DNA from: Oligoflexia bacterium
GTDB lineage: Bacteria; Bdellovibrionota; UBA1018; CAIPTA01
DNA: 64,000 nucleotides
NCBI GenBank assembly: GCA_903867855.1
Contig: CAIPTA010000179.1
Location: forward strand, 3,108 to 67,107
Reading direction: 5' to 3'
The translations under genes and the position numbers were made by a program. Positions 1 to 64,000 of this stretch are shown here, piece after piece. Below the pieces are notes generated by a model. The model made no database searches. It saw only the letters and a program-made list of their open reading frames with translations, and had not been told where the DNA came from. Each line of letters begins with the position of its first letter. Positions within the stretch are counted from its first letter, which is position 1.

Positions 1-630
1 CTCACCCTCTCCCATGTTGGGTTTCAACACTTGCTCATAGACAGCTTTAAACCAAGCCTCTGTGGAGCGCAGTAAATCCGGATTGCCATAATCGTAGAGC
101 TTCGTATTCCAGCCCCATGAGCTTTGCATATGGCTGCTCGGATACTTATTGTGAAACCACTCGGGCACAGCGCCGAAGCCTAAGAATCCCCACTCCGCAT
201 TGATATAGGGGCCGGGACGCACCATGATATGCTTGATTCCGTGTTCCTTAATGAGACGAATGAAGGTAAGCACATCACGAGAGGGATAATCCGGATTGCC
301 ATCGCCATCTTCATCCACAGTGCCGGTGAAATCGAATTTCCCCTCTTGGTACTCATGGAAATCCCAGGGAATATAGAAGCTCACTGCGTTCATCTTGGCT
401 TCTACCACTTTATCTAGGGCGCGATTCCAGAGCTGCATCACCTGATCGCGGGATTGGTTTGGTCCATAGCCGCCACGAAGGCGAAAATACTGCACTTCAG
501 CGCCGAAGATTTGTGGCTGCTTTACCCCATCAATCACCAGCTGATTGTCACTCACGCGCACGCTGCGATCCGCCCAAGCGAATGGCGCGAGCAATAAGCC
601 CACGAAGCTCAATACGAGATATTTTTGCAT
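1..630 (-). CDS. Glycoside hydrolase family 35-like (beta-galactosidase-like) secreted protein, N-terminal 210 aa; C-terminus lies off the left edge
   Basis: Own minus-strand translation from ATG at 630-628. It gives MQKYLVLSFVGLLLAPFAWA (signal peptide), then FGAEVQYFRL, NAVSFYIPWDFHE and VRPGPYINAEWGFLGFGAVPEW. These match conserved GH35 N-terminal barrel motifs. The frame is open to position 1, so it is absent from the ORF track. Confidence 0.6.
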   Translation of the reverse strand, partial: MQKYLVLSFVGLLLAPFAWADRSVRVSDNQLVIDGVKQPQIFGAEVQYFRLRGGYGPNQSRDQVMQLWNRALDKVVEAKMNAVSFYIPWDFHEYQEGKFDFTGTVDEDGDGNPDYPSRDVLTFIRLIKEHGIKHIMVRPGPYINAEWGFLGFGAVPEWFHNKYPSSHMQSSWGWNTKLYDYGNPDLLRSTEAWFKAVYEQVLKPNMGEGE

Positions 631-733
631 GGAATTTCCCCCGGCGGTTTTTTCTCATAAACGGGAGACCCAAGCAAGCAAAGGCCCATTTTAACACTGC
701 GCACTACACGCTTTTTCCTAGTATGGTTGGCCC

Positions 734-2281
734 ATGTCGAAAAGCAAACAAGAAGCCTTAAGCCTACTCCAGAAGAAGCGCGCCGAATCTGAGTTCCCCA
801 TGGGAAAAGAACGCGTTGAGAAACAACATAAAGCAGGAAAACTTTCTGCTCGCGAACGGATCGCGCTCTTCCTTGATCCAGGCAGTTTTGAAGAGGTGGA
901 TCGCTTCGTTACCCATCGCTGCACAAACTTCGGCATGGAAAAGCAGCAACCCATTGGGGATGGCGTGGTAACTGGCTATGGAAAAGTAGACGGTCGCTTG
1001 GTGTATGTATTCTCCCAAGATTTTACTGTATTCGGTGGCTCTCTCTCCGGCGCTCACGCCGCGAAAATTTGCAAAGTGATGGATCTTGCCGTGAAACATG
1101 GCGCTCCCCTGATTGGTCTCAATGATTCCGGCGGGGCACGCATTCAAGAGGGCGTGGAAGCCCTCGGCGGTTACGCAGAAATTTTCTGGCGCAATGTGCA
1201 GGCTTCTGGCGTGATTCCACAACTCTCCGTGATCCTCGGCCCTTGCGCCGGTGGTGCGGTTTACTCTCCTGCCATCACCGATTTCATCACCATGGTGGAT
1301 CGTACGAGCTTTATGTTTGTGACTGGCCCAGATGTGATCAAAACCGTGACCCACGAAGAAGTAACGAAGGAAGATCTCGGCGGTGCAGGCACTCACTCGG
1401 AAACAAGCGGTGTGGCTCACTTTGTGGCGAGCGATGATGCAGCAGCCTTAAGGCACGTGAGAAAACTCTTAAGCTATCTACCTTCCAACAATAAAGAGCT
1501 CGCTCCCCGCGCAGTGGATGCCGAACGCGCGGATCGCGATACCAATAAAATTTTCCCTCTGCTTCCTGATATTGCGCAAAAGCCCTACGACATGAAAAGT
1601 CTTCTGGAAGACGTGTTCGATGAAGAATCATTTCTAGAAGTGCACGCTGAATACGCAAAAAATATTGTGGTGGGCTTCGCCCGACTCAATGGTGAATCGG
1701 TGGGCGTGGTAGCGAACCAACCTATGCACCTTGCGGGCTGCCTCAATATCGATGCCTCCCGCAAAGCGGCTCGCTTTGTGCGCTTCTGCGATAGCTTCAA
1801 TATTCCGCTTCTCACCTTTGTGGATGTGCCTGGCTTCCTTCCCGGCACGGATCAAGAGTTTGGCGGTATCATCACCCACGGCGCAAAACTTCTCTATGCA
1901 TTAGCAGAAGCGACAGTGCCCAAGATCACCCTCATCACCCGCAAAGCCTATGGCGGGGCCTATGATGTGATGGCGTCGAAACATATCCGCGCCGATTTTA
2001 ACTTTGCCTATCCCAACGCAGAGATCGCCGTGATGGGTCCGGAAGGCGCGATCAATATCTTGCACAAAGAAAAAGTGGCAAAAGATCCGTCTCTAGCACC
2101 TAAGCTTGTAGAAGAATATCGCGATACCTTTGCTAACCCTTATCTGGCAGCCTCCTTAGGCTATGTGGACGAAGTGATTGATCCGAAAGATACTCGCCGC
2201 AAGCTCGCTCGCGCCCTAGACGCTTGCAAAAATAAAAAAGAAATTCGCCCCTCCCGCAAACACGGGAATATCCCACTGTAG
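734..2281 (+). CDS. pccB: Propionyl-CoA carboxylase beta chain / methylmalonyl-CoA carboxyltransferase
   Basis: 515 aa with a full-length carboxyltransferase signature ([19 protein letters not shown], two crotonase-like halves). ATG start at 734. Confidence 0.9.
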
Positions 2282-2290
2282 GTTTTTTCT

Positions 2291-3784
2291 ATGACAAAAC
2301 TTCCCTTCACTAAAGTGCTGATTGCAAATCGCGGCGAGATCGCCGTGCGGGTGATCCGTGCAGCACGCGAACTGAAATTAAAAACAGTAGCTGTTTACTC
2401 TGAAGCAGATCGCAATAATGCCCACGTGCTCTTTGCGGATGAAGCCGTTTTCATCGGAGAATCAGAAGCGAAGAAAAGTTATTTAGTGGCCGAAAAAATT
2501 CTAGCCGCCGCGAAACAAACTGGCGCGGATGCCATCCACCCAGGATTTGGATTCCTATCGGAAAATGCAGAATTTGCCCGCACTTGCAAAAAAGCAGGCA
2601 TCACTTTCATTGGCCCCACACCAGAAGCCATCGATCTCATGGGCGATAAACTTGCCGCCAGAGAAGCGATGAAAAAAGCAGGCGTGCCAATCGTGCCTGG
2701 CTCCGATGGCGCACTCAAAGATTTTTCGGAAGCAAAGCAAGTGGCGACGCAAATTGGTTTCCCGGTGATCCTGAAGGCAGCAGCCGGTGGCGGCGGTAAG
2801 GGTATGCGCATCGCAAACTCCATGCAGGAACTAGAGCAAAATTTCTCCCTCGTGCAGAGTGAAGCGCAAAACTATTTTGGCGATCCTTCCGTGTTCTTGG
2901 AAAGATACGCAAAAGACCCTCATCATATCGAAGTGCAAATCATCGCAGACCAGCATGGAAATGTTTGCCATCTTTTTGAGCGCGAATGCTCCGTGCAGCG
3001 CCGCCACCAAAAGGTGATCGAAGAGGCGCCAGCGCCATTTCTTCATGGTCACAATGAAGTGCGTGAACGCTTATTCAAAGTTGCCGTGGAAGGCGCGAAA
3101 CGCATTGGTTATACGAATGCGGGCACCATGGAATTCGTGATGGACGGCGATCGCAATTTCTATTTCCTAGAAATGAATACGCGCATCCAAGTGGAACATC
3201 CCGTTTCCGAGATGATCACGGGCATTGATCTTGTGAAAGAGCAGCTGCTAGTCGCTGGCGGACAAAAACTCTCCTTCTCTCAAGATACTCTCCACCTGCA
3301 CGGCGCGGCGATCGAATGCCGTCTCTACGCTGAAAATCCGCATAGTTTTTTACCGTCCCCCGGCCCTATTGAAGAAATCGTTTTCCCCGGCGGCCCCTTC
3401 ACTCGCGTAGATTCCGCAATGCTACCCGGACAAGTGATCCCACTTGAATACGATCCGATGATTGCGAAGCTCTCCACCTGGGGACGCACCCGCGAAGAAT
3501 GCATGAACCGTATGGAACGCGCCCTCGCAGAAACCGTGGTGGCAGGCTCGCTTACTAATCTCGAATTCTTGCGACGCGCTCTCGCTCATCCCATTTTTCG
3601 CAAAGGGAATTATACCACGAGCTTTATCCAGGATAATAAGGAAGCGCTTACCAACACCAAGCTGCTCCCTCCTGGAATCGAGAGCGAAGAGGCATTGCGG
3701 GCTATGCTTTCTCTACTCGCAGAAACAGAATCAAACACGCTTACCCAAGGCCTGAGCGCAAATTGGTGGAAAACCTATGAGTGA
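2291..3784 (+). CDS. accC: Biotin carboxylase subunit (acetyl/propionyl-CoA carboxylase alpha, no fused BCCP domain)
   Basis: 497 aa with an ATP-grasp biotin carboxylase (KVLIANRGEIA, GGGGKGMRIA, EMNTRIQVEH). It ends without a biotinyl domain. Confidence 0.9.
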   Translation: MTKLPFTKVLIANRGEIAVRVIRAARELKLKTVAVYSEADRNNAHVLFADEAVFIGESEAKKSYLVAEKILAAAKQTGADAIHPGFGFLSENAEFARTCKKAGITFIGPTPEAIDLMGDKLAAREAMKKAGVPIVPGSDGALKDFSEAKQVATQIGFPVILKAAAGGGGKGMRIANSMQELEQNFSLVQSEAQNYFGDPSVFLERYAKDPHHIEVQIIADQHGNVCHLFERECSVQRRHQKVIEEAPAPFLHGHNEVRERLFKVAVEGAKRIGYTNAGTMEFVMDGDRNFYFLEMNTRIQVEHPVSEMITGIDLVKEQLLVAGGQKLSFSQDTLHLHGAAIECRLYAENPHSFLPSPGPIEEIVFPGGPFTRVDSAMLPGQVIPLEYDPMIAKLSTWGRTREECMNRMERALAETVVAGSLTNLEFLRRALAHPIFRKGNYTTSFIQDNKEALTNTKLLPPGIESEEALRAMLSLLAETESNTLTQGLSANWWKTYE

Positions 3785-4295
3785 TAAAAACTATACCCTC
3801 GCGAGCGGCGAAACATTTCTCGTGAAGCGCCTTGGAGAGAACCAGAGCTCGGTAACGAAATCATCAGAAAAATTAGGTCAGCATTTTTCTCATTCTTTCG
3901 AAAAAGAGAAATTGAGCGATAAGACCACTCGCATCCACTTCGAGCATGGAAAATCTCGCAATGCCATTTGGGTCTACCGCAGTAAAGGAAAACGTATTCT
4001 CTCCTGGCCTGGGGGTAGTATCGAACTTGATGCCAGCGACTATTCCGAAAATGCAGCGAGCGGCGGCGGAGCCCTAAAGCCCTTGAAGCTCACCATGCCC
4101 GGCAAAGTGCTCAGCGTGAAGGTTGCGGAAGGCGATACAGTGGACGCCGGGCAAGCCCTCGTGATCGTTGAAGCCATGAAGATGGAAAATCTGCTACTCG
4201 CTACTGCGAAAGCGAAGATCGCAAAAATTCATGTGTCTGCAGGAGACCGCCTAGAATCCGGCACCATTCTGATTAGCTTCGAGGCTGTACCGTGA
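3777..4295 (+). CDS. Biotin carboxyl carrier-type protein (C-terminal biotinyl/lipoyl domain with an unrecognised ~95-aa N-terminal part)
   Basis: Biotinylation motif EAMKMEN near the C-terminus. ATGA-type overlap with accC and GTGA overlap with the next gene indicate translational coupling. Confidence 0.75.
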
Positions 4296-5860
4296 AAGAT
4301 AGTTCAAAGTCCAACTGCAGCACTCCCTCCGGCCTCCAGCTTGCCACCAACTATGGCCCGGCAGAATCAAAGCCGGGCACATTTCCTTATCTGCGTGGCA
4401 TTCACCCGGATATGTATCGCGGACGCCTCTGGACCATGCGCCAATACGCAGGCTTTGGCACCGCCGAGGAATCCAATAAGCGCTATCGCTACCTACTCTC
4501 CCAAGGCACTACCGGCCTCTCCTGCGCCTTCGATCTCCCCACCCAGATGGGCTATGATTCCGACCATCCCATGGCCTATGGCGAAGTGGGCCGCGTAGGT
4601 GTAGCGATCGATACGATCGAGGATATGCGAAGCTTGTTTAAGGAGATCGACTTGTCGAAGGTAACAACTTCCATGACGATCAATTCCACTGCCGGCATTC
4701 TCCTCGCACTCTATATAGCCGTCGCTGAAGAGCAAGGCGCAGATCTTAAGAAAATTTCCGGCACCATCCAGAACGATCTCCTGAAAGAGTATATTGCCCG
4801 CGGCACCTATATCTATCCGCCGAAAGCTTCGCTTCGGGTGATCACCGATATTTTCGCTTATTGCAAAGACCATGTGCCGAAGTGGAATCCCATTTCCATC
4901 TCCGGTTACCATATCCGCGAAGCGGGCTCCACGGCGGCGCAAGAGCTTGCTTTCACACTGATGAACGGCTTCACCTATGTGGAAGCAGCCCTAGCCGCTG
5001 GCCTCAGTGTGGACGAATTTGCTCCTCGCCTCTCCTTCTTCTTCAATGCGCACAATCATATCTTTGAGGAAGTGGCAAAATTCCGCGTGGCGAGAAAACT
5101 CTGGGCCACCACACTCAAAGAAAAATATGGCGCGAAAGATTCAAATTCCTTAAAGCTTCGCTTCCATGCGCAGACGGCGGGATCCATGCTCTCTGCGCAG
5201 CAGCCCGAAAATAATATCGTGCGTGTAGGCTTGCAGGCGCTCGCAGCCGTGCTCGGTGGCGCGCAGAGCCTCCACACGAATGGCTTTGATGAAGCACTAT
5301 CTCTACCCACGGAATCTAGCGCTAAGCTTGCCCTCCGCACTCAGCAGATTATCGCCTTTGAAAGTGGCGCAGCCGATGTGGCAGACCCTTTGGGTGGTTC
5401 CTATCTCGTAGAAGAATTAACTCGCACGCTGGAGAGCGAAACCCAGCGCTACTGGAAAGAAATCGCAGATCGCGGCGGCATGATTGCCTGCATCGAATCC
5501 GGTTATGTGCAGAAGGAAATTCAAGAAGCCGCTTATCGCACGCAGCTCGCCATGGATAAAGCTGAATTCCTGCAAGTGGGCGTAAACTGTTTCCAAGGGG
5601 AAGACGATAAAGAGCCCGATCTTTTGAAAATCTCCCTCGCGATCCAAGAGAAGCAAGTGAAACGTCTCAAGAAATTCAAGGCGAAGCGGGATCAAAAGAA
5701 AACTCTCGAGGCTCTCGCTAAACTAGAAAGAGCAGCCAGCGGAAAAGAAAACCTCATGCCCTCGATTGTGAATGCGGTGAAGGCGAATGCTTCGCTCGGC
5801 GAAGTGAGCGATGTGCTCCGAAAAGTTTTTGGAATGCATCGAGAAATTCCAACAGTCTAA
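4292..5860 (+). CDS. Methylmalonyl-CoA mutase family, catalytic (N-terminal barrel) subunit without B12-binding domain
   Basis: 522 aa with [24 protein letters not shown] and related MCM motifs. No C-terminal cobalamin-binding domain in this ORF. Confidence 0.85.
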
Positions 5861-5868
5861 AGGCGAAT

Positions 5869-8406
5869 TTATCGGCCCGTTACTTTAAGTGTGCCCACTT
5901 GGAAACCTGTCTTATCCGTAATCCAAGGAACGAGGGATGCTCCAGTTCCATAGTGGCTCACCAGCTTTTGACCACTGGGGCTTAAGAGTCCGACTACGAT
6001 TTTATAACTTCCAGCAGGTAGTCCGGCTGGAACTGCAGCAATACGATTTTGAGAATAGCTTCCAGACCAATTTAAGCTTGGCAAATCAGGCTGAATATAA
6101 TCGCTGAAAGCGCCACCATTGATGGTTACGAAATGATTATTGCTATCCAAAAACCAAACATAGATTGCGTAGTTCTGGGAGAGTTTTTTGCCAGAGGCTA
6201 CAGAAAAATTATATTGTATGCTGTAGCTATCTCCAGCTTTCACAGAAATTGAGGCTGGACTAGCGCCATTGACGCTTACTTTATTCGCATCGTTGTCTAT
6301 CGGCGCAGAGCAAGTTGCTGTGGGAGTGGCAAATATAGATCCATTCCCATCTAGCCATTTTCCGTTATTGCAAGTGAGGGCAGCACCTTTGCAAGAGCTA
6401 CCTGCCGGAACTGTAGACTGCGCATACGCATAAGGAATAGTAGATCCATGCGCCATAGAAGCACCATTATAGGTGCAGGCCGCAGGAGCCTGCACGGTGC
6501 AGTTTGCATAAGGAAAGAGGGTGGACGACCACGTACCACTGCTGCAACCGAGAGTGGAAACATTACTTGGATCAGTGCACGACTTACCAAAGGCTACAGA
6601 GTTTTTCGCATAGGCCGTAGCGCTTTCCCCACTGCGATAGCTAAACGTTGAACCCTTAAGAACGCAGCCAGTTGGATCTTTCACTGTAAGTGTTCCCATT
6701 TGAATGCCTGTAGAATTCTCGTAGTAACTCACTGCCTTGGTGCCGCTTCCTGGCAAGACTGAAATACTAGCCGTACTTAAGATCTGTTTCAGGTCGGAAG
6801 CTGTCGTCGCGGTATTTTCGTAACGAACTGTGTATAAACCACCGACAATTTTATAGGTTCCCCCGCGAAAAATTGAGCTGGGCAAGGTGGTGCTCTTGGT
6901 AAAAGTAGTATTGTTTGTCCAAGCCGATATATCTGCTGGCACTATCTGATCCGCATATTTCCACTCATCCGCTTTTGTATCCGGATTTTGATACAAGAAG
7001 TGGATAAACATCGAATAGTTTTGCGAAAGCGGTTTCTTACTATCTACGCTTGCGTGATAAGTCACCGTGAGAGCGCTATCCAAATTAGCGGTAAACGAAG
7101 ATGCAGTGGCCTGATTAAGGGTTACTTTCCCACCATCCACCGTAGAGGGCCCAAATAGCTTCCGAAATAGAGCAGAGGCTTGCGGGAAAGCGGTAGCCAC
7201 TGGCTGACCTACGGGAGTGGTGTCTTGACTATTGCACCAATTGCAAAGCGAGTGATCGCCATCGGATTTAGAGGAATCTTGGTCGTAGTATGTGGCAAAG
7301 GCGACATTATTACTTGGATCCATGATCCAATTAAACATCTGCTGCACGAAGTATGAGTTATCATAGGGAGAGCCCGCGCCGTCAAAACCGCGAATGAGCC
7401 CCCATTCTGGAAGCGTCATGGGCTTGCCCTTCGATTTTGCAAAGGCGGTGAACGTAGCTAAACCCCTTGGGCTCGGCCCCCAATTGGCATCATAGGTATC
7501 ATTCAAAATATCATCCCATACATTCTTTTGTGCGAGAGCAATTGTAGCTTGCTGATCTGCCGTTGGATTCGAGATACCAACGGGAATATTTCCGATGTAC
7601 TGCACATAGGACCAATCTAAATCATAAACATCAGCCCCAATTTGATCCACATAGGAAAAGCCATTGTCATCTTCGGGATAGATGAGTTCCGCATCAATCA
7701 CTGAATATTTCGTAGGATCTTTAAGATAGCCCAAGGCCACGTTCCAATTAAAAACAAATTGATCTTTGCCGTCGCCCTTACTGTTGGGGATATTGGGATC
7801 AGCCCCGCGAAGTATCTTCACAATCCTTTTATAATAGGCCTTCCATGCTTTCGGATTATCTGCGGCACGCGAGGGAAACCAATATCCATTCATTTCCCAG
7901 CCGATGCGAAGCGTGGCGTTTTGAAATCCATTCGCCAAAAGATTGTAGCGAAAGGATTTCCAATAGGCGTCGAAACCTCCTGCTGCACCCTCTGCAAGAG
8001 CATTTGCAACGCGATCGTCGTATCCATCGTTCATATCATCATACTTAGGCAGCATATTCACCGCGAGTATCATGCGAGTATTGTAGGGCTTCCATGTGCT
8101 TAAATAGGCTGGGTTTCCACAACTATTATTATTTACACAAGAGTTGCCCGTTCCACGCATGTCATCCCAGTTCGCATTACTCATCGCATCGGAGGCATAG
8201 TCAACCTTACGTCCGAGCCATTTTTCGTAGGCGGCAATTTGATCAGCGTCGATAATCCCAGGCACCATCTGCTTTAAAGAGTTGTCCCAGAAACCTATAT
8301 TGGCGCTCCAGCCCTTGTACACGCCAATTTTCGGAGCTGCCTCCGCACGCACTGAAATGCCAATAATAATGAAAGTAAAACACAGACAAAGAAATCTGCT
8401 AAACAT
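5869..8406 (-). CDS. Large secreted protein: clan GH-A (GH26-like) glycosidase domain plus duplicated C-terminal beta-sandwich and Cys-rich modules
   Basis: Signal peptide. GWEMNGYWFP and LPEWGL motifs resemble the GH26 acid/base and nucleophile regions. Internal duplication is visible (LSQNYSMFIHF / LSQNYAIYVWF; GGTYKIVGGLYT / AGSYKIVVGLLS). Confidence 0.5.
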   Translation of the reverse strand: MFSRFLCLCFTFIIIGISVRAEAAPKIGVYKGWSANIGFWDNSLKQMVPGIIDADQIAAYEKWLGRKVDYASDAMSNANWDDMRGTGNSCVNNNSCGNPAYLSTWKPYNTRMILAVNMLPKYDDMNDGYDDRVANALAEGAAGGFDAYWKSFRYNLLANGFQNATLRIGWEMNGYWFPSRAADNPKAWKAYYKRIVKILRGADPNIPNSKGDGKDQFVFNWNVALGYLKDPTKYSVIDAELIYPEDDNGFSYVDQIGADVYDLDWSYVQYIGNIPVGISNPTADQQATIALAQKNVWDDILNDTYDANWGPSPRGLATFTAFAKSKGKPMTLPEWGLIRGFDGAGSPYDNSYFVQQMFNWIMDPSNNVAFATYYDQDSSKSDGDHSLCNWCNSQDTTPVGQPVATAFPQASALFRKLFGPSTVDGGKVTLNQATASSFTANLDSALTVTYHASVDSKKPLSQNYSMFIHFLYQNPDTKADEWKYADQIVPADISAWTNNTTFTKSTTLPSSIFRGGTYKIVGGLYTVRYENTATTASDLKQILSTASISVLPGSGTKAVSYYENSTGIQMGTLTVKDPTGCVLKGSTFSYRSGESATAYAKNSVAFGKSCTDPSNVSTLGCSSGTWSSTLFPYANCTVQAPAACTYNGASMAHGSTIPYAYAQSTVPAGSSCKGAALTCNNGKWLDGNGSIFATPTATCSAPIDNDANKVSVNGASPASISVKAGDSYSIQYNFSVASGKKLSQNYAIYVWFLDSNNHFVTINGGAFSDYIQPDLPSLNWSGSYSQNRIAAVPAGLPAGSYKIVVGLLSPSGQKLVSHYGTGASLVPWITDKTGFQVGTLKVTGR

Positions 8407-8565
8407 GAGTAGGGCTCCGCGCGTACGTGCAGCTAAGCTAAGCCAAACGATATTGGCTGGTCCCTAATTCTATCTTTTATGTGAAGTTGCAACAACTGTG
8501 TCTGCACTGACAACAGGCCCTAGACGAAATTTATTTGTACTTAATTCAATGAGTTAGGAGAACAT

Positions 8566-9123
8566 CTAATTCAAAATACTCACATCCGCCACGCCCACAG
8601 GAACTTTCTGCATCGTAAAGGGGAGAAAGTTGCCTTTTAAATACAGCGTATGAAAATATCTGTTCCCGAGCGATTGATCACTGATGGCATGCCATCCGCT
8701 TTGATCCCGTACGAGATGCACACTCTTGGAAAGATATTCTCGCAGAATAACATTATGGGGGAAAGTGAGCGTGATAATCCCGCCGTTTCGAGGATCGAGA
8801 TTTTCCGCTTTTATCGTAACAATATGACTAAACTCTCCAAAGGGAGTGGCCAAGGGAACAGATATCCCCGCATGAATTTGATTCATGCTCCAGGCAGCTT
8901 CATAGCCTGGACCCATTGCATGAGCTGATTCAATATCACCGGCTTGATCAGTGATAATAAATAGCTTGAAATCCCCATTGTTAAGCATATTTGTTTTCAG
9001 CTGAATCAATTGAATGGCAGCGCTCGCAGGAACCCTGGCACCAAGCTTGGGGCTTCGTGGCGACCCGAATAAGACTGTGGCTAAAACTAGAAATAGTCCG
9101 AAAATATATGGAATAGGCTTCAT
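8566..9123 (-). CDS. Hypothetical secreted protein
   Basis: ORF with an N-terminal hydrophobic signal (MKPIPYIFGLFLVLATVLFG). I prefer the ATG at 9123, which has GGAG 9 nt upstream, over the track's GTG at 9132. Confidence 0.5.
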   Translation of the reverse strand: MKPIPYIFGLFLVLATVLFGSPRSPKLGARVPASAAIQLIQLKTNMLNNGDFKLFIITDQAGDIESAHAMGPGYEAAWSMNQIHAGISVPLATPFGEFSHIVTIKAENLDPRNGGIITLTFPHNVILREYLSKSVHLVRDQSGWHAISDQSLGNRYFHTLYLKGNFLPFTMQKVPVGVADVSILN

Positions 9124-9237
9124 AGGTTTCACTCCGTAGTCTTCCTACAGAGCAAAGAATAGGCCATGCCTATTGGCTCTAATTCGAAGCTAAAGCCAAG
9201 AGCCTGTTGAACTTTTAGACGCTTTCTTAAGAGATAT

Positions 9238-9540
9238 TCAGAGCGTGGATTTTGGGGCTAAGTCGCGATGGCGATTCGAAGTGAGCTTTGACTTTCCGTC
9301 TAATGCATCATCCACGATAAGCTGCACGCGATGGCCATCCACCGCTTCAATTTCTTGCAATCCATCCACATGCATTTTTCGATTTTTGAAGTCTGGGTGA
9401 ATTTTTGCCTTCAGCCGAGCCTCTTCAAAAGATTCTGCCACCACGAAAAAGTTGATATGTTGCTCGAAAACACCTTCGAGCAAATCTAGATCGTAGAATC
9501 CGGCATGCACCAAATAGAGTTTAGTATTTGCGTGCGCCAA
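9238..9540 (-). CDS. DUF1543-like small protein
   Basis: 100 aa. KLYLVHAGFYD ... FFVVAESFEEAR ... HVDGLQEIEAVDGHRV resembles the DUF1543 pattern. It has a TTG start that overlaps the upstream gene's end. Confidence 0.45.
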   Translation of the reverse strand: MAHANTKLYLVHAGFYDLDLLEGVFEQHINFFVVAESFEEARLKAKIHPDFKNRKMHVDGLQEIEAVDGHRVQLIVDDALDGKSKLTSNRHRDLAPKSTL

Positions 9541-10483
9541 GGCCGATTTCCTTTAAGCGCTGATCGAGGTATTGGCCAGCCGTAATATTTGGATAGAGTT
9601 TTTCACCCACTCGACGTTCCACGCAGCGTGGAAGTGGAGAGAGATCTACTTCTGATCGAGGATGCACAAAGAACGGCATGGAAAAACGGCGCTCGCGGCT
9701 ATTATCAGGGTTCACCACACGGTGAGTGGTGCTCTTCAAGAGGCCATTCGTGAGGTTTTGGAGCATATCGCCCGTATCCACCACAATTTGACCCTTCAAT
9801 GCATGAATAGGCAGCCAAGTGCCATCGCGCTGAAGGAGCTCTAAGCCGCCGGCAGTAGCTTCACAAAGCAGAGTGATAAAATTGATATCTTCATGGGCGC
9901 CAGCGCGGATACTCGCAGGATTTGCATCTGCAGACACTTCTGGATAATTGATCACGCGAAGAATGGTGTTTCCATCGACTGCAAGGCTAGAGAGGTAATC
10001 TCTATTTTCTCCGATATACAAAGAGCAAGCATCCAAGAGATGCATGGAGCAAGTATCGAGCTGACGATAGAGCTCATTCATCACTTCTTTGAATTCAGGA
10101 ATTTCTGTTGGCCAAATATTCTTTGGGTACTCGGCGAAGAGTTTTTGATTGCGAAGAGTCTCGCGGCCCACGTGCCAGAATTCTTTCAAATCCGGGGCCT
10201 TGGAATCTTTTGCGTGTTCGCGGCCGAAGCTCGTGAAACCACGCTGGCCCTTGATCGCTAAATCTTCGTAGCTTTTCTTAGTTGCAGTGGGTAGATCAAA
10301 AAATGCTTTGGCTAGTTGATAGGCCTTTTCAATTAAGCGGTGGTCAACTCCATGGCCCTGCAGAGCGAAGAAACCAATATCTTTCAGGGCATCACCGAGA
10401 GTGGCCACAAACTTATCTTTTGACCCTTGTGAGCCATGTAGGAAATCCTGAAGATCGACAACAGGGATTGTTTGATTAGGCAT
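9521..10483 (-). CDS. 2-oxoglutarate/Fe(II)-dependent oxygenase (isopenicillin N synthase-like family)
   Basis: HxD...H facial triad context (GAHEDINFITLL, TTHRV). The start was moved to ATG 10483, which has GGAGGAG 7 nt upstream. Confidence 0.8.
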   Translation of the reverse strand: MPNQTIPVVDLQDFLHGSQGSKDKFVATLGDALKDIGFFALQGHGVDHRLIEKAYQLAKAFFDLPTATKKSYEDLAIKGQRGFTSFGREHAKDSKAPDLKEFWHVGRETLRNQKLFAEYPKNIWPTEIPEFKEVMNELYRQLDTCSMHLLDACSLYIGENRDYLSSLAVDGNTILRVINYPEVSADANPASIRAGAHEDINFITLLCEATAGGLELLQRDGTWLPIHALKGQIVVDTGDMLQNLTNGLLKSTTHRVVNPDNSRERRFSMPFFVHPRSEVDLSPLPRCVERRVGEKLYPNITAGQYLDQRLKEIGLGARKY

Positions 10484-10546
10484 AAATAACTCCTCCGCTA
10501 GCCTTCGACTTACCTCGGCATGGCGCGTTACGTCAAGCCGAAGCAC

Positions 10547-11647
10547 TTAATCTAGTGATTTTTTGTCTAAAACCTGCTGTAAAATGCCCTGGTGAGCAGC
10601 GCAGCCAATCACGGAGAGGCCCTCCATAGTGGGTTCTACGTAGGGTAGCAGCACTCGCTGCTTCACTTCTTGAATGCGGGCAAAGGCGGCCTCTACTTGC
10701 TCAGCTTTGATTTTCCCATCCTTCAGGAAGCGAAACGCCGTGTCCATTGCCCGATGGCCGTTCTCTTCATTTCGGTAGAGCAAGATATCGCAACCAGCCT
10801 GTATCGCGAGGGCGATCATTTCCTCCTCGCCGAAGTGCTTGGCTACTGCATCCATCTGCATATCATCGGTAATCACAAGGCGCTGAAAGCGTAATTCTTT
10901 ACGAAGTTTATTGGTGATCGTTTCATAGGAAAGTGTGGCTGGGTAAACAGGATCGATAGCGGTATTCAAAATATGCGCTGTCATGATCATATCTACCCGG
11001 CCTTTGATCGCTTTGGCAAAGGGCTTAATCTCCCGATTTAGCATATCTTCCCAGCTCATCTCAAAACGCGGCAACTCAAAGTGAGAATCCACATTCGTAT
11101 CTCCATGCCCCGGAAAATGCTTCACCGTAGAAACGGTTTTCGCCGCGATAAAACCGCGCACCATAGCGCTGGAGATCTTTGAAACAGTTTCCTCATCCGT
11201 GCCAAACGCGCGGCGACCAATCACGGGATTCGAGGCGCGAGTATGGATATCGCACAAGGGATGGAAATCAATGTTCACGCCCACTGCGCGAAGTTCGTTG
11301 GCCATCACTTCCGCTACTTGAAAGGCGAGCTTCGGCGAATTGATCTCTCCCAAAACAACGGGCTCTGGAAAGTGAATGAAGGGCTTACGAAAGCGCTGCA
11401 CTTTTCCTCCCTCATGGTCAGCCGCGATGAAAAGAGGCAAGTTCATATCCTTCGCGCGAGTGTTTTGGATTTCTTGAGAGAGCTCTAAGAGCAATGCCGG
11501 AGTCTCATAGTTCTGGGCAAAGTAGATGATGCCGCCAGGCTGATACTCGTTGAGAAAGGATTTTGTTCCCGGACTGAGTTCAGTGCCCTTAAATCCAAGC
11601 ATGAACATCTGGGCTAACTTTTTTTCAATTTCACTTAATTTTGCCAT
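10547..11647 (-). CDS. nagZ: Beta-N-acetylhexosaminidase (GH3, NagZ-type)
   Basis: GH3 N-terminal domain with KHFPGHGDTNVDSH. Confidence 0.85.
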   Translation of the reverse strand: MAKLSEIEKKLAQMFMLGFKGTELSPGTKSFLNEYQPGGIIYFAQNYETPALLLELSQEIQNTRAKDMNLPLFIAADHEGGKVQRFRKPFIHFPEPVVLGEINSPKLAFQVAEVMANELRAVGVNIDFHPLCDIHTRASNPVIGRRAFGTDEETVSKISSAMVRGFIAAKTVSTVKHFPGHGDTNVDSHFELPRFEMSWEDMLNREIKPFAKAIKGRVDMIMTAHILNTAIDPVYPATLSYETITNKLRKELRFQRLVITDDMQMDAVAKHFGEEEMIALAIQAGCDILLYRNEENGHRAMDTAFRFLKDGKIKAEQVEAAFARIQEVKQRVLLPYVEPTMEGLSVIGCAAHQGILQQVLDKKSLD

Positions 11648-11655
11648 ACTAAATC

Positions 11656-13020
11656 CTACTTTATTCCTAATTCTTTCATCTTAAGCTGTAAACCTTTACG
11701 CGAGATACCGAGATGCTCTGCTGTGCGAGTTACATTGCCATCCATTTCGCCGAGCGCTTTCTCAATTAAATCTTTTTCGAGATTATGAGTTTGGCGACGA
11801 ATAATTTCCCGAAACTTCGAAGAATCGTAAGCGCCGCTCGTATCCATTTCTAGGCGTACATCAGCGGGAATATCTTTCTCGCGGAAACTCTGACCATCGG
11901 TGAGTAGCATCATACGCTCCAGCACATGCTCCAGCTGACGCAAGTTCCCAGGCCAAGAAACCGCAGAAAATATTTGCATTACCGAAGCATCGGGAGAAGC
12001 AAAATTCTTATGCAAACGTTGGTTCAATCGATGCACGAAAAACTCTACGATATCTTTCAAATCATCCCGACGATCCCTCAGCGGCGGCAAGGTGAGCGGC
12101 ACTACATTGATCTTATAGAAAAGATCTTCTCGGAAACGCCCCTCACGAACTTCTTTTTGCAGATCTTTATGAGTAGCCACGATCAAGCGCACATCAAATT
12201 TCTTCATTTCAAAATTCGTAGGGTGCTCAAGCTGTCCGCTCTCTAAAAAAGCAAGGAGCTTGAGCTGGAGCTCGGTATTTAATTCAGAGATCTCATCCAA
12301 GAAGAGCGTGCCCTTATGAGCCATCTCGAGCTTTCCTGGTTTGGCACCACCGAAGAGCTCTGTTTCTAAGAGCATCGAAGAAACAGCAGCACAGTTCACC
12401 TTAATGAGACTATGAAAATTACGATCAGAGCGATTGTGCACTTCCTCTGCCAAAAGCTCTTTTCCTGTGCCCGGCTCACCATAAAGTAAAATTGTGGAAG
12501 GAGAAGCGGCTACCTTTTGGAGCGTTGCCTGAATGGTTTGCATCGCAATACCGTGGCCATTCAGCAAGGGAGCGGCGTTTTGCTCCAAAGAATTTTCCGC
12601 CTCCACACTTTGGATTTCCAAGCTCTTTAAGCGCCTTGTGCTCACAGCCTTTTGCACCACAGAAACAATCTCGCTCTGCTCAAAAGGTTTCGTTACATAA
12701 TCGAAAGCGCCTTTTTTAATGGCATCTACCGCGGAATCCACAGTGCCGAAAGCGGTGATCATGATCACAGGCAGACCCGGATAGAGACGATTCACTTCGC
12801 CTAGGAAGGCCATGCCATCAAGCTCTGGCATATAGAGATCCGTGATCACGGCATCGTAGCGGTTAGCGCGAAGAGCATCGAGCGCCTCTTTCGGGCTCGT
12901 GAAACCATCGGCCACAAATTCCCGTTTTTCTAAAATAGCTTTGAGCACAGTGACGATATTTTTCTCATCGTCGACGATGAGCACGCGCCCAGTTTCGTTG
13001 ATGTCTTTTACAGATAGCAT
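11656..13020 (-). CDS. Sigma-54-dependent response regulator (NtrC family)
   Basis: Receiver domain, AAA+ domain (GEPGTGKELLA, ELFG) and a C-terminal Fis-type HTH (NVTRTAEHLGISRKGL). Confidence 0.9.
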   Translation of the reverse strand: MLSVKDINETGRVLIVDDEKNIVTVLKAILEKREFVADGFTSPKEALDALRANRYDAVITDLYMPELDGMAFLGEVNRLYPGLPVIMITAFGTVDSAVDAIKKGAFDYVTKPFEQSEIVSVVQKAVSTRRLKSLEIQSVEAENSLEQNAAPLLNGHGIAMQTIQATLQKVAASPSTILLYGEPGTGKELLAEEVHNRSDRNFHSLIKVNCAAVSSMLLETELFGGAKPGKLEMAHKGTLFLDEISELNTELQLKLLAFLESGQLEHPTNFEMKKFDVRLIVATHKDLQKEVREGRFREDLFYKINVVPLTLPPLRDRRDDLKDIVEFFVHRLNQRLHKNFASPDASVMQIFSAVSWPGNLRQLEHVLERMMLLTDGQSFREKDIPADVRLEMDTSGAYDSSKFREIIRRQTHNLEKDLIEKALGEMDGNVTRTAEHLGISRKGLQLKMKELGIK

Positions 13021-13022
13021 AG

Positions 13023-15164
13023 CTACTCCTTCAGTTTCGCCGAGAACCGGAGAGTCATCACCGCGCCCTCTCCCGGAATACTTGCGGCCTCCATATGTCC
13101 CCCGTGCGCCTCTGCAATTTTTTGGCAGATCGAAAGCCCTAGCCCGGTGCCCTGGGGCGACGAAGTGAAAAACGGAATAAAAATCTTATCCAGCATCTCG
13201 GGATTCATTCCCGGGCCATTGTCTTCCACACTTAGGGAAATCTGGGCCTCTTCGTCACGAATAGTATGATCCAAACGCACAGAAATGGCAGGGCTTTTTT
13301 TCGTTGCAGCTGCTGCGTCATTTCGAATGGCCTTCGCTGCATTATCGAGGAGATTCGTGAGCACCTGGGCAATCAATTGGGCCTGGCAAAGGATGGGGCT
13401 GAGCGGTGGCCCAAGATCTAGATTCAGATTGATTTCTAGCCCCTCCTGACGACGGCGAAAGCGCTCCACAGTCTCCACCACAATCTGGTTCAAATCCGCA
13501 TACTCATGCTCACTCTGAAAGGGCTTCGCGTAATTTAGGAACTGAGAAACCACCCCATTTAAGCGATTCACTTCCTGCACGATGATACTCAAAAAAGCTT
13601 CGTTCGGATCGCCGGCACGAATCTCCATCACCTGCGCTGCTCCCTTGATCGCTCCCAAAGGATTCCGAATCTCATGCGCCAAGCCTGCCGCCATTTCCCC
13701 CACCGTGGCCAGACGATCTCGATCTCTCAAGCGTGCGTAGATATCGAGCTCGTGGAGCGCCTCTCCCGCCCGCTCAAAGAAAGGAGCGAGGAGCGACAAA
13801 ATGGCCCAACTATCTTCCCACAGTTCCGGTGGCTCCGTGGCTGCAATCGTGACAAAACCTAAAACGGACTTTTTATAGGTTAGTGGCAGGGCCATCGTTG
13901 AATTTAGGCTGCGTAAAGAATCTAAGGATAACTGCAAGGCGCCAGCCCTTGTTGAAAAGGCAATCCGCTCGCTCTCCGCCTCAATTTCCTTATCCAGGGC
14001 GGGTTTCCAGGCACGCGCGCCTGTCCAATAATTCATCAAGGGAAAACTACTCGGCAGCGCTTCGGGCAAACTCTGATCTTTGGTGGCATCAAAAAGCTTG
14101 CGCAGCTTTTTTCCTTCCGCATCGATCGCGTAGAAAGAAATCATCTCATCATTCTGGAGTGCGCGCTGGAGAAATTTCCTAGTGGCTGCGGCAATCGCAT
14201 TGCCATGAAATACGCCTGCCAATTCCTTATTTGATTCTAGAATCAATCCCTCTACTCGGCCTGCTTCTGTAAAAAACAGATGCTGAAAAAAATAGTTTGC
14301 TAGGCGCCGCACCGGATCCAAACTAAGCACCGCAATATAGGCGGCTAACATCATATTGATTAAATAGAGAATCGGATTTCCCTGCACCCACCGGGTGATA
14401 GATACGAAAATAATAAAAACGATGATTGCGCCAACCGAGTTCGTGAGTATGCGCCCCAGTGTGCGGCGCGGATTCACCATGGCGAGCGATAGCACCGCAT
14501 CCTTCAAAAAATAAAAATAGAGCGCGAGCAACAAATTGCCAATCGCGGGCACTGTGCGCCCGAGCCATGGCACCCTATCCATCACGCAAAGAAGGGTGGT
14601 GACCACGCCGCCCGAATAGATCCAGAGGTTTCTTCGTTTCAGCGCCTGAAAAACTTCCTTCGACATCAATAAACTTAAATCACCCCAGCGTCCGCGCGGG
14701 CGGGCAGCCAGCCGCTCACTCAGCAGCAAATAGGAGCAAGCCACCACGATGAGAACGGGAGAATAGTAACTCATGTCGCGGATCCACGGCAGCCGATCCA
14801 AACCGAAAGTTACCGGAGCAGAAAGTAAAATGGAGACCAAGATAGATAGGCGCACTAGCCATCGATAAAAATAGCCTTCCGGACGCAGCAATGCCTGCAA
14901 ACACAGCAGAGATAAAGGCCCCAAACAAAGCGTGGAAAGAATATGCACGCTCTCGAAGAAGCGCCAATTGAGCACGTTAGCGAGGAAGAAAGCCAAAGAC
15001 CAAACGCTAACGGCCAAGGTGAGCGCTGAGTACCAAAGATTGAGCGTATTGCTTACACCCCGTGAAAGTACGTACACGGAAAGGCTAAAACAAATCGCCG
15101 ACAATAGAAGAGCAGACTCAAATAGTAGATCAATTCGTGCTGCGTACAAGTTCCCGTAAGTCAC
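13023..15164 (-). CDS. Sensor histidine kinase with multi-TM N-terminal domain
   Basis: About 8 N-terminal TM helices. H-box HEIRNPLGAI and HATPase motifs DNGPGM and GTGLGLSIC. Sits 2 nt upstream of the regulator gene. Confidence 0.85.
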   Translation of the reverse strand: MTYGNLYAARIDLLFESALLLSAICFSLSVYVLSRGVSNTLNLWYSALTLAVSVWSLAFFLANVLNWRFFESVHILSTLCLGPLSLLCLQALLRPEGYFYRWLVRLSILVSILLSAPVTFGLDRLPWIRDMSYYSPVLIVVACSYLLLSERLAARPRGRWGDLSLLMSKEVFQALKRRNLWIYSGGVVTTLLCVMDRVPWLGRTVPAIGNLLLALYFYFLKDAVLSLAMVNPRRTLGRILTNSVGAIIVFIIFVSITRWVQGNPILYLINMMLAAYIAVLSLDPVRRLANYFFQHLFFTEAGRVEGLILESNKELAGVFHGNAIAAATRKFLQRALQNDEMISFYAIDAEGKKLRKLFDATKDQSLPEALPSSFPLMNYWTGARAWKPALDKEIEAESERIAFSTRAGALQLSLDSLRSLNSTMALPLTYKKSVLGFVTIAATEPPELWEDSWAILSLLAPFFERAGEALHELDIYARLRDRDRLATVGEMAAGLAHEIRNPLGAIKGAAQVMEIRAGDPNEAFLSIIVQEVNRLNGVVSQFLNYAKPFQSEHEYADLNQIVVETVERFRRRQEGLEINLNLDLGPPLSPILCQAQLIAQVLTNLLDNAAKAIRNDAAAATKKSPAISVRLDHTIRDEEAQISLSVEDNGPGMNPEMLDKIFIPFFTSSPQGTGLGLSICQKIAEAHGGHMEAASIPGEGAVMTLRFSAKLKE

Positions 15165-15215
15165 TTAAGCTTCCGCCTCTTTTTCCCGAAGAGACTCTTG
15201 GAGAGTCTCGCGTTA

Positions 15216-15713
15216 ATGCAAAGAAAAGATACACATTCCATCTGGATCGATCTAACGATTTTTTCGTGCGTCTTTGCGTTTTCGCTTTTTTCCGGGAAAA
15301 GACTCTTCAGCCACCCCGATTTGAAGCATAAAACGCCAAATTCCAGACGAGGCCCCGCTGAAGATTTAGAGAATAATGACAGCCGAACTCCCGCCTCTCT
15401 GCAAAGCTATGCATCCAATGAATCTGTACTGCAAGTTGGCTGCGTGCAGGATGGCAAAAATAAATCGGTGAAAACTAATCTCTCCCTAGTGCGTCTCTCC
15501 GGTGAGCTCTGCTTCAAGGGCAAAAAAGTGAAGGATGGCAGCGCCATTAACGCGGCCAACGGAGCAGAAATAAATGCTTTCATTGATCCCAATGCGAAAA
15601 AACTCGCCACCAATTATTTCCCATTGCAGGCAGGCAAGAATACAATTCAGTTGGAATTCGTTCTTTCGAACGGCAAAAAACAAAAAACAGAAATCGAAAT
15701 TGAGAAGATTTAG
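15216..15713 (+). CDS. Hypothetical exported protein
   Basis: ORF with a hydrophobic N-terminus when started at ATG 15216. No family recognised. Confidence 0.4.
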   Translation: MQRKDTHSIWIDLTIFSCVFAFSLFSGKRLFSHPDLKHKTPNSRRGPAEDLENNDSRTPASLQSYASNESVLQVGCVQDGKNKSVKTNLSLVRLSGELCFKGKKVKDGSAINAANGAEINAFIDPNAKKLATNYFPLQAGKNTIQLEFVLSNGKKQKTEIEIEKI

Positions 15714-16762
15714 AAGCTGAGCGAATAGTTCATGCGCAGAATCTGCTGGCCTTTAGTGCCGTCTGCATTGCGCTGCTCGCCGGTATATTGATCGGAACTA
15801 GCCACACAAGAAATGTGATCGGAAAGTTTTTTCGTTACATTGAAAGAAGCCACTTGTTTCTCAAAGCCGTATTGGAGGCCTGAAGAAAGATCGATCGACT
15901 TAAATTCTTTCATCATATCGAGACGCACAGGATCGTCTGCCGCAGTTAGGGTTTGCGTGGTGGAATTATGAATCGCTGAATTCACATCCACGTTGAGCGA
16001 GGTAATAACTACTGGATTAGAAAAATTCACTTGGCCCTGGCCCTTGAGCACATTGAGCTTCGCTTTTACTTTGGTAGGAATCTCCGAGGCCACCGCCTGG
16101 CTTGTGGCTACTGGTGCAGCGTTCGCGTCAGTGCCTTTAGCTGCATCGCTAGCAGCAGCCGTCTTCTTAGGAGCGCCCACATCATCTTCCCCATTTAGAG
16201 ATTTCACTGCGTGCATGATTTGCATTGCGCCGGAATTAGGATCTGCCTTGCTAAACAAGTTATTGATTCTGTCATTCAAAGCCTGGCGAGCTGTCCATCG
16301 AGCCATGTCACGACGTTGGTCTTCGTAGGCTTGTTCTTCCCAAGGAGCAACATGATGAAAAGGATCTGTGGCAATTTTTTCTTGAGGAGCCACATTCGCT
16401 TGATAGTGCTCTTGCATCTGGCGAGTAAATTCAGGGGTATAAATTTTTTCGAGTGTGCTTTTCTCGCCTACAAGTTTCGAGTCGAAAGATGTTTTGGAAT
16501 AAACAACAGTATTATCAGCAGGAGAGAATTTCTCCATCGCTTTACTTTGCTGCTTCACGATCACCGTGGGAGCCACAACCACTGCTGCCTTAGGAGAAAA
16601 AGAGAAACTATGATTATGCACGAAGCGGGAAACAAGGCTTAAATCGTGCTGAATAGTGGCCAAAAAAGGAGTTTTGGAGACGGATTCTGGAGCAATAGAA
16701 CTCTCTGCGATCAGGAGACCGGCTAAGGAAAAGAGAGTAAAATTTATCCAAAAAGTACGCAT
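15710..16762 (-). CDS. Hypothetical secreted / outer-membrane-associated protein
   Basis: Signal peptide from ATG 16762 (MRTFWINFTLFSLAGLLIA). The C-terminal ...YSLSF ends in an aromatic residue, as in OM proteins. Confidence 0.45.
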   Translation of the reverse strand: MRTFWINFTLFSLAGLLIAESSIAPESVSKTPFLATIQHDLSLVSRFVHNHSFSFSPKAAVVVAPTVIVKQQSKAMEKFSPADNTVVYSKTSFDSKLVGEKSTLEKIYTPEFTRQMQEHYQANVAPQEKIATDPFHHVAPWEEQAYEDQRRDMARWTARQALNDRINNLFSKADPNSGAMQIMHAVKSLNGEDDVGAPKKTAAASDAAKGTDANAAPVATSQAVASEIPTKVKAKLNVLKGQGQVNFSNPVVITSLNVDVNSAIHNSTTQTLTAADDPVRLDMMKEFKSIDLSSGLQYGFEKQVASFNVTKKLSDHISCVASSDQYTGEQRNADGTKGQQILRMNYSLSF

Positions 16763-16902
16763 CGTAGTGATAATCTGCAAATTATAGACCAGAACAGGGC
16801 AAAATCAAAAACAGGCTTTTATTTGGCATAGATAGCCCTGTTTCGGGCCTGAAACAGTCCATTACCTGACAGCTTTACTATGTAAAATTTTCTGACACCT
16901 AG

Positions 16903-17592
16903 CTAGCTTGTGGCCAAATTGGCCGCCCAAAAGGCAAAATACATCAAAAAGCCGCTGATGATGGGAATGGCCAAATTATCGTCTACATTGAGCGGCAGGA
17001 GCTCTGAAAGCGCGCCAGCAAAGCCTCCTAGGAGACTCAGCACCAGGATTTTCTCCATCCCAACGCGATAAAGATAGAGGTAAACGAAGGTAGCAATCGC
17101 ACACACAAAAAAGCCCCCTAAAGTGCCCTGAAGACTCTTATTGGGGAAGATTTTATTGCGGCCAAATAGCACGCCAAAAAAACTAGAGCTCGGATCGCCG
17201 AGCGCGAGATAGAGCACTGAAAGCACCGTGATGTGACGAGGAAAAATCAAAAACGCAAACAAACACGATGCCAGGTAGAAAGGATTCCCGCTCAATTCAT
17301 TAATTTCCGTATCGCGCATGATTGGGCCCATTGCCCGCACAACCACGCTATTCACCCATTCCGAGCGACTGCGCATATACTCCAAGGACATCGACATGGC
17401 CAGCACTGCCCCTAGAATGGCAGCTATCGTTTCTCGCTGCGCATGAAACACTAAATAAGGTACCAAAAGGATAATGGCGCCACTCATATGAAATAGCTTC
17501 CGAGAAAGATGCAGGTCGCTTCGATGATGCAATCCTGGTATCTCTTTAGGGAGACGTAATGAGGTAATTTCTTGCAGATTTTTCCAACTCAT
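16903..17592 (-). CDS. Integral membrane CTP-transferase-1 family protein (dolichol/phytol kinase or CdsA-like)
   Basis: 229 aa and polytopic. LGDPSSSFFGVLFGRNKI...NKSLQGTLGGF resembles the conserved C-terminal motif of this family. Confidence 0.5.
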   Translation of the reverse strand: MSWKNLQEITSLRLPKEIPGLHHRSDLHLSRKLFHMSGAIILLVPYLVFHAQRETIAAILGAVLAMSMSLEYMRSRSEWVNSVVVRAMGPIMRDTEINELSGNPFYLASCLFAFLIFPRHITVLSVLYLALGDPSSSFFGVLFGRNKIFPNKSLQGTLGGFFVCAIATFVYLYLYRVGMEKILVLSLLGGFAGALSELLPLNVDDNLAIPIISGFLMYFAFWAANLATS

Positions 17593-17696
17593 AGCGTTCT
17601 TAGTGGTACGGTTTTTTTCGGAGTGAAATCAAGGTTTTTATTTGACTTTAAGCGTTAGCGTTTAGATAATTTCATATGGGGGTCTAGTTTTTCAGG

Positions 17697-18707
17697 ATGG
17701 AAAATACGACAGAAAATCTAAATAAGCTCGAAGCGGATGAAAGCCTGCTTGGAAAAACTCAAGGCTCGGCCAGTCAAGGATTGAAGCAAATCTGGGCTGT
17801 GGGTGGTGGTAAAGGCGGAGTGGGTAAAACTCTTGTTACCGCCAATTTCGCCATCACTCTCGCAAAGGCCGGCGCACGTGTTGTGCTCGTGGATCTCGAC
17901 TTGGGCGGAGCCAATCTACACACCTGCCTGGGTGTAGAGGCCAGCGATAAAACACTTACGGATGTTTTTTCCCCCAATATTAAAAGCCTGCAAGAACTTG
18001 CGCTCCCTACTATAGTGCCGAATCTATCGCTCATCAGCGGAGCGCAAGACGCGATGAACGTGGCCAACCTACCTCACGCTCAAAAACAAAAATTATTGAA
18101 TAAGCTGCGCCAACTTCCTGCGGATTATATTCTTTTGGATCTCGGCGCAGGCACGAGCTTCAATACGCTCGATTTCTTTTTGGCCGCTGACGTGGGGATT
18201 CTCACCGTTTTGCCAGAGCCCACTAGTATCGAGAATGCCTATCGCTTTATCAAAAGCGCTTTTTATCGCAAGTTGAAAAATATTGAGTATCTCTACGATG
18301 CTCGTTCGCTCATCGACTCTACGATGAATCGCAAGAATGAATTGAAGATTAAGAGTCCAGCGGATTTGATTCGCAACCTGGAAACTCTCTACCCCGAAGT
18401 GGGCATGAAAATTCGCAACTCACTAAATGATTTTGAAATGAAGCTAGTAGTGAACCAAACCCGCACGGAAATCGATTCCGAAGTGGGTTTCGGTGTGCGC
18501 AATGTTTGCAAAAAATACTTCGGCTTCAATATCGATTATCTTGGTTGCCTTGAATACGATAGCGCTGTTTGGCAATCGGTGCGCAGAAAGCGCCCACTAA
18601 TTTTAGAGTTCCCTGCTAGCCCACTAGTGCCCACGATCCAAAAAATGGTTGGTCATATAGTGTCGGAGCAGGCAGAGAAAATTAAACGAAGCCAGCTGGG
18701 ATTATGA
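17697..18707 (+). CDS. MinD/ParA-family P-loop ATPase
   Basis: Deviant Walker A GGGKGGVGKT plus the LDLGAG switch region. Confidence 0.8.
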   Translation: MENTTENLNKLEADESLLGKTQGSASQGLKQIWAVGGGKGGVGKTLVTANFAITLAKAGARVVLVDLDLGGANLHTCLGVEASDKTLTDVFSPNIKSLQELALPTIVPNLSLISGAQDAMNVANLPHAQKQKLLNKLRQLPADYILLDLGAGTSFNTLDFFLAADVGILTVLPEPTSIENAYRFIKSAFYRKLKNIEYLYDARSLIDSTMNRKNELKIKSPADLIRNLETLYPEVGMKIRNSLNDFEMKLVVNQTRTEIDSEVGFGVRNVCKKYFGFNIDYLGCLEYDSAVWQSVRRKRPLILEFPASPLVPTIQKMVGHIVSEQAEKIKRSQLGL

Positions 18708-19477
18708 GTCAAGAGAAGAAGCAGAACTACTACGAGATACTCGACATTAGTTTAAGCGCCAACGCAGAAATAATTCGCACCTCTTATATCAGAGCAAAGA
18801 ATGCCTATAATCGTGATTCTCTGGCGGCCTACTCTCTTTTCGACCCTGAAGAATCAAAGCAAATTTTAGAAGAGATTGAAGAGGCCTATACGGTTCTCTC
18901 TGATTCTGAAAAGCGTCGAAAATACGATGAATCCCATGGTCTGCTTTCCTCTGATTCCAGCTATGAAGACTATACCGCACGTGATGCTTTGCGCGCCCAT
19001 GTTGCGGCGGTGATGCAAGCCCCAACGAATCAAATCACAGAGCACGATGAAATGGCGGAGGCGCCTGTTTCCTATCCAGCTCCCGCCCCTAGCAGACCAG
19101 ATCCTTCGGCGATTGATCGTCTGCAAGCTGCACAGAGCTCACTTAATGCTTCCGTGCCCTTGAAGGGCAACTACTCACTCACAAAATCCCATGTGGTCGA
19201 TGAGGCTATGGAAGAAAAAATTCGCAATACGGAGCCCGTAACCGGTGTTTTCCTAAAATCGATTCGTGAGTATCGCCAGGTGCGTCCGGAAGAAATTATG
19301 GATTCGCTGAAAATCAGCAAAAACTATTTAGCAGCGCTGGAGTCGGATGATTTTTCCAAACTCCCCGCCACTGTTTTCGTGCGTGGCTTCGTGATCCAAT
19401 ACACGAAGGCGCTCAAGCTCGACCACGAAAAGCTCACTGCCAGCTATATGCAGTTTTTAAAATCAAAGCGTCCTTAA
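18704..19477 (+). CDS. J-like domain protein with C-terminal RodZ-type HTH
   Basis: The N-terminus has a J-domain pattern (NYYEILDISLSA...EAYTVLSD..KRRKYD), but the HPD tripeptide is replaced by NRD. The C-terminus is RodZ/HTH_25-like (LKISKNYLAALESDDFSKLPATVFVRGF). ATGA overlap with the ParA-like gene. Confidence 0.6.
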   Translation: MSQEKKQNYYEILDISLSANAEIIRTSYIRAKNAYNRDSLAAYSLFDPEESKQILEEIEEAYTVLSDSEKRRKYDESHGLLSSDSSYEDYTARDALRAHVAAVMQAPTNQITEHDEMAEAPVSYPAPAPSRPDPSAIDRLQAAQSSLNASVPLKGNYSLTKSHVVDEAMEEKIRNTEPVTGVFLKSIREYRQVRPEEIMDSLKISKNYLAALESDDFSKLPATVFVRGFVIQYTKALKLDHEKLTASYMQFLKSKRP

Positions 19478-19483
19478 ATTCCT

Positions 19484-20497
19484 ATGGGTGAGCTTCCCTT
19501 TGCAGAGTGGGTTAGCAGCCTCAGTGATTCCGATGGAGAGAGAATTGATGTCTTTCTTTCCAAAAAATACAGTGAACTTTCGCGAGCGCGAGCGCAGAAA
19601 TTAATCATAGCAGAACAAGTGCTAGTGAATGGTGCTCCCTGCAAAGCGAACTATAAAGTTTGTGCAGGCGATAAGGTGAGCATCTTTCTCCCTGCCCCCA
19701 CACCTCTCGATCTTCGCGGTGAAGATATCCCCTTAACTATCTACTATGAAGATGAACATCTTGTGGTGTTAGAAAAACCAGCAGGGCTTGTGGTGCATCC
19801 TGGTGCCGGCAATTGGGAAGGCACGCTCGTGCATGCCCTCGTGCACCGTTTCGGCGAGAGCTTGGGTAGCGGCACGGGCATAGGTGGCGAACTGCGCCCA
19901 GGAATCGTGCATCGTATCGATAAAAATACGAGCGGCGTTCTGGTAGTTACTCGCAGTGATTTAGCCCACCAAAGCCTCTCTGCCCAGTTTAAAGAGCATA
20001 GCATTGAGCGATCCTATACGGCGCTTGCCTGGGGCACTATGCCCGAAACAGGCGAATGGAATGAAAGCATTGGGAGAGATCCAAAGCAGCGCCAGCGCAT
20101 GGCGGTAACAGAAAGTGGAAAAGCAGCGCGCACCGTATTCCACCGCTTAGAGCTCTTCGCCAAATACGCCACGCTTTTTCGGGCGGAATTATTTACCGGC
20201 CGCACCCATCAGATACGCGCTCATGCGGCCCACCACGGTTTCCCCTTAGTGGGCGATCAGCAATATATCCACGCCCATCGGAGCGGACGCCAAAAGCGCG
20301 AAAAGGCCCTAGCCCAACTCAAAAAAGAAAATATTGCACTAGCTACTCAATTAGAAGTCGCCTTCGAAAAGAATCGTCAGTTTCTTCATGCGAGCCACCT
20401 TGGATTTTTGCACCCTACAAAAAATACATTTATGCGTTTCACAAGCCCCTTGCCTGAGGACTTTGAATCGGTGCTTCAGGAGTTCCGCCGGTGCTAG
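19484..20497 (+). CDS. rluD: 23S rRNA pseudouridine synthase, RluD family
   Basis: S4 domain plus HRIDKNTSGVLVV catalytic motif. Confidence 0.85.
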   Translation: MGELPFAEWVSSLSDSDGERIDVFLSKKYSELSRARAQKLIIAEQVLVNGAPCKANYKVCAGDKVSIFLPAPTPLDLRGEDIPLTIYYEDEHLVVLEKPAGLVVHPGAGNWEGTLVHALVHRFGESLGSGTGIGGELRPGIVHRIDKNTSGVLVVTRSDLAHQSLSAQFKEHSIERSYTALAWGTMPETGEWNESIGRDPKQRQRMAVTESGKAARTVFHRLELFAKYATLFRAELFTGRTHQIRAHAAHHGFPLVGDQQYIHAHRSGRQKREKALAQLKKENIALATQLEVAFEKNRQFLHASHLGFLHPTKNTFMRFTSPLPEDFESVLQEFRRC

Positions 20498-21195
20498 AGC
20501 TACCCTTCACACGCAGCAAACTTCTTACCACCGTGAGTGGATTGGATCATGGCTTTTCCAACCTAGACTGTGAGTCACCACAGCTGCAGGAGTGGAAAAA
20601 TCAATGTGCCACAGCCAAGCAAGTGCATCAGGACACCGTGATTTGGATCGAATCTTTTGAAAAAGCCGAGCGGGAAGCCGATGGCGTTGGCACCGATCAG
20701 AGAAATTTACCAGTGGCCGTTTATACCGCAGATTGCGCACCAATTCTATTTGCCGCCGTGAACGCGGCACGAGCTCCTGTTGCCGTGATGGCTGTGCACG
20801 CTGGGTGGCGTGGCACCGCAGCACAAATCACGAAGAAGGCCCTGCAACTTTTTTCAGCGAAAGCGCAAATTTTGGGCGGCAAAAAAATCTTGGTGTCCAT
20901 GGGGCCAACGATCAGCAAAGCCGCCTTTGAAGTAGGGCAAGAGGTTGTGGACGCCTTCCCTGGCGCCGAGCAAAACGGCATGGCGAATTTTTTTCGCCTA
21001 GAAGGCTCGCAGCGAAAATATCAATTTGATTTACCTGGTGAAAATAAACGTCAATTGGAAGCGGCGGCCTCCGCGCTGCCAGTAGAAATCGACCAGCTTC
21101 CGGATTGCACCTTCTCCGAAGCGGCGCGCTATCCCTCCTATCGCCGCGAGAAGGGCCGCAATACGCGCATTCTCTCCTTTATCGTCTTCCGATAG
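20491..21195 (+). CDS. pgeF: Peptidoglycan editing factor PgeF / YfiH (DUF152) family
   Basis: YTADCAPI and HAGWRG motifs. Shows the conserved rluD-yfiH adjacency. Confidence 0.8.
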   Translation: MLELPFTRSKLLTTVSGLDHGFSNLDCESPQLQEWKNQCATAKQVHQDTVIWIESFEKAEREADGVGTDQRNLPVAVYTADCAPILFAAVNAARAPVAVMAVHAGWRGTAAQITKKALQLFSAKAQILGGKKILVSMGPTISKAAFEVGQEVVDAFPGAEQNGMANFFRLEGSQRKYQFDLPGENKRQLEAAASALPVEIDQLPDCTFSEAARYPSYRREKGRNTRILSFIVFR

Positions 21196-21214
21196 CCATG
21201 CTAGGATTTGGCCT

Positions 21215-22447
21215 ATGAGAACAGATGCAAAATTTTTAAAAGTGATTCTTGCTATTTGCGTGGTGGGAATTTTAGTTTCGGGCTGGTTACTCTCGGTGCA
21301 CATTCGCTTCACTAGCGGGCAAGCCACCCTCACAGAAACCTGCTCTGCCCTGCCTGGTGCCGCCGGACACGGCTGCGCGACTGTTGCCGTATCTGCCTAC
21401 TCCGATATCTTAGGGGTGCCGCTTGCGGGTGTGGCCCTCGGATTCTACTTTGCCATATTCTTTCTCACGCTTTGGGCCATGAGAAATCCCCAAACGAGCT
21501 ATGAAATTGTGCATGTGGCTTTTTTTCTTTCCACCCTCTCTATTCTCCTCACGGTGCGGATGGCCTACCTCTCCCATTTCGTGGTGAAAAGTTTTTGTAT
21601 CGGCTGCGCCACACTTTGGCTCGTGAACCTCGCGCTATGGCCAGCCTTTGTGCAACACATGAAGCTCAGCTGGGGAAATGCCCTGGCCGCGAACTTAGAA
21701 CTATTTCGCCCCGGGAAATATAATTTGCTACGCAACCGAATCTACTCTGCCCTTGGCGTGAGCGCCTTCTTCGTGTTGATTCTGGCTACCATCGGCACTG
21801 TGGCAGAAAATATGCAAAAGGATGAGGCTCTCTTTGGCGGAGAAGATCGCGCCATCCAGAGCTACCAAGAGGCAAAGATTGTATTCCTTCCTCCAGAGAG
21901 CGTGGGCGGCCCGCAAAGCCAAGGTGTGCAAGACGCTACACCTGTTCTCGATATCGTAGAGTTTAGTGATTTACAGTGCCCAGCCTGCCGCATGGCTGCG
22001 CGCTTCCTGAAACCATTCTTGCTAAAATATCCAAGTAAAGTGCGCTTCACCTATCGCCACTATCCCCTCGATCCAAGCTGCAACTCCTATGTGCCAAATG
22101 GCATGCATATTTTTGGATGTGCTGCAGCCAAGGCAGGGATTTGCGCGGCTAAACAAAATAAGTTTTTTGAATTTCATGATTATGTTTTTGATAACCAAGA
22201 AAGCCTCTCGAATGGGCTTCTTGAGGAGGCCGCAAAAGCTGTGGAGCTGGATATGACGGCGTTTCAAGCTTGTCTCCAGGATAAAAATATCGATCTTGAT
22301 CTGCAAAAACAAATCGAGATGGGCGAGCGAACTGGTGGCATTGAATCCACCCCAACCCTAATCATTAACGGACACAAAATGATGGGGGCGCTCACTCCCG
22401 TGCAACTAGAAGCCATTTATCAGGCGGCCTTGCATGCTCATCGATAG
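21215..22447 (+). CDS. Vitamin K epoxide reductase (VKOR) fused to DsbA-like thioredoxin domain
   Basis: The N-terminus has 4-5 TM helices with a loop Cys pair and an in-membrane CIGC. The C-terminus has a thioredoxin CPAC (FSDLQCPACR). Confidence 0.75.
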   Translation: MRTDAKFLKVILAICVVGILVSGWLLSVHIRFTSGQATLTETCSALPGAAGHGCATVAVSAYSDILGVPLAGVALGFYFAIFFLTLWAMRNPQTSYEIVHVAFFLSTLSILLTVRMAYLSHFVVKSFCIGCATLWLVNLALWPAFVQHMKLSWGNALAANLELFRPGKYNLLRNRIYSALGVSAFFVLILATIGTVAENMQKDEALFGGEDRAIQSYQEAKIVFLPPESVGGPQSQGVQDATPVLDIVEFSDLQCPACRMAARFLKPFLLKYPSKVRFTYRHYPLDPSCNSYVPNGMHIFGCAAAKAGICAAKQNKFFEFHDYVFDNQESLSNGLLEEAAKAVELDMTAFQACLQDKNIDLDLQKQIEMGERTGGIESTPTLIINGHKMMGALTPVQLEAIYQAALHAHR

Positions 22448-23219
22448 TCATGCCCATATCGACTATGAATACGAAGTTTCTACCGAAGCATTAATCGAAG
22501 AAGCTCGGCTCGCGGGCGTTACCCAAATTATCGCTATTGCCGCCGCTCTAGAAAGTTTAGACAAGGTGGCTGCCTTAGCGGATCGTTTTCCCAATGTCTA
22601 CTTTACCACTGGCGTGCACCCGCACGATGTAAAAGATTTCAACCCGGAAGTACTTGCCAAGATGAGGAAATTTATCGCGCATCCAAAGTGCGTGGCTATC
22701 GGCGAGCTGGGCTTAGATTTTTTCTACGAACACAGCGATCGCGCCATTCAATTCGAGGCTCTAAAAATTCAGCTCGATTTTTCCATAGAAGCTGGCAAGC
22801 CAATCGTGGTGCATACCCGTGATGCGGATGAGGAGACGATGCGCTTTCTCGATGAACACGCAAATGGCTGGCATAAAGCCCATCCTGGTAAAATTCCTGG
22901 AGTGATCCATTGCTTTAGTGGCACGGCAAAGTTAGCAGAATTTTGTCTGGCGCTTGGCTATACCATTTCCTTTTCCGGCATCATCACTTTTAAAAATGCG
23001 GAAGCCTTGCGTGCGGTAGCTCGCGATATCGTGCCCCTCGATCGCCTGATGGTAGAAACAGATTCGCCCTACCTCGCGCCGATACCTCATCGCGGGAAGA
23101 AGAATCACCCGGCGCATACTAGAATCGTGGCAGAAAAACTGGCGGAATTAAAATCGATCTCATTAGAAAAATTAGCCGAGCACACTACCGGAAATACGAA
23201 ACGTCTTTTCGGTTTCTAG
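22434..23219 (+). CDS. tatD: TatD-family metal-dependent hydrolase/DNase
   Basis: MLIDSHAHI and VETDSPYLAP motifs. Confidence 0.85.
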   Translation: MLIDSHAHIDYEYEVSTEALIEEARLAGVTQIIAIAAALESLDKVAALADRFPNVYFTTGVHPHDVKDFNPEVLAKMRKFIAHPKCVAIGELGLDFFYEHSDRAIQFEALKIQLDFSIEAGKPIVVHTRDADEETMRFLDEHANGWHKAHPGKIPGVIHCFSGTAKLAEFCLALGYTISFSGIITFKNAEALRAVARDIVPLDRLMVETDSPYLAPIPHRGKKNHPAHTRIVAEKLAELKSISLEKLAEHTTGNTKRLFGF

Positions 23220-24076
23220 AATCTCGCCTTCACACTACGCAGTAATCCACCCCAGGTGATAATCACGAGGAGGATCAAGGGCGTGGTAATAGACGGCCAA
23301 ATTAACCATATCACTTGCAGAACTGAAAGCCCGAAGAGGAGAGCCCACGCAGATCGCGCCTTCCACCATCGTTTCGCTAAATCGCCCATCCGTGCCGCTA
23401 GCAGCACATAGGCGAATAGAAAACTCGCAAGATAGACCACAATATAAATTGGAATGAGCGCGATCCCAATGATCGTGAGCGCAAGAAATAAGATGCCGGG
23501 CAGGAAGGCAAATAGGCCGATCGCAGCGCTCAGCACATTGAAGGGAAAGGAAAAAACGAGCTTTTCTGCATCGGCAAAAAACTTTGGAAATAGCAGCTGG
23601 AAGAGCAAACCAAAGCACCACAAAAACAGAGTGAATATAAATAAACCAGCCCAGCGAATGGCACCTTGAAAAAAATCTCCCGCCACACCAAGGAGAGTGC
23701 CAAGCAAACGGTAGATGAAACTTGGCGCACGAAACTCTACCTTATCATTGGCAATCTGCGCTCCATTATCTCGCTCAAAAGATCCACCCAACACAACTAA
23801 GGAGTTTTTCACTACCGATTCTTTCGCAAAATGCACCTGGCCTGCGAATAGAATAAATTCATCGGTATAGCCGTGAAAATCAATATTCCCACTAAAGATA
23901 ATCACCTTTTTATATTTTTCACCTGGCGCGATATAAGAGGAAGAGCCGAACACAACAAGTTCATGCCCTTCTTTTTGGAATTTAAAACCCGAGGAGATCT
24001 GATTTTGTGGAGCCGCACTAGCAAGCGTGGCCCCGCTGAAAATCATTAAGAACAAAAAAAGTTTATAGATCAGCAC
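23216..24076 (-). CDS. Hypothetical membrane protein (exported N-domain plus 4-5 C-terminal TM helices)
   Basis: Signal peptide and a hydrophobic C-terminal half. No family recognised. Confidence 0.45.
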   Translation of the reverse strand: MLIYKLFLFLMIFSGATLASAAPQNQISSGFKFQKEGHELVVFGSSSYIAPGEKYKKVIIFSGNIDFHGYTDEFILFAGQVHFAKESVVKNSLVVLGGSFERDNGAQIANDKVEFRAPSFIYRLLGTLLGVAGDFFQGAIRWAGLFIFTLFLWCFGLLFQLLFPKFFADAEKLVFSFPFNVLSAAIGLFAFLPGILFLALTIIGIALIPIYIVVYLASFLFAYVLLAARMGDLAKRWWKARSAWALLFGLSVLQVIWLIWPSITTPLILLVIITWGGLLRSVKARF

Positions 24077-25271
24077 CCGGATATTCCGCTCCTGCCATGA
24101 GGGTAGCCATATCTTTCCAGCTATAATGATCGTCTAGAGGATCGGAAGGATAGGTGGTGCTCGTACCAGTGGTCTCCGCTGAACCACCTTCTGTGATCGA
24201 TGCCGTATTCCATTTGCGAATAAAGAGGCGAATACGCGATTGAATTTCCTGTGCGGTATCGTAGCAAGTCCACGTATAGGTATCCTGAGGAGTATAGTTA
24301 TTAAAGGTGGTTAATCCGGCAGGCTTTTTGAGTGAAGTGGCCGAATCCACCGCGGTGAAGTTCGCAGGATCATAGTAGTTCGCAGCCCAAACATCGCTGG
24401 TGAGAGCTGTGCCGTTAATCGACTGTTGATTTGCTTTCGGAATCGTATAGTTCACATTGAGACCACTTGTAGCAACGTAAGTTAACATTTCCTCGGGAAC
24501 GGCTTCATCCGCTGTCAAAGTTTGCGCCGCCGCCCCTGTGACTGCGGGACCTGTAAGGCAATTTCCTGTCTTACCGCCCCAAGACGCAGTGGTAGTTGTG
24601 GTTACGAAAGAACTGGTCGAGGTAGCTTGCGTGCTCACAGTGAAGGCGTAGGTGCCGATGCAACAATTGCCGTTAAATACGTTGGTGCCGCCGTGGTAGT
24701 AAGTATCGCCATAGTTATAGGTACAGTGGGGCACGCCCGAGGAGTCTACGCCCGTACCAGGATAGATGGTGCCCGTATAATCCTTGCTATACGACATCGT
24801 GGTAGGGCCAACGCCAGGTTGATAGTCGAAGAAATCATAGCCAGCCTGGCCCACATAGGTGCACATCCCAGCGGGCACGTTTACCTGGAGAGTAAGATCG
24901 TTAAAGTAGAGATCCAATTCTTCTACCTCTAGCATACAAAGAGTATCGGCCGAGGCGCCGCTAGTGCCATAGGGTATTTGGCAAGCTGTGCTGAAACCTG
25001 TGGTGGGCTGCGTGCTTCCATAAGCAGTGGAAGTTTTATGCAAGTAAGTGGTCATATTGGTATTCGTTACTTGAATGGTAAATCCAGCCGCAGTAGAGGC
25101 GGTGGTACCAACGGGGGGCAAAGTAGAAGCATTCACCGTGGGCACATTGGCTGTTTCGTCTATTTTCTGGGAGCTACTTAAACCAGCCACTCCGCAAGAA
25201 ACGAGCAACGGCAAAAAAGCAAAAGGAAGAACGCGAGTGGAACGTTGAAAAAACGTAGAGAATCCATCCAT
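24063..25271 (-). CDS. Hypothetical lipoprotein, Thr/Gly-rich
   Basis: Lipobox LLVSCG after an N-terminal signal. No family recognised. Confidence 0.45.
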   Translation of the reverse strand: MDGFSTFFQRSTRVLPFAFLPLLVSCGVAGLSSSQKIDETANVPTVNASTLPPVGTTASTAAGFTIQVTNTNMTTYLHKTSTAYGSTQPTTGFSTACQIPYGTSGASADTLCMLEVEELDLYFNDLTLQVNVPAGMCTYVGQAGYDFFDYQPGVGPTTMSYSKDYTGTIYPGTGVDSSGVPHCTYNYGDTYYHGGTNVFNGNCCIGTYAFTVSTQATSTSSFVTTTTTASWGGKTGNCLTGPAVTGAAAQTLTADEAVPEEMLTYVATSGLNVNYTIPKANQQSINGTALTSDVWAANYYDPANFTAVDSATSLKKPAGLTTFNNYTPQDTYTWTCYDTAQEIQSRIRLFIRKWNTASITEGGSAETTGTSTTYPSDPLDDHYSWKDMATLMAGAEYPGADL

Positions 25272-25401
25272 GGTAGTAAGCCCTCGAAAGAGGCCGTCGT
25301 GCCTCTCTATATAATGATGGTATCATGGGTGAAAATCTTGTCAAAACGCAATGATAGCTTTTCTTACACGCTAGCCTGAATGCGAAATTCATTTTCATTT
25401 C

Positions 25402-26601
25402 ATGGATTTACGAAAAACCAGAGGAATGCAGTATGATCAAACCATGAAGAAATCCCCCTTGCTGAGCATTTTCCTCGTCGTTTTTCTGGATCTCGTGGGA
25501 TTCGGAATCGTGATCCCGATTTTGCCTTATTACTCCAAAGCCTTCGGTGCGAGCGCATTTACGCTAGGCTGGCTAATGGCAAGCTACTCTATTACACAAT
25601 TTTTATTTGCACCATTTTGGGGATCCCTCTCCGATCGCTACGGGCGTCGCCCCATACTCTTAGCTACCATCGCTGGCGGTTCGCTCGCCATGCTTCTCAC
25701 AGGTATGGCGAATAGCCTCGCGCTGCTTTTTTTGGGTCGCCTCGTCGCAGGTGCCTTCGGGGCAAATATTTCCACGGCCAGTGCCTATATTGCCGACGTA
25801 ACCAAACCAGAAGATCGCGCCAAAGGTATGGGGATTATCGGAGCGAGCTTTGGTCTCGGTTTTATTTTTGGACCCGCCATCGGCGGCATTCTCTCTCCTA
25901 ACGGTTATAATGTGCCCATCTTGCTGGCGGCTGGCCTCGGTGCACTAAACTTTCTGATCACCTATATTCAACTCGAAGAACCAAAGATAGCCCGGGAAAC
26001 TCGCACAGAAAATCGTCGACACCTTTCCTGGAGCCTCGTGAAAGAATGTTTTTCTCTGCCCGGCACTGGCACTCCAATTGCTCTCTTCTTCTTCGGCACC
26101 ACAGCCTTTACTCAACTCGAAGTAGCCTTCGGACTTTTCGTGCTCTCCCGCTATGGCTATGATGCTCGCCACGCTGGCTTTCTCCTCGCTGGGATGGGAG
26201 TGATCGGAGTTTTCATTCAGGGCGGCGCTATCGGAAAACTTGCGAAACGATTTGGCGAAATGAACTTGCTTCGCATTGGCTATTTTTCTCTAGGGCTGGC
26301 GATGTTAGTGGCCGGATTCACTTTAAATCCAAAGCTCTTCATCGTGAGCTTGGCTTTTATTGCGCTTGGGAATTCCCTCGTAAATCCCTCTCTCTCCAGC
26401 TTGCTTTCCAAGGCTGCGCCTGAAAATCGGAAAGGGGCATTCCTCGGCGTTTACCAGAGCGCGGGATCTCTAGCGCGGATTGTTGGTCCGCCGATCTCAG
26501 GATTTTTCTTCGATCACCTTGGTCCACCGAGCCCAATTTTTTGCGCTAGTTTTTTTATGATCGTGATCGCCATCTATAGCGCCTTGAGAAAGGCCTTATG
26601 A
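25402..26601 (+). CDS. MFS transporter (drug:H+ antiporter-like)
   Basis: 12 TM helices with the MFS loop motif GSLSDRYGRRP. The exact start is uncertain among three in-frame Met codons. Confidence 0.85.
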   Translation: MDLRKTRGMQYDQTMKKSPLLSIFLVVFLDLVGFGIVIPILPYYSKAFGASAFTLGWLMASYSITQFLFAPFWGSLSDRYGRRPILLATIAGGSLAMLLTGMANSLALLFLGRLVAGAFGANISTASAYIADVTKPEDRAKGMGIIGASFGLGFIFGPAIGGILSPNGYNVPILLAAGLGALNFLITYIQLEEPKIARETRTENRRHLSWSLVKECFSLPGTGTPIALFFFGTTAFTQLEVAFGLFVLSRYGYDARHAGFLLAGMGVIGVFIQGGAIGKLAKRFGEMNLLRIGYFSLGLAMLVAGFTLNPKLFIVSLAFIALGNSLVNPSLSSLLSKAAPENRKGAFLGVYQSAGSLARIVGPPISGFFFDHLGPPSPIFCASFFMIVIAIYSALRKAL

Positions 26602-27611
26602 GTTTTCCAGAATTAGTTTTTTTAGAAAATTTAATTGGCGATATCAAAGATAAAGCTCGCATCGAAGAAGTGGCCCGTATTCCCTATATGCAGGAACGCT
26701 TTCCAATATATACACTTGCCTTTGGCAGCAAGGATCCCCGTGCGCCCACGCTGGCACTCGTTGGCGGTGTGCACGGCCAAGAAAAAATTGGTTCTCAGGT
26801 GGTACTAACCTTCCTAGAAACCATGACTCGCCTCCTCGACTGGGATGATAGTATTCATCAGCTTCTCGAGCATATGCGCATTGTTTTTTTGCCAATCGCA
26901 AACCCTGTGGGAATGTTTTTATTGCGCCGAGGAAATGGCAATCGCGTGGATCTCATGCGCAATGGTCCCTTTGACGGCCCCTCCCCCACCACATTTTTTC
27001 TGGGCGGCCAGCGGGTTTCAAAGTACTTGCCATGGTATCGCGGCGTGAAGGGCGCGCCCATGGAACTGGAATCTCAAGTGCTCTGCGATTTTATTCAGCG
27101 AGAGGTTTTTCCTGCAAAAGTCTCCATCGCTCTCGATGTGCACTCGGGGTTTGGCGCCATTGATCGGCTTTGGTTTCCCTATTCTCACACGATTCAGCCT
27201 TATCCCCAATTGGCAGAAGCCTATGCGCTCAAAACATTATTGGATGAAACCTATCCAAATCATGTGTATCGCATGGAGCCCACTGCGCAAGGCTATACGA
27301 TCAGTGGCGATCTTTGGGATTATCTCTACTTGGAACACCAGAAAAAAGAGTTGGGCTTTTTCTTTCCCATGACTTTAGAGATGGGCTCCTGGCTATGGCT
27401 TAAGAAAAATCCTGCGCAGATTTTTTCATCGCTCGGACTTTTCCACCCCATGCACTTGCATCGGCACAAACGAATTTTGCGTCGGCACTTAACTCTGTTT
27501 GATTTTCTCCAGCGCGCCACGGTGAGCTCCAAAGTGTGGACCCAATTAAATCCTGAAGATCGCGCTGAAAACCAGAAGCGTGCCTTGGATTATTGGTACT
27601 ACGAGACATGA
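26598..27611 (+). CDS. M14-family zinc carboxypeptidase-like protein (DUF2817-like)
   Basis: LVGGVHGQEKIG and LDVHSGFG resemble the HxxE...H zinc site of the M14 family. Confidence 0.55.
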   Translation: MSFPELVFLENLIGDIKDKARIEEVARIPYMQERFPIYTLAFGSKDPRAPTLALVGGVHGQEKIGSQVVLTFLETMTRLLDWDDSIHQLLEHMRIVFLPIANPVGMFLLRRGNGNRVDLMRNGPFDGPSPTTFFLGGQRVSKYLPWYRGVKGAPMELESQVLCDFIQREVFPAKVSIALDVHSGFGAIDRLWFPYSHTIQPYPQLAEAYALKTLLDETYPNHVYRMEPTAQGYTISGDLWDYLYLEHQKKELGFFFPMTLEMGSWLWLKKNPAQIFSSLGLFHPMHLHRHKRILRRHLTLFDFLQRATVSSKVWTQLNPEDRAENQKRALDYWYYET

Positions 27612-28360
27612 GTGAGAATTGGTTTTTTCTCCGCGGACTCGTGCGCGAATCGGGGCATTGGAATGAATTTCCCAAGCTCTTTCAGGAAAAATTTCCCGAT
27701 CGAAAGGTGATCCTCCTCGATCTTCCCGGTAATGGTGCCTATTATCAAAAGCAAAGCCCATCCACTGTTAGCGAACTCGCAGATCATGTTCGCCAAGATT
27801 TTCTTCGCACACCACGAGCAGATAAGAATTTCATTTTCGCCATCTCATTAGGCGCAATGGTGGCCATGGAATGGTTGCAAAGCCACCCCGACGACGTGAA
27901 TGCTGCGGTATTAATTAACTCTTCCCTTCGCGGTTTGAGTCCTTTCTACGATCGCCTGCGTCCGCAGAATTATCTCACGATACTAAAGCTTCTTTTTAGC
28001 AATGATCTTCACCATCGAGAAAAAGAGATTTTGCGAATTACTTCGAATAGACCGAAAGTCCACGAAGCAATCTCCCTAGCCTGGACAAAGCTTCAGCAAC
28101 AACACCCTGTTTCGAAGCGCAATGCTATCCAACAAATTTTTGCCGCCATGAAATACAAACCAAAGCCATTGAAGCCGAATATTCCTCTCCTTATTCTTAA
28201 TGGACTCGGTGATCGCCTGGTGCATCCCCGCTGTTCTGAAAAACTTGCGAGCTTTTGGTCTGCACCAATAATGAAGCATCCAAGTGCCGGACACGATCTG
28301 TGTTTGGATGAACCGGAATGGGTATTAGAACAACTTGAGTTGTGGACGAAAAATCTCTAG
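27608..28360 (+). CDS. Alpha/beta hydrolase
   Basis: Nucleophile elbow AISLG, with a late Asp/His. The start was set at ATG 27608, which makes an ATGA overlap with the upstream stop. Confidence 0.7.
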   Translation: MSENWFFLRGLVRESGHWNEFPKLFQEKFPDRKVILLDLPGNGAYYQKQSPSTVSELADHVRQDFLRTPRADKNFIFAISLGAMVAMEWLQSHPDDVNAAVLINSSLRGLSPFYDRLRPQNYLTILKLLFSNDLHHREKEILRITSNRPKVHEAISLAWTKLQQQHPVSKRNAIQQIFAAMKYKPKPLKPNIPLLILNGLGDRLVHPRCSEKLASFWSAPIMKHPSAGHDLCLDEPEWVLEQLELWTKNL

Positions 28361-28830
28361 TAGAAAATTTTTACAGCCAATACGCCATCTTGGGTTTTAA
28401 ATTTTTCTTTATTAAGCCGAAACTCCAAAGGAAGAATTTTTTCTTCTCCCGGAGCTAAGCTAAGCGTGAGCGGCCAAACAGATTGCCATTCCACGGTAGA
28501 CGCCAAATCACTCGGCTCCACCTCAACGTGGAAAAGAACAGCCTTCGGTTCTGATGCCAAATTCTTCGCTATTAGTTTTTCCGTGATCTTGCCACCAAAC
28601 GCGGCCCGCACCGCCTGATGTTCTGAATGCGCATCTACTCCAAGTGCGGCTGAAGAGGTGGGACGCACCACGAACTGCACCAAAGCTTCATGAGCCACAC
28701 TCTCGCTCAAGCCCTCACCAGGAGAGAAGCGCTGGTGGCTGATAAAGCTAATCGTGAAAAAGAGAAAAAGAAATGTGCCGAAGAGTATCAGGATCAGGCG
28801 CAGAGTTTGTTTATCTTGCAAGAAACGCAC
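28357..28830 (-). CDS. Hypothetical single-TM protein at the distal end of the cta cluster
   Basis: One N-terminal TM helix. Overlaps the ctaB end by 20 nt. No family recognised. Confidence 0.4.
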   Translation of the reverse strand: MRFLQDKQTLRLILILFGTFLFLFFTISFISHQRFSPGEGLSESVAHEALVQFVVRPTSSAALGVDAHSEHQAVRAAFGGKITEKLIAKNLASEPKAVLFHVEVEPSDLASTVEWQSVWPLTLSLAPGEEKILPLEFRLNKEKFKTQDGVLAVKIFY

Positions 28831-29692
28831 GGGAACCTACATCGGCTAGGAAGGCGAGGAAAAGTAAAAATAAATAGATAATTGAAACCCAAAAAAGCTT
28901 TTTTGACGCCTCACGAGTTTTTTCCCGCAAGTAGATCACCGTTTTCCAAAGGTAGAAGCAACCGAGCGCCACAGCCGCACCGAGATAGATCGCGCCAGCT
29001 GCTTTCAGAAAATATGGCAATAGACTGAAGGGCACGAGTACAATCGTATAAAGAAAAATCTCCAGGCGAGTGCGCTTCTCCCCGTGAGTAACAGGAAGCA
29101 TAGGTACTTTGGCTTTCGCATATTCATCTTGAATTGCAATGGCGAGGGCCCAGAAATGCGGTGGAGTCCAGAGGAATACAACACCGAACAGCACCCAAGA
29201 AAGCGGAGAAAGATGGCCTGTGGCAGCTGCAGCACCAATCAGTGGTGCAGTAGATCCGGCGATACCGCCGATCACAATATTATAGGGCGTACGGCGCTTG
29301 AGGCAGAGAGTATAAATGCCCACATAAAAGGCGATCGTGAAGAAGCTTAAAAAAGCGGCGAGGTAATTCACTTCTACACAAAAATAGGCGATCGCAAGTA
29401 GCCCAAGAACTAAACCGAAAATAGCAGCGCGCTCAGGACTAATTTTTTCAGAAGGAATTGGGCGGCGTCGCTTTGTGCGTTCCATCACCGCATCGATATC
29501 TCGATCGAAATACATATTAAGCGCGTTCGCGGAACCAGCGGTGGCAACCATGGCGAGCATCACACAAAGCACCTTGAGCGCGCCAAGGCTGCCCTCGGCC
29601 AATAGCACCGCATATCCGGTTACTCCGAATAGAAGAACAATCGTTGGCTTTGTTAAGCTAAGATACGCTGCTGCGGCGCTGGATCTGCTCAT
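28811..29692 (-). CDS. ctaB: Protoheme IX farnesyltransferase (heme O synthase)
   Basis: UbiA-family NMYFDRDIDAVMERT motif, polytopic. Confidence 0.9.
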   Translation of the reverse strand: MSRSSAAAAYLSLTKPTIVLLFGVTGYAVLLAEGSLGALKVLCVMLAMVATAGSANALNMYFDRDIDAVMERTKRRRPIPSEKISPERAAIFGLVLGLLAIAYFCVEVNYLAAFLSFFTIAFYVGIYTLCLKRRTPYNIVIGGIAGSTAPLIGAAAATGHLSPLSWVLFGVVFLWTPPHFWALAIAIQDEYAKAKVPMLPVTHGEKRTRLEIFLYTIVLVPFSLLPYFLKAAGAIYLGAAVALGCFYLWKTVIYLREKTREASKKLFWVSIIYLFLLFLAFLADVGSRAFLAR

Positions 29693-30536
29693 GTTGCACT
29701 AGCAATAGCGCAAAAATTAGAATTGCGGTAGCTAAATGCGCCACGCTATACACCTTCACCGCGGTGAAAATGAGAGCCAATCCGAGGCCCCATTGGAAGG
29801 CCAAAAGAGCGAGCACGGCGAGTGCCGCCCAGCGTGATTCGCGAGGATTTTCTTGGATAAATCGGATACTGAAGAACAGCACAAGTAAACTCGTTATATA
29901 GGCTCCCAAGCGATGAGTATAGTGAATGCCGGCTAGGCCATGCATCGCGGGGAATAGACTGCCCTGGCAAAAGGGAAAATCTGGGCAGCCCCAACGCGCA
30001 TAGTGCGAGCTCACCACACCGCCCAGCAGGGCCTGGCAAAAAACGGCGATAAGAGCAAAACGCGCGAAAAAAAGTAGACCCGCAGATTTAGTGGCATTGG
30101 ATTTGGTGGTTGGCAGCTCCACTCGGTAGGCCTTTAAGGTAGCAAACAGCAGCACTGTGAAGAACGTGAGCGCTGTGCCTAAGTGCATGGCCACTACTTC
30201 ACCCTTTAATAGGTCCAGCACAGTGAGTCCGCCGAGTACAATTTGCATCACGAGTAAAACCCAAGCAGCGATGAGGAGGCGTCCGAAGGCCTCGCGGTTT
30301 TTCTTATCTCGCACAATTTGCACAGTAATCATGATGAGCGTGAGGCTCACAAGCGAAACAGCCAGACGATGAAAATACTCCAGCATGATCTGGTAATCGA
30401 GCGGCGGAATTAATTTGCCGTGGCAGAGTGGCCAATCCGGACAAGAGAGCCCAGCATCGGCATTTCGCACCCAACCGCCCAACACCATCGTGAAGTAGGT
30501 GAAGACCGAGAGGGCCGTGAAATAACGCCGAAGCAT
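29658..30536 (-). CDS. ctaA: Heme A synthase (COX15/CtaA)
   Basis: 8 TM helices, conserved His (FHRL, YTHRLG) and CPDWPLC / CPDFPFC pairs. Confidence 0.8.
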   Translation of the reverse strand: MLRRYFTALSVFTYFTMVLGGWVRNADAGLSCPDWPLCHGKLIPPLDYQIMLEYFHRLAVSLVSLTLIMITVQIVRDKKNREAFGRLLIAAWVLLVMQIVLGGLTVLDLLKGEVVAMHLGTALTFFTVLLFATLKAYRVELPTTKSNATKSAGLLFFARFALIAVFCQALLGGVVSSHYARWGCPDFPFCQGSLFPAMHGLAGIHYTHRLGAYITSLLVLFFSIRFIQENPRESRWAALAVLALLAFQWGLGLALIFTAVKVYSVAHLATAILIFALLLVQHEQIQRRSSVS

Positions 30537-30547
30537 GAAACCTACCT

Positions 30548-31336
30548 CTAGTGAGCCATCATTCTGCTGATAGCGAAATCAACTGGCATGGTGGCCTTCG
30601 CAGCCACGGAGCCAGCACCGATACCATCTTCTTTGAGAGCTGCTTCATATTTAGAGTCCGCAGCGCTCGCCGTTTGGATTTCAGGAGTCCAGGTGTGCAA
30701 GAAGTGAATCAAGGCGAAGCGATCCGCTGGTGGTAAAGATTTGTAGGAGGCCATTCCGCCACCCGCAATTCCGTAGGCCAGGGTTACGAACATGGAATGA
30801 GTAGACGTGCCATTCTTCCAAGCAGAGATAGGGCCGTGGAAGTTTCTTGGCTTTGGATTAAGAGCAGCACCGGAAGCACCATTTCCTTCACCATTGGCTC
30901 CATGGCAAGGAGTGCAGTTGACCGAGAAAACTTCTTTGCCGTGCGCGATCAGCTCAGGCGTAGAAATTTCTAGCTTCTTAATATCGTCCATAGTGAGAGT
31001 TGCGGCGACTTCTGCCACTTTTACTGGCTGAATATCGGGGCGAGTCCACAAGTCGCTCGCGCTGAGGCCCAAGAACAAAGCAACTGCCACGAAGGAGCTT
31101 AGAATAATCGTGCGGTTCAGAACTGTATCGTATTTGAGCCCCATGAAGAACATCATCACGAGCGCCGCTTTGATGGTTGCGATGCCCATCGAAACGAAGA
31201 TATTTGCTTTGCCGAAATCCACATAGGAAACAGCGACAGTGAGAATGGTTAGCACAAGAAGCGCCAATAGCACTTTCACGTAAACAGCAACTGGAGTGAC
31301 GTGGTGAGGAGAATGGTCTTTATTATTTTGTTCCAT
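30548..31336 (-). CDS. Cytochrome oxidase subunit IV-like membrane domain fused to a class I cytochrome c domain
   Basis: The N-terminus is COX4_pro-like with 3 TM helices. The C-terminus has CTPCHG heme c. The start was set at ATG 31336, with AAGGAA upstream, just after the ctaE stop. Confidence 0.7.
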   Translation of the reverse strand: MEQNNKDHSPHHVTPVAVYVKVLLALLVLTILTVAVSYVDFGKANIFVSMGIATIKAALVMMFFMGLKYDTVLNRTIILSSFVAVALFLGLSASDLWTRPDIQPVKVAEVAATLTMDDIKKLEISTPELIAHGKEVFSVNCTPCHGANGEGNGASGAALNPKPRNFHGPISAWKNGTSTHSMFVTLAYGIAGGGMASYKSLPPADRFALIHFLHTWTPEIQTASAADSKYEAALKEDGIGAGSVAAKATMPVDFAISRMMAH

Positions 31337-31346
31337 GTCGATTCCT

Positions 31347-31991
31347 TTACACAACTAGATAGAGAAGAGGGAACAAGAAGATCCAAACAAGATCCACAAT
31401 GTGCCAATACAAGCCTACGAATTCTACTGCATTATAGTGATGAGAATCAAAGTCGCCGCGATTCACTCTAATGTAAATCCAAGCAATACAAGCCATACCG
31501 ATCAGTACGTGAATTCCGTGAATCCCCGTCATCACAAAATAGAAGGAAAAGAAGAGCGCAGCGTTTGGTGCCTTCAACTCAGTGTTAGAATAAAATTTTC
31601 CAGGCAGTAGGCCTTCGTGAAACTTGTGCGAATATTCGAAAAATTTAATGCAAAGGAAAGTGCAGGCGCAAAGGAAAGTGAAAGCCAGCATCTTCTTGGC
31701 AAGCTCAGGCTTATCTCGTTGAATTGCGTTAATCGCCAGGGCCATCGTTAAACTGCTGGAGAGCAATACGATGGTATTGATCGAACCCAATACTTTATTC
31801 AATTCGTGGTGCGCCTCGCGGAACATCTCTGGATAGATATAGTGGAAAATTCCGTAGCCAACGAAGAGCCCACTGAAGAGCATGATTTCCGTTACTAGGA
31901 AGAGCCACATTCCGATTTTGCCAGCGGCGAACTCGTGGTCGGCACTGTTAAAGTGGTGCGCGTGATCCAATTTTGCGTGTGTACTGCTCAT
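31347..31991 (-). CDS. ctaE: Cytochrome c oxidase subunit III
   Basis: 214 aa with a typical subunit III helix pattern and conserved His-rich ends. Confidence 0.9.
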   Translation of the reverse strand: MSSTHAKLDHAHHFNSADHEFAAGKIGMWLFLVTEIMLFSGLFVGYGIFHYIYPEMFREAHHELNKVLGSINTIVLLSSSLTMALAINAIQRDKPELAKKMLAFTFLCACTFLCIKFFEYSHKFHEGLLPGKFYSNTELKAPNAALFFSFYFVMTGIHGIHVLIGMACIAWIYIRVNRGDFDSHHYNAVEFVGLYWHIVDLVWIFLFPLLYLVV

Positions 31992-32012
31992 CGCTAATTC
32001 CTCTTTTATCTA

Positions 32013-33614
32013 CTACGCGTGTACTGGTGTGCCGTACTCGTAAGGCCCTGCGGTGACCGTTGGAGTATGTTCAAAGTTTTCAAGCACAGGTGGAGACTGA
32101 GTGGTCCACTCCAGGCCCTTGCTATTCCAAGGATTCATCGGAGCTTTCTCACCATGCAAGGCGCTCCAAATGAAATTGAAGAGCATCACGATCACTGACA
32201 AGGCAATGATCCAAGACCCTACAGTGGACACTTGGTTCCAGCCCGTATATTTCGGCAAGTAATCATAGTAGCGACGAGGCATACCATTCACACCAAGCAC
32301 AAACTGCGCCATGAAGGTAATATTGAAGCCGATGAAGAAGAGCACGAAGTTCACTCGGCCAAGCATCTCGTTATACATTTTGCCAGTCATCTTCGGGAAC
32401 CAATAGTAGAGACCAGCAAAGAAGGCCACCACCGTACCGCCCATCATCACGTAGTGAAAGTGAGCCACCACGAAATACGTAGCTTGGAAGTGCATATCGA
32501 TCGAAAGAGCACCCAAGAAAATCCCAGTGAGACCACCGATCGCAAAGGTGAATAAAAATCCGAGGGCAAAAAGCATCGGAGTTTTTAGGCTAATCGAGCC
32601 CTTATAGAGAGTCGCCACCCAGTTGAACATTTTCACGGCAGAGGGCACTGCGGTAGCCATCGTAAAGAGGGAGAATAGGAAATTCGCTACCAAGCTCTGT
32701 CCGCTGGTGAACATGTGGTGTCCCCACACGAGGAAGCTCACAAAAGCCAAACCGAGGGAAGATGCCGCAACCGCTTTGTAACCAAAAATTGTTTTTTGGG
32801 AGAAGGTGGTGAGTACTTCCGAGATGATTCCCATGCCAGGCAAAATCATGATGTATACTGCAGGGTGAGAGTAGAACCAGAAAAAGTGCTGGAACAATAC
32901 TGGGTCACCGCCTAGTTTCGGATCAAAGAATCCGATTCCGAGGAAACGTTCTGCAGCTAGAAGGAGAAGGGTGATTCCGATTACAGGAGTCGCAAATACT
33001 TGTAGCACTGCGGTAGCATAAATAGCCCAGACGAAAAGCGGCATGCGAAACCAGGTCATTCCTGGGCAACGCAAGGTATGGGTAGTTGCGATGAAGTTTA
33101 GGCCAGTGAGAATGGAAGAGAATCCCATCAAAAACACGCCAAGTACCATGCTCACTACGTTGGCGCCAGTGCGGATGGAGTAAGGAGTATAGAAAGTCCA
33201 GCCGGTATCTGCGCCATTGCCAGCCATTAAACCATAAAGGTTTACGGCCATACCTAAAATCAGGAGGTAATAGCTAAGCAAGTTAAGCTTAGGAAAGGCT
33301 ACATCTTTCGCACCAATCATGATGGGCAAGAAGAAATTGCCTAAGATTCCCGGCACTGCGGGAATGATGAACCAGAATACCATGATCGCACCGTGCAAGG
33401 TGAAAGCACGATTATAGTTTTGCTGCGACATGATGGTTGGGCCGGGAGTGAAAAGCTCCAAGCGCACGAGCAACGCAAAAATACCACCGATCACAAAGGA
33501 TAGTAGTGTGGTGTATAGATAAAGAATTCCGATTCGCTTGTGGTCGAGAGTGATTAGCCAATTCTTCAGACCACTGGAGGCTTTATAAAAATTCACATTC
33601 GCAGCATGGGACAT
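32013..33614 (-). CDS. ctaD: Cytochrome c oxidase subunit I
   Basis: 533 aa with WGHHMFTSG and WFYSHPAVY motifs. Confidence 0.95.
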
Positions 33615-33629
33615 AAACGAATCCTCTCG

Positions 33630-34592
33630 TTATTTCAGCGTCTTAATATACGCAATCAAAGCATTAATATCTTCGTCGGAAACTAAACCAGTGAACATAG
33701 GCATCTGTGGCGGATAGCCTTTCACGATTTTTGCCATTGGGGCAACAATAGATTCACGGAGATAATTTTCGTCGGCCACAACAGTTTGGCCATCGTTCAA
33801 TTCAACTTTCGATCCGTAGAGACCTTTAAATGTTGGGCCAATCAAACGCGAGCCATCGATAGTGTGACAAGTTACGCATGTTTTGGATTGGTAGAGACCA
33901 TGACCACGCTCTGCGAGAGTCATGGTTGGAGCTGCGGCACCAGCTGCCGCTACCGGGGCACGATACATACCGTCGAGCCATTTTTGGAAATCATCTGGCT
34001 CCACAACGTGCACGATACCGATCATTCCAGAGTGAGCGCCACCGCAGTATTGCGCACAGAATATATCGTAGTCGCCAGTTTTATTCGCTGTGAAGCGCAA
34101 GTTTGTGTACTGACCAGGCACCGCATCTTGCTTCACGCGAAAAGCCGGAATGAAAAAATCGTGGGTAACATCTTTCGAGGTCATGATAACGCGCACCGGA
34201 CGGCCGCGAGGAACATACATCTCATTCATCAGCGTTTTGCCTTCAGCGTATTGCACTGTCCAGCTCCACTGCTGACCGATCACATTGATTTCATATTCGC
34301 CAAGCTTCGGCGCAATGAAATCCGAATAGTCATACCAACCCCAAAGAAAGATAATCGCTACCACTACTGAAGTAGCGAAGATGGAGAGAAACTCTACCAA
34401 ATAATTATGGGGAATATAGGGAGTATGCTCATTGTCGCGACGGCGGCGATACTTCACCACGAAGATAAATCCCGCTCCGATGCAGAGCACGAAGGAAACG
34501 ATCGAGGTGACGATCAAGAAGTGTAACAACAAATTAAATTTATCTGCTGATACAGAGGCCGCTGGTAAAAAATTGAGAGCTAAAGAGGACAT
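33630..34592 (-). CDS. ctaC: Cytochrome c oxidase subunit II with C-terminal cytochrome c (caa3 type)
   Basis: CuA site CAQYCGGAHSGM plus CVTCH. I prefer ATG 34592, which makes a TAATG overlap with the SCO1 stop, over the track's TTG at 34622. Confidence 0.9.
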   Translation of the reverse strand: MSSLALNFLPAASVSADKFNLLLHFLIVTSIVSFVLCIGAGFIFVVKYRRRRDNEHTPYIPHNYLVEFLSIFATSVVVAIIFLWGWYDYSDFIAPKLGEYEINVIGQQWSWTVQYAEGKTLMNEMYVPRGRPVRVIMTSKDVTHDFFIPAFRVKQDAVPGQYTNLRFTANKTGDYDIFCAQYCGGAHSGMIGIVHVVEPDDFQKWLDGMYRAPVAAAGAAAPTMTLAERGHGLYQSKTCVTCHTIDGSRLIGPTFKGLYGSKVELNDGQTVVADENYLRESIVAPMAKIVKGYPPQMPMFTGLVSDEDINALIAYIKTLK

Positions 34593-35407
34593 TAAACTTC
34601 GAATCCTTTCTTCCTGCGCCAATAGAGCGCAAGGTAGGCAATTCCCGCTACGGCTACCATAATCCCGCCGCCCACCTTCATCAAGTTCACGGCAAAGATA
34701 CTGTATTTACTTTCCTTTGGATCGTAATGATAACAAAGAGCAAAGAATTTTTCAGCAAGAGACCCAATTTTTCCTTCGCCCGCCTCCAGAAGTGCAAGCT
34801 TCATATCTGTGGGAGCCAAAGCGAGCGCGGGTAAAACCCGATCCAGCTTGCCTTCCGGGGAGAGCATAAAAATTGCCGCGCCGTGTGCATACTGTTTTTC
34901 TTCGGGGATATATTTATAGGCAAAACCGATAGTGTTCGCTACGCGATCGATATTTTCTTTCGAGCCCACCAAAAAATGCCAATTTTTCTGCGCCGCAGCT
35001 TCGAACTCTGGGCTATTGGTTGACTTCAAAATTGCGGCCTTCTTCTTCGCAGCCAAATCACTTTTCTCTGTGGGATCAATGCTGATGGTAATGACCTGGT
35101 AGCGGTCACCCATTTTCCAATCGATCGCCCGAAACGCATCCTTCGCCTGGTTTAACATCACGCCGCATAGCATTGGGCAACCGTAGTAATTTAGAATCAG
35201 CGCCACAGGTTGACGGCCATCGAAATAGTTTTTGAGCGTAATTGTTTGGCCTGCTTCATCCTGAAATGGAGTAGACAGATCCAGCGTAGCACCGAGTTTC
35301 GGAAAAATGCCCACTCCCTGCACTGCTTGCGGCACTTGCTCAGCAGAAAAAGCCAAAGGAGCTAGGAGAAAAAATAGAATCCAACTACAGCGAGATAGGA
35401 TCGGCAT
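34592..35407 (-). CDS. SCO1/SenC copper chaperone
   Basis: Signal peptide and a thioredoxin-like CPMLC (CxxxC) motif. Located upstream of ctaC. Confidence 0.8.
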   Translation of the reverse strand: MPILSRCSWILFFLLAPLAFSAEQVPQAVQGVGIFPKLGATLDLSTPFQDEAGQTITLKNYFDGRQPVALILNYYGCPMLCGVMLNQAKDAFRAIDWKMGDRYQVITISIDPTEKSDLAAKKKAAILKSTNSPEFEAAAQKNWHFLVGSKENIDRVANTIGFAYKYIPEEKQYAHGAAIFMLSPEGKLDRVLPALALAPTDMKLALLEAGEGKIGSLAEKFFALCYHYDPKESKYSIFAVNLMKVGGGIMVAVAGIAYLALYWRRKKGFEV

Positions 35408-35478
35408 TGTCCTTCATGTAACGCTTTCATTCCGCTAGTGCAACATTTTCTGCGAATTTCTGGTATGAAGCACTCTAT

Positions 35479-36273
35479 ATGATGACTCACTTTGCCCATG
35501 ACAAAAACGAATACGTGCTTCAAGAAGATGGCCTTCATTTTACTAGGGCCGACGGCAAGACAATCTCCCTTCCATGGAGCGGAATGAGAGCCCTCAAAAA
35601 ATCTGCGTTCTCGAAAAAACTCAAAGTTACTGGGCGCAATACTAGCATTCCCTTGCACTTCTTATCCGACTCCGCTCAAAAAGAGCTCGCATTAGCTCTG
35701 TTTGCCCAGTGGCGAAATCACGATCCTGATGGCGCAAAAAAAGCAGCCTTTGATTATGTGGATAAACAGCGCGGCTTCACCAGCTTCTTACTCGGCTCCT
35801 GCCTACTCTTCGCCTTCCCTCTGGCTTTCGTTTTGATGCACGAATCTTTAGACGAATATCATTGTTCCCAGGCCCTCCGCGGAAATTCGGTGATAACCAC
35901 GGCCAATATCACCAAGATGACGCGCAAGAATGATGGACCCTTCTTATTAGAGTTAGAATTTCAGACTAAGGAAGGAATAATCCTCAAAGGAAAGGATCAA
36001 TATATCTTGGGAGAAAATGGCAAAACTCCTCCCACTCAAATTCCTTTGGTCTACGATCGCGATCATCCGAGCTGCTGGTCGCTCACCCCAAATCCCGAGA
36101 GCCAAGAAGTGAACTGGGCCAAGCGTCGCTTTTTCGAAGCCTATACCTTTCTCTTCGGACTCTTCTTCGCGCTGATTGGTCTTTACGGAATGATTTGGGG
36201 AGTTGCGAAGCGCGTTGAAAAACGGGATTTCCGCGAAGAGTTGATCACGAGTTTTGGGTTAGAGTTGAAATAG
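35479..36273 (+). CDS. Hypothetical membrane protein (DUF3592-like topology)
   Basis: Two TM helices flank a soluble beta-rich segment. Weak family guess only. Confidence 0.4.
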   Translation: MMTHFAHDKNEYVLQEDGLHFTRADGKTISLPWSGMRALKKSAFSKKLKVTGRNTSIPLHFLSDSAQKELALALFAQWRNHDPDGAKKAAFDYVDKQRGFTSFLLGSCLLFAFPLAFVLMHESLDEYHCSQALRGNSVITTANITKMTRKNDGPFLLELEFQTKEGIILKGKDQYILGENGKTPPTQIPLVYDRDHPSCWSLTPNPESQEVNWAKRRFFEAYTFLFGLFFALIGLYGMIWGVAKRVEKRDFREELITSFGLELK

Positions 36274-36274
36274 C

Positions 36275-36772
36275 ATGCTGAGTCTCCGGTGCCTCGATGA
36301 GGCGAGCGATCAGAGTGCGCTGCAGCTAGTATTAGAAAATGCGCAGACCTATGCGCTTCGCGTTTCGGGTTTGCCTCAAGCCGAGAGTGCTGCTGCTGCT
36401 ATTTTTACTGCGCTTCCACCTGGCTTTCAAAAATCGAAGAAGTTTGTGCTGGGGATTTTTGAAAACTCAACTCTAATTGGGTGCATGGATGTGCTGAGAG
36501 GCTTTCCAACAGAAGAAGCGGCCCATATCGGCCTCCTACTATTGAGAGAAGATAAACAGGCTAGTGGGTTTGGTCGAGATTCCTATGCCCTCTTAGAAAA
36601 ATTCATGAAAAGCTGGACGGAAATTAAAGTGCTGCGACTAAGTGTTGTCGCCACAAATGGTGAGGTGATTCCTTTCTGGCGCAAAATGGGTTTCCAGGAA
36701 ACTGGCGAGCGTCGGCCATATCAAGATGGCACTGTGAGCTCGGAAGCCATTATCTTGAAGAAAGCATTTTAA
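36275..36772 (+). CDS. GNAT-family N-acetyltransferase
   Basis: Acetyl-CoA pocket pattern QASGFGR plus the C-terminal FWRKMGF. Confidence 0.7.
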   Translation: MLSLRCLDEASDQSALQLVLENAQTYALRVSGLPQAESAAAAIFTALPPGFQKSKKFVLGIFENSTLIGCMDVLRGFPTEEAAHIGLLLLREDKQASGFGRDSYALLEKFMKSWTEIKVLRLSVVATNGEVIPFWRKMGFQETGERRPYQDGTVSSEAIILKKAF

Positions 36773-36775
36773 GTT

Positions 36776-37573
36776 TTGCGGAAACAAGTTCTTAGCGCAA
36801 TTCTCCTTTTTACCTTTGCGCAGCTACCAGCGTTCGCTGCCCAAGAGAACCAAGATTTTATCCAGAGTTCGACAGAGGCCAAAAAAATAGAATTCTACTG
36901 GTCGAAGCCAGCAGGCCAAGGCCCCTTTCCCCTACTGCTCCTCATTCATCCCGACCAAGACTCCCCCAAAATTGGTGGCAAGGTATTTATTGAAATGGGA
37001 CAGCTCGAGTACTGGTCAAAAAAAGGATTTGTCACCGTGGCTATTTCTCAACCAGGCTATGGGGCGTCTGAGGGTCCAGCCGATTTTTGCGGCCCTCACA
37101 CGCAGGCGGCGGCGCTCGAGGTGCTTAGCTTTTTCCGGGCAAAAAAAGAACTGGTTTCTAAGCGAATATTTATCTATGGGGGCAGCAGAGGGGCGGTAGT
37201 GGCAAGCATGCTAGCAGCGAAAGCGCCTGAGCTCTCCGGAGTTATTCTGAAATCAGGAGTCTATAATTTCGTAGAATGGACCAGAGTCACATCTTGGTTC
37301 AATCCGATTAAACTCACCCTGCTTTGGGAAATGGGCTGGCCCACGGAAGAAAAGTTGAAAGCTCGCTCCGCAATCTTTCTCGCCGACAATATTAAAGCTC
37401 CGACTTTGATCATTCATGGCACGCACGATAGCCGCGCCCCCCTCTCCATCGCAGAAGAGCTTAGCGAGAATATCAATCGAGCTGGTGGCAAAGCACAGCT
37501 CGTGAAAATCGACTCCGAACACGTAATTCCCATGACGAAAGTGAATGAGCTGATGGAAACATTTATGAAGTAA
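36776..37573 (+). CDS. Secreted alpha/beta hydrolase (S9 / dienelactone hydrolase-like)
   Basis: Signal peptide, nucleophile elbow GGSRG, late D...H. TTG start as in the track. Confidence 0.7.
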   Translation: MRKQVLSAILLFTFAQLPAFAAQENQDFIQSSTEAKKIEFYWSKPAGQGPFPLLLLIHPDQDSPKIGGKVFIEMGQLEYWSKKGFVTVAISQPGYGASEGPADFCGPHTQAAALEVLSFFRAKKELVSKRIFIYGGSRGAVVASMLAAKAPELSGVILKSGVYNFVEWTRVTSWFNPIKLTLLWEMGWPTEEKLKARSAIFLADNIKAPTLIIHGTHDSRAPLSIAEELSENINRAGGKAQLVKIDSEHVIPMTKVNELMETFMK

Positions 37574-37586
37574 TACCGGGGTGAGC

Positions 37587-38117
37587 TCAAGCTCCAAGCC
37601 CTTTTATCTTATTTCGCTTGGGTAGGTCTGAATGCATGAGCTGACGAATCGCCTCAAAGACAGCATGGAATTTTTCATCGTGCTGGGTAAACTTTCTTTC
37701 CAGCAGTTCAAGTTTTTTTGCCAGCGGTATGTCTCCTTCCAGTACGCCACGCATCTTCACAAAGGCACGCATAATGGCGATATTCACTTGAATGGCACGT
37801 TCGCTGTTGAGAACACCTGACAACATCGCCACTCCTTCTTGCGTAAAGACGAAAGGAAGATATCTCGCGCCACCGTGGACGGCTTTCGCCGAAGAACTTG
37901 AGGTGCCAAATTGGCATCTCAAGTTTTCTAACTCAGCAGTAGTAAGTTGGAACATAAAGTCGTTTGGAAATCGGTCGATATTTCTTCGTACCGATCTCTT
38001 TAAAGTACCAGTTTCTACTCCATACAAACTAGCCAGATCGCTATCGAGCATCACTCGATATCCACGAATGGAATAGATCGATTGTCCAATTGTAGTATGC
38101 AGTATCTGCTTTTCCAT
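37587..38117 (-). CDS. ORF6N (KilA-N-related) DNA-binding domain protein
   Basis: IYSIRGYRVMLDSDLASLYGVETGTLKRSVRRNIDRFPNDFMFQLT is the characteristic ORF6N N-terminal domain. This family is typically phage or mobile-element associated. Confidence 0.7.
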   Translation of the reverse strand: MEKQILHTTIGQSIYSIRGYRVMLDSDLASLYGVETGTLKRSVRRNIDRFPNDFMFQLTTAELENLRCQFGTSSSSAKAVHGGARYLPFVFTQEGVAMLSGVLNSERAIQVNIAIMRAFVKMRGVLEGDIPLAKKLELLERKFTQHDEKFHAVFEAIRQLMHSDLPKRNKIKGLGA

Positions 38118-38330
38118 TCGATGGACTAAGCAAATTTAGTGCCTGGCCTTGAAACGCGGTATGCGCGACAAAGGCTATGGAAGTTTGGCGGCGCCGAATC
38201 ATATGCGTCGGCGCTCAAAAATGCAAGAGACCGCGGCGCGCGACGACGCCCGACCAATGCGGCCGTAAGTGGCCGCAGCGGAAGGAAGGAGAAGCGCAAC
38301 AAAGGGATTTTGCGTTTTTGAACGCCGACT

Positions 38331-39509
38331 TTACATTACGTGGTGGTGTAGGGACTCGTGTAGATAAGGATCCTTCACCGGCATCGTCGCCTGCTTCGCC
38401 AAGAAACGTCGCACGAAGAACAAGAAGAAGCCGAAGAAACCAATGAACAAACCAAAATCCTGCCAGCCCACGCGGAAGCCATCCGGAGAAAAAGTAGGCA
38501 TGATGAGATAGTTTAAATCAATCCACTCCCCGAACAGCACGATGCAAGAAACGAAAGCGAGATAAGCGCAAGAGCGTTTTGCTGCGCGCGGAAGGAGCAT
38601 GAGGAATGGTAGGAAGAAACGAAATAGAGGCAAGGAAATCGCCACAAATACCCAGCCCGGCACTTGGCGAGCCAAGTAGAAGGTGGTTTCTTCCGGCAAG
38701 TTAGCATACCAGATCAAGAGGTATTGGCTCACACCGATATAGGCCCAGAAAATCGAGAAGCCGAAAAGATATTTTCCAAGATCATGAAAATGATCATCGG
38801 TAAGTTCCTTTAAGTATCCATGATGTTGCAAGGAACGAATCATTAGGATGGCTGCAGCCACAGAGGCCTGCACGAAACCAATGAACATATACACACCAAA
38901 CATAGTGGAGAACCACTTTGGATCTAGCGATTTCACAAGGTCTACGGAGAACATCGTGAAGCTGGGAGCAAAAAGAACGAGAAACAAAGCACTCAAAGGC
39001 TTTTGTTTATTCGTGCGCTCTACTCCACCCTCTTTATCTTGAGCGGTAGAATTGCAAATCAACTTCTGAGATAGCCAAGTGGTGATCACGAAGAAGAAAA
39101 GCACGCGAGCGGCGTAGAAAGGAAAGCTGAAGAAGCCGATTTTCGCGGCCAAAATTTTATCACTCTGCATGTAGACTGTATCTGTCCACGGATAGATTTT
39201 TTTCAAACCGAAAAAGAGCAGAAGATTAAACGCAAAGGCCACAGGAATATAGGAGGCCATAGCTTCAAATATTCGGCGAGCCACAATGATCCAGCCTGCG
39301 GAGGCGAGATAATGAATCACCAAGATGAAGCAAGCACCGATGCCAAGCCCCATGAAGAACGTGTGACAAACGAGGAAGCTAAACCAAGTGTGGTGAGGGT
39401 CTACCGAAAGACCCGCCAAGAATGTAGCCACTCCGAATGCCATCAGGGCAAGCACGAGTAGATTCGACTGGGAACTGGTTTCTAATTTTTTTGCATCTAC
39501 GGTTTTCAT
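38331..39509 (-). CDS. actF: Alternative complex III subunit ActF (polytopic membrane subunit)
   Basis: About 10 TM helices and last gene of the actABCDEF order. Confidence 0.75.
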   Translation of the reverse strand: MKTVDAKKLETSSQSNLLVLALMAFGVATFLAGLSVDPHHTWFSFLVCHTFFMGLGIGACFILVIHYLASAGWIIVARRIFEAMASYIPVAFAFNLLLFFGLKKIYPWTDTVYMQSDKILAAKIGFFSFPFYAARVLFFFVITTWLSQKLICNSTAQDKEGGVERTNKQKPLSALFLVLFAPSFTMFSVDLVKSLDPKWFSTMFGVYMFIGFVQASVAAAILMIRSLQHHGYLKELTDDHFHDLGKYLFGFSIFWAYIGVSQYLLIWYANLPEETTFYLARQVPGWVFVAISLPLFRFFLPFLMLLPRAAKRSCAYLAFVSCIVLFGEWIDLNYLIMPTFSPDGFRVGWQDFGLFIGFFGFFLFFVRRFLAKQATMPVKDPYLHESLHHHVM

Positions 39510-39524
39510 GAGGGCTCCAGAAAC

Positions 39525-40112
39525 TTATTTCGAAACGAGTTGTTTTTTCAGCTCCTGCATGTCTTGGTCGGTGGGATGTTCCGCCCTTTGCAGCGCACGT
39601 ATATAAAGAATTACCGCCCAACGATCCATCGGCTGAATCTGTTGTGCATAGGAAGGCATCACACCTTGGCCCTTGGTGGCCACGTGGAAAATATGTCCAT
39701 CTTTCCACTTAAGCATATTGTCGCTCTGTAAGGATTTCGGAATCGGATACGGATTCACGATGGAACCATTTCCATAGCCAAGCGGACCATGGCAAGTGAT
39801 GCAGTAGTTATTAAAAATCTTTTGACCGCGGTGGATATTCGCTTCCGTCATCGGCAAAGGATTTTGCAAAACTTTTTCTGCTTCATCGGCTGTGGCGATG
39901 CGATAGGGCTTATGACCGCGAGCCACAGCTCCTTCAGGAGGAGTGAGCATACCGCTGCCATTGCCGAAGCCATCATAACCACGCTGTGGTTTCAAGTTCG
40001 GCGTATTCGCCATATGAGGCATATACTGCAGAACGGTGGTTTCCTTGCTGCAGCCAGTGATCACTGCGCTCGCAAGCAGAACAACAAATAGCGACTGTAG
40101 CTTCAACATCAT
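39525..40112 (-). CDS. actE: Alternative complex III subunit ActE (monoheme cytochrome c lipoprotein)
   Basis: Lipobox ITGC and a single CITCHG. Confidence 0.8.
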   Translation of the reverse strand: MMLKLQSLFVVLLASAVITGCSKETTVLQYMPHMANTPNLKPQRGYDGFGNGSGMLTPPEGAVARGHKPYRIATADEAEKVLQNPLPMTEANIHRGQKIFNNYCITCHGPLGYGNGSIVNPYPIPKSLQSDNMLKWKDGHIFHVATKGQGVMPSYAQQIQPMDRWAVILYIRALQRAEHPTDQDMQELKKQLVSK

Positions 40113-40636
40113 ACAGGCTCCGTGACTAGGGAAACTTTTTCCGCATGCAATCCGCCGAGGAAACTTTCAATTTCTTTGGCGGCAGCGCTTTGGTCTGCGA
40201 AAGGAATATACAAAGCAAAACGATCGTCGGAAATGCGAGGATCGAAAGGATTTGGATTTGTGTTCGGCAAGCCATTCAAGAAGAGCATGAATCCAGCCGT
40301 GGATAGACCCGCCAAAAGAACAGTGAGCTCGAACAAAATCGGAATAAAGGCTGGCATGGAAACGAAGGGCTTACCACCCACGTTAAGCGGCCAGTCGATC
40401 GCGGAAGTCCACACTTGCAAACCCATGGCAGTGGCAAAACCCGCTAGACCACCAAAGAAAGTGGCCCAAGGTACGATGGATTGTTTGAGACCTAGCGCTT
40501 CGTCCATTCCGTGAATCGGGAATGGAGTATAGCTTTCCACATTCTTGAAACCCTTTGCCCGTGCGGCTTTCGCAGCACTCAAAATCTCGGCGGAGCTAGT
40601 GAAGTACGCTACTGCGCCATTTGCATTAGTGGCCAT
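40109..40636 (-). CDS. actD: Alternative complex III subunit ActD (DUF3341)
   Basis: 175 aa with a soluble N-domain plus 2 TM helices. Positioned between actC and actE with overlapping stops and starts. Confidence 0.75.
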
Positions 40637-42011
40637 GTTTGTCTCCTATTGGCATAATACTTTTTACTTCTGCCATGGCTACTACCGGCAAGAAGCGGCA
40701 GAAGAGCAGGAAGAGAGTGAAGAAAAGTCCGAAGGAACCGAGAGTGATGAACCAATCCGTGGTGGACGGTAGATAGTACATCCAGCGCGATGGTAGGAAA
40801 TCGCGGTGCAAAGAGGTTACAACGATCACGAAACGCTCGAACCACATCCCGATATTTACGAATACGCTCACGATGAACATCATGGGCACATTGCGACGGA
40901 ATTTCTTGAACCAGAAAATTTGTGGGATCAAAGTGTTACAGGTAATCATCGTCCAGTAGGCCCAAGCATAGGGGCCAAACGCGCGGTTCAAGAATACGTA
41001 GCGTTCGTAAGGATTGCCCGAGTACCAAGCGATGAAGAACTCTGTGGCGTAGGCCAAGCCCACCAACATACCAGTACACATGGTGATCTTGTTCATCGCT
41101 TCCAAGTGGTTGATGGTGATGTAGTTCTTCAGGTTGAACACTTCCCGTGCAATCACCATGAGCGTTACCACCATCGCGAAACCGGAGAAGATAGCTCCGA
41201 TTACGAAGTAAGGAGGGAATATCGTGGTGTGCCAACCGGGAAGGTTGGAAACGGCGAAATCGAAGGAAACGATGGTGTGCACAGAAAGTACGAGAGGAGC
41301 AGAGAGTCCGGCGAGCAGACCATAGGCTTTCTCATAGTGGTGCCAGTGGCGGCCCCCACCCTTCCAACCGAAGGAGAGCACAGTGTAGATAGCTTTGCGA
41401 ACTGGGTGCACGGCGCGATCACGAACCGTAGCGATATCGGGGATTAGACCGATGAACCAGAAAACCGCAGAGATCGTGAAGTACGTGGATACGGCGAATA
41501 CGTCCCAGAGAAGTGGAGAACGGAAGTTTACCCAGAGGGATCCCATGTTGTTTGGGTAAGGAAGTAGCCAGTAGCAAGCAAGCCATGGACGGCCCGTGTG
41601 ACCCAGCGGATACATAAGAGCGCAGATCACGGCGAAGATCGTCATTGCTTCGGCGGAACGGTTAATCCCTGTGCGCCAGTTCTGCCTAAACAAATAGAGA
41701 ACAGCGGAAATCAAAGTGCCGGCGTGACCGATACCGATCCAGAACACGAAGTTGATGATGTCAGCACCCCAAGCATTGGTGTTTTGAATACCCCAGTGAC
41801 CGAGACCATCCCAGATCGTGATTCCCCAGGCGGTGAGACCCATGAGAAGCACAAGCGAAGAAATCGTGATCGCAATATACCAACGCTGAGTTGGGAAACT
41901 CTCGAGTGGCGTACAAATATCACGAGTTACATCGGCGTATGTTTTTCCACCAGTTACCAGCGCGGGACGCTCTAACTGTACTGCTGCTCCATCTGTCATT
42001 GTCATGCTCAT
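40626..42011 (-). CDS. actC: Alternative complex III subunit ActC (NrfD/PsrC-like quinol-interacting membrane subunit)
   Basis: 461 aa with an NrfD-like 10-TM pattern. Confidence 0.85.
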
Positions 42012-42021
42012 AGCCTATTCC

Positions 42022-45000
42022 TTACGCTTTCTCGGTTTTTTCTGGCGCACGATTACGAACCTTCGTGAGGTAGGTAACGGCTGGGCGTGCATTCACTTCA
42101 TTGAGAGACAAGAAGCCACGTGGTGAATTTTTGAGTTTCGACACTTTGCTCTCAGGATTATTCACATCACCGAAAACAATCGCATCGGCCGCACAAGCCT
42201 CTTGGCAGGCAGTTTTAACGTCTTCATCGTTCGCACGACGACCCGCTGTTTTCGCTTCGCTCTTACCGTATTCAATACGTTGTACGCAGAAAGTACATTT
42301 CTCCATCACACCACGGCTTCGGAGCGTAACTTCTGGGTTTTTCGAAAGAGCGAGCGGATGTTCCATCAAGGAATTCATATCGCCGTTATTGTTGTACCAG
42401 TTAAAGCGTCGCACTTTATATGGACAGTTGTTCGAGCAGTACTTCGTGCCCACACAACGGTTATAGATCATTTGGTTCAAGCCTTCGGAGCTGTGAACCG
42501 TAGCAAGCACTGGGCATACTGTTTCGCAGGGAGCGTTATCACAATGCTGGCAGAGCATGGCTTGAGAGGTGGTTTCTGGATTTTCTGCTTCGCCAGAATA
42601 ATAACGATCGAGGCGGAGCCAATGCATCTCGCGACCCTTGAGCACCTGATCTTTACCTACTGCAGGAACGTTATTTTCTACGGAACAGGCGATCACGCAA
42701 GCACTGCAACCAGTGCAAGCATTGAGATCGATCACCATACCCCATTTATAGCCAAGGTATTCATGCTCCGACCAAATGGTGGGAGGCACTTCATTATCGG
42801 AGTGCTCCACACCTGCGCTTGGATTCTTTTTGTATTCTTCCAAGGTGGTGTCGAAAATAATATCGCGGCCCTCTAACGAATGGTGGCGCTGGGTGCAAGC
42901 CACGGGGCTTTTCGCGCCAGTTTTCGTGATCTTCACATCACTCACTAGGGTTTGATCGCCAGCCAAGAAATTAGCTAAGCGAACGCCGACGCCGTTTCCA
43001 TTGCGACCGTTAAATACGCGGCCATAGCCAAGGTGAGCGGCTACTACGCCAGCCTTCATTCCCGGCTGAATATAGAGAGGAAGCTCAAAACGATTGCCAT
43101 CGGCCTCAACCGCAAGCACATCGCCCTCTTCCCATCCTTTAGCTTTCGCATCTATAGAGGAAACAGCGAGGTAGTTACCCCACACATTTTTGGAAACTGG
43201 ATCTGGCAATTCTTGCAAGAGAGCATTGTTCGCTTGCGAACCATCTGCCATCGCGATGGAGCTGGTGAGTAGAAGAGAGAATGGTGCTTTTGCAGGAAGA
43301 GTTTTTGCCACTGCCACTGCAGCCTTCAACGCCTCTCCTTTAAAGGAACGTGCGCTCGCTTTATTATCGCGAGCCTTTGCTCCTGGAGCGAATACACCGC
43401 TCATCAAGAGATCATCCCAGAAATCCTGGAACTTTTGGCTCACGCCATGTTTCTTGGTGAGCTCTTGGAAGGTAGCTTTCACTGCATCATTGGTATTCGC
43501 AGGTGCCTTCACGCCAACAGCGGGTGCCCAATCAAGCAAGGCACCGAGTAAGCTTTTTGTTTTCCAAAGCGGTTGAATAGTTGGCTGCACCACAGAGTAG
43601 AGATCTTTCTGTGGGTTCACATCAGACCAATCTTCGAAGCTATGGCTTTCTGCTGCTACAAATTTTGCCACAGCAGAGGTTTCGTTCGCATGGGAAGCGA
43701 AGTAAACCACATTGGCCACTTTAGCGAGCGCCGCCTTGAAGCCCATCTTCTCAGGAAGCACATATACTGGGTTGAAGCCTTGAATGATGAGGGTCTTCAC
43801 GGTGCCAGCGTTCATCGCCGCAATCAACTTTACTAACTCGGCATTGGAGCCACGGAACTGATTGGAAGGAGCGATCGAAGCATCCACGGTTTCGCCTTCG
43901 TTGCCGAGCGACGAGTTCATAAAGTTAGCGAGCACTTGAAGGGCCACGCCATCTTTGCCCTTGCCATCAGCAAGCACAAGACTGCGACCCTTCGCCTTCG
44001 CGAGCGCCTCAGCAGCAGCATGAATTTTCTCTGCCGGCACGCCAGTTTTCTCGGCAGCCATCGCTGCTGAGAAACCACTAAGCTCTGCAGAGGAGTGACC
44101 AGTTAAACGAGCCACTTCCGCAGCCAAACCTAGGCCCAAGATCATTTGATCGGCAGGGTGAACAGCTGTGCGCTCATCGGCATTTTGACCCGTAAGCGAC
44201 ATTTCGCCTTCAAATACAAATAGTTTATTGAGAGTATTTTTCTTCTCGTTGAGCTTGCGAGCCGCACTGAATTGGCCCTCATACTCCACAACAGAGCCCC
44301 AGGTGCCAAGGAAATCAGCCCCGATGCTCACGATCACATCCGCGCGATCCAAACGGAAGCGAGGGAATACACGGGAGCCATAGCTCTGCGCTTGGCCATC
44401 GAGCACATTATTCATGGCGATGGAATCTACCATCACATGCTTCACATTATATTTATTGATGAGCGCCAAAGTGGTTGGGCTCAAAATGGAAGAGGTCAAA
44501 AGATAAGTAGAGCCTTTGGAGCTAGCGAGGGCTTGGCCAACCGCTGCATCGAAAGTTTTCCAGTCGCTATCCACGCCGCCGATTTTAGGAGCGCGCAAAC
44601 GATCGGGATCATAGAGATCATGCACCGCTGCTTGGCCGCGAGCACCAAGACCACCGCGGTTCATAGGGTGATCGCTATTTCCATCCACTTTAATCGGACG
44701 GCCTTCGCGAGTGCGAAGCACCAAGCCATACCCAGTTTGTGGGCAGGCAGAGGCGTAGAAATTTGGCACGCCAGGAATAATTTCTTCAGGGTTCGTTACA
44801 TAAGGAACGATCTTGTGCACAGGACGGCGAGTACAGCCAGCCAAGCTCGCCATCATCGCACTCGCGCCCATCACTTTGAGGAAATCACGACGATCCAAAC
44901 CATCCTTTTCCAATCCTTCGCGGATCGGAGAAGAGGTGAATTCACCGGGAATAGTTTTCGCAAATGCTTCAGGAGCCTCTTTTTGATCGAGGGTCATCCA

Positions 45001-45048
45001 GAAGCGTTGATTCGTCACAGGCTTATTTTCGTTATGTTCGTGGCTCAT
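42022..45048 (-). CDS. actB: Alternative complex III subunit ActB (molybdopterin-oxidoreductase-like plus 4Fe-4S ferredoxin-like domains)
   Basis: Tat signal RRDFLKVMGASAMMASLAGC. Cys clusters CTGCSACVIAC, CQHCDNAPCETVCP and CVGTKYCSNNCPYKVRRF. The start was set at ATG 45048, with GAGGA upstream, after the actA stop. Confidence 0.9.
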   Translation of the reverse strand: MSHEHNENKPVTNQRFWMTLDQKEAPEAFAKTIPGEFTSSPIREGLEKDGLDRRDFLKVMGASAMMASLAGCTRRPVHKIVPYVTNPEEIIPGVPNFYASACPQTGYGLVLRTREGRPIKVDGNSDHPMNRGGLGARGQAAVHDLYDPDRLRAPKIGGVDSDWKTFDAAVGQALASSKGSTYLLTSSILSPTTLALINKYNVKHVMVDSIAMNNVLDGQAQSYGSRVFPRFRLDRADVIVSIGADFLGTWGSVVEYEGQFSAARKLNEKKNTLNKLFVFEGEMSLTGQNADERTAVHPADQMILGLGLAAEVARLTGHSSAELSGFSAAMAAEKTGVPAEKIHAAAEALAKAKGRSLVLADGKGKDGVALQVLANFMNSSLGNEGETVDASIAPSNQFRGSNAELVKLIAAMNAGTVKTLIIQGFNPVYVLPEKMGFKAALAKVANVVYFASHANETSAVAKFVAAESHSFEDWSDVNPQKDLYSVVQPTIQPLWKTKSLLGALLDWAPAVGVKAPANTNDAVKATFQELTKKHGVSQKFQDFWDDLLMSGVFAPGAKARDNKASARSFKGEALKAAVAVAKTLPAKAPFSLLLTSSIAMADGSQANNALLQELPDPVSKNVWGNYLAVSSIDAKAKGWEEGDVLAVEADGNRFELPLYIQPGMKAGVVAAHLGYGRVFNGRNGNGVGVRLANFLAGDQTLVSDVKITKTGAKSPVACTQRHHSLEGRDIIFDTTLEEYKKNPSAGVEHSDNEVPPTIWSEHEYLGYKWGMVIDLNACTGCSACVIACSVENNVPAVGKDQVLKGREMHWLRLDRYYSGEAENPETTSQAMLCQHCDNAPCETVCPVLATVHSSEGLNQMIYNRCVGTKYCSNNCPYKVRRFNWYNNNGDMNSLMEHPLALSKNPEVTLRSRGVMEKCTFCVQRIEYGKSEAKTAGRRANDEDVKTACQEACAADAIVFGDVNNPESKVSKLKNSPRGFLSLNEVNARPAVTYLTKVRNRAPEKTEKA

Positions 45049-45059
45049 GAAAAAATCCT

Positions 45060-45608
45060 CTAGCGGTGACAAGTATTACAGTTCAGCGGTGCTTGGTATT
45101 GCGGCTGACGGTGACAATTTACACACCAACCCATCGACAAGGAAGACACTTGCTCCACTTGCGCCATATTCGCCACGTTGCCGTGACAAGTATCACAGGA
45201 AACGCCTTTTTGAATGTGTCGTTGGTGATTGAAATAAACGAAATCAGGCAGCACATGCACTTGTACCCACTGAATCGGGGTATTGGTTTCATAGGATTTC
45301 GCCACTTGCTGAATGAGTGGAGAATCTGTTTTCACCACGCGGTGACAGTTCATACAAACAGCCGTGCTAGGAATATTCGAGAAGGAAGATTTGTCTACAT
45401 TCGAGTGGCAATAGAGACACTGAATCTTGCGCTTCCCTGCATGGAGATCATGGGGAAATGGAATCGGTTGTTTTGGAGAATATCCAATACCTCTTCCCGG
45501 CATTAGGAAAATTCCAAATGCAACGATGGTAAGCACCGTAAGTACGAAGCTCGCCACAATAATTTTTTTCTCTTTTTTCTGTTCCTGGGAATTTCGATGC
45601 TCAGCCAT
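45060..45608 (-). CDS. actA: Alternative complex III subunit ActA (pentaheme cytochrome c)
   Basis: Five CxxCH motifs (CLYCH, CMNCH, CDTCH, CVNCH, CNTCH) after one TM anchor. I prefer ATG 45608 (MAEHRNSQ...) over the longer track ORF. Confidence 0.85.
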   Translation of the reverse strand: MAEHRNSQEQKKEKKIIVASFVLTVLTIVAFGIFLMPGRGIGYSPKQPIPFPHDLHAGKRKIQCLYCHSNVDKSSFSNIPSTAVCMNCHRVVKTDSPLIQQVAKSYETNTPIQWVQVHVLPDFVYFNHQRHIQKGVSCDTCHGNVANMAQVEQVSSLSMGWCVNCHRQPQYQAPLNCNTCHR

Positions 45609-46002
45609 TCGCGAAATGTCCTTACCTATTTTGGGTGATGTGCCCGGATAATATAACCAGAGAATAAAAAATTTCCTATCGGTTTCATCGAATAATTGCA
45701 ACTACCTAGATCAGAAAATTTTTGCTATACAATAAAATATGATTCCGGGAACGCGTGCGCGTACTGCAAAAACAAATTCGCCTAGCAGCGCTGAGACAAT
45801 TCAGCCCGAGCCATCGCGAGTGAAAACGATAGATCGAAGAGAGCTTTTTCAAAGCCTAATTCCGGCACTCGGATTGGGTGTGGCGAAAATAGTACGAAGT
45901 AGTAATAATCTTCGCCGCGATCTCGTGGAAGAAATTGAGGAACGCTCAAGACTCAAGCAGGGCAAGGCTGAAGAGCAAAATTAATTTCCGTCTCGCGCCG
46001 CG

Positions 46003-47667
46003 CTAAGCTACTTTTTTCTGCTGGCGATTGCGCTTCCATAGCCAAGCGGCATAGAGCACAAATAGAAATTGAATGCTGGTATAGGTGGCCACTACGCCCA
46101 CTCCACCGCTCGAAAATCCGTAGCTATGGAGTCCAACGCCGAGCACAAAATTCACCCCGTACCAGGCCATGAGCACGCCGAGAAATGCCGTCACGCAGCC
46201 CGCCAAGAATCCAAAGTGCGACACCATGCCCCGAAATCTTGCATGAACCAAGGCTAGGTATCCGAGCAAGGCAATGAGGGCCCAAGTTTCTTTTGGGTCC
46301 CAGCCCCAGAAACGTCCCCAAGAATAATCTGCCCACACGCCACCGAGAATTGTTCCCGCAGCGAGTAGCACCACGCCCACTTGCACGGCACGGTAAGCAA
46401 AGAAGGCCAAATTACTCATGCGCAACTTTTCTGATTCTCTTCCAAGTACCACGATTTGGCCGAGCCCAATATTGCCGATGATCATGGAGAGGGAAAAAGC
46501 CGCATAGCCCAGCGTGATCGTGAGCACATGAATCGTGAGCCAAAGATTACTACGAAGCACTGGCTCCAAAGGATGAATGCCCGCATCGAGAATCCCAGAA
46601 ATATTATCGGCGATCACGAGGGTGAGCACACAAAAAACCAAAGCACCAATCGCGATGATTCGCTTACGATAGATGAGTTCCAGCACGAGCCCAAAGAGCA
46701 TGGCTCCAAAGCCCACCCACAAAATGGATTCATACATATTGGAAACCGGAGGACGGCCCGCAATTAAGCAGCGAATCACAAATCCCACGATCTGCAGCGT
46801 GAAGCTCACCGCATAGAGACCCATCCCACTCCAATATATTTTTTTATCTTCCGACCATATCGCTGCCGAAAGCACAAAAATTCCCAGCAGAGCCACGATC
46901 CAGGCCCAGCGAAAGAGATGCGCTTTCGAAAAGAAAAACTCTAACTCCAAATCGGAACGATTCGGATAGAGCGAAGGATTTACGGCAACAGCAAGATCAT
47001 GGAATTTCTTTACATGCTCATCCATGTGACTACGAATCAAGGGATTCTCATTGGAGAAGGTGGCAGCCACGAGCATGAAGCGTAACTTCATGTCTTCATT
47101 GAGCTGATCGAGACCCATCCACGCATCGCTCTTATTATATTGCTCTTGCGTAGGTGGCACGAGTCGCACTGCACGTCCGCTCACGAGATCCTGCAAGAAA
47201 GTGAGCTGATTGCCCAGGCGCTGGAGAGCCTGAAAATAGGGATTCAATTTTTCTTGGTTTCGTTGTTTCGCGTCTAACTCTCCAAAAAGAGGCATGAGAC
47301 GCACGCTATGCTCCACTTCATCTGGAGTGAAAAATAACTTCTTCTCGTCTAGGCCTAAATCTTTTTTAAGGGGAATATGGGAGATCTGAATAAATTCTAC
47401 TTTTTGCCAAACCTGCGCTTCGAACAAAATCGAGAGCACGAGCTCCACAGGATTTTTGCCCTGAAAATATTCTTTGCCCGTGAGCAGACTCATGCCTTCT
47501 CTGGCGAAGGTATCGAAAGGCTTTACTCGTCCGCCGGATTGAATCGCATAGAGAGAAACTTCTTTTAGCTCTGCTGGCTTAAACCAATCGCGCTTCAGGG
47601 GATCGGATGGAGCGGCTTCGGAGACTACAGAAAATAAGCAAAGGGCCAAGAGCAGAATTTTTCTCAT
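46003..47667 (-). CDS. ccsA: Cytochrome c biogenesis protein CcsA/ResC (system II) with N-terminal periplasmic extension
   Basis: WGRFWGWDPKETWAL (WWD domain) and conserved His residues. Confidence 0.85.
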   Translation of the reverse strand: MRKILLLALCLFSVVSEAAPSDPLKRDWFKPAELKEVSLYAIQSGGRVKPFDTFAREGMSLLTGKEYFQGKNPVELVLSILFEAQVWQKVEFIQISHIPLKKDLGLDEKKLFFTPDEVEHSVRLMPLFGELDAKQRNQEKLNPYFQALQRLGNQLTFLQDLVSGRAVRLVPPTQEQYNKSDAWMGLDQLNEDMKLRFMLVAATFSNENPLIRSHMDEHVKKFHDLAVAVNPSLYPNRSDLELEFFFSKAHLFRWAWIVALLGIFVLSAAIWSEDKKIYWSGMGLYAVSFTLQIVGFVIRCLIAGRPPVSNMYESILWVGFGAMLFGLVLELIYRKRIIAIGALVFCVLTLVIADNISGILDAGIHPLEPVLRSNLWLTIHVLTITLGYAAFSLSMIIGNIGLGQIVVLGRESEKLRMSNLAFFAYRAVQVGVVLLAAGTILGGVWADYSWGRFWGWDPKETWALIALLGYLALVHARFRGMVSHFGFLAGCVTAFLGVLMAWYGVNFVLGVGLHSYGFSSGGVGVVATYTSIQFLFVLYAAWLWKRNRQQKKVA

Positions 47668-49088
47668 ACACGAGCTTCTTTCTTCAACATCTTATGGTCA
47701 CCGCTATACTTCGGCTTGAAATAAAACATGGATATGATTCCAAGCACAATCATAAGCGCTCCGCTGTATTTAATCCATCGTCCAGGGTCTTGGTTTACGG
47801 AAAGCACGGAGTAGCGCGGGTTACCCGACTCATCCGTTTCATAGCTAGACTGATAGATCGTAAAATCATTTTGCTTTAGCGGATGATTCATACTTATTTC
47901 CGTGTCTACCCCGCCGCCAGCCTGTACTAAGCTAGAATAGGACTGCGGACGCGTTGTGCCCTGGTAATAGCCAATCACAAATTTCTTGAGCAGGAGCTCA
48001 AAGCCGATATCGATTTCTTTTTTCGTATACTGCAAATAATAAAGGGAATCGCCGCGAGCAATTTGTCCGGAAGCACCTAGCTCTAGCCACAGCTTTTCGC
48101 CATCCAATTGCGCGAGAATCACTTCATAGCTCTCGGGAGCGCTATGATCGAGGGGACTATAGCTAACCTGAGGATTTGCACTCGGCTTATATTCATCCAC
48201 GAAAAATTCGAAATCCATCCAGCCCAAAGGAATTGCTTTGCCTAAAGTTAACTGGCCCAAATAGCGAATCTCTTTCGCCCCCCGCCCCACCACGGCCAGG
48301 CTCGGCATCGCCGATTTATCTGCCCCTGTATAAACAAAAAGTGTGGGGCGATCAGGCACCATCTTTGGATCTGGCTTGGCTTTTAGGAAGCGAAATTCAG
48401 CCGGGCCATACTGCCGCGTATTGCCTAAATCCGATTGAAAAAACCAATCCGAAATCGTGGCCCGCGAACCACGGAGAGTAAAATGCAAGGCAGGCACCCC
48501 TTTTCCCGAAGCATCTGCGGTAGCGAGCACGGTGCGCGAAGCCTTAGGGTAATAGCTAAGCACATCGAGGCCAATTTTTTCGCCGTCTTTTCCAATCGTA
48601 AAATGAACAGGATCTTTCAGCTGCTCCATCGGATTAAAATCTAAGCGCTCGCTGAATAGCAGATCGTAACTTTTCCCCTTCACCGCACGGAAAACATTAA
48701 GCATATTTTCGTTGATGCGAACAAATCGAGAGCTAGATCCGGGCGCAATCATCATCGAGCCATCAATGCCCTTGCGCTGAGTGATGAAAGATCCAAGCAA
48801 TAGAATAATAATGCCGAGGTGAGTGATCAAAAAGCCCACATGGTGCTTACGCCAAGGCAAGCGGCTAAACGCAGCTGCGGTGAGATTCACGATAAAGATC
48901 CAAAGCAGCATCTGCATCCAGATGCTGCGATACACTAATTTAGACGCGATTTCTGCACTATACTTGGATTCGTAGATAGTGCCCGTGGCAAGAATTACCG
49001 CGAGCGACAAGATAATAAAAACCGCTACTTCAAGCGAGGCAAGGAAGCGAAAAACACGATAGAGAAAATTCCAAAACAAGCGTGGCAC
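47664..49088 (-). CDS. ccsB: Cytochrome c biogenesis protein ResB/CcsB (system II)
   Basis: N-terminal TM helices, a large periplasmic domain and a C-terminal TM helix. 4-nt overlap with ccsA. Confidence 0.8.
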   Translation of the reverse strand: MPRLFWNFLYRVFRFLASLEVAVFIILSLAVILATGTIYESKYSAEIASKLVYRSIWMQMLLWIFIVNLTAAAFSRLPWRKHHVGFLITHLGIIILLLGSFITQRKGIDGSMMIAPGSSSRFVRINENMLNVFRAVKGKSYDLLFSERLDFNPMEQLKDPVHFTIGKDGEKIGLDVLSYYPKASRTVLATADASGKGVPALHFTLRGSRATISDWFFQSDLGNTRQYGPAEFRFLKAKPDPKMVPDRPTLFVYTGADKSAMPSLAVVGRGAKEIRYLGQLTLGKAIPLGWMDFEFFVDEYKPSANPQVSYSPLDHSAPESYEVILAQLDGEKLWLELGASGQIARGDSLYYLQYTKKEIDIGFELLLKKFVIGYYQGTTRPQSYSSLVQAGGGVDTEISMNHPLKQNDFTIYQSSYETDESGNPRYSVLSVNQDPGRWIKYSGALMIVLGIISMFYFKPKYSGDHKMLKKEARV

Positions 49089-49122
49089 TCTCTTTCGAAA
49101 AGCGCGGTAAACAAAAAAGGGC

Positions 49123-49521
49123 TTACTGGGCTTTTACTGGTTCCGCTGGAGCAGGATTTGCTGCCGTTGGTGCTGCAGCTGCTGGCGCTGTTGTAGCGGC
49201 GGCGGCGGCTGGAGCTGTTACTGGAGCCGCTGGCGCAGCAGGAGCCTGCGTGGTAGCTGCTTTCGTAGAATCAAAGATCGAGCTCTTCAAGGATTTGTTT
49301 TTGATAGAGGTTAGGCTGATCGACGTTACAGCGAAAATCGCAGCAAGTGCCATGGTGAATTTCGTGAAGAAATTGCTGCCTCCGGAACTACCAAACAAGG
49401 TGTTCGAGCTACCGCCACCAAATCCTGTGCCGAGACCGCCGCCTTTGCCAGACTGCAAGAGCACCACGATCACCATCAAGATACAAACCACGAAATGCAA
49501 TGTTAGTAACGCTGTATACAT
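49123..49521 (-). CDS. secG: Preprotein translocase subunit SecG with Ala/Pro/Thr-rich C-terminal tail
   Basis: MYTALLTLHFVVCILMVIVVLLQSGKGGGLG is the typical SecG N-terminus. It carries a ~55-aa low-complexity tail. Confidence 0.75.
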   Translation of the reverse strand: MYTALLTLHFVVCILMVIVVLLQSGKGGGLGTGFGGGSSNTLFGSSGGSNFFTKFTMALAAIFAVTSISLTSIKNKSLKSSIFDSTKAATTQAPAAPAAPVTAPAAAAATTAPAAAAPTAANPAPAEPVKAQ

Positions 49522-49552
49522 AAAACTCTCCTAAAGGAAGGTGCTGAAACTA

Positions 49553-50287
49553 TCACCCTTTGGCGGCTCGGGCAATCGCCAAAAAGGATTCTGCTTCCAA
49601 GCTCGCTCCGCCCACCAAAACTCCATCTACGTTCGGACAACTCATCAATTCTTTCGCATTATCCGGCTTTACGCTGCCGCCGTAAAGAATACGGGTGTTT
49701 TGCGCCGCCGTCTCGCCCCAATGCTTCGCAATTTCAGCGCGAAGAGCCACTTGCACTTCTTCTGCTTGCGCGGATGTTGCGGTGCGTCCAGTGCCAATGG
49801 CCCAAACTGGCTCGTAGGCAAAACAAAATCCCGCTGGTGCCTGTGGGCTCATTTCAAAAAGTGGCGCGCACTGAGCGCGGATCACATTCATGGTTTGCCC
49901 GGCATCGCGCTCTTCTAGGCGTTCGCCCACGCAAAAAACGGCCGTCATCCCAAAGGCATGGGCCGCGAGAGCTCGCTTCGCTGCCGAGTGATGGGTTTCC
50001 CCAAAAAACTGACGACGCTCCGAGTGCCCTGCCAAGGCATAGCTAGCTCCAAGCTCTTTCGCGAGCTTTGGAGAAAGCTCGCCGGTGAAGGCACCTTTTT
50101 CTTCCCAATAAATATTTTGCGGACCAAAGGCCAGTTTCGAATTCGCGAACAGGGAGAGCAAAGCGCTTTGAGCAAACAGCAAAAGTTCAGCGCCTTGAAA
50201 GCCTTCTACTTTCGCAAGAAAGTCAGCGGTTTCCGCCACATTCTTATACATCTTCCAATTGCCCGCGATCAGCTTTGGTCGGCTCAC
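49553..50287 (-). CDS. tpiA: Triosephosphate isomerase
   Basis: AYEPVWAIGTG and GGASL motifs. Confidence 0.9.
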   Translation of the reverse strand: MSRPKLIAGNWKMYKNVAETADFLAKVEGFQGAELLLFAQSALLSLFANSKLAFGPQNIYWEEKGAFTGELSPKLAKELGASYALAGHSERRQFFGETHHSAAKRALAAHAFGMTAVFCVGERLEERDAGQTMNVIRAQCAPLFEMSPQAPAGFCFAYEPVWAIGTGRTATSAQAEEVQVALRAEIAKHWGETAAQNTRILYGGSVKPDNAKELMSCPNVDGVLVGGASLEAESFLAIARAAKG

Positions 50288-51528
50288 GAAAAATCACCTT
50301 CGATATTGTACATGGTTTTCACTGGCGCGCCTTTGCCCTTCAGCACTTCGATGCCGGGGAGTCCGCGACCTTCCAAGAATTTCAAGCTCGCCCCACCACC
50401 GGTGGAGAGGAGATTGAATCCTGCTTCCTCGCCGCAAACAGCGATCGCGCTCAAGGTATCGCCGCCACCAGCCACTTTGATGCCATCATTTTTGGCAATC
50501 GCATGCGCAATGGCTTTGGTGCCTGCCAAGAATTGTTCTTTTTCGAAAAAGCCCATCGGGCCATTCCAGAAAATTGTGCGCGCAGAACCAATCGCATCCG
50601 AGAATTTCTTGATCGTGCGATCACCGATATCGAGAGCCATCGCGCCAGCCGGAATATCATCAATGCGGCTAGGACTAGTAAAGTTTGCATCTTTTTCTGG
50701 GAACACAATCTGGTGATCTACGGGCAGCAAGATTTCCACTTTGCGAGATTTTGCTTTCGCCAAGATTTGCGCTGCAGCCGCCACGCCTTCTTTTTCACAT
50801 TTCGAGACGCCGATATTTTTTCCTTCGGCGGCTAGAAAAGCGTAGGCCATAGCTCCGCCCACTACGATTTTATCCACGAAGTTGAGTAGGTTATCGATGG
50901 CTTTTAATTTGTCTGTCACCTTGGAGCCGCCCGTTACGAGCACGAAGGGATGAGGTGGGTTTTCGATGAGACGAGAAAGATAATCCAATTCCTTCTTGAT
51001 CAAAAAGCCTGCGCCAGCTTCCGACATAATGGAAGGCACGCCATAGGTGGAGGCATGCTTGCGATGAGCAGTGCCGAAGGCATCCGTAATATAGAGATCG
51101 GCGAGACGAGCGAGTTCTCTAGAAAATTCCGGATCATTCGCTTCTTCTTCCGGATAGAAACGAAGATTTTCCAAGAGAATCACGCGCTCTTTCGAGTGGT
51201 GAATAATTTGGTGCACGCCATCGCCCACGCAGTCGTCGGAGAGGAGCACTTCGGTATCGAGTGCTGCAGCCAAGTGTTTCGCCACTGGCTCCAACGAAAA
51301 CTCAGGGTTCCGTTTTCCATCAGGGCGACCAAGATGAGAGCAAAGAATGAGCTTTGCTCCTTTCTCGAGACAATATTTAATCGTCGGCAACGCTTCGCGG
51401 ATACGCGTATCATCGTCGATCTTGCGATTCTCTCCCTTGCCAGAGATCGGCACATTGAGGTCGAGTCGGAGCAATACCTTACGACCCTTGAGAGGATAAG
51501 TGTCAACAGAGTGAATCGCAGAATCCAT
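50284..51528 (-). CDS. pgk: Phosphoglycerate kinase
   Basis: 414 aa with RLDLNVP and FWNGPMGFFE motifs. Confidence 0.95.
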   Translation of the reverse strand: MDSAIHSVDTYPLKGRKVLLRLDLNVPISGKGENRKIDDDTRIREALPTIKYCLEKGAKLILCSHLGRPDGKRNPEFSLEPVAKHLAAALDTEVLLSDDCVGDGVHQIIHHSKERVILLENLRFYPEEEANDPEFSRELARLADLYITDAFGTAHRKHASTYGVPSIMSEAGAGFLIKKELDYLSRLIENPPHPFVLVTGGSKVTDKLKAIDNLLNFVDKIVVGGAMAYAFLAAEGKNIGVSKCEKEGVAAAAQILAKAKSRKVEILLPVDHQIVFPEKDANFTSPSRIDDIPAGAMALDIGDRTIKKFSDAIGSARTIFWNGPMGFFEKEQFLAGTKAIAHAIAKNDGIKVAGGGDTLSAIAVCGEEAGFNLLSTGGGASLKFLEGRGLPGIEVLKGKGAPVKTMYNIEGDFS

Positions 51529-51531
51529 AGA

Positions 51532-52530
51532 TTACCTTTTTGCTACTACAAGAGCAGCGAGATCGAGCATGCGAGCCGAGTAGCCGCTTTCGTTATCATA
51601 CCAAGAGAGCACTTTTACAGAATTTCCCTGCACCACCATGGTGCAATCCGAATCAAAGATGGAGCTATGAGTATCGCCGTTGAAATCCGTGGAAACGAGC
51701 AACTCAGAAACATAGCGAAGAATGCCTTTGAGTGGGCCATTCGCTGCTGCCAGCATGGCAGCATTGATTTCTGCTTTCGTGGTGGCTTTTGCAAGCTCCA
51801 CAGAAAGATCTACGAGAGAAACGTTTGGCGTAGGCACGCGCACGGCAAGACCATCCAATTTTCCTTTTAAACTTGGGATCACGAGACCAATGGCTTTTGC
51901 GGCACCCGTAGATGTTGGGATCATGTTGATCGCCGCAGCGCGAGCGCGACGCAAATCTTTGTGCGGAAGATCTAATACTTTTTGGTCGTTAGTATAGGAG
52001 TGAATGGTGGTCATCACGCCTTTTACGATGCCGTAGTTGTCTTCGAGTACTTTTGCAATCGGAGCGAGCGCATTGGTGGTGCAGCTAGCATTGGAAATCA
52101 CATGGTGCTTCGATGGGTCGTAAGTCTTATCGTTGATGCCCATACAAATGGTGGCATCCGCATCTTTGGAGGGAGCGGAGATGATCACTTTGCGTGCGCC
52201 GGCGGTGAGGTGGGCCGCGGCATGTTCTCGGTCGGTGAACGCACCAGTGCACTCGAGCACAACGTCCACGCCCAATTCTTTCCAGCGTAGTTTTGTAGGA
52301 TCTTTTTCTTCGCTGATCGCAACGCGCTTGCCGCCCACAATCATGGCACCATCTTTGGCTTCCACGGAAACATTCCAAGGGCCATGCACAGAATCATACT
52401 TAAGGAGGTGCACATCTGATTCCAAGGCGGAAAGGCTATTGATAGCAACAATTTCCAAATCCTTGCGCTCTGCAGCGAGACGCATAACTTTTCTACCGAT
52501 TCGTCCAAATCCGTTGATTGCAATTTTCAT
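51532..52530 (-). CDS. gap: Type I glyceraldehyde-3-phosphate dehydrogenase
   Basis: INGFGRIGR and SNASCTTN motifs. Confidence 0.95.
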   Translation of the reverse strand: MKIAINGFGRIGRKVMRLAAERKDLEIVAINSLSALESDVHLLKYDSVHGPWNVSVEAKDGAMIVGGKRVAISEEKDPTKLRWKELGVDVVLECTGAFTDREHAAAHLTAGARKVIISAPSKDADATICMGINDKTYDPSKHHVISNASCTTNALAPIAKVLEDNYGIVKGVMTTIHSYTNDQKVLDLPHKDLRRARAAAINMIPTSTGAAKAIGLVIPSLKGKLDGLAVRVPTPNVSLVDLSVELAKATTKAEINAAMLAAANGPLKGILRYVSELLVSTDFNGDTHSSIFDSDCTMVVQGNSVKVLSWYDNESGYSARMLDLAALVVAKR

Positions 52531-52635
52531 GGGAGCCTCCGTCTATATATATGTACAAGTTTTTGTCACGAAGCGCGGGAGTCGTCAATGCGAAAGCCTA
52601 GACTAATGCTTCGCATTATCTGCTAGAGTGCCCCC

Positions 52636-53640
52636 ATGAGCACCACCTATTCTCCCCTAGTACAAGAACTCAAAGAAAAAATGGAATTCGAAGGCCCTTT
52701 CCTTGTGAAAGTGCTGCTGCTCCATCTCGATAAGAATGGAAAACCTTATCTAAATCTAGTGCTAGTGGACAAAACCGGCGAAGTGGAAGCGCGCGCTTGG
52801 GAAAATGCCAATCGCTTAGCCGAGCAAGTGAAGCCGCAAGATATTGTGCGCGTCTCCGGCAAAGTAAATCTATTCCAAGGTAAACGCCAAGTGATCGTGG
52901 ACGCCATGGAGCGAGTGCCCGAGGGCACCTATCCGCTCGATCGTTTTCAATCGTCCACCGTTTTCGATGTGCAAAAAATGTATGCGGATATGACCCAGCT
53001 CTTCGAAACTTTAGAAGATCCTTTTGCGAAAAAACTCGCTCTCTCGGTTTTGGCCGATGCAGACATCAAGAAGAAAGTGCTCCGCGCACCTGCCGCCAAA
53101 TCTGTGCACCATGCGTATGTGGGCGGATTGCTCGAACACACTTTGAGCGTCTGCCGCGTGCTGGATTTCCTCGCTGTTCACTACCGCCGCTACTACGGCA
53201 AAGCCGTGAGCCGAGATCTGATGCTCCTCGGCGGACTCTTCCACGATATCGGCAAAATCTATGAGCTCCAATTTGATCGCGCCACGGAATATACCAATGC
53301 CGGCAAACTCGTTGGTCACCTCGTGATGGGCTGCGAACTCATTGACCGCTTTGCGAACAAGATCGAAGGCTTCCCAGAAAACTTGCGACTGCTCGCGAAA
53401 CACCAAGTGCTCGCCCACCACGGCAAGCTGGAATACGGCAGCCCAAAACTTCCGCATACCTTAGAGGCTTTACTCGTGCACTATGTGGACGATCTCGACT
53501 CCAAGGTAAACTCCATCCTCGGCATCATCGCGGCGGATACTACTCCCGGCGAATGGACGGCGAACTCTCGCATGTATGAACGCCCGTTCATGAAGCCCAC
53601 GGATAAGCCACAAATGCAGGGCCCTAGCCCAGGACTATAG
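52636..53640 (+). CDS. YhaM-like 3'-5' exoribonuclease (OB fold plus HD domain)
   Basis: N-terminal OB-fold region, then HHAYVGGLLEHTL and FHDIGK HD motifs. Confidence 0.75.
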   Translation: MSTTYSPLVQELKEKMEFEGPFLVKVLLLHLDKNGKPYLNLVLVDKTGEVEARAWENANRLAEQVKPQDIVRVSGKVNLFQGKRQVIVDAMERVPEGTYPLDRFQSSTVFDVQKMYADMTQLFETLEDPFAKKLALSVLADADIKKKVLRAPAAKSVHHAYVGGLLEHTLSVCRVLDFLAVHYRRYYGKAVSRDLMLLGGLFHDIGKIYELQFDRATEYTNAGKLVGHLVMGCELIDRFANKIEGFPENLRLLAKHQVLAHHGKLEYGSPKLPHTLEALLVHYVDDLDSKVNSILGIIAADTTPGEWTANSRMYERPFMKPTDKPQMQGPSPGL

Positions 53641-53644
53641 ATGC

Positions 53645-53663
53645 AGCGGCCATTCCGCTTTTT
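53645..53663 (+). terminator. Weak candidate rho-independent terminator after the yhaM-like gene
   Basis: AGCGG-CCATT-CCGCT hairpin followed by TTTT, 5 nt after the stop. Confidence 0.35.
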
Positions 53664-53666
53664 CCT

Positions 53667-54161
53667 CTAGCGTAAAAATTTCCCCATCATCAAACAATCG
53701 AAGTATTGGCCATCTAATTTTCGGTATTTTTTAAGTAAGCCTTCTTCCACAAAGCCACATTTTTTATATAAGGCGATAGCAGGAAGATTGGATGTATAAA
53801 CGTGTAACTCTGCCTTCTCTAACCCGTTGCCTTTCGCATGAGCCAAAACAGACTCTAGGAGTTTGAGCCCGAGGCCTTTTCCGCGAAATGCGGGAAGCAG
53901 ACCCATGCCAATCGAACCACGGTGACTGAAGCGCGGATTTTTCTCTGGGAAAAGATCACACCATCCCACCACTTTTTCATTTTGAATGGCATAATAGACC
54001 GCCCCATTCTCGGCAATTAGCTCCCGTTGAAACTTGGCAACCTGCTCAAAAGCCGGAGCCTCTATCATTTCGATATAAATTCGCTCTTTTGCAACAAGAG
54101 AAAGCGCTTCGTAGAAGCTGGGAATAAATTTTTCGCTAGCGTAGGCAATGGTGGCTTCCAT
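53667..54161 (-). CDS. GNAT-family N-acetyltransferase
   Basis: RGKGLGLKLLE acetyl-CoA motif. Confidence 0.75.
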   Translation of the reverse strand: MEATIAYASEKFIPSFYEALSLVAKERIYIEMIEAPAFEQVAKFQRELIAENGAVYYAIQNEKVVGWCDLFPEKNPRFSHRGSIGMGLLPAFRGKGLGLKLLESVLAHAKGNGLEKAELHVYTSNLPAIALYKKCGFVEEGLLKKYRKLDGQYFDCLMMGKFLR

Positions 54162-54177
54162 TGATTCCTCTTATAGT

Positions 54178-54215
54178 AAAAAAAAACGCATAGATTGCGC
54201 TTTTTTCGCAATCTA
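54178..54215 (-). terminator. Rho-independent terminator of the 54216-54785 gene
   Basis: On the minus strand, directly after the stop: TAGATTGCG-AAAAAAG-CGCAATCTA (9-bp stem), then TGCG and a T9 run. Confidence 0.6.
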
Positions 54216-54785
54216 CTAGTGAAGCTTCTTGGGGGGCCCCATATCATCTTCAATTTCTTCAAGCAGCTCTTCCAACTCTTCGTCAGTCACTTCCTCGTCT
54301 GCTGGATCAATGCCGGCATCACGCAGAAATTTATCTGCCACGTGTTCCAGGGCATGATTATCGCGATTGAGTTTGGCGTAAAGATCTTGGCCTTCCCATT
54401 CAAATTGTTCCCACTTGCCACTTGCTTCATCTATCTCTGCAAGAATCGCCTCTAGGCCTTTGCTCTTTTCAAAGCCTTGGGCAAACCAACTGGCTGCTAC
54501 ATCCACCATGCTTTTGAGCTGTTCTGTTACTTTTTCAGGTTTTTCAGAAATATTCGGAGCCAGATCAGCAGAAATATACAAGCTGCCCGCACGCAAGGAG
54601 CTGGCATTCGTTAGCGAAGCGCAAAAAACCACTTCATTAGAGTAGAGATCTGCATATACCAAGAATTCGGAATCCTTCCGCTGCTCTTCAAACTGGTCAT
54701 CGAATAGTTTGCGCATGCTATTAAGGAACTCTACCGGTAGAGCGTTTGGTTTTTTTGCCTGTTTTTTGCGTGTTGGAAGTGCCAT
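54216..54785 (-). CDS. Hypothetical acidic protein
   Basis: 189-aa ORF with a strongly acidic C-terminus, followed by a good terminator. No family recognised. Confidence 0.5.
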   Translation of the reverse strand: MALPTRKKQAKKPNALPVEFLNSMRKLFDDQFEEQRKDSEFLVYADLYSNEVVFCASLTNASSLRAGSLYISADLAPNISEKPEKVTEQLKSMVDVAASWFAQGFEKSKGLEAILAEIDEASGKWEQFEWEGQDLYAKLNRDNHALEHVADKFLRDAGIDPADEEVTDEELEELLEEIEDDMGPPKKLH

Positions 54786-54842
54786 ATACCCCGTCTTATC
54801 TCAGGCCTAGTGCCCAGTAAAGCTCCCTGCTATACTGTTTTC

Positions 54843-55208
54843 ATGGCAAAGTTCATCGAAAGAAGACGTAGTGCTCGTAAATCCTTCCCTGAGATGCCGT
54901 GGATATTTTCGCTCAGTCTCCAGGAAGCTCCAAAAACGGAACTCCCGATCCGCGTGGACGCAGTAAATATGAGCCGCCACGGGATTAAATTTCAATCGAA
55001 TCATAAAATTCCCCTTTTCACTCCCGTTCACGTTCAACTCTTTGAAAAAAAGACCAAAAGAGACCCACTTAAGATTCAAGCGAAGGTAGTGAGAGTGGAA
55101 GAAGTAGATACGGGCAAGGCAGAGAAGATCTTTGGCATCGCCATTCAGTTTGAAACCATGAGCGATGCGGATAGAGCCACGCTAGGGCTCGCCTTTCCGC
55201 CGCTATAG
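54843..55208 (+). CDS. PilZ domain protein (c-di-GMP receptor type)
   Basis: RRRSAR (RxxxR) and NMSRHG (D/NxSxxG) motifs. The start was set at ATG 54843. Confidence 0.65.
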   Translation: MAKFIERRRSARKSFPEMPWIFSLSLQEAPKTELPIRVDAVNMSRHGIKFQSNHKIPLFTPVHVQLFEKKTKRDPLKIQAKVVRVEEVDTGKAEKIFGIAIQFETMSDADRATLGLAFPPL

Positions 55209-56687
55209 TGGATCTGATCTAAAAAAGAGAGCTTGATATAGATGCTCATCTTGCACTTCTCCTTGAGCCATTAAATCAGAGAAGGTGATGGCCACTCTCG
55301 CTAACGCCACACTGGATCGTCGCGAGTAACCTCTGCTTTGGCAACTATCAGCCCAGAGCGCTTTCGCCGACGCCGACCAAGCCTTTACTTGAAACACTTC
55401 TTCCCCCTGAAGCCGCGAATTTGCCTTACCCTGCCTTGCGATCATAGACGCACGCGCTGTGGTGGCGAGTTCACGAAACTCAGCGGTGCTTGCCTTGCAA
55501 GTTTCCAGCTCTCCGCCTTGATGAAGTGGATAGTAAAGATCAATACGATCGAGAAGCGCTGAAGAAATGCGCCGACGATAATGACGAATCTCTGCCCGAC
55601 TACACTGGCATGCATGACGAGAATCTCCAAGCAAACCACAGGGGCATAGATTCGCCGACGCAAGTAATGTGGTTCTGCAGGGCAATCGATAGTGATAATC
55701 GCCTCGGCGCAATCGCAACTCTCCCTCTTCAATAGGAGTTCGCAGACTCTCTAAGACGCTGCGATCCATCTCTAAAACCTCATCAAGATATAAAACTCCC
55801 CCATGGGAAAGACTCAATTCACCAAATTTATTTTTTCCAAGACCACCCAAAAGATTTCCGCGGCTAATGCTGGCATGGGGCGCTCGGAAGGGACGCTCCC
55901 CCTCCCATGTTTCACCACTCATGGCATAGACTGCGCTGATTTCTTGTCCCTCCTCGACTGTGATGGGCGGTAAAATACTCGGCAAAGCGCTTGCCAAAAA
56001 ACTCTTGCCGACACCACGAGGACCAAAGAGTAGAGAGTGATGTCCACCAGCGGCCACTGCGAGCAACATCTGCTTCGCGCTTGCATGGCCCTCCACTTGT
56101 TCGATTTTAAGATAATTCGGGTTGAGGTTCTTCGATGGACGATGAACTTCTTCTCTCCTTTTCCCTCTGCCAATGCGCCGATTTAAAAAATCCACTGCCT
56201 CTTTCAAGCTTTGAAAGCCACCACCACCATCTAATTGAGCAGATTTCAGCACTTCGCTGTTCTCATAGGGCAAAAGTGCAGACGAAAAGAGCTGTTTTTG
56301 AAAAAAACTTGGCAGTGCAAGAGCCTCTACCACCGGCGAAAGACTCCCATCGAGGCGCAATCCACCTAAAACAGCGATCTTATGGAGGCGTTCAATCGAA
56401 AAAATGCCCTCTGAAGCCAATAATACCATCGCGGCAGCAAAATCGAGTGCCTGACTTCCTTCTCGCAAACATTCGGGCAGCACTTGAATCACTATTTTAC
56501 GTGCTGGAACTCGAAATCCCGAACTTTCGAGCGCAGAAAGCACTCTTTCGCGCATACTTTTTGCCTGTAATTGAGCAATTCCTAAAATCTGTAGTGACGG
56601 AAGATGCAAGCTCTGCCTGCATTCCAGCTCAACAGGCATCGCATTGAGACCAAATTGTTGTAACGATAAAATTTTTGCGTAACTCAT
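55203..56687 (-). CDS. yifB: YifB/ComM-family Mg-chelatase-like AAA+ ATPase
   Basis: 494 aa. Lon-like N-domain, Walker A LFGPRGVGKSFLA, C-terminal Mg-chelatase domain. Last recognisable bacterial gene. Confidence 0.85.
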   Translation of the reverse strand: MSYAKILSLQQFGLNAMPVELECRQSLHLPSLQILGIAQLQAKSMRERVLSALESSGFRVPARKIVIQVLPECLREGSQALDFAAAMVLLASEGIFSIERLHKIAVLGGLRLDGSLSPVVEALALPSFFQKQLFSSALLPYENSEVLKSAQLDGGGGFQSLKEAVDFLNRRIGRGKRREEVHRPSKNLNPNYLKIEQVEGHASAKQMLLAVAAGGHHSLLFGPRGVGKSFLASALPSILPPITVEEGQEISAVYAMSGETWEGERPFRAPHASISRGNLLGGLGKNKFGELSLSHGGVLYLDEVLEMDRSVLESLRTPIEEGELRLRRGDYHYRLPCRTTLLASANLCPCGLLGDSRHACQCSRAEIRHYRRRISSALLDRIDLYYPLHQGGELETCKASTAEFRELATTARASMIARQGKANSRLQGEEVFQVKAWSASAKALWADSCQSRGYSRRSSVALARVAITFSDLMAQGEVQDEHLYQALFFRSDPL

Positions 56688-57471
56688 AGATAAATTTTGT
56701 TCTGCAAAACTTTTTCCACGCGTTTTTTTTCAAATCGGCGATCAATATTGGATTTTTTTTCGCGAAGTATGATGGGTAGTGGTAGTAAATGACCTGGGTG
56801 ACACAGCTGTACATGCCGGCAAAGTCTTGCCTATAGACGATTTTGGCGCAGGGGGGTAGGTCAGAGTGCATGTAGTGCCTGTAGAATGCGTCCAATCCAG
56901 CCTGTACATGGCAATTTTCCACATTCTCTTCGACCCTTGCATCCTCTATGACGTTTGCTACAGAGGCCAGGTGGATGTGGCGATACAGAACACAGAACGA
57001 TGCTGTCATCCGCCTAATGAACGATAGCGAGAGACAACCGGGTTTGTCAGGGTCGAGGCAAGAAATGTCGTCCATCAGAGCCGTGTCGTTCACTTCAAGA
57101 TTGAAGGCGCCAAAGCGGGCCATAAGTGCATCCAGAGCCATGGCAACTGCATCCCAGTCCTCTGAGTATGTGTCCCAGTGGAACTGTAGATCTTCGAATG
57201 AGTCCTTGAGTTGTCGAAGTGTCAGTGACCGGATGGTGAGGCCTCCGTGGACAAATGTTGGCCAGAAAGAGTTGAGGCGTATGTCCATGGTGCTTGGGAA
57301 GAATTTGGCCCGGTATCTGGCGATCAAAAGACCTAGCAGGTGCATTTCATTCAGCATTACGTCGGCCGTGATTGGATCGTGCAGCCTTGTGTTCCAAATC
57401 CACTGATCCCATGCCTCTTTTGGGAGGTTGGCCTCTCCCCTTTCGAAATCCCTATTCCATCTATGCAGCAT
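56629..57471 (-). CDS. Hypothetical protein A of the foreign segment; C-terminus and stop unreliable
   Basis: ATG at 57471. The reading frame runs through the breakpoint and stops only inside the yifB 5' end, so the last ~20-45 codons are probably not native. No family recognised. Confidence 0.4.
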   Translation of the reverse strand: MLHRWNRDFERGEANLPKEAWDQWIWNTRLHDPITADVMLNEMHLLGLLIARYRAKFFPSTMDIRLNSFWPTFVHGGLTIRSLTLRQLKDSFEDLQFHWDTYSEDWDAVAMALDALMARFGAFNLEVNDTALMDDISCLDPDKPGCLSLSFIRRMTASFCVLYRHIHLASVANVIEDARVEENVENCHVQAGLDAFYRHYMHSDLPPCAKIVYRQDFAGMYSCVTQVIYYHYPSYFAKKNPILIADLKKNAWKKFCRTKFIYELRKNFIVTTIWSQCDAC

Positions 57472-57706
57472 TGAACTTCCTGTCGTCGGTCAGCTTCTCT
57501 ATCATGCAGGCGATTTCAGGGAGAACCGAGTTGGCATGTGCTATCTGTGCCACAGCGAGCCTCCACTCAAAGACGTCCGATTTTGGGTAATGGCAAAATT
57601 TGTGATCTTTCAATCCCAGCTCATGAAGTGGTGTGTACTTTATGTCCTTGTTGTCTGGTGGTTTGAAATCAAGCGGTATGCACGATTTCTTGTTATTTCG
57701 GTACAT
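57461..57706 (-). CDS. Hypothetical protein B (81 aa)
   Basis: First ATG at 57706 (the track's GTG at 57715 is discounted). Its TAG overlaps the ATG of ORF A (ATGCTGCATAG). The AT-rich box ends 24 nt upstream. Confidence 0.35.
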   Translation of the reverse strand: MYRNNKKSCIPLDFKPPDNKDIKYTPLHELGLKDHKFCHYPKSDVFEWRLAVAQIAHANSVLPEIACMIEKLTDDRKFNAA

Positions 57707-57708
57707 TG

Positions 57709-57722
57709 TTGCCACGTGGCAA
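57709..57722. promoter_or_regulatory. 14-bp perfect palindrome TTGCCACGTGGCAA (E-box core CACGTG) in a divergent intergenic region
   Basis: Read directly. It lies between the T8A6 tract (57731-57744) and the ATG of ORF B. Confidence 0.4.
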
Positions 57723-57753
57723 TTTGGATGTTTTTTTTAAAAAATAGTAGGTG

Positions 57754-58218
57754 ATGCTGGAGATTTGGGAGGTGATATTGCAGAGAGTAGCCTGTCTCAA
57801 AGGTTCCGTCAATCTGATCCTTGCGCATAAGGGACTCTATGAATCAACCCGATCGGACTTGTCTTTATGGAAGCGATTGGAGGCGCAGGTCGCCTTTTAC
57901 AACTCATACAAGACGTTCAGTCGGCGTCTCAAACATCTCGGGGTTAGGCGGCGATTAATAGCCTGGGTAGCAATGACCAGAGATCCATGTTGTGGCTGTG
58001 GTAATGACTACGCCATGCCACTGTATTACCTTGGTATCAAGCTTTGCACGTATTGTATGCCTGTGTTTACTGTGACCCATGCAGACCTTGAGCGACGGCT
58101 GGGTCCTCGGCGCGCCAGAGCTGTACATTTGCCATTTTCGTGGATTGACATGGGCCATGGAAAGAAGGAAAAGGTTTACCACAGGAAGCATCTGATGCAG
58201 TTGGGATTGCTACTGTAG
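57754..58218 (+). CDS. Hypothetical protein C with F-box-like N-terminus and C-terminal Cys cluster
   Basis: MLEIWEVILQRVACLKGSVNLILAHKGLYESTRSDLSLWKRL fits the F-box hydrophobic pattern (L-x-EIW-x-x-IL ... LWKRL). It also has CCGCG...CTYC. Confidence 0.45.
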   Translation: MLEIWEVILQRVACLKGSVNLILAHKGLYESTRSDLSLWKRLEAQVAFYNSYKTFSRRLKHLGVRRRLIAWVAMTRDPCCGCGNDYAMPLYYLGIKLCTYCMPVFTVTHADLERRLGPRRARAVHLPFSWIDMGHGKKEKVYHRKHLMQLGLLL

Positions 58219-58596
58219 CTTGATTCGTAACTGATGCGATGACACCATTGGATCTCTGAATTGCACCATGGTGGTCTTATGAACTACGACGCACTCCAAA
58301 GGATCTACCACTGCCTTTGGCTTCTGGCTAGGCATGCAATGGACATAGAGTATCAGAAAAGCCATTATTGCAAACAAGTAAAATCCAAATGAGATAAAGA
58401 TTGCTATGTCATTAAAGTTCTGTTGGCCGGTGTGATCGCATAATGTGCCGTCCCATCCACTCTCGCAAATCCAGTCGCATCTCTTATCTCGAATCCATGT
58501 GGGGGTGTAGACGTAGGTAGCATGTGCTGGCAGGGGGTTATCACATTGCATACATATGTCAAACGGTTTCCCTGGTATGGACACCTTTATGCACAT
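58210..58596 (-). CDS. Hypothetical Cys-rich single-TM protein D
   Basis: First ATG at 58596. CxxC pairs, an EGF-like CESGWDGTLC stretch, and the TM helix IAIFISFGFYLFAIMAFLILYV. Confidence 0.4.
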   Translation of the reverse strand: MCIKVSIPGKPFDICMQCDNPLPAHATYVYTPTWIRDKRCDWICESGWDGTLCDHTGQQNFNDIAIFISFGFYLFAIMAFLILYVHCMPSQKPKAVVDPLECVVVHKTTMVQFRDPMVSSHQLRIKLQ

Positions 58597-58643
58597 TTCA
58601 CAGAGTATTCGGAAGGAGAGGATATCCAATCCCCGTGCATAGT

Positions 58644-59042
58644 TTATTGACGTCTTTTTTTACTGACAGTAAAGCATGCCTTGCAGAATCCATTCTGTTG
58701 CATGCAAATCCGCAAGGACAGCTGGATTTTGCAATGTTCACATTGTCGTACACAGTTGGAGCAGAAGAGAGATATCCTGCTGTTTGAATTTCGTTTCATC
58801 TTGAGCCCCTCCTCCTTGAGCTGTAGAAATTTTGATCTGGGCTTCCATATTCCACACAGAGAACAGTTGTCCACTGCCTCGTCATTTTCTACTTGCCATG
58901 AGTACCCGTTCCCCAAGGGAAATTTCTTCCAATAGGTGGGCCAGAGCGAAGGGGGTAGGGAGTCAATGGCTTCAGCGGGTACTGGGGGTGGCATTGCTAG
59001 CAAATAGGGAGAGAGCATATGTGTCTTGCCTGATGACGTCAT
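58644..59042 (-). CDS. Hypothetical zinc-finger-like protein E
   Basis: The ATG lies inside the GATGACGTCATC palindrome. Four CxxC pairs (CSLC, CSNC, CEHC, CKAC). The stop TAA is embedded in AATAAA. Confidence 0.4.
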   Translation of the reverse strand: MTSSGKTHMLSPYLLAMPPPVPAEAIDSLPPSLWPTYWKKFPLGNGYSWQVENDEAVDNCSLCGIWKPRSKFLQLKEEGLKMKRNSNSRISLFCSNCVRQCEHCKIQLSLRICMQQNGFCKACFTVSKKRRQ

Positions 59043-59265
59043 CCTTAATCCTAGTGTTTTCCATGGCTGTAACGCTGCCTGGCATTAATACTATTTTCCG
59101 GCAATTCTTTAGGTTTAGGACCTCAACGCGCCCTTTGCTGTCGAAGTTTGGGTTCACAATCACACAACGTGGTCCTAACTTATCGGTGCTCCATTTGTGC
59201 ATCCCATTTAACCCTCTCAACACTTTTGGCTTGATTGCGACAACTTGGTTTGGTTGCAGCTGCAT
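58972..59265 (-). CDS. Hypothetical protein G (97 aa)
   Basis: First ATG at 59265, with TATATATA 36 nt upstream. Its 3' end overlaps ORF E by 71 nt in another frame. Confidence 0.35.
   Translation of the reverse strand: MQLQPNQVVAIKPKVLRGLNGMHKWSTDKLGPRCVIVNPNFDSKGRVEVLNLKNCRKIVLMPGSVTAMENTRIKDDVIRQDTYALSLFASNATPSTR
59032..59043. promoter_or_regulatory. 12-bp palindrome GATGACGTCATC (CRE/ATF-like TGACGTCA core), copy 1
   Basis: Read directly. It contains the ATG of ORF E and is preceded on that strand by TTAAG. Confidence 0.5.
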
Positions 59266-59341
59266 GGTGTGGGTGATACCCAATCAGGTCTTCCAACTGA
59301 CTATATATAGCCGAACGGAAAAAAAAAGTCATTTTTTTTAA

Positions 59342-59353
59342 GATGACGTCATC
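59342..59353. promoter_or_regulatory. 12-bp palindrome GATGACGTCATC, copy 2
   Basis: Read directly. It lies in the divergent G/F intergenic region next to the A9 and T8 runs and is preceded by TTAAG. Confidence 0.5.
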
Positions 59354-59374
59354 AGAATTTCAACCCTTCGCCTG

Positions 59375-59926
59375 ATGGTGCCCACATGTGCACTGTTTTT
59401 CGTTCAAATGGCACATCCTCTTGTGCTTAGAAGGACATATTACATTCCAAAGGTCTCTTTCGAGCAAGGGCTTAAGCGCATACATACACCAGAAACCATG
59501 CTTTCAAGGCTCCCTGGATATCGCGTGGGCAGGATATATGAACCGCAGCTTGTGAAGAACTCTACCTATTTGACATTCGATCTGGAGCCCATGTCACACC
59601 TCCTGCCTAAGGGCAAAAGGACAGTAACAACATTCTCAGAAAATCGCACAAAAGTTTCTATGATCTACATGAGGAACGATAGGGTAACACTTATGGCTAC
59701 TGTGCGTGTATGTCCTGCCAAGTTTGGACACATTTTGCAGGTCAATTGTACTTTATTCAGCAATAGCCGTTGGTTTTACTCAGGATTGATGGACTTATTC
59801 CCGTATCTTCCCAAATTTCCGGTCAAGATGTCCTTGGCCTGCAAGAAGAAATTTCGCAACTACAGGCTGTTGGCTATGAAGAAAAGCATCGCCTCACAGG
59901 AATCTGATGATGTGTCTTTTGAATAA
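59375..59926 (+). CDS. Hypothetical protein F (183 aa)
   Basis: Clean ATG ORF. The stop TAA is embedded in AATAAA (59922-59927). Confidence 0.45.
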   Translation: MVPTCALFFVQMAHPLVLRRTYYIPKVSFEQGLKRIHTPETMLSRLPGYRVGRIYEPQLVKNSTYLTFDLEPMSHLLPKGKRTVTTFSENRTKVSMIYMRNDRVTLMATVRVCPAKFGHILQVNCTLFSNSRWFYSGLMDLFPYLPKFPVKMSLACKKKFRNYRLLAMKKSIASQESDDVSFE

Positions 59927-60069
59927 AATTCCAATATGTTTTGGCCAAATCCTTTGCAATTCTTGCCTCGTGTTGTGCATCGCGGGTCATCTTCCATTGA
60001 TACCATGACAGGATCAAGAGCAGTATGCATACCATTGGCCAGATCATATCAGATCAGGACCTTGTGATT

Positions 60070-60333
60070 TTATAACTGCTTTCTCCTCCTCAGCTTGTTG
60101 GCCAGGATTAGGAATTTCTCTGCAACTAGTTGTTGTGCCACCTCGTTCCTTTCCCGCAGCTCCCTTATTGAAGTAGACCAGAGTAGGCAGAATAGTAACG
60201 ACGCAGTCACTATGGGCGGGCTGGACAGGTAAAGGGGACGGAACAATAGTGTTAGAACACTTGTCTGAAGCAGCACCCATAGGAACAGCCAATATTGCTC
60301 GTTTCGCTTTTCGTTCATGGTGCGTGACGTCAT
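60070..60333 (-). CDS. Hypothetical small two-TM protein (87 aa)
   Basis: The ATG lies within TGACGTCA and overlaps the stop of the 610-aa ORF (TGATG). It has two hydrophobic helices. Confidence 0.35.
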   Translation of the reverse strand: MTSRTMNEKRNEQYWLFLWVLLQTSVLTLLFRPLYLSSPPIVTASLLFCLLWSTSIRELRERNEVAQQLVAEKFLILANKLRRRKQL

Positions 60334-60336
60334 CAG
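60325..60336. promoter_or_regulatory. TGACGTCATCAG, copy 3 of the CRE-like element
   Basis: Read directly. It contains the ATG of the 87-aa ORF and the stop of the 610-aa ORF. Confidence 0.45.
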
Positions 60337-62165
60337 TACAGCGCTTCCTGTTGTAGTTGCCGCATGGCCCGATCAGTGTCTGCTGGCAGGAGTGTGGGAT
60401 CGACCGGTTTTTCCGGAGGGGGTTTATGGTCTGCCGTGGCGCCTCCATGTGGTCCCAATATGGTGCCACCCCTGGCTATGTTATTAGGCCACCCCCAGGA
60501 GGTTTGATTGTCGTTGGGATATGGATTAGGGCCAGCACTACCTCCATCCCCTTCTAAATAAAATTGTCCAGCCATTTGATTTGGGAGAGTTGGTCGTGTT
60601 GTTGCAACTGGAGCTAGTCCTACTCTTGCAAGCCCTACTCCTCCGCCTGCCGCCGCTCCTACTCCCACCGCTGCTGCTGGTCCCCCTACTCCCGCCGCTG
60701 CCGCTGGTCCTCCTACTCCCACCGCTGCTGCTGGTCCTCCTACTCCCACCGCTGCTGCTGGTCCTCCTACTCCCACCGCTGCTGCTGGTGCCGCTGGTGC
60801 TGGAGGAGACACTGGCCTTACGATTCCCGCTCCTGGGGCTGGTCCGGCTGCAGGAATAATGCCGTCTGCAAACCGTACTCCTCTTCCTCTACCTGCATCT
60901 AACCCCACTCTAGCAGCTCCACCGGCTCCACCAGCACCGTCACCTCTTCCACCAACCGCAGCCCTTGCACCATCTCTAGCGTCACCTCCACCCCTTCCTG
61001 CTCCACCAGCCGCAGCCCTTGCACCATCTCCACCACCACCCCCTCCAGCTCCACCACCACCCCCTCCAGCTCCACCACCACCCCCTCCAGCACCACCACC
61101 ACCCCTCCCTCTTCCTCCTGCTGCCATCATTGGTGAGGGTCCTGCTCTGATACCCATCTGCGCTGCCAATATATCATACAACGTGTTTATTTGCGCCTCG
61201 TTCCTTCTCTGGTAGCTTGTAATGAGTTCCATCACAGGATTCAGATCAAAGGATGGTGGTGCTAAATCTCCAAGATTATCAATCTTTGCATTGATAGCGG
61301 CCAATTCTCGCTGAAATGGAGTGAGGTCCACGGTAGGCATGGCCGCTCCCGCTCCTCCTCCTGCAGATACCGTGATGGAAGACCCTCCTCTGATAGTTGG
61401 TTCTGCCTCTGGCACATCTACTTGTGGTACCACAAATCGCAGTCCGGATAGCCTGGTCACATAATCTGTGGCATCCACTTGATTTAGGGTCTTTACTAGA
61501 GTTGATCGAGCCTCGTGTAACGTTTTCACCAGGGCTGATACATCCACATCTCTGTATGCGTGCTGTATGTCTTTGTTGTATCTTGTTGCATTGAGGCCGT
61601 TGGCATTGCCGTTGCAGCACAGTAGCTGAGTTCCAACTGCTATGGCGAAAGGTGCGTAGAATTCTTCGCTTCGTCTGAGCCGTATGCAGGTCTCTCGCAG
61701 ACCCCAGGAAGATATGGGCAGGAACTCCTTACCTTGCAAGTACTGCACTACCCTGGTCTCTGCCGCCTCGACCTTTGGGTGAAATCCGTGGACGACAAAG
61801 TGACGCATCTGTAGCTTGAGGGATCTAACTATGTCGAACATGGTTTTGCCTAGGCCGTTTGTGCTTCCAGCTTGGGTGAATCGTTTGCCCACATAGTCGC
61901 TCCAGGCCTTGCTCTCGAATCTCTGCAGATCCTTGTCTGTCATCATCGTTTGTGAACTGTTTCGTACCACCCACACTGCCTCGACGTTGCTTACAGAGGC
62001 TCCGCACATCAAGTCCCTGTAACGGATGTCCAGCTGCTCCAGCTCATCGTACTTTTCCATCTCTTTCGCCAGCGAGGTTTGCAGCTCGTGAGATGGCATG
62101 GCTCTGATGTCCACCACTACACCTGTGTCTACCTGGTCGTAGAATCTGCCTCCAATTTGGCTCAT
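60333..62165 (-). CDS. Hypothetical 610-aa protein: ~330-aa globular N-domain plus ~230-aa Gly/Ala/Arg/Pro low-complexity region plus short C-terminal tail
   Basis: First ATG at 62165 (the track's TTG at 62204 is discounted). Longest ORF of the segment. Its repeats are GGGGGGA, DGARAA and GPAAAVGVG. No family recognised. Confidence 0.6.
   Translation of the reverse strand: MSQIGGRFYDQVDTGVVVDIRAMPSHELQTSLAKEMEKYDELEQLDIRYRDLMCGASVSNVEAVWVVRNSSQTMMTDKDLQRFESKAWSDYVGKRFTQAGSTNGLGKTMFDIVRSLKLQMRHFVVHGFHPKVEAAETRVVQYLQGKEFLPISSWGLRETCIRLRRSEEFYAPFAIAVGTQLLCCNGNANGLNATRYNKDIQHAYRDVDVSALVKTLHEARSTLVKTLNQVDATDYVTRLSGLRFVVPQVDVPEAEPTIRGGSSITVSAGGGAGAAMPTVDLTPFQRELAAINAKIDNLGDLAPPSFDLNPVMELITSYQRRNEAQINTLYDILAAQMGIRAGPSPMMAAGGRGRGGGGAGGGGGGAGGGGGGAGGGGGGDGARAAAGGAGRGGGDARDGARAAVGGRGDGAGGAGGAARVGLDAGRGRGVRFADGIIPAAGPAPGAGIVRPVSPPAPAAPAAAVGVGGPAAAVGVGGPAAAVGVGGPAAAAGVGGPAAAVGVGAAAGGGVGLARVGLAPVATTRPTLPNQMAGQFYLEGDGGSAGPNPYPNDNQTSWGWPNNIARGGTILGPHGGATADHKPPPEKPVDPTLLPADTDRAMRQLQQEALY
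60631..60792. repeat. Tandem 27-bp repeat, 5 well-conserved copies plus 1 degenerate copy
   Basis: Unit CCTACTCCCACCGCTGCTGCTGGTCCT at 60658, 60685, 60712, 60739 and 60766. It encodes GPAAAVGVG on the minus strand. Confidence 0.9.
61030..61109. repeat. Tandem 21-bp repeat, ~3.8 copies
   Basis: Unit CCACCACCACCCCCTCCAGCT at 61030, 61051 and 61072. It encodes the GGGGGGA repeats on the minus strand. Confidence 0.9.
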
Positions 62166-62242
62166 GGTGGTTGGATCGTGGTATCTAGTTATACTGGTTA
62201 ACAATAGGAACGCATCTTCCCCTCATGACCCTTCCTGGCTGA

Positions 62243-62252
62243 GATGACGTAC
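62243..62252. promoter_or_regulatory. GATGACGTAC, near-copy of the CRE-like element
   Basis: Read directly. It lies in the divergent region between the 610-aa ORF and ORF J. Confidence 0.35.
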
Positions 62253-62254
62253 CA

Positions 62255-62596
62255 ATGGAGGCCCTCGTGTCGGATGTGCGTGCTCTGACTAGGATGAGAG
62301 AGAGGGGGGGTAGGATACGTTGGATAGGCCCCAACGAGGCGATGGTATTGGATGTTATGGAGTGGTCGGATTCACTGTCGCATGCGCTCAAAGAAAAGCA
62401 TCCGTTTTTATTGATGTGTTTCGAGTCGGCACCCGATTCTCTCAGCGGATTTGGCGTTAGGCTCAAGCTCGACCCCACAGAGGAGATCTGCAGGAGAGTG
62501 GGCATTGCCTGTGTTGTGATTGCCATACTTTCAGCTGTGACTGCCTATTGCTTGGATCTGTTCAGTCGACGACCCTTCTACATCCCCATGCCATGA
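62255..62596 (+). CDS. Hypothetical tail-anchored membrane protein J (113 aa)
   Basis: ATG ORF with a C-terminal TM helix VGIACVVIAILSAVTAYCLDLF. GATGACGTAC lies 3 nt upstream of the ATG. Confidence 0.4.
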   Translation: MEALVSDVRALTRMRERGGRIRWIGPNEAMVLDVMEWSDSLSHALKEKHPFLLMCFESAPDSLSGFGVRLKLDPTEEICRRVGIACVVIAILSAVTAYCLDLFSRRPFYIPMP

Positions 62597-62960
62597 AGTC
62601 TGATATGGTGATGTCATCGTCCTCGTTGATGGACTCGTCCGACTCAGATTGCTCTGGATTCTCCATGTGCTCCTTCCACTTGGTTTCCATGGCTTCGGTC
62701 TCGGCAACGAGGGATCTGGTATCGATGATGGAGCACAGGATTTCGGGGTCGATGTCTTGGTTGTGTTGCTCTGCTATGAGTTGGCAGTATTTGTGCAGCT
62801 CAGTATGCCCATGGATCTCCTCCACCTCTCCTTCCCTCCTTTCCAAATAGATGGGTTTGGGAGGCCAGGTCTTGGTCAGTCGCATCACGTCCCTCGGTTC
62901 CATCCACTGTCCAGGTGGGAGGCGGACTCGTCGGCGTTGGATTTGCAGATGCAGTGCCAT
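62562..62960 (-). CDS. Hypothetical acidic protein K (132 aa)
   Basis: ATG ORF. The AT-rich box and A10 run lie ~50 nt upstream on its strand. Confidence 0.4.
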   Translation of the reverse strand: MALHLQIQRRRVRLPPGQWMEPRDVMRLTKTWPPKPIYLERREGEVEEIHGHTELHKYCQLIAEQHNQDIDPEILCSIIDTRSLVAETEAMETKWKEHMENPEQSESDESINEDDDITISDFMAWGCRRVVD

Positions 62961-63021
62961 GGATTGGGGAGAAGCTGTAGACTTGGCCGCAAGGGTAGGA
63001 TTCAGGTCATTTTTTTTTTAA

Positions 63022-63028
63022 TATAAAA
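63022..63028 (+). promoter_or_regulatory. TATAAAA box preceded by a T10 run
   Basis: 22 nt upstream of ATG 63051. Confidence 0.4.
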
Positions 63029-63050
63029 TCCACAGCACAGGCCATGCAAG

Positions 63051-63164
63051 ATGTGGACTGTACATATCATCTTACTCATTGTCATACCAGCCATAGTTAC
63101 GTTAGTGGTTGACCTGTATGTAGGGTCAAAAGTGACACAGCAACTCCCTCAATATAAAAGGTAA
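63051..63164 (+). CDS. Candidate 37-aa single-TM mini-protein
   Basis: Own translation: MWTVHIILLIVIPAIVTLVVDLYVGSKVTQQLPQYKR. TATAAAA ends 22 nt upstream. Below the track's size cutoff. Confidence 0.3.
   Translation: MWTVHIILLIVIPAIVTLVVDLYVGSKVTQQLPQYKR
63153..63159 (+). promoter_or_regulatory. TATAAAA box
   Basis: 24 nt upstream of ATG 63184 (ORF L). Confidence 0.45.
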
Positions 63165-63183
63165 CTGGGTGAGGACAGCAAGA

Positions 63184-63510
63184 ATGAACTGTCTTCCTTT
63201 CCTTCTGCTCGCCTTGACGACGCTGGTTTCCGCTGATGATGATCACCGCCATGACGATACCGGTTACTATGGGACCCTTGGGATGATTCTCTTGGTCATC
63301 ATCCTGATTTGCTTTGTCGCCGCCGTCAGCTACACTCCCATGCCTTTTGACTATCAGAGCTTCTATGGCGGTGGAAGAAACGAATGTAAGCCACAGGAGA
63401 TCAACGTTCGCATCCTTCGTGGCGATTCTCTGCCCATGAGCGACTGTAAACACCAGACATTGGTGCAAGGTCCCGATGGGAATATTTACCTTACAGATGC
63501 GGGGGTTTAA
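63184..63510 (+). CDS. Hypothetical type I membrane protein L (108 aa)
   Basis: ATG 63184 gives a signal peptide MNCLPFLLLALTTLVSA, then an acidic/His stretch, then the TM helix LGMILLVIILICFVAAV. The stop is embedded in AATAAA. Confidence 0.5.
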   Translation: MNCLPFLLLALTTLVSADDDHRHDDTGYYGTLGMILLVIILICFVAAVSYTPMPFDYQSFYGGGRNECKPQEINVRILRGDSLPMSDCKHQTLVQGPDGNIYLTDAGV

Positions 63511-63544
63511 TAAAGTATTTCCATTGCATTTGAAAGTAATACCC

Positions 63545-63551
63545 TATAAAG
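63545..63551 (+). promoter_or_regulatory. TATAAAG box
   Basis: 24 nt upstream of ATG 63576 (ORF M). Confidence 0.4.
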
Positions 63552-63575
63552 GTATACCAGCCGTCTAGTGTCACG

Positions 63576-63752
63576 ATGGATCACGACCTAGCTGAAGCGT
63601 TGCGTAAAGAGATTCAACGAACCGAGAAAGATTTAGCGTTGATAGCATCTAGGATGGACCCATTGGAGAGGGAGATGGCAGAGAAGGAGTTCAACGCCAA
63701 GGTAGAGCGTGCCCGGCAGCGGCGGAGGGAGAAAGGGGGGGTGGGCCGTTGA
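63576..63752 (+). CDS. Candidate 58-aa coiled-coil protein M
   Basis: Own translation: MDHDLAEALRKEIQRTEKDLALIASRMDPLEREMAEKEFNAKVERARQRRREKGGVGR. TATAAAG ends 24 nt upstream. It ends just after a G8 run. Confidence 0.3.
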   Translation: MDHDLAEALRKEIQRTEKDLALIASRMDPLEREMAEKEFNAKVERARQRRREKGGVGR

Positions 63753-63755
63753 CAC

Positions 63756-63762
63756 TATTTAA
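63756..63762 (+). promoter_or_regulatory. TATTTAA box
   Basis: 25 nt upstream of ATG 63788 (ORF N). Confidence 0.35.
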
Positions 63763-63787
63763 GAAAGGTGAATACTTTGGCTCAGCG

Positions 63788-64000
63788 ATGCTCAGACAAT
63801 TTGACATAGAGGAACACGCCGCTCATAAGGTGGCGGCTAAGGACTCTGTTGTCACTCAGGCGCAAAGCTCCAGTAATATTTTGGATATCGACCCTGAAGC
63901 GAACGATTGCCACACCTTCTTCGGAAACAGGAAGCCCTTTGGTTCGCAGAAGATGCACTACACGGCATCTGCCTTGTCCTTTGTAACCAAAGCATTGGTC
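63788..64000 (+). CDS. Partial hypothetical ORF N, open to the right edge
   Basis: ATG 63788 (MLRQFDIEEHAAHKV...) gives 71 codons with no stop. TATTTAA ends 25 nt upstream. Confidence 0.3.
   Translation, partial: MLRQFDIEEHAAHKVAAKDSVVTQAQSSSNILDIDPEANDCHTFFGNRKPFGSQKMHYTASALSFVTKALV

What the first reader, a model, noticed from the sequence alone, without database searches (positions are those of the whole stretch)
56629..56800. Breakpoint maps to a ~80-bp window with two T8 homopolymers, and one ORF reads across it
- The yifB start codon is at 56687-56685.
- Immediately beyond it lie CGCGTTTTTTTTC (T8 at 56733-56740) and GGATTTTTTTTCGCG (T8 at 56753-56760).
- A/T runs of 8 nt or more recur in the intergenic regions of the right-hand segment (57731, 59319, 59332, 63010). 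They are rare in the bacterial part.
- I therefore place the join between 56688 and ~56730-56770.
- ORF A (ATG 57471) has no stop of its own. It continues through this window and terminates only at 56629, inside the yifB 5' coding region. That is what a truncated gene fused to unrelated sequence would look like.
- Low-complexity homopolymers are classic places for mis-joins.
Basis: seen in the sequence. Interest (0 to 1): 0.6.

Follow-up and report, generated by a model that had tools for sequence, protein, structure and literature searches.

The report
Chimeric contig: bacterium joined to virus
The breakpoint is real but artefactual: at base 56766/56767 a lake bacterium's chromosome was wrongly joined, in one metagenome assembly, to a piece of an unrelated large virus-like genome, so the ORF that reads across it is a spurious fusion.

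Summary
The window is a contig of a metagenome-assembled genome (C179).

- **Left of the join:** ordinary bacterial chromosome up to 56766, ending with an intact comM/yifB gene and its AT-rich upstream region. Both T8 runs lie in this bacterial part.
- **Right of the join:** from 56767 to the contig end, 8.2 kb of a gene-dense, eukaryote-virus-like genome.

Four results fix the join at 56766/56767. A 6-nt GTATGA (56767-56772) is common to both true paths.

1. Homology of ORF A to its roughly 320-aa family stops at residue 235 (…HYPSY). The 45-residue tail is noise.
2. In four sequencing runs the viral DNA continues left of 56767 with a different sequence, which translates to …PSYERKMQIPLAK. 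That is the family consensus.
3. Another contig of the same genome (C170) begins with the same 36 bp (56737-56772) and runs on into sppA and rpsA. Those genes follow comM in all five relatives examined.
4. The viral DNA is no deeper right of the join than left of it. It also occurs at 124-520x in runs where the comM-side bacterial sequence laid (55800-56723) has no contig cover.

The junction words occur in only one library. The likely cause is a chimeric fragment bridging a coverage gap. This is an artefact of low interest.

The parts
55203..56687 (-). Intact comM/yifB gene (494 aa). It is the last bacterial gene before the join.
   Evidence: Pfam ChlI, Mg_chelatase and Mg_chelatase_C. NCBIfam TIGR00368 YifB family, aligned 8-490. 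Homologues at the syntenic place in relatives.
56688..56766 (.). Genuine bacterial intergenic sequence upstream of comM. It holds both T8 runs (56723-56730 and 56753-56760).
   Evidence: It is contiguous with comM in Logan contig record 1 of run X1. Its right part is identical to the start of the bacterial contig C170.
56737..56772 (.). 36-bp stretch identical to C170:17-52. This is the overlap that marks C170 (sppA, rpsA) as the true continuation of the chromosome.
   Evidence: The only other copy in the 3.36-Mb assembly sits 16 nt from a contig end. C170 genes follow comM in 5 of 5 relatives. Depth in X1 is equal, 12.3 against 12.4.
56767..56772 (.). GTATGA, a 6-nt microhomology shared by the bacterial path and the native viral path. 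The join cannot be placed more exactly than this.
   Evidence: Three-way comparison of C179, C170 and the native viral continuation.
56629..56766 (-). Spurious tail of ORF A (residues 236-280 plus the stop). It is a chance open frame through bacterial intergenic DNA and the comM 5' end.
   Evidence: The family profile gives -1.8 bits for the tail, and 92 of 500 shuffles score as well. The native sequence reads ERKMQIPLAK here instead.
56767..57471 (-). Genuine N-terminal 235 residues of ORF A. ORF A belongs to a conserved family, of unknown function, found on large gene-dense virus-like contigs. About 80 C-terminal residues are missing here.
   Evidence: 110 homologues, mostly of about 300-350 aa. 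The profile aligns residues 1-235 with high confidence. No second copy or C-terminal piece occurs in the assembly. The AlphaFold2 model has pLDDT 84 and is mostly helical, with no Foldseek match.
56767..64000 (.). Foreign, eukaryote-virus-like segment. It runs on to the contig end, 8,201 bp in all.
   Evidence: It has no Pfam families. It is collinear with locus L017, part of a large virus-like contig. It is present at 124-520x in runs X3/X4, where the bacterial stretch laid (55800-56723) has no cover, and there it continues natively for 4 kb or more to the left.

Best explanation
C179 is a chimeric contig. The bacterial chromosome really runs from comM, through 56688-56772, into contig C170, which carries a small Lys-rich ORF, sppA and rpsA. 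The 8.2 kb to the right of 56766 belongs to a separate genome: a large DNA virus-like element of a eukaryote, present in the same lake sample at about the same depth.

Shown: the true bacterial path has no cover in X1's Logan contigs over the AT-rich, homopolymer-rich comM-sppA spacer. Shown: words spanning the false join exist in that one library.

Inferred:
- That gap in cover left an open contig end.
- A few chimeric molecules or reads, joined at a 6-nt GTATGA microhomology, supplied the only link onward.
- The assembler followed that link.

ORF A is therefore a viral gene cut after codon 235. It reads on by chance through 45 stop-free codons of bacterial DNA.
For: 1. ORF A homology ends at residue 235, window 56767.
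2. In Logan contigs of X1 (record 3), X2, X3 and X4 the viral DNA continues left of 56767 as ...GGGATTTGCATTTTTCTCTC. This translates to PSY-ERKMQIPLAK, which matches the family consensus PSYERKKQLSLEE.
3. C170:17-52 is identical to 56737-56772 and then diverges. In all 5 relatives examined, comM is directly followed by homologues of C170 genes. The sppA homologue (53-68% identity) is there in all five, the small ORF C170:387-776 in three, and rpsA (79-84% identity) within the fetched stretch in three.
4. Depth in X1 is 12.4 for the bacterium, 12.3 for C170, 11.8 for the virus left of the join and 10.5 right of it. There is no added depth on the side supposedly attached to the bacterium.
5. 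X3 and X4 hold the viral DNA at 520x and 124x, with zero cover of the bacterial side laid (55800-56723). X2 holds the virus at 23x, passing through natively.
6. The junction appears only in X1, the probable source sample.
7. X1 contigs do not cover C170:53-279.
8. There is no other viral piece in the assembly.
Against: - Junction-spanning 31-mers are present in an independent assembly (Logan) of run X1. The join is therefore in reads, not invented by the assembler alone, and a rare real molecule cannot be excluded from contig-level data.
- The first 16 nt of C170 differ from 56721-56736. They share CAAATCG and then have a 5-nt indel. I read this as a strain variant, but that is not shown.
- Per-base read and mate-pair support could not be inspected, because only contigs of these runs are held.
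Confidence: 0.93

Rival explanations
1. The junction is real but rare. In a small minority of cells of this bacterium, a fragment of the viral (or viral host) DNA was taken up and joined by illegitimate recombination at the GTATGA microhomology upstream of comM.
For: Junction words exist in the reads of X1: Logan record 1 runs from comM to 56796. The 6-nt microhomology is typical of illegitimate joining, both in vivo and in vitro.
Against: - There is no excess depth of the viral DNA right of the join, 10.5 against 11.8. At most a small fraction of the 12.4x bacterial population could carry it.
- The empty-site path exists and is syntenic with relatives.
- The viral gene is cut mid-domain.
- No second junction, integrase or target duplication was seen.
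- In-vitro chimeras are far more common than such transfer events. This rests on general knowledge and was not tested here.
Confidence: 0.04
2. The right-hand segment is a genuine strain-variable bacterial genomic island or prophage inserted next to comM, and C170 represents the strain without it.
For: comM is a known target of genomic islands in some bacteria; this rests on general knowledge, for example the AbaR islands of Acinetobacter. C170's first 16 nt suggest that a second strain variant exists at this locus.
Against: - comM is intact, and the join lies 79 nt upstream of it.
- The segment occurs at 124-520x where the bacterial sequence laid has no cover, and there it continues natively across the join.
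- Its relatives sit on 50-200 kb gene-dense contigs that carry heliorhodopsin, Snf7, Tcp11, ankyrin and a eukaryote-type protein kinase.
- ORF A is truncated exactly at the join.
- There is no depth excess.
Confidence: 0.02
3. Purely computational mis-join: the assembler merged two paths at a shared k-mer, with no chimeric read behind it.
For: The break coincides with a low-complexity region and a contig end. C170 starts 52 nt before the divergence point.
Against: The two true paths share only 6 nt, too few for any usual k. An independent k=31 assembly of X1 contains 24 junction-specific words, so reads must carry the join.
Confidence: 0.01

Closest known systems
Inter-genome chimeric contigs in metagenome-assembled genomes (misassembly or contamination of MAGs)
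   Same: - Two unrelated genomes of similar depth are joined at a point where one has a coverage gap.
- Each side has a different, well-supported continuation elsewhere.
- A gene is truncated at the join and read through as a fusion ORF.
- The contig was binned according to its majority (bacterial) part.
   Different: The partner is a eukaryote-virus-like genome, not another bacterium. The two sides share only 6 nt, so a chimeric read rather than a shared repeat is needed to explain the join.
Genomic islands targeting comM (for example AbaR/Tn6022-type islands; from general knowledge)
   Same: Foreign DNA lies adjacent to a comM/yifB gene.
   Different: Such islands interrupt comM and bring transposition or integration genes and target-site duplications. 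Here comM is intact, no such genes or repeats are present, and the foreign DNA has its own native continuation across the join.
Mirusviricota, freshwater lineages (PMC12768974, PMC10132985), as the possible source of the foreign DNA
   Same: - Gene-dense contigs of 50-200 kb from lake metagenomes, with almost no Pfam families.
- A relative's contig encodes a heliorhodopsin, which PMC12768974 lists among functions found in most mirusvirus genomes.
- That contig also carries eukaryote-type genes (Snf7, Tcp11, ankyrin).
   Different: No hallmark gene (HK97-fold capsid protein, portal, terminase, triplex) was seen on the pieces I could read. Membership is a lead only; a giant virus or another unclassified large DNA virus fits as well.

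Membership tests
Chimeric (mis-joined) contig | Each side of the join has a different continuation in independent data. | tested here: met
   The viral side continues natively in X1 record 3, X2, X3 and X4. The bacterial side continues in C170.
Chimeric (mis-joined) contig | Gene order in relatives supports the alternative neighbour, not the assembled one. | tested here: met
   In 5 of 5 relatives comM is directly followed by homologues of C170 genes: sppA in all five, rpsA in the three where the fetched stretch reaches it.
Chimeric (mis-joined) contig | Depth does not add up as it would for one molecule. | tested here: met
   In X1 the depths are: bacterium 12.4, virus left of the join 11.8, virus right of the join 10.5. 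These are contig means, so the test is approximate.
Chimeric (mis-joined) contig | Few or discordant reads and read pairs across the join. | not testable with these tools
   Only Logan contigs of the runs are held, not raw reads.
comM-targeting genomic island | Insertion interrupts comM and is flanked by target duplications. | tested here: not met
   comM is full length. The join is 79 nt upstream of it. The contig ends inside the foreign DNA, so only one junction exists.
comM-targeting genomic island | Carries an integrase or transposition genes. | tested here: not met
   The eight longest ORFs to the right of ORF A, between 57461 and 62960, have no Pfam family above threshold.
YifB/ComM Mg-chelatase-like AAA ATPase (gene 55203-56687) | ChlI N-terminal domain, Mg_chelatase AAA domain and C-terminal domain, over the full length. 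| tested here: met
   PF13541, PF01078 and PF13335. TIGR00368 aligned 8-490 at 302 bits, below the curated cut-off of 362.
Mirusviricota (source of the foreign DNA) | HK97-fold major capsid protein and herpesvirus-like virion module on the same genome. | not tested
   Only 8.2 kb here, and 57.8 kb or less of any relative, could be read. No hallmark was seen.
Mirusviricota (source of the foreign DNA) | Accessory functions found in most genomes, such as heliorhodopsin. | tested here: inconclusive
   Heliorhodopsin (E 3.8e-16) is on the relative's contig G031:C3, not in the window. It is not specific to this phylum.

The most novel reading that the evidence does not exclude
The junction is a real molecule: a rare cell lineage of this lake bacterium acquired 8 kb or more of DNA from a large eukaryotic virus by illegitimate recombination at a 6-nt microhomology next to comM, a gene linked to natural transformation. 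That would be a snapshot of virus-to-bacterium gene transfer caught before selection acted on it.
Probability: 0.04. Interest if true: 0.7.

Novelty: not a real feature. Interest (0 to 1): 0.08.

Why it matters
The main value is quality control.

- This MAG is the species representative in a reference taxonomy set, yet it carries 8.2 kb of eukaryote-virus-like DNA.
- It also carries a fusion protein that does not exist in nature (ORF A, 280 aa). That protein is already present in the public protein collection as called (first row).
- Any analysis of horizontal transfer, of "bacterial" homologues of this viral family, or of comM-adjacent islands would be misled by it.

The case also shows a recipe for exposing such joins without raw reads. 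It combines the end point of profile homology, contig-end overlaps within the assembly, synteny in relatives, and Logan contigs from other runs.

A second prokaryote MAG (G031) holds a whole 57.8-kb contig of the same virus-like kind, so the problem is not unique to this genome.

Tried and rejected
- **E. coli search.** Megablast of 55000-64000 against the E. coli genomes gave no match.
- **Pfam on the foreign DNA.** Pfam on 8 foreign ORFs of the window, and on 10 large ORFs of relatives' contigs, gave nothing usable.
- **DNA polymerase B on the relative's contig.** I searched for PF00136 in G031; there was no hit.
- **Does ORF A homology continue past residue 235?** This needed testing because MAFFT and BLAST extend alignments to residues 250-269, and HMMER extends to 250 at low posterior probability. 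I rejected it: the tail alone scores -1.8 bits and is no better than shuffles, and the native sequence fits the consensus instead.
- **Is the 36-mer a dispersed repeat?** Rejected: it has only two copies in the assembly.
- **Missing C-terminus or other viral pieces.** I looked for both elsewhere in the MAG and found none.
- **Fold of ORF A residues 1-235.** The model is confident (pLDDT 84), but no Foldseek match in PDB or BFVD has E below 0.4. Function remains unknown.
- **A shared k-mer as the cause of the join.** Rejected: the two true paths share only 6 nt.

Full report
**What the window is.** The window is bases 3108-67107 of contig C179 (68,074 bp). C179 belongs to a 3.36-Mb, 202-contig, 86%-complete assembly, that is, a metagenome-assembled genome. 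Up to about 56.7 kb it is densely packed with ordinary bacterial genes: pgk/tpi, gap, yhaM, an acetyltransferase, and comM/yifB.

**Checking the observation.**
- comM/yifB is ORF 55203-56687(-), with its ATG at 56687-56685. It has the ChlI + Mg_chelatase + Mg_chelatase_C architecture.
- ORF A is 56629-57471(-), 280 aa, and overlaps the first 59 nt of comM.
- T8 runs lie at 56723-56730 and 56753-56760.
- The four A/T runs cited in the right-hand part are all there.
- Such runs are about ten times denser on the right: 4 in 7.2 kb, against 3 in 56.8 kb on the left. Two of those three left-hand runs are the T8s upstream of comM.

**Where ORF A stops being a real protein.** ORF A belongs to a large family known only from metagenomes: 110 hits, mostly of about 300-350 aa, with no Pfam domain.
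- A profile of 95 homologues aligns residues 1-235 (…VIYYHYPSY) with high posterior probability, then trails off.
- Scored alone, the tail 236-280 gets -1.8 bits, and 92 of 500 shuffles do as well.
- Residue 235 ends at window base 56767.
- About 80 C-terminal residues of the family are missing. They are not encoded anywhere else in the assembly.

**What other sequencing runs show.** Logan contigs of four runs were laid on 55800-58300.
- In X2 (a second lake sample of the same study; virus 23x, bacterium about 3x), the right-hand DNA does not turn into comM at 56767. The same is true in X3 and X4 (another study; 520x and 124x, with no cover at all of the bacterial side laid) and in one contig of X1.
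- Instead it continues for about 4 kb where the contig end is recorded (X2, X3, X4), as …TTTGGCCAACGGGATTTGCATTTTTCTCTC|GTATGATGGG….
- Read on the minus strand, this gives …HYPSY-ERKMQIPLAK, which is the family consensus (…PSYERKKQLSLEE). This is the native gene.
- Only X1 has a contig (record 1, depth 12.4) that runs from comM across the join to 56796. X1 holds 97% of the window's words and is probably the source sample.
- In X1 the viral DNA has depth 11.8 left of the join and 10.5 right of it. The 12.4x bacterial population therefore adds nothing measurable to the right-hand side.

**Where the bacterial chromosome really goes.** The only other match to the junction region in the whole assembly is at the extreme start of contig C170.
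- C170:17-52 is identical to 56737-56772. C170 then diverges (…GTATGA|ATTTCAAACACG…) into an AT-rich spacer, a 25-aa Lys-rich ORF with a good Shine-Dalgarno site, sppA and rpsA.
- I fetched the comM loci of five relatives from the same family and order. I compared them with the ORFs of the window's last 10 kb of bacterial DNA and of C170's first 12 kb.
- In all five, the window's gene order ending in comM is directly followed by homologues of C170's genes. The sppA homologue (53-68% identity) is present in all five. The rpsA homologue (79-84%) falls within the fetched stretch in three, and in one relative further C170 genes follow.
- C170 has the same depth in X1 as comM, 12.3 against 12.4.
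- The chromosome therefore runs comM → 56772 → C170:53.
- X1's Logan contigs do not cover C170:53-279 at all. This coverage gap in a homopolymer-rich spacer explains why the bacterial contig was open-ended here.

**The join.** The native viral path and the true bacterial path share only GTATGA (56767-56772).
- The join is therefore at 56766/56767, ambiguous by 6 nt. It is 6 nt to the right of the second T8.
- Six nucleotides cannot merge two paths in a de Bruijn graph.
- Twenty-four junction-specific 31-mers are present in an independent assembly of X1.
- So a few reads must carry the join. The simplest source is an in-vitro chimeric fragment, from ligation or template switching at a microhomology. 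That step is inferred, not shown.
- A rare real molecule cannot be excluded from contig-level data. The depth figures limit it to a small minority of cells at most.

**What the foreign DNA is.**
- Its ORFs have no Pfam families.
- The 8.2 kb is collinear, gene by gene, with L017, a stretch of a large gene-dense contig that carries the ORF A homologue P0009.
- Relatives of ORF A sit on contigs of up to about 100 kb.
- One 57.8-kb relative contig encodes a heliorhodopsin, Snf7, Tcp11, ankyrin repeats and an FkbM methyltransferase. Another has a eukaryote-type protein kinase next door.
- This is the profile of a large DNA virus of a unicellular eukaryote.
- Freshwater mirusviruses are a reasonable lead, because heliorhodopsin is among the functions found in most of their genomes (PMC12768974). 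I saw no hallmark gene, so I do not file it there.
- ORF A residues 1-235 fold confidently (pLDDT 84) into a mostly helical domain, with no structural match in PDB or BFVD.

**Verdict.** The feature is an assembly or library artefact, not biology. The homopolymers are bacterial and mattered only indirectly. No other viral piece is in the bin. C179 should be cut at 56766/56767. Interest is low.

Noticed in passing
L025-L027 (G031:C3, 57,858 bp; NCBI record CAYQOJ010000003.1 of GCA_964419105.1): Another prokaryote species-representative MAG (3.6 Mb) contains a whole 57.8-kb contig of the same virus-like kind. It carries an ORF A homologue (P0078), heliorhodopsin, Snf7, Tcp11, ankyrin repeats and an FkbM methyltransferase. 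This is probably a mis-binned eukaryotic-virus contig.
   Followed up: partly
window 56767-57471(-) and homologues P0003-P0111: The ORF A family has more than 100 metagenome-only members, mostly of about 300-350 aa, and 18 invariant residues in a 49-sequence alignment. It has a confident, mostly helical predicted fold with no match in PDB or BFVD. It is a conserved gene of unknown function in an uncharacterised lineage of large virus-like elements.
   Followed up: partly
window 56777/56778: In run X1 a second low-depth branch (55-nt contig, depth 3.1) joins the viral DNA at 56778. It is preceded by CAGACGGAGGGGGCGGGGAAAAGAA, which does not translate like the family. The 41-nt contig 56767-56807 has depth only 4.7, against 10.5-11.8 in the flanks. 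Two odd junctions lie within 11 nt of each other; this is unexplained.
   Followed up: no
L015 (C170) 1-16: The first 16 nt of C170 (GGAACCAAATCGTGGA) do not match window 56721-56736. They share CAAATCG, followed by a 5-nt insertion (TGGAG). They are not in X1's Logan contigs. This may be a co-occurring strain variant of the comM upstream region, or a second bad contig end.
   Followed up: partly
L015 (C170) 248-325 (+): A 25-aa Lys-rich ORF (MAAKKKATKKKATTKKKATKKKAKK) with an AGGAGG Shine-Dalgarno site lies in the comM-sppA spacer. Contigs of other organisms in X2 and X5 match this stretch at 90-95% identity, so it may be a conserved small basic protein.
   Followed up: no
window 57471/57472: The variant of the viral DNA in runs X3 and X4 (about 98-99% identical) has a 10-nt insertion, TAGTTTAGTA, directly upstream of the ORF A start codon.
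   Followed up: no
window 60333-62204(-): A 623-aa viral ORF has a long Gly/Ala/Arg- and Pro/Ala-rich repeat region (GC 60%, strong skew). Its N-terminal 300 aa are 41% identical to the 792-aa protein of L017. Contigs of X2 and X4 appear to end around 60.7 kb, judging from their lengths and the part laid, probably because of these repeats.
   Followed up: no

What the first reader, a model, noticed from the sequence alone, without database searches (positions are those of the whole stretch)
56688..64000. Bacterial chromosome abruptly gives way to ~7.3 kb of TATA-box-type, SD-less, virus-like DNA
The two sides of ~56.7 kb look unrelated.

Left side (bacterial):
- about 55 genes, nearly all with clear bacterial identities;
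- long co-directional operons with ATGA/TGATG-coupled starts;
- GGAG-type ribosome-binding sites, for example GGAGGAG before the 10483 start.

Right side (foreign):
- about 15 ORFs on alternating strands, mostly 37-183 aa plus one of 610 aa, none recognisable to me;
- every extended ORF start in the track is a TTG/GTG that looks artefactual, and the first ATG has no SD (e.g. CCAACCACCATG, CCCAATCCATG, CACCCACACCATG);
- intergenic regions carry A/T homopolymers of 8-10 nt, TATA-type boxes and TGACGTCA palindromes;
- three stop codons sit inside AATAAA;
- proteins have eukaryote-flavoured features: RGG/Gly-Ala low complexity, an F-box-like N-terminus, an EGF-like Cys pattern, and signal-peptide/TM mini-proteins.

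Overall GC looks similar on both sides by eye, so the shift is in organisation rather than base composition.

Alternative explanations:
- (a) an assembly or binning chimera, or contamination. This is most likely.
- (b) deliberate or accidental concatenation.
- (c) genuine integration of eukaryotic or archaeal virus-like DNA next to yifB. This would be extraordinary.
Basis: partly seen in the sequence, partly recalled or inferred. Interest (0 to 1): 0.85.

Follow-up and report, generated by a model that had tools for sequence, protein, structure and literature searches.

The report
Bacterial contig fused to eukaryotic-virus DNA
The window is a lake-bacterium contig joined at one exact point to a piece of a large eukaryote-infecting DNA virus from the same lake samples; other assemblies do not contain this join, so it is almost certainly a technical chimera and not a virus integrated in a bacterium.

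Summary

- **Breakpoint.** It lies at 56767-56772, a 6-bp overlap GTATGA. This is 79 nt right of the yifB start, not at 56688.
- **Left side.** Ordinary bacterium: GC 0.49, CpG o/e 1.06, Shine-Dalgarno sites.
- **Right side.** Same GC, but CpG o/e 0.69. Codon-usage correlation with the left is -0.12. TATA boxes sit about 30 nt upstream of ATGs and AATAAA sits at stops. There is no Shine-Dalgarno excess.
- **Independent contigs.** Two contigs carry yifB with normal bacterial genes upstream. Five contigs (4.5-108 kb) carry the foreign DNA uninterrupted across its breakpoint. There the 318-aa gene that the window truncates is intact.
- **Co-occurrence.** Both partners occur as clean contigs in the same ENA records of the Buck et al. 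2021 stratified-lake metagenomes.
- **The foreign DNA.** It belongs to a genome of more than 100 kb that is almost entirely ORFans. The exceptions are a CHMP2A-like Snf7, a GT25 glycosyltransferase and Cys-rich glycoproteins. The best guess, about 0.55 and not verified, is a nuclear-replicating freshwater mirusvirus (Styxvirales-like), a group described from these same assemblies.
- **Real integration.** Not excluded without reads, but about 4% likely.

The parts
55203..56687 (-). Bacterial yifB/comM (Mg-chelatase-like AAA ATPase, 494 aa), the last bacterial gene before the breakpoint.
   Evidence: NCBIfam TIGR00368, E 7e-90. The identical protein lies on a 97.8-kb contig and a 41.3-kb contig, both with bacterial genes upstream.
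56688..56766 (.). Bacterial intergenic DNA upstream of yifB. It is still part of the bacterial contig.
   Evidence: Identical to L001.
56767..56772 (.). Breakpoint: the hexamer GTATGA, shared by the bacterial and the foreign sequence (6-bp microhomology).
   Evidence: blastn limits and alignment A2. Scaffold_5894 of sample SAMEA6872991 (L005/L017) starts exactly at 56767.
56767..57471 (-). The 5' 235 codons of a foreign 318-aa gene, cut off by the join. In the window the frame reads on into bacterial DNA, giving an artefactual 280-aa ORF at 56629-57471.
   Evidence: The gene is intact at 318 aa in L002, L003, L004, L015 and the 108-kb contig. The chimeric 280-aa product is not on record anywhere.
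57461..57706 (-). Foreign ORFan, 81 aa.
   Evidence: Called identically on 8 foreign contigs. No Pfam hit is recorded for it.
57754..58218 (+). Foreign ORFan, 154 aa.
   Evidence: No Pfam hit at E<=1. A homologue of 47% identity is present in the related element L009.
58210..58596 (-). Foreign Cys-rich protein of 128 aa with a hydrophobic, transmembrane-like segment.
   Evidence: ORF translation. Only sub-threshold Pfam hits.
58644..59042 (-). Foreign Cys-rich (zinc-ribbon-like) ORFan, 132 aa. It starts ATG-ACG-TCA, and its stop lies inside AATAAA.
59302..59351 (.). Divergent promoter-like region: TATATATA, then A9/T8 runs, then the palindrome ATGACGTCAT, upstream of the 183-aa gene.
59375..59926 (+). 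Foreign ORFan, 183 aa. Its stop lies inside AATAAA.
   Evidence: The exact protein lies on 7 contigs, the longest 108 kb.
60070..60333 (-). Foreign small hydrophobic (membrane-like) ORFan, 87 aa.
60333..62165 (-). Foreign 610-aa gene. A conserved N-terminal domain of about 250 aa is followed by a Gly/Ala/Pro-rich repetitive tail.
   Evidence: The N-domain family has 82 clusters at 50% identity, 76 of them at E<1e-10. No Pfam, PDB or BFVD match. The AF2 model has pLDDT 76.
60656..61105 (.). Tandem repeats of 27, 21 and 54 nt inside the 610-aa gene. Assemblies are unstable here.
   Evidence: TRF. L002 has 100 N at this place. Variants of 603 and 610 aa exist.
62267..62885 (.). Two overlapping foreign ORFans: 109 aa on the + strand (62267-62596) and 107 aa on the - strand (62562-62885).
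   Evidence: Gene calls on L002 and L006, mapped to the window by the offsets.
63153..63510 (+). A TATA box (AATATAAAAGG) 31 nt upstream, then a 108-aa protein with a hydrophobic N-terminus and a hydrophobic internal segment. The stop lies inside AATAAA.
63545..63752 (+). A TATA box (CTATAAAGG) 31 nt upstream, then a 58-aa ORF.
63788..64000 (+). Start of the foreign 978-aa gene (P0001), cut by the end of the window. TATTTAA lies about 30 nt upstream.

Best explanation
The window is a technical chimera. It has two parts:
- about 56.8 kb of a freshwater bacterial chromosome;
- the first 7.2 kb or more of a fragment from an unrelated large DNA virus of a eukaryote that is present in the same lake-water samples.

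The two parts are joined inside a 6-bp chance microhomology (GTATGA, 56767-56772).

**Shown.**
- Each partner exists elsewhere as long contigs that run straight through its own breakpoint.
- The join truncates a viral gene.
- The two sides differ in every compositional and regulatory signature.

**Inferred.**
- The join arose from one or a few chimeric library molecules or reads that the assembler followed where coverage was thin. The project used MEGAHIT and pooled samples in lake-wise co-assemblies.
- The contig was then binned as bacterial because 89% of the window is bacterial and the GC is identical.

**The viral part.** It uses host nuclear machinery: TATA boxes about 30 nt before the ATG, AATAAA at stops, no Shine-Dalgarno sites, CpG depletion. 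It most likely belongs to a nuclear-replicating mirusvirus (Styxvirales-like). That assignment is inferred at about 0.55 and is not tested.
For: **1. Breakpoint mapped to the base.**
- The window equals bacterial L001 (99.99%) up to 56772 and foreign L002 (100%) from 56767.

**2. The bacterial side continues normally elsewhere.**
- The exact yifB protein lies on a 97,833-bp contig (ERZ1426819, also in NCBI) and on a 41,308-bp contig (ERZ27313591).
- In both, a 129-aa protein, peptidase S49 and S1 genes lie upstream.

**3. The foreign side continues normally elsewhere.**
- Five independent contigs cross the foreign breakpoint with the 318-aa gene intact: scaffold_84 (46.4 kb), k141_15589 (17.6 kb), k141_460433 (4.5 kb), a Logan contig (7.9 kb), and a 108,058-bp contig in the same ENA record ERZ1426819.
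- ERZ27313591 also holds both partners as separate clean contigs.

**4. Different origins.**
- Tetranucleotide correlation 0.46.
- CpG o/e 0.69 versus 1.06.
- RSCU correlation -0.12.
- TATA, AATAAA and Shine-Dalgarno statistics.
- GACGTC occurs 0 times in 56.8 kb of bacterial DNA and 5 times in 7.2 kb of foreign DNA.

**5. No integration hallmarks.**
- No tRNA or other RNA family in the window.
- No recombinase or any other Pfam domain in the right-hand ORFs.
- No repeat shared between the two sides.

**6. Only a short foreign tail is deposited in NCBI.**
- Foreign proteins of 57.7-63.75 kb are in NCBI. Those left of the breakpoint, and the 978-, 724- and 400-aa proteins and Snf7 further right, are not.
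- This fits a bacterial MAG contig with a short foreign end.

**7. The dataset is prone to this.**
- 0.2-um filters without prefiltration, MEGAHIT single-sample assemblies and co-assemblies, MetaBAT binning (PMC8121793).
- The same assemblies gave 1,390 mirusvirus capsid hits and mixed bins (PMC12768974).

**8. Viral and eukaryotic nature of the foreign DNA.**
- Snf7 most similar to human CHMP2A, E 3e-16.
- GT25, TNFR_c6 (weak) and Ephrin_rec_like (faint) hits.
- A 546-aa protein with a hydrophobic N-terminus, many Cys repeats and many NxS/T sequons.
- Of roughly 60-75 genes seen, almost all have no Pfam hit.
Against: - **No reads were available.** The join cannot be shown directly to lack read support.
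- **The breakpoint is not random.**
  - A 6-bp microhomology is unlikely by chance for blunt concatenation (about 1 in 4,096).
  - An independent SPAdes scaffold of sample SAMEA6872991 starts at exactly the first shared base.
  - Together these suggest that junction-bearing molecules really existed in that library. That is compatible with an in-vitro template-switch chimera, but also with a real recombinant.
- **The source record of the window was never recovered.**
  - The chimeric ORF is not on record.
  - GTDB representative genomes have neither partner.
  - What lies beyond 64000 is therefore unknown.
- **The mirusvirus assignment is indirect.** No capsid, portal, terminase or triplex gene was seen in the 52 kb read or in the further 10 kb of gene list.
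Confidence: 0.85

Rival explanations
1. Post-assembly concatenation or a deliberate splice. Two separate sequences, a bacterial contig end and a viral contig start, were written head to tail without a spacer when the record or the window was built. No molecule or read ever spanned the join.
For: - A viral scaffold from a sister assembly starts exactly at 56767, as expected if the right part is a contig that begins there.
- The chimeric ORF is absent from a gene catalogue of 153 billion gene positions.
Against: - The bacterial sequence would have to end at 56766 while its next six bases happen to equal the first six of the viral contig (about 1 in 4,096).
- The clean bacterial contigs do not end there.
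- The window runs colinear past the end of that 3.5-kb scaffold with no k-mer duplication.
- NCBI holds the window's viral proteins but not the neighbours outside it. This suggests a deposited contig, not an ad hoc splice.
Confidence: 0.08
2. Genuine integration. A subpopulation of the bacterium took up environmental viral DNA, for example by natural transformation. It joined the DNA upstream of yifB by microhomology-mediated illegitimate recombination.
For: - The 6-bp microhomology is the kind of signature left by illegitimate end-joining.
- The breakpoint seems to be a recurrent feature of the graph of sample SAMEA6872991.
- Both organisms share the same water samples.
Against: - Every readable contig shows the uninterrupted versions of both loci.
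- No second junction, anchor homology, recombinase or duplication is seen.
- The insert cuts a viral gene and carries no selectable function.
- It contains 5 GACGTC sites, a palindrome that this bacterium has none of in 56.8 kb.
- Stable capture of more than 7 kb of eukaryotic-virus DNA by a bacterium is a priori very rare.
Confidence: 0.04
3. The right-hand DNA is not viral. It is a fragment of a eukaryotic nuclear genome (protist or small metazoan), or a mobile element of the bacterium itself.
For: - TATA and poly(A) signals and CpG depletion fit any Pol II-transcribed nuclear DNA.
- Snf7/CHMP2 is a cellular gene.
Against: - About 62 kb of gene list has 88% coding density, no evident introns and almost no recognisable domain. 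This is unlike cellular chromosomes.
- Contigs are clonal (99.3-100% identical) across samples.
- Related elements share gene order, and the N-terminal domain forms a family of 82 clusters in metagenomes.
- Against a bacterial element: no Shine-Dalgarno excess, eukaryote-type codon bias (AGG/AGA), and no phage or plasmid domain.
Confidence: 0.07

Closest known systems
Chimeric or contaminated contigs in metagenome-assembled genomes (inter-genome misassembly)
   Same: - An abrupt switch of k-mer, codon and regulatory signatures at a single base.
- A gene truncated at the join.
- Both partners present as clean contigs in the same samples.
- The foreign part forms a short tail on a long bacterial contig.
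   Different: - The partner is a eukaryotic virus, not another bacterium.
- The join sits in a 6-bp microhomology, not in a shared repeat of k-mer length. It therefore needs a chimeric read or molecule, not a graph collapse.
Mirusviricota, intron-rich nuclear lineages (putative order Styxvirales; Medvedeva et al. 2025, PMC12768974)
   Same: - Freshwater, and from the same BUCK21-1 assemblies.
- Genome over 100 kb.
- Very few Pfam-annotated genes.
- No replication or transcription genes seen.
- A Snf7 gene, reported there as a mirusvirus core function absent from nucleocytoviruses.
- An HNH-like gene.
- Pol II-type promoter and poly(A) signals, which fit nuclear reproduction.
- A 213-kb all-mirusvirus bin exists for the sample that yielded scaffold_84.
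   Different: - No HK97 capsid, triplex, portal or terminase gene was found in the 52 kb examined.
- No introns are evident in this stretch.
- GC is 49%, below the 53-63% of the Styx_03 genomes seen in the supplement.
- Membership of scaffold_84 in any published mirusvirus MAG could not be checked.
Herpesvirales, including Alloherpesviridae
   Same: - Nuclear-type TATA and poly(A) gene organisation.
- CpG depletion.
- Gly/Ala repeat proteins and TNFR-like Cys-rich proteins.
- Many ORFans.
   Different: - No sequence or fold match to any herpesvirus protein. The best hit was RaHV-2 ORF128, TM 0.19, E 0.06.
- No DNA polymerase, terminase or capsid gene seen.
- Relatives are numerous in plankton metagenomes, which points to microbial hosts.
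Homology-facilitated or microhomology-mediated illegitimate recombination during bacterial natural transformation
   Same: A short (3-10 bp) microhomology at a junction between resident and foreign DNA.
   Different: - No anchor homology and no second junction.
- No support in any other assembly.
- The donor would be a eukaryotic virus.

Membership tests
Inter-genome assembly chimera | Each side of the join continues with different sequence of its own kind in independent assemblies. | tested here: met
   Two bacterial contigs and five foreign contigs cross their respective breakpoints.
Inter-genome assembly chimera | A step change in composition and codon usage exactly at the join. | tested here: met
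   The breakpoint is mapped to 6 bp.
Inter-genome assembly chimera | Spanning reads absent or aberrant: clipped reads, a coverage step, or duplicates only. | not testable with these tools
   No read data. The JGI contig collection holds neither the chimeric junction nor the native viral one, so that negative result is uninformative.
Integrated genomic island, prophage or horizontally acquired insert | Two junctions, with the host sequence resuming beyond the insert, and flanking direct repeats or an att site. | tested here: inconclusive
   Only one junction lies inside the window. No repeat is shared between the two sides. The sequence beyond 64000 is not available.
Integrated genomic island, prophage or horizontally acquired insert | An integrase or recombinase, or a tRNA target, at the border. 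| tested here: not met
   No Pfam domain in the 10 right-hand ORFs. No RNA family in the window.
Integrated genomic island, prophage or horizontally acquired insert | The same insert at the same locus in related genomes or assemblies. | tested here: not met
   The yifB upstream region is bacterial in both other contigs.
Mirusviricota | The virion module: HK97-fold MCP, triplex 1 and 2, portal, terminase, jelly-roll protein. | tested here: inconclusive
   None was recognised by Pfam in about 62 kb of gene list. That is at most a third of a genome of about 200 kb, and Pfam is not tuned to these proteins. The AF2 model of the 314-aa candidate failed, pLDDT 33.
Mirusviricota | A Snf7 (ESCRT-III) gene, given as a core function by PMC12768974. 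| tested here: met
   PF03357 on the 213-aa protein. CHMP2A is the best PDB match, E 3e-16.
Mirusviricota (Styxvirales/Okeanovirales type) | No DNA polymerase or RNA polymerase, a low share of Pfam-annotated genes, and spliceosomal introns. | tested here: inconclusive
   No polymerase was seen, and about 5% of genes carry any Pfam hit. The genome is incomplete and introns were not analysed.
Nucleocytoviricota | Hallmark genes: double jelly-roll MCP, A32 ATPase, PolB, D5 primase-helicase, VLTF3. | tested here: not met
   No such Pfam hit in the about 62 kb seen. Snf7 is reported absent from nucleocytoviruses.
Herpesvirales / Alloherpesviridae | The conserved terminase ATPase, capsid proteins and DNA polymerase. 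| tested here: not met
   No hits in the region seen. The fold search of the conserved N-domain gave only non-significant matches.

The most novel reading that the evidence does not exclude
The junction is physically real in the lake. A strain of this bacterium carries at least 7 kb of DNA from a nuclear-replicating eukaryotic giant virus, joined upstream of the competence-associated gene yifB/comM by 6-bp microhomology-mediated recombination. That would be virus-to-bacterium gene flow caught in the act. The exact coincidence between the breakpoint and a contig start in an independent assembly of sample SAMEA6872991 keeps this reading alive.
Probability: 0.04. Interest if true: 0.85.

Novelty: not a real feature. 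Interest (0 to 1): 0.2.

Why it matters
**As a biological claim it does not matter much.**
- The evidence says this is not a virus integrated in a bacterium. It is a misjoin of two co-occurring genomes.

**It matters for data hygiene.**
- A public bacterial MAG, apparently also in NCBI, seems to carry a tail of 7-10 kb of eukaryotic-virus DNA.
- That tail would appear in databases as bacterial ORFans, or as false 'horizontal transfer from eukaryotes'.

**The by-product is mildly interesting.**
- The foreign partner is a clonal genome of more than 100 kb, made almost entirely of ORFans, with Pol II-type gene signals.
- It holds a conserved, structurally unmatched protein domain shared by 82 sequence clusters in metagenomes.
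- It probably belongs to the recently described nuclear mirusviruses.

Tried and rejected
**Searches that found nothing**
- Pfam on the 10 window ORFs and on 10 further foreign proteins: nothing above noise.
- The search for homologous proteins, three searches (978-aa protein, N-domain, N-domain profile): self hits only.
- IMG/VR scans with the 516-aa protein, the N-domain profile and the conserved 203-aa protein: no relatives.
- GTDB representative genomes, searched with the 978-aa protein and with yifB: no hit. The source genome and the bacterium's taxonomy therefore stayed unidentified.
- JGI exact-pattern scans for the chimeric junction and for the native viral junction: both empty, so uninformative.
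- Exact look-up of the chimeric 280-aa ORF, to find the source record: not on record.
- N-domain profile against PDB sequences: nothing.
- AF2 model of the N-domain (pLDDT 76) searched with Foldseek against PDB and BFVD: no match with TM above 0.2.
- AF2 model of the 314-aa protein without an alignment: pLDDT 33, unusable. No fold search was run on it.
- Rfam on the whole window: no hits.

**Ideas rejected**
- TGACGTCA as a promoter element. There are only 4 copies in 27 kb of foreign DNA, and two are Met-Thr-Ser codons.
- A shared repeat as the cause of the misjoin. Nothing longer than about 16-20 nt is shared, and nothing at the breakpoint.
- 'Co-binning' of the two partners, which I first inferred from ERZ1426819. 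I withdrew this because that accession may be a whole metagenome assembly and not a bin.
- Checking whether scaffold_84 belongs to a published mirusvirus MAG. The supplements held here do not list contigs.

Full report
**Observation**

The window changes character abruptly near 56.7 kb, and the change is far larger than the variation inside the bacterial part.
- Tetranucleotide usage of 7.3-kb windows correlates at 0.89-0.97 with the bacterial reference everywhere in 1-56 kb. It drops to 0.46 for 56001-63300.
- G+C does not change: 0.490 versus 0.491.
- CpG observed/expected falls from 1.06 to 0.65-0.69. TpG/CpA rises from 1.02 to about 1.25.
- Relative synonymous codon usage correlates at 0.92 between the two halves of the bacterial part. 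The correlation is -0.12 between the bacterial part and the right-hand 7.2 kb, and 0.81 between those 7.2 kb and the rest of the foreign genome recovered later. The foreign genes prefer AGG/AGA and avoid CGC/GCG.

**Left side**

The left side is an ordinary bacterium.
- It encodes methylmalonyl-CoA decarboxylase alpha, a sensor kinase with a sigma-54 response regulator, cytochrome c oxidase subunit I, a QrcB/C-like fusion and YifB.
- Further genes are GAPDH, PGK, TIM, ResB and multihaem cytochromes.

**Exact breakpoint**

- Exact-protein look-ups brought in other contigs carrying the same genes.
- By blastn, window 45203-56772 equals the bacterial contig L001 (99.99%). Window 56767-64000 equals the foreign scaffold L002 (100%, apart from a 100-N gap in L002).
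- The alignment shows the switch inside a shared hexamer, GTATGA, at 56767-56772.
- The finding's start coordinate, 56688, is therefore 79 nt too far left. Positions 56688-56766 are the genuine bacterial yifB upstream region.
- On the foreign side the join cuts a 318-aa gene after codon 235. In the window the frame runs on into bacterial DNA and gives an artefactual 280-aa ORF. That product is not on record anywhere.

**Is the join supported elsewhere?**

No.
- The identical YifB lies on a 97,833-bp contig (ENA ERZ1426819, also in NCBI) and on a 41,308-bp contig (ERZ27313591). In both, the genes upstream of yifB are bacterial: a 129-aa protein, peptidase S49 and ribosomal protein S1-like.
- The foreign DNA runs uninterrupted across its breakpoint in five independent contigs:
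  - scaffold_84 (46.4 kb);
  - k141_15589 (17.6 kb);
  - k141_460433 (4.5 kb);
  - a Logan contig (7.9 kb);
  - a 108,058-bp contig, again in ERZ1426819.
- Two ENA records (ERZ1426819 and ERZ27313591) therefore hold both partners as separate clean contigs. I cannot tell whether ERZ1426819 is a bin or a whole assembly, so I do not claim co-binning.

**What the source record probably looks like**

- The window's foreign proteins between 57.7 and 63.75 kb (154, 183, 610, 108 and 58 aa) are held by NCBI.
- The foreign proteins just left of the breakpoint (314 and 303 aa) are not. Nor are those beyond 63.8 kb (978, 724 and 400 aa, and Snf7).
- The simplest reading is a deposited bacterial MAG contig with a foreign tail of roughly 7-10 kb.
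- I could not retrieve that record. GTDB representative genomes contain neither partner.

**How the join arose (inference)**

- The samples come from the stratified-lake project of Buck et al. 2021.
  - The water was not prefiltered and was collected on 0.2-um filters.
  - Assembly was with MEGAHIT, per sample and in 53 co-assemblies.
  - Binning was with MetaBAT (PMC8121793).
- The two genomes share no repeat longer than about 16-20 nt, and none at the breakpoint. A de Bruijn graph could therefore not have merged them without a read that contains the junction.
- Two details suggest such a molecule existed.
  - The 6-bp microhomology has a chance of about 1 in 4,096 under blunt concatenation.
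  - An independently assembled SPAdes scaffold of sample SAMEA6872991 (L005/L017) begins at exactly the first shared base, 56767. That is where a graph vertex would lie if a bacterial path and a viral path converged.
  - A Logan contig from another run ends 11 nt away.
- From my own knowledge, not tested here:
  - template-switch chimeras made during library amplification typically sit on such microhomologies;
  - MEGAHIT's rescue of low-count k-mers between dead ends can turn a single such read into a contig.
- A biological recombinant cannot be excluded without reads. Four points argue against it.
  - Every readable contig shows the uninterrupted loci.
  - There is no recombinase, tRNA or repeat.
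  - A viral gene is cut.
  - The foreign tail holds five GACGTC sites, while 56.8 kb of bacterial DNA holds none.
- I put real integration at about 4% and post-assembly concatenation at about 8%.

**What the foreign DNA is**

- I rebuilt 52.2 kb of it by walking along contigs. Gene lists for about 10 kb more, plus contigs of 80.6 and 108 kb, show a genome well above 100 kb.
- Coding density is 88%.
- Gene signals are of the eukaryotic nuclear type:
  - TATAWA lies 28-74 nt upstream of 25% of ATGs, with a cluster at 28-32 nt (background 1.8%; bacterial genes 4%);
  - AATAAA lies at or just after 20% of stops (background 1.5%; bacterial genes 4%);
  - SD-like motifs are not enriched (9% against a background of 12.6%), while bacterial genes show 37% against 9%.
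- Inside the window, the 108-aa, 58-aa and 978-aa genes each have a TATA-type box about 30 nt upstream. Three stops lie inside AATAAA.
- Of roughly 60-75 genes seen, only a few have any Pfam hit:
  - a 213-aa Snf7 whose best solved relative is human CHMP2A (E 3e-16);
  - a family-25 glycosyltransferase;
  - weak TNFR_c6 and faint ephrin-receptor-like Cys-rich domains.
- By reading the sequences only:
  - a 546-aa protein has a hydrophobic N-terminus, many Cys repeats and many NxS/T sequons;
  - a 245-aa protein looks like a DEDD exonuclease;
  - a 249-aa protein looks HNH-like.
- The N-terminal roughly 250 aa of the window's 610-aa protein define a real family.
  - An exhaustive HMMER search found 82 clusters at 50% identity, 76 of them at E<1e-10.
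  - All have the domain at the N-terminus, followed by variable low-complexity tails.
  - Relatives sit in syntenic ORFan neighbourhoods.
  - The domain has no Pfam, PDB-sequence, PDB-fold or BFVD-fold match.
- These features point to a large nuclear-replicating DNA virus of a eukaryote. They do not fit a cellular chromosome or a bacterial element.

**Closest known group**

- Medvedeva et al. 2025 (PMC12768974) screened these same mOTUs assemblies. BUCK21-1 gave 1,390 capsid hits.
- They describe intron-rich mirusvirus orders, of which Styxvirales is prevalent in fresh water. These viruses:
  - lack DNA and RNA polymerases;
  - have only about 14% of genes annotated by Pfam;
  - are predicted to replicate in the nucleus;
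  - carry Snf7 as a core function not found in nucleocytoviruses.
- Their tables list a 9-contig, 212,903-bp, all-mirusvirus bin from SAMEA6872992, the sample that gave scaffold_84. They also list a mixed bin from SAMEA6872991.
- This fits well, but it is not a membership test.
  - I saw no capsid, triplex, portal or terminase gene in the part of the genome I could read.
  - No introns are evident there.
  - GC (49%) is lower than in the Styx_03 genomes listed.
  - I could not check contig membership.
- I therefore give the mirusvirus reading about 0.55.
- Herpesvirales and Nucleocytoviricota hallmarks were not found.

**Verdict**

- As a biological feature the bacterium-virus junction is most likely not real.
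- Its practical importance is as a curation flag for a public MAG.
- The viral fragment is a minor but genuine curiosity.

Noticed in passing
window 1-56766 versus 56767-64000: The palindrome GACGTC (AatII-type site) is absent from 56.8 kb of bacterial DNA but occurs 5 times in the 7.2-kb foreign part. Shuffles predict about 8 for the whole window. This may reflect restriction-site avoidance by the bacterium.
   Followed up: partly
window 60656-61105 (inside the 610-aa gene); L002 11334-11433: The Gly/Ala/Pro-rich tandem repeats (units of 27, 21 and 54 nt) are where assemblies disagree. L002 has 100 N there, L003 has indels, contigs L007 and L008 start there, and protein variants of 603 and 610 aa exist.
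   Followed up: partly
window 61270-62165 (-): The N-terminal domain of about 250 aa belongs to a family of 82 clusters at 50% identity in metagenomes. Invariant residues include W88, G127, E136 and R164-R165. It has no Pfam, PDB or BFVD counterpart, although the AF2 model is fairly confident (pLDDT 76).
   Followed up: yes
window 59034-59041, 59344-59351, 60325-60332: The TGACGTCA palindromes coincide with ATG-ACG-TCA. Two of them are the Met-Thr-Ser starts of the 132-aa and 87-aa ORFs. The third could start a 10-codon mini-ORF ahead of the 183-aa gene.
   Followed up: partly
L006 about 15827-15906 (foreign contig, outside the window): Three tandem copies of T-run + ACTTGACTAGGT lie just upstream of the DEDD-exonuclease-like 245-aa gene. 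A similar T-run + CCCAAGTCAAGT element follows the Snf7 gene.
   Followed up: no
L002 5575-7125 (foreign 516-aa protein): It contains VGSTGIGHNFVTPKSDIDV, which reads like a Pol-beta-type nucleotidyltransferase motif (G[GS]...D.D). Pfam gives no hit.
   Followed up: no
L006 12995-13606 versus L011 4103-4726: A 203-aa protein is 86% identical to its counterpart in a related element, whereas the other shared proteins there are only 27-59% identical. It is the most constrained gene in the neighbourhood, and its function is unknown.
   Followed up: no
L013 18392-19141 (foreign 249-aa protein): HNH-endonuclease-like Cys/His motifs (CxxC ... DH ... CxxCN). Homing endonucleases are reported as frequent in mirusvirus introns.
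   Followed up: no
window 1-64000: No Rfam family at gathering score, tRNA included, anywhere in 64 kb.
   Followed up: yes
ENA records ERZ1426543 and ERZ1426828: Further records of the same project carry contigs of this element (69,950 bp) or of a 44%-identical relative (12.9 kb, with a weak TNFR_c6 hit). Such viral contigs are therefore widespread in that dataset.
   Followed up: partly

What the first reader, a model, noticed from the sequence alone, without database searches (positions are those of the whole stretch)
59032..60336. Recurrent GATGACGTCATC / TGACGTCATCAG palindrome placed exactly on gene starts
Copies of the element:
- Two perfect 12-bp palindromes GATGACGTCATC at 59032-59043 and 59342-59353.
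- A third copy, TGACGTCATCAG, at 60325-60336. All three share TGACGTCATCAG in one orientation.
- A near-copy GATGACGTAC at 62243-62252.
- TTGACGTC at 58647-58654.

Relationship to ORFs:
- In three cases the embedded ATG is the start of an ORF that begins M-T-S: MTSSGK... (ORF E), MTSRTM... (the 87-aa ORF) and a 10-codon MTSSEFQPFA upstream of ORF F.
- Copies 1 and 2 are both preceded by TTAAG.

I counted no copies in the 56.7 kb bacterial part while reading, but I did not search it exhaustively. The core is the canonical CRE/ATF (bZIP) site known from many eukaryotic and viral promoters. It could equally be the operator of an element-encoded regulator.
Basis: partly seen in the sequence, partly recalled or inferred. 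Interest (0 to 1): 0.6.

Follow-up and report, generated by a model that had tools for sequence, protein, structure and literature searches.

The report
CRE-like promoter palindrome of uncultured virus
The repeated TGACGTCATC palindrome is real and is most likely a gene-start control signal of an unclassified lake-water virus of a eukaryote, whose DNA was joined to a bacterial contig by mis-assembly.

Summary
TGACGTCATCAG occurs three times in the window (expected 0.17). TGACGTCA occurs only 7 times in the 3.36-Mb assembly, and 3 of those lie in these 1.3 kb.

Everything right of 56766|56767 is identical to free-standing metagenomic contigs (46 kb and 80.6 kb). Those contigs continue leftward with other virus-like sequence, so the bacterium-"element" junction is an assembly chimera.

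The foreign DNA belongs to an unclassified freshwater clade of gene-dense, almost all-ORFan, TATA-box-type elements, probably large DNA viruses of a protist.

- In about 40 kb of this virus, TGACGTCA occurs 6 times (expected 0.6), always 11-72 nt upstream of an ORF start.
- Across 289 kb of relatives, 9 of 10 copies lie next to a start.
- The motif, or its variant TGACGTGG, is kept in front of orthologous genes in viruses sharing only about 30-50% protein identity.
- It mostly replaces the TATA box, and it often sits between divergent genes.

Best reading: a TATA-less, often bidirectional promoter element bound by a dimeric ACGT-core factor, bZIP-like, from host or virus. The "M-T-S" starts are a by-product of the ATG inside ATGACGTCA. 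The closest described parallel is the medusavirus immediate-early palindrome. The binding factor, the transcription start sites and the timing of expression remain untested.

The parts
59030..59043 (-). Copy 1. Reads CTGATGACGTCATC on the + strand and faces ORF E on the - strand. The core TGACGTCA is at 59034-59041. The embedded ATG (59042-59040) opens the ORF, but the conserved Met (MPPP) is at 58994, 47 nt from the motif start.
   Evidence: E-family orthologues in three other viruses all carry TGACGTCA or GCCACGTCACC upstream.
59342..59355 (+). Copy 2. Reads GATGACGTCATCAG. Its core starts 31 nt before the ATG of ORF F (59375) and is preceded by A9/T8 runs. It opens a 10-codon upstream ORF whose TGA stop overlaps the ORF F ATG.
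   Evidence: The L001 orthologue of F has TATATAAA at the equivalent place.
60325..60336 (-). Copy 3. Reads TGACGTCATCAG on the + strand and CTGATGACGTCA on the - strand. It spans the stop codon of the 623-aa gene and the first ATG (60333) of the 87-aa membrane-protein ORF. The next in-frame ATG is at 60318.
   Evidence: The positional counterpart in L001 has three tandem repeats of about 54 bp, each carrying TGACGTGG, with the last 3 nt before the ATG.
58644..59042 (-). ORF E, a small protein with four CxxC pairs (zinc-binding type). The motif upstream of this gene is the most conserved: 4 of 4 viruses have it.
   Evidence: The AF2 model is of only moderate confidence and has no significant fold match.
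59375..59926 (+). ORF F, 183 aa, function unknown, transcribed divergently from ORF E.
60070..60333 (-). 87-aa ORF, a small membrane protein with a basic C-terminal tail.
57710..57721 (.). TGCCACGTGGCA, a G-box-type palindrome between the divergent ORFs B84 (3 nt before its ATG) and C (32 nt before its ATG). It may be a relative of the motif. It is not conserved in L001, and G-boxes are not enriched across the clade.
62243..62252 (+). Near-copy GATGACGTAC, ending 2 nt before the ATG of the 113-aa ORF. It is absent upstream of that ORF's orthologues, so its status is uncertain.
56766..56767 (.). Chimeric join. Bacterial DNA (comM/yifB upstream region) lies to the left and virus-like DNA to the right.
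   Evidence: - L007, L008 and L016 are identical to the window from 56767 rightward.
- To the left they continue with ...TTTGCATTTTTCTCTC.
- The same loose end is seen in runs X1, X2 and X3.
- Depths are uncoupled: X3 has the virus at about 520x and the bacterium at 0.

Best explanation
The palindrome is a promoter-proximal cis element. Its core is TGACGTCA. In this virus it is extended to TGACGTCATC(A). It belongs to an uncultured, unclassified, probably large DNA virus of a freshwater eukaryote.

Most genes of this virus clade have a TATA-like box starting 28-33 nt before the ATG. A small set of genes has the palindrome instead, starting 11-37 nt (once 72 nt) before the first usable ATG. That set includes the zinc-binding protein E, a DEDD 3'-5' exonuclease, ORF F and the 87-aa membrane protein.

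I infer the following steps:
- A dimeric factor that recognises ACGT-core dyads binds the site. The most likely candidate is a CREB/ATF-type bZIP of the host; a virus-encoded protein is the alternative.
- Binding drives transcription of the adjacent gene. Where the site lies between divergent genes 35-60 bp apart, it drives both.
- This defines a separate expression class, possibly early.

The ATG inside ATGACGTCA, and hence the M-T-S "starts" and the 10-codon upstream ORF, are incidental.

Shown: enrichment, position relative to ORF starts, near-exclusivity with TATA boxes, and conservation at orthologous genes. Inferred: binding factor, transcription start sites, and timing of expression.
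For: Enrichment:
- Three copies in the window against 0.17 expected.
- 6 distinct TGACGTCA in about 40 kb of this virus against 0.6 expected under a first-order Markov model. This is despite CpG depletion (observed/expected 0.68) and under-representation of ACGT. TGACGTCA is the most frequent 8-mer palindrome in L007.

Position:
- In 289 kb of non-redundant clade sequence, 6 of 10 sites by automatic gene calls lie in the start-proximal zone. By inspection the figure is 9 of 10.
- That zone is 5.2% of the sequence; binomial p = 3.5e-6.
- Among all 256 8-mer palindromes, only TATA-like ones behave similarly.
- The half-site TGACGT lies in the zone 23 of 160 times, p = 1e-5.

Relation to TATA:
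- 18 of 21 genes with a half-site lack a TATA-like box, against 155 of 276 genes overall.
- The orthologue of ORF F in L001 has TATATAAA where the window has the palindrome.

Conservation at orthologous genes, with protein identity of only about 30-50%:
- E family, 4 of 4. Window, L013 and L051 have a perfect TGACGTCA. L051 has the same 47-nt spacing to the conserved Met as the window. L001 has GCCACGTCACC.
- Exonuclease family, 2 of 2.
- The gene downstream of the 623/632-aa gene, 2 of 2.
- A 220-aa family, in L014 and L023.

Bidirectional placement: L014 (-24 and -27), L023, L001 and L011.

Precedent: the medusavirus immediate-early promoter palindrome GCCATRTGAVKTCATRTGGYSRSG has a central 10 nt compatible with ATGACGTCAT (PMC8557863).
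Against: - There are no transcript data. No RNA run holds the sequence, so transcription start sites and timing are unknown.
- The motif is rare, about 1 per 30 kb in relatives, so the counts are small.
- One clade copy (L011:10955) sits at a stop codon between convergent genes. One (L003:4463) lies inside a gene.
- Four distant members of the 220-aa family lack the motif.
- No bZIP signature was found in the six-frame translations of the loci held at that point.
- The virus lineage, and therefore the polymerase that transcribes it, is unresolved.
- AATAAA lies near stop codons in only 6.7% of genes. That gives weak support for host Pol II-type mRNA processing.
- The motif lies unusually close to the ATG for a classical CRE.
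Confidence: 0.6

Rival explanations
1. The palindrome is the operator of a virus-encoded dimeric regulator rather than a host bZIP site. The candidate is the small zinc-binding protein E, whose own gene carries the motif in every virus examined (autoregulation). The regulator switches a small regulon on or off.
For: - The motif changes between viruses: TGACGTCATC here, GTGACGTGGC in L001/L003. It changes at the same orthologous genes, as expected if site and factor co-evolve.
- The E family carries the motif in 4 of 4 viruses.
- E has four conserved CxxC pairs and a basic tail.
Against: - The model of E has only moderate confidence (pLDDT 71).
- Its fold matches are non-significant generic zinc-ribbon/RING-like hits, so there is no evidence that it binds DNA.
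- TGACGTCA and TGACGTGG are both ordinary targets of cellular bZIP proteins (established knowledge).
- Only part of the genome was inspected.
Confidence: 0.2
2. The motif acts at the RNA or translation level. It would be a start-codon context, a small hairpin, or an upstream-ORF device that tunes translation of the downstream ORF. An example is the termination-reinitiation overlap TGATG at ORF F.
For: - The motif overlaps or closely precedes ATGs.
- The upstream ORF's stop overlaps the ORF F start.
- The stop/start overlap CTGATGACG occurs at the 623-aa/87-aa gene boundary.
Against: - The motif is used in both orientations relative to the gene.
- It serves divergent gene pairs from a single copy.
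- Its distance to the ATG varies from 3 to 64 nt.
- In most relatives it contains no ATG.
- A 12-nt perfect palindrome gives at best a 4-bp stem. This last point is inference.
Confidence: 0.07
3. The cluster of three copies, together with the A9/T8 runs and TATATATA in 59043-59374, marks a replication origin, a recombination or packaging site, or a restriction-modification target (GACGTC is the AatII site). On this reading it is not a promoter.
For: - Two inverted copies 310 bp apart flank an A/T-rich divergent region.
- ATF/CRE-type sites are known near some viral origins (my own knowledge).
Against: - Relatives have single copies at orthologous gene starts, with no clustering.
- The other three copies in this virus are dispersed, each next to a gene start.
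- GACGTC alone shows no positional bias (7 of 96, p = 0.24).
Confidence: 0.05
4. It is chance. A few copies of an 8-12-mer happen to contain ATG and therefore open ORFs.
For: - The absolute numbers are small.
- The ATG inside the motif does inflate the "exactly at starts" impression.
Against: - The shuffle and Markov expectations are far below the observed counts.
- The positional test gives p = 3.5e-6.
- The motif is conserved upstream of orthologues in four viruses whose intergenic DNA is otherwise unalignable.
Confidence: 0.03

Closest known systems
Medusavirus palindromic immediate-early promoter motif (GCCATRTGAVKTCATRTGGYSRSG; Zhang et al. 2021, PMC8557863)
   Same: - A palindromic motif upstream of a minority of genes of a large DNA virus of a protist.
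- Its central 10 nt (RTGAVKTCAT) accommodates ATGACGTCAT.
- It prefers divergent and upstream intergenic regions.
- It accompanies A/T-rich promoter motifs.
- The associated genes are mostly of unknown function.
   Different: - The 24-nt flanks (GCCAT...ATGGC) are not present here.
- The medusavirus motif lies 40-70 bp before the ATG; here it is mostly 11-37 nt.
- Immediate-early timing was shown by RNA-seq for medusavirus and is untested here.
- No detectable protein relationship to medusavirus was found. The conserved 318-aa clade protein has no match in BFVD.
Cellular cAMP-response element / ATF site (TGACGTCA) bound by CREB/ATF bZIP dimers, as also used by adenovirus early promoters, the HCMV major immediate-early enhancer and the HTLV-1 LTR (my own knowledge)
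   Same: - An identical 8-bp core.
- Half-site variants (TGACGT) are also enriched.
- It works in either orientation.
- It is used by viruses to recruit host factors to early genes.
   Different: - Classical CREs act from tens to hundreds of bp upstream of a TATA or Inr core promoter. Here the site lies where the TATA box would be, and mostly in its absence.
- Binding by a bZIP protein is not shown.
Plant-type ACGT-core elements: C-box TGACGTCA, G-box CCACGTGG, hybrid TGACGTGG, and the as-1/ocs tandem TGACG elements of caulimovirus and Agrobacterium promoters (my own knowledge)
   Same: - The clade uses C-box sites (this virus, L013, L014, L023, L051) and C/G hybrids (L001/L003).
- Tandem copies occur: L013 has TGACGTCATGACGTCA, and L001 has three repeats.
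   Different: - G-boxes as such are not enriched near starts.
- The host is unknown.
Baculovirus/nudivirus late promoter (A/G/T)TAAG
   Same: TTAAG precedes copy 2, and TTAAGG precedes copy 1.
   Different: TTAAG is absent from all other copies, so it is not part of the element.

Membership tests
CRE/ATF (bZIP) response element | 8-bp dyad TGACGTCA, with TGACGT/CGTCA half-site variants | tested here: met
   There are three perfect cores in the window and six in about 40 kb of the virus. The half-site is enriched near starts, 23 of 160, p = 1e-5.
CRE/ATF (bZIP) response element | Lies in the promoter, upstream of the transcription start of a Pol II gene | not testable with these tools
   It lies upstream of ORF starts. 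No RNA run holds the sequence, so transcription starts and the polymerase are unknown.
CRE/ATF (bZIP) response element | Bound by a CREB/ATF-family bZIP dimer | not testable with these tools
   No binding data exist. No bZIP basic-region signature was found in the six-frame translations of the loci held at that point. The host is unknown.
Medusavirus immediate-early palindromic promoter motif | 24-nt consensus GCCATRTGAVKTCATRTGGYSRSG | tested here: not met
   Only the central 10 nt fit. The flanks here are TTAAG/CTG...CAG.
Medusavirus immediate-early palindromic promoter motif | Located 40-70 bp upstream of start codons | tested here: not met
   The motif starts 11-37 nt before the first usable ATG in most cases, 47 nt before the conserved Met of E, and 72 nt in one case.
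Medusavirus immediate-early palindromic promoter motif | Preference for upstream or divergent intergenic regions over convergent ones | tested here: met
   9 of 10 clade copies are upstream of a start. Several lie between divergent genes, and one lies at a convergent junction.
Medusavirus immediate-early palindromic promoter motif | Association with immediate-early transcription | not testable with these tools
   There are no RNA data.
Baculovirus-type TAAG late promoter | (A/G/T)TAAG at the initiation site of the genes concerned | tested here: not met
   TTAAG lies next to copies 1 and 2 only and is absent at the other copies in this virus and its relatives.
Giant-virus hairpin 3'-end signal | Palindrome with a stem of at least about 10-13 bp, downstream of stop codons | tested here: not met
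   The dyad is only 8-12 nt with no loop. Copies 1 and 2 lie between divergent gene starts.

The most novel reading that the evidence does not exclude
The palindrome is the TATA-substituting, bidirectional core promoter of an immediate-early regulon. The regulon would include the zinc protein E, a DEDD exonuclease and small membrane proteins. It would be shared by a whole, so far unclassified clade of large freshwater eukaryotic DNA viruses. That clade has no recognisable hallmark genes and is absent from IMG/VR. The virus would start infection by capturing a host CREB/ATF-type bZIP. The site co-evolves between C-box and C/G-hybrid forms across the clade, which is convergent with, or distantly homologous to, the medusavirus immediate-early palindrome.
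Probability: 0.3. Interest if true: 0.65.

Novelty: new variant of a known kind. Interest (0 to 1): 0.45.

Why it matters
Promoter grammar is almost unknown for uncultured viruses of protists. Here a very short, easily recognised dyad marks a small, evolutionarily conserved gene set in an environmental virus clade whose genes are otherwise nearly all ORFans. Three things follow.

1. It gives a handle for defining an expression class, possibly early genes, without a culture.
2. It gives a clue to the host's transcription factors, and so to the host.
3. It is a second, independent case after medusavirus of a CRE-like palindrome used as a class-specific promoter in a large DNA virus.

The work also shows that this "bacterial" contig is chimeric. 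That matters for anyone using the genome bin.

Tried and rejected
- **Pfam on about 60 proteins of the window and related loci.** Almost nothing was found. The only hits were Snf7, Pkinase, TNFR/Ephrin_rec_like, PARG, a TnpB/Fanzor-like protein and a DEDD exonuclease. There was no capsid, polymerase or RNA-polymerase hallmark, so the lineage is unresolved.
- **IMG/VR scans with two single proteins and one alignment.** No relatives were found.
- **AF2 model of the conserved 318-aa clade protein.** The model is very confident (pLDDT 96) but has no significant match in BFVD or PDB. The top hits, all sub-threshold, are herpesvirus terminase subunit TRM1/UL28. A profile search of PDB sequences gave nothing.
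- **AF2 model of protein E.** pLDDT is 71, and the only matches are non-significant zinc-ribbon/RING-like ones. This does not support DNA binding.
- **Search for a virus-encoded bZIP by PROSITE-type patterns in six frames.** None was found.
- **RNA runs for mapping transcription starts.** None hold the sequence.
- **G-box (CACGTG) and generic ACGT as part of the same motif class.** Neither is enriched near starts. The window's TGCCACGTGGCA and GATGACGTAC are not conserved in L001 or L013.
- **TTAAG as part of the motif.** Rejected.
- **AATAAA as a general poly(A) signal.** It occurs near only 6.7% of stop codons.
- **Conservation of the three copies in a strain 2.7% divergent (runs X3/X4).** All three are intact, but this is not significant: about 1 change was expected.
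- **The genome search on the loci.** The records are not held.
Full report
**Observation.** The sequence is as described.
- GATGACGTCATC lies at 59032-59043 and 59342-59353.
- TGACGTCATCAG lies at 59030-41 (-), 59344-55 (+) and 60325-36 (+). That is 3 matches against 0.17 expected, and none of 100 dinucleotide shuffles reaches 3.
- The near-copies at 62243-52 and 58647-54 exist.
- The 8-mer TGACGTCA is absent from the 56.8-kb bacterial part. It occurs only 7 times in the whole 3.36-Mb, 202-contig assembly, and 3 of those are here.
- The ORFs starting MTSSGK and MTSRTM, and the 10-codon upstream ORF before ORF F, are real open frames.

**Context: the contig is a chimera.**
- The window is C179:3108-67107.
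- From 56767 rightward it is base-for-base identical to independent ENA metagenome contigs: L007 from a 46-kb scaffold, L008, and L016/L053 from an 80.6-kb contig. The only differences are indels in the repeat array of the 623-aa gene.
- Left of 56766 those contigs do not continue with the bacterial comM/yifB region. They continue with other virus-like genes (...TTTGCATTTTTCTCTC|GTATGATGG).
- The same viral continuation appears as a loose end in three sequencing runs.
- Depths are uncoupled: X1 has bacterium 12-15x and virus 10.5x, X2 has about 2x and 23x, and X3 has 0 and about 520x.
- In X1 the viral-viral continuation has the full viral depth (11.8). At the same spot there is a second low-depth odd junction.
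- I conclude that the bacterial-viral join is an assembly or library chimera, or at most a rare event. The "element" is a free-standing entity found in lake-water metagenomes.

**What the foreign DNA is.**
- It is gene-dense, about one gene per kb, and nearly all ORFan in Pfam.
- It is collinear with more GC-rich relatives L001-L005, at 27-56% protein identity.
- One 318-aa protein (window ORF 56629-57471, truncated by the chimera) defines a large environmental family. It has 157 representative clusters at 50% identity and 177 or more clusters at 90%. These lie on contigs up to 103 kb, essentially all freshwater.
- Its AF2 model is excellent (pLDDT 96) but matches nothing significantly in BFVD or PDB. 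The top sub-threshold hits are herpesvirus terminase subunit TRM1.
- IMG/VR holds no member.
- Scattered domains point to a eukaryotic host: Snf7, Pkinase, TNFR/Ephrin-receptor-like repeats, PARG, a TnpB/Fanzor-like protein and a DEDD exonuclease.
- I found no capsid, DNA-polymerase or RNA-polymerase gene in the parts seen. The lineage stays open, and so does the polymerase that transcribes it.
- Across 289 kb of non-redundant clade sequence, the dominant upstream signal is a TATA-like box. TATA[AT]A starts 28-33 nt before the ATG, and 6-mers such as ATATAA are enriched about 20-fold.

**The motif in this virus.**
About 40 kb of the same virus (L007, L015/L016, L053) holds six distinct TGACGTCA sites against 0.6 expected under a first-order Markov model. 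One search counted one site twice. With six sites, the Poisson P is about 4e-5 by my own arithmetic. This is despite CpG depletion (0.68) and ACGT under-representation (49 against 78 expected). TGACGTCA is the commonest 8-mer palindrome in L007.

| Site | Position relative to gene |
|---|---|
| Copy 1 | ORF E: the ATG is embedded in the motif; the next in-frame ATGs are 23 and 47 nt from the motif start |
| Copy 2 | 31 nt before the ORF F ATG |
| Copy 3 | 87-aa ORF: the ATG is embedded; the next ATG is 14 nt on |
| L007:20437 | 28 nt before the ATG of a DEDD exonuclease gene, after T-runs and three CTTGACTAGGTCA repeats |
| L053:17298 | 37 nt before the first ATG of a 131-aa ORF |
| L053:18872 | 72 nt before a 160-aa ORF that also has a TATAAG |

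Five of the six sites share the extension TGACGTCATC. A hybrid GCCACGTCATCA lies 29 nt before another ATG.

**The motif in relatives.**
- In the 289-kb set TGACGTCA occurs 10 times.
- With automatically chosen ORFs, 6 of 10 fall in the zone from -45 to +10 around starts. That zone is 5.2% of the sequence, giving binomial p = 3.5e-6.
- By inspection 9 of 10 are start-proximal.
- Of all 256 8-mer palindromes, only TATA-like ones share this behaviour.
- The half-site TGACGT is also enriched (23 of 160, p = 1e-5). Generic ACGT, GACGTC and the G-box are not.
- Genes with a half-site mostly lack a TATA-like box: 18 of 21 against 155 of 276 overall.

**Conservation at orthologous genes.** This is the strongest evidence.
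- **Zinc-binding protein E.** It carries a perfect TGACGTCA upstream in the window virus, in L013 (tandem TGACGTCATGACGTCA) and in L051. In L051 the spacing to the conserved MPPP methionine is 47 nt, the same as in the window. The GC-rich relative L001 has GCCACGTCACC at the same place. The proteins share only about 30% identity.
- **Exonuclease.** The window virus has TGACGTCACC 20 nt before the ATG. L003 has GCCACGTCACCGC directly before the ATG, plus two more GCCACGTG repeats.
- **Small gene downstream of the 623/632-aa gene.** The window has the palindrome. L001 has three tandem repeats of about 54 bp, each with TGACGTGG.
- **A 220-aa family.** It has the motif in L014 and L023 but not in four more distant members.
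- **ORF F.** Its orthologue in L001 has TATATAAA instead. This suggests the two elements are functionally interchangeable.
- **Divergent genes.** Single copies often lie midway between divergent genes 35-60 bp apart, for example L014 at -24 and -27. That fits a dyad-symmetric, bidirectional element.

**Interpretation.**
- The motif is a functional promoter-proximal element of a minority, TATA-less gene class.
- The ATG within ATGACGTCA explains the M-T-S "starts". The N-terminal 16 residues of E are not conserved, and most relatives' copies contain no ATG.
- The sequence is that of a CRE/ATF or plant-type C-box. The C-box to C/G-hybrid drift between viruses is within the known range of bZIP targets (established knowledge). 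Hence a host bZIP is my first choice for the factor.
- A virus-encoded dimeric regulator is the main rival. Protein E is an obvious but unsupported candidate.
- No bZIP signature was seen in the fragments at hand.
- There are no RNA data, so transcription start sites and temporal class are inference.

**Comparison with known systems.**
- The closest described system is the medusavirus immediate-early promoter palindrome GCCATRTGAVKTCATRTGGYSRSG. Its central 10 nt accommodate ATGACGTCAT (PMC8557863).
- The flanks and the distance to the ATG (40-70 bp there) differ, and no protein relationship to medusavirus was detectable. This is a resemblance in how it works, not membership.
- The open literature library returned nothing linking TGACGTCA to giant viruses.
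- TAAG-type late promoters, hairpin 3'-end signals and the AatII restriction site were considered and do not fit.

**Verdict.**
- It is a new variant of a known kind of viral promoter element, found in a virus clade that is itself uncharacterised.
- Interest is moderate.

Noticed in passing
window 56766|56767 (contig C179): The 68-kb contig of this genome bin joins a bacterial chromosome fragment to about 8.2 kb of virus-like eukaryote-type DNA. Independent assemblies and three runs show the viral sequence continuing differently. In run X1 a second low-depth odd junction lies at 56778.
   Followed up: yes
window 56629-57471 (-); full length in L007:7141-8097 (-): The 318-aa protein defines a large freshwater environmental family, with 157 clusters at 50% identity. 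Its AF2 model is near-perfect (pLDDT 96), yet it has no significant structural or Pfam match and no member in IMG/VR. The top sub-threshold fold hits are herpesvirus terminase subunit TRM1/UL28. It marks an apparently unclassified clade of large virus-like elements, on contigs up to 103 kb.
   Followed up: partly
clade-wide; in the window e.g. 63022, 63153, 63545, 63756: A TATA-like box (TATA[AT]A) starts 28-33 nt before the ATG in about 45% of genes. This implies very short leaders.
   Followed up: partly
L007:20340-20420 (same virus, outside the window): Three direct repeats of CTTGACTAGGT(C/T)A, each preceded by a T7-T11 run. They lie in the divergent region between the 676-aa gene and the exonuclease gene, just upstream of a TGACGTCA copy.
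   Followed up: no
L001:10200-10356: Three tandem repeats of about 54 bp, each carrying TGACGTGG. They lie between the 632-aa gene and the downstream small membrane-protein gene of the GC-rich relative.
   Followed up: partly
window 60600-61110: The Gly/Ala/Pro repeat arrays of the 623-aa gene differ in length between assemblies and strains, and several contigs break there (P0001 is 487 aa, P0002 is 603 aa; indels appear in run X3).
   Followed up: no
L014:11192-12178 (+): A 328-aa protein, divergently transcribed from a shared TGACGTCA site, has a sub-threshold Pfam hit to Herpes_UL92, a late-transcription factor of beta- and gamma-herpesviruses (E = 0.0016, 18.7 bits against a cut-off of 21).
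   Followed up: no
L038:3285-5015 (+): A TnpB/Fanzor-like protein (Cas12f1-like TNB domain plus HTH_OrfB_IS605) is encoded in a clade member.
   Followed up: no
window 59343-59377: A 10-codon upstream ORF opens inside copy 2, and its TGA stop overlaps the ATG of ORF F (TGATG). The same TGATG stop/start overlap joins the 623-aa and 87-aa ORFs at copy 3.
   Followed up: partly
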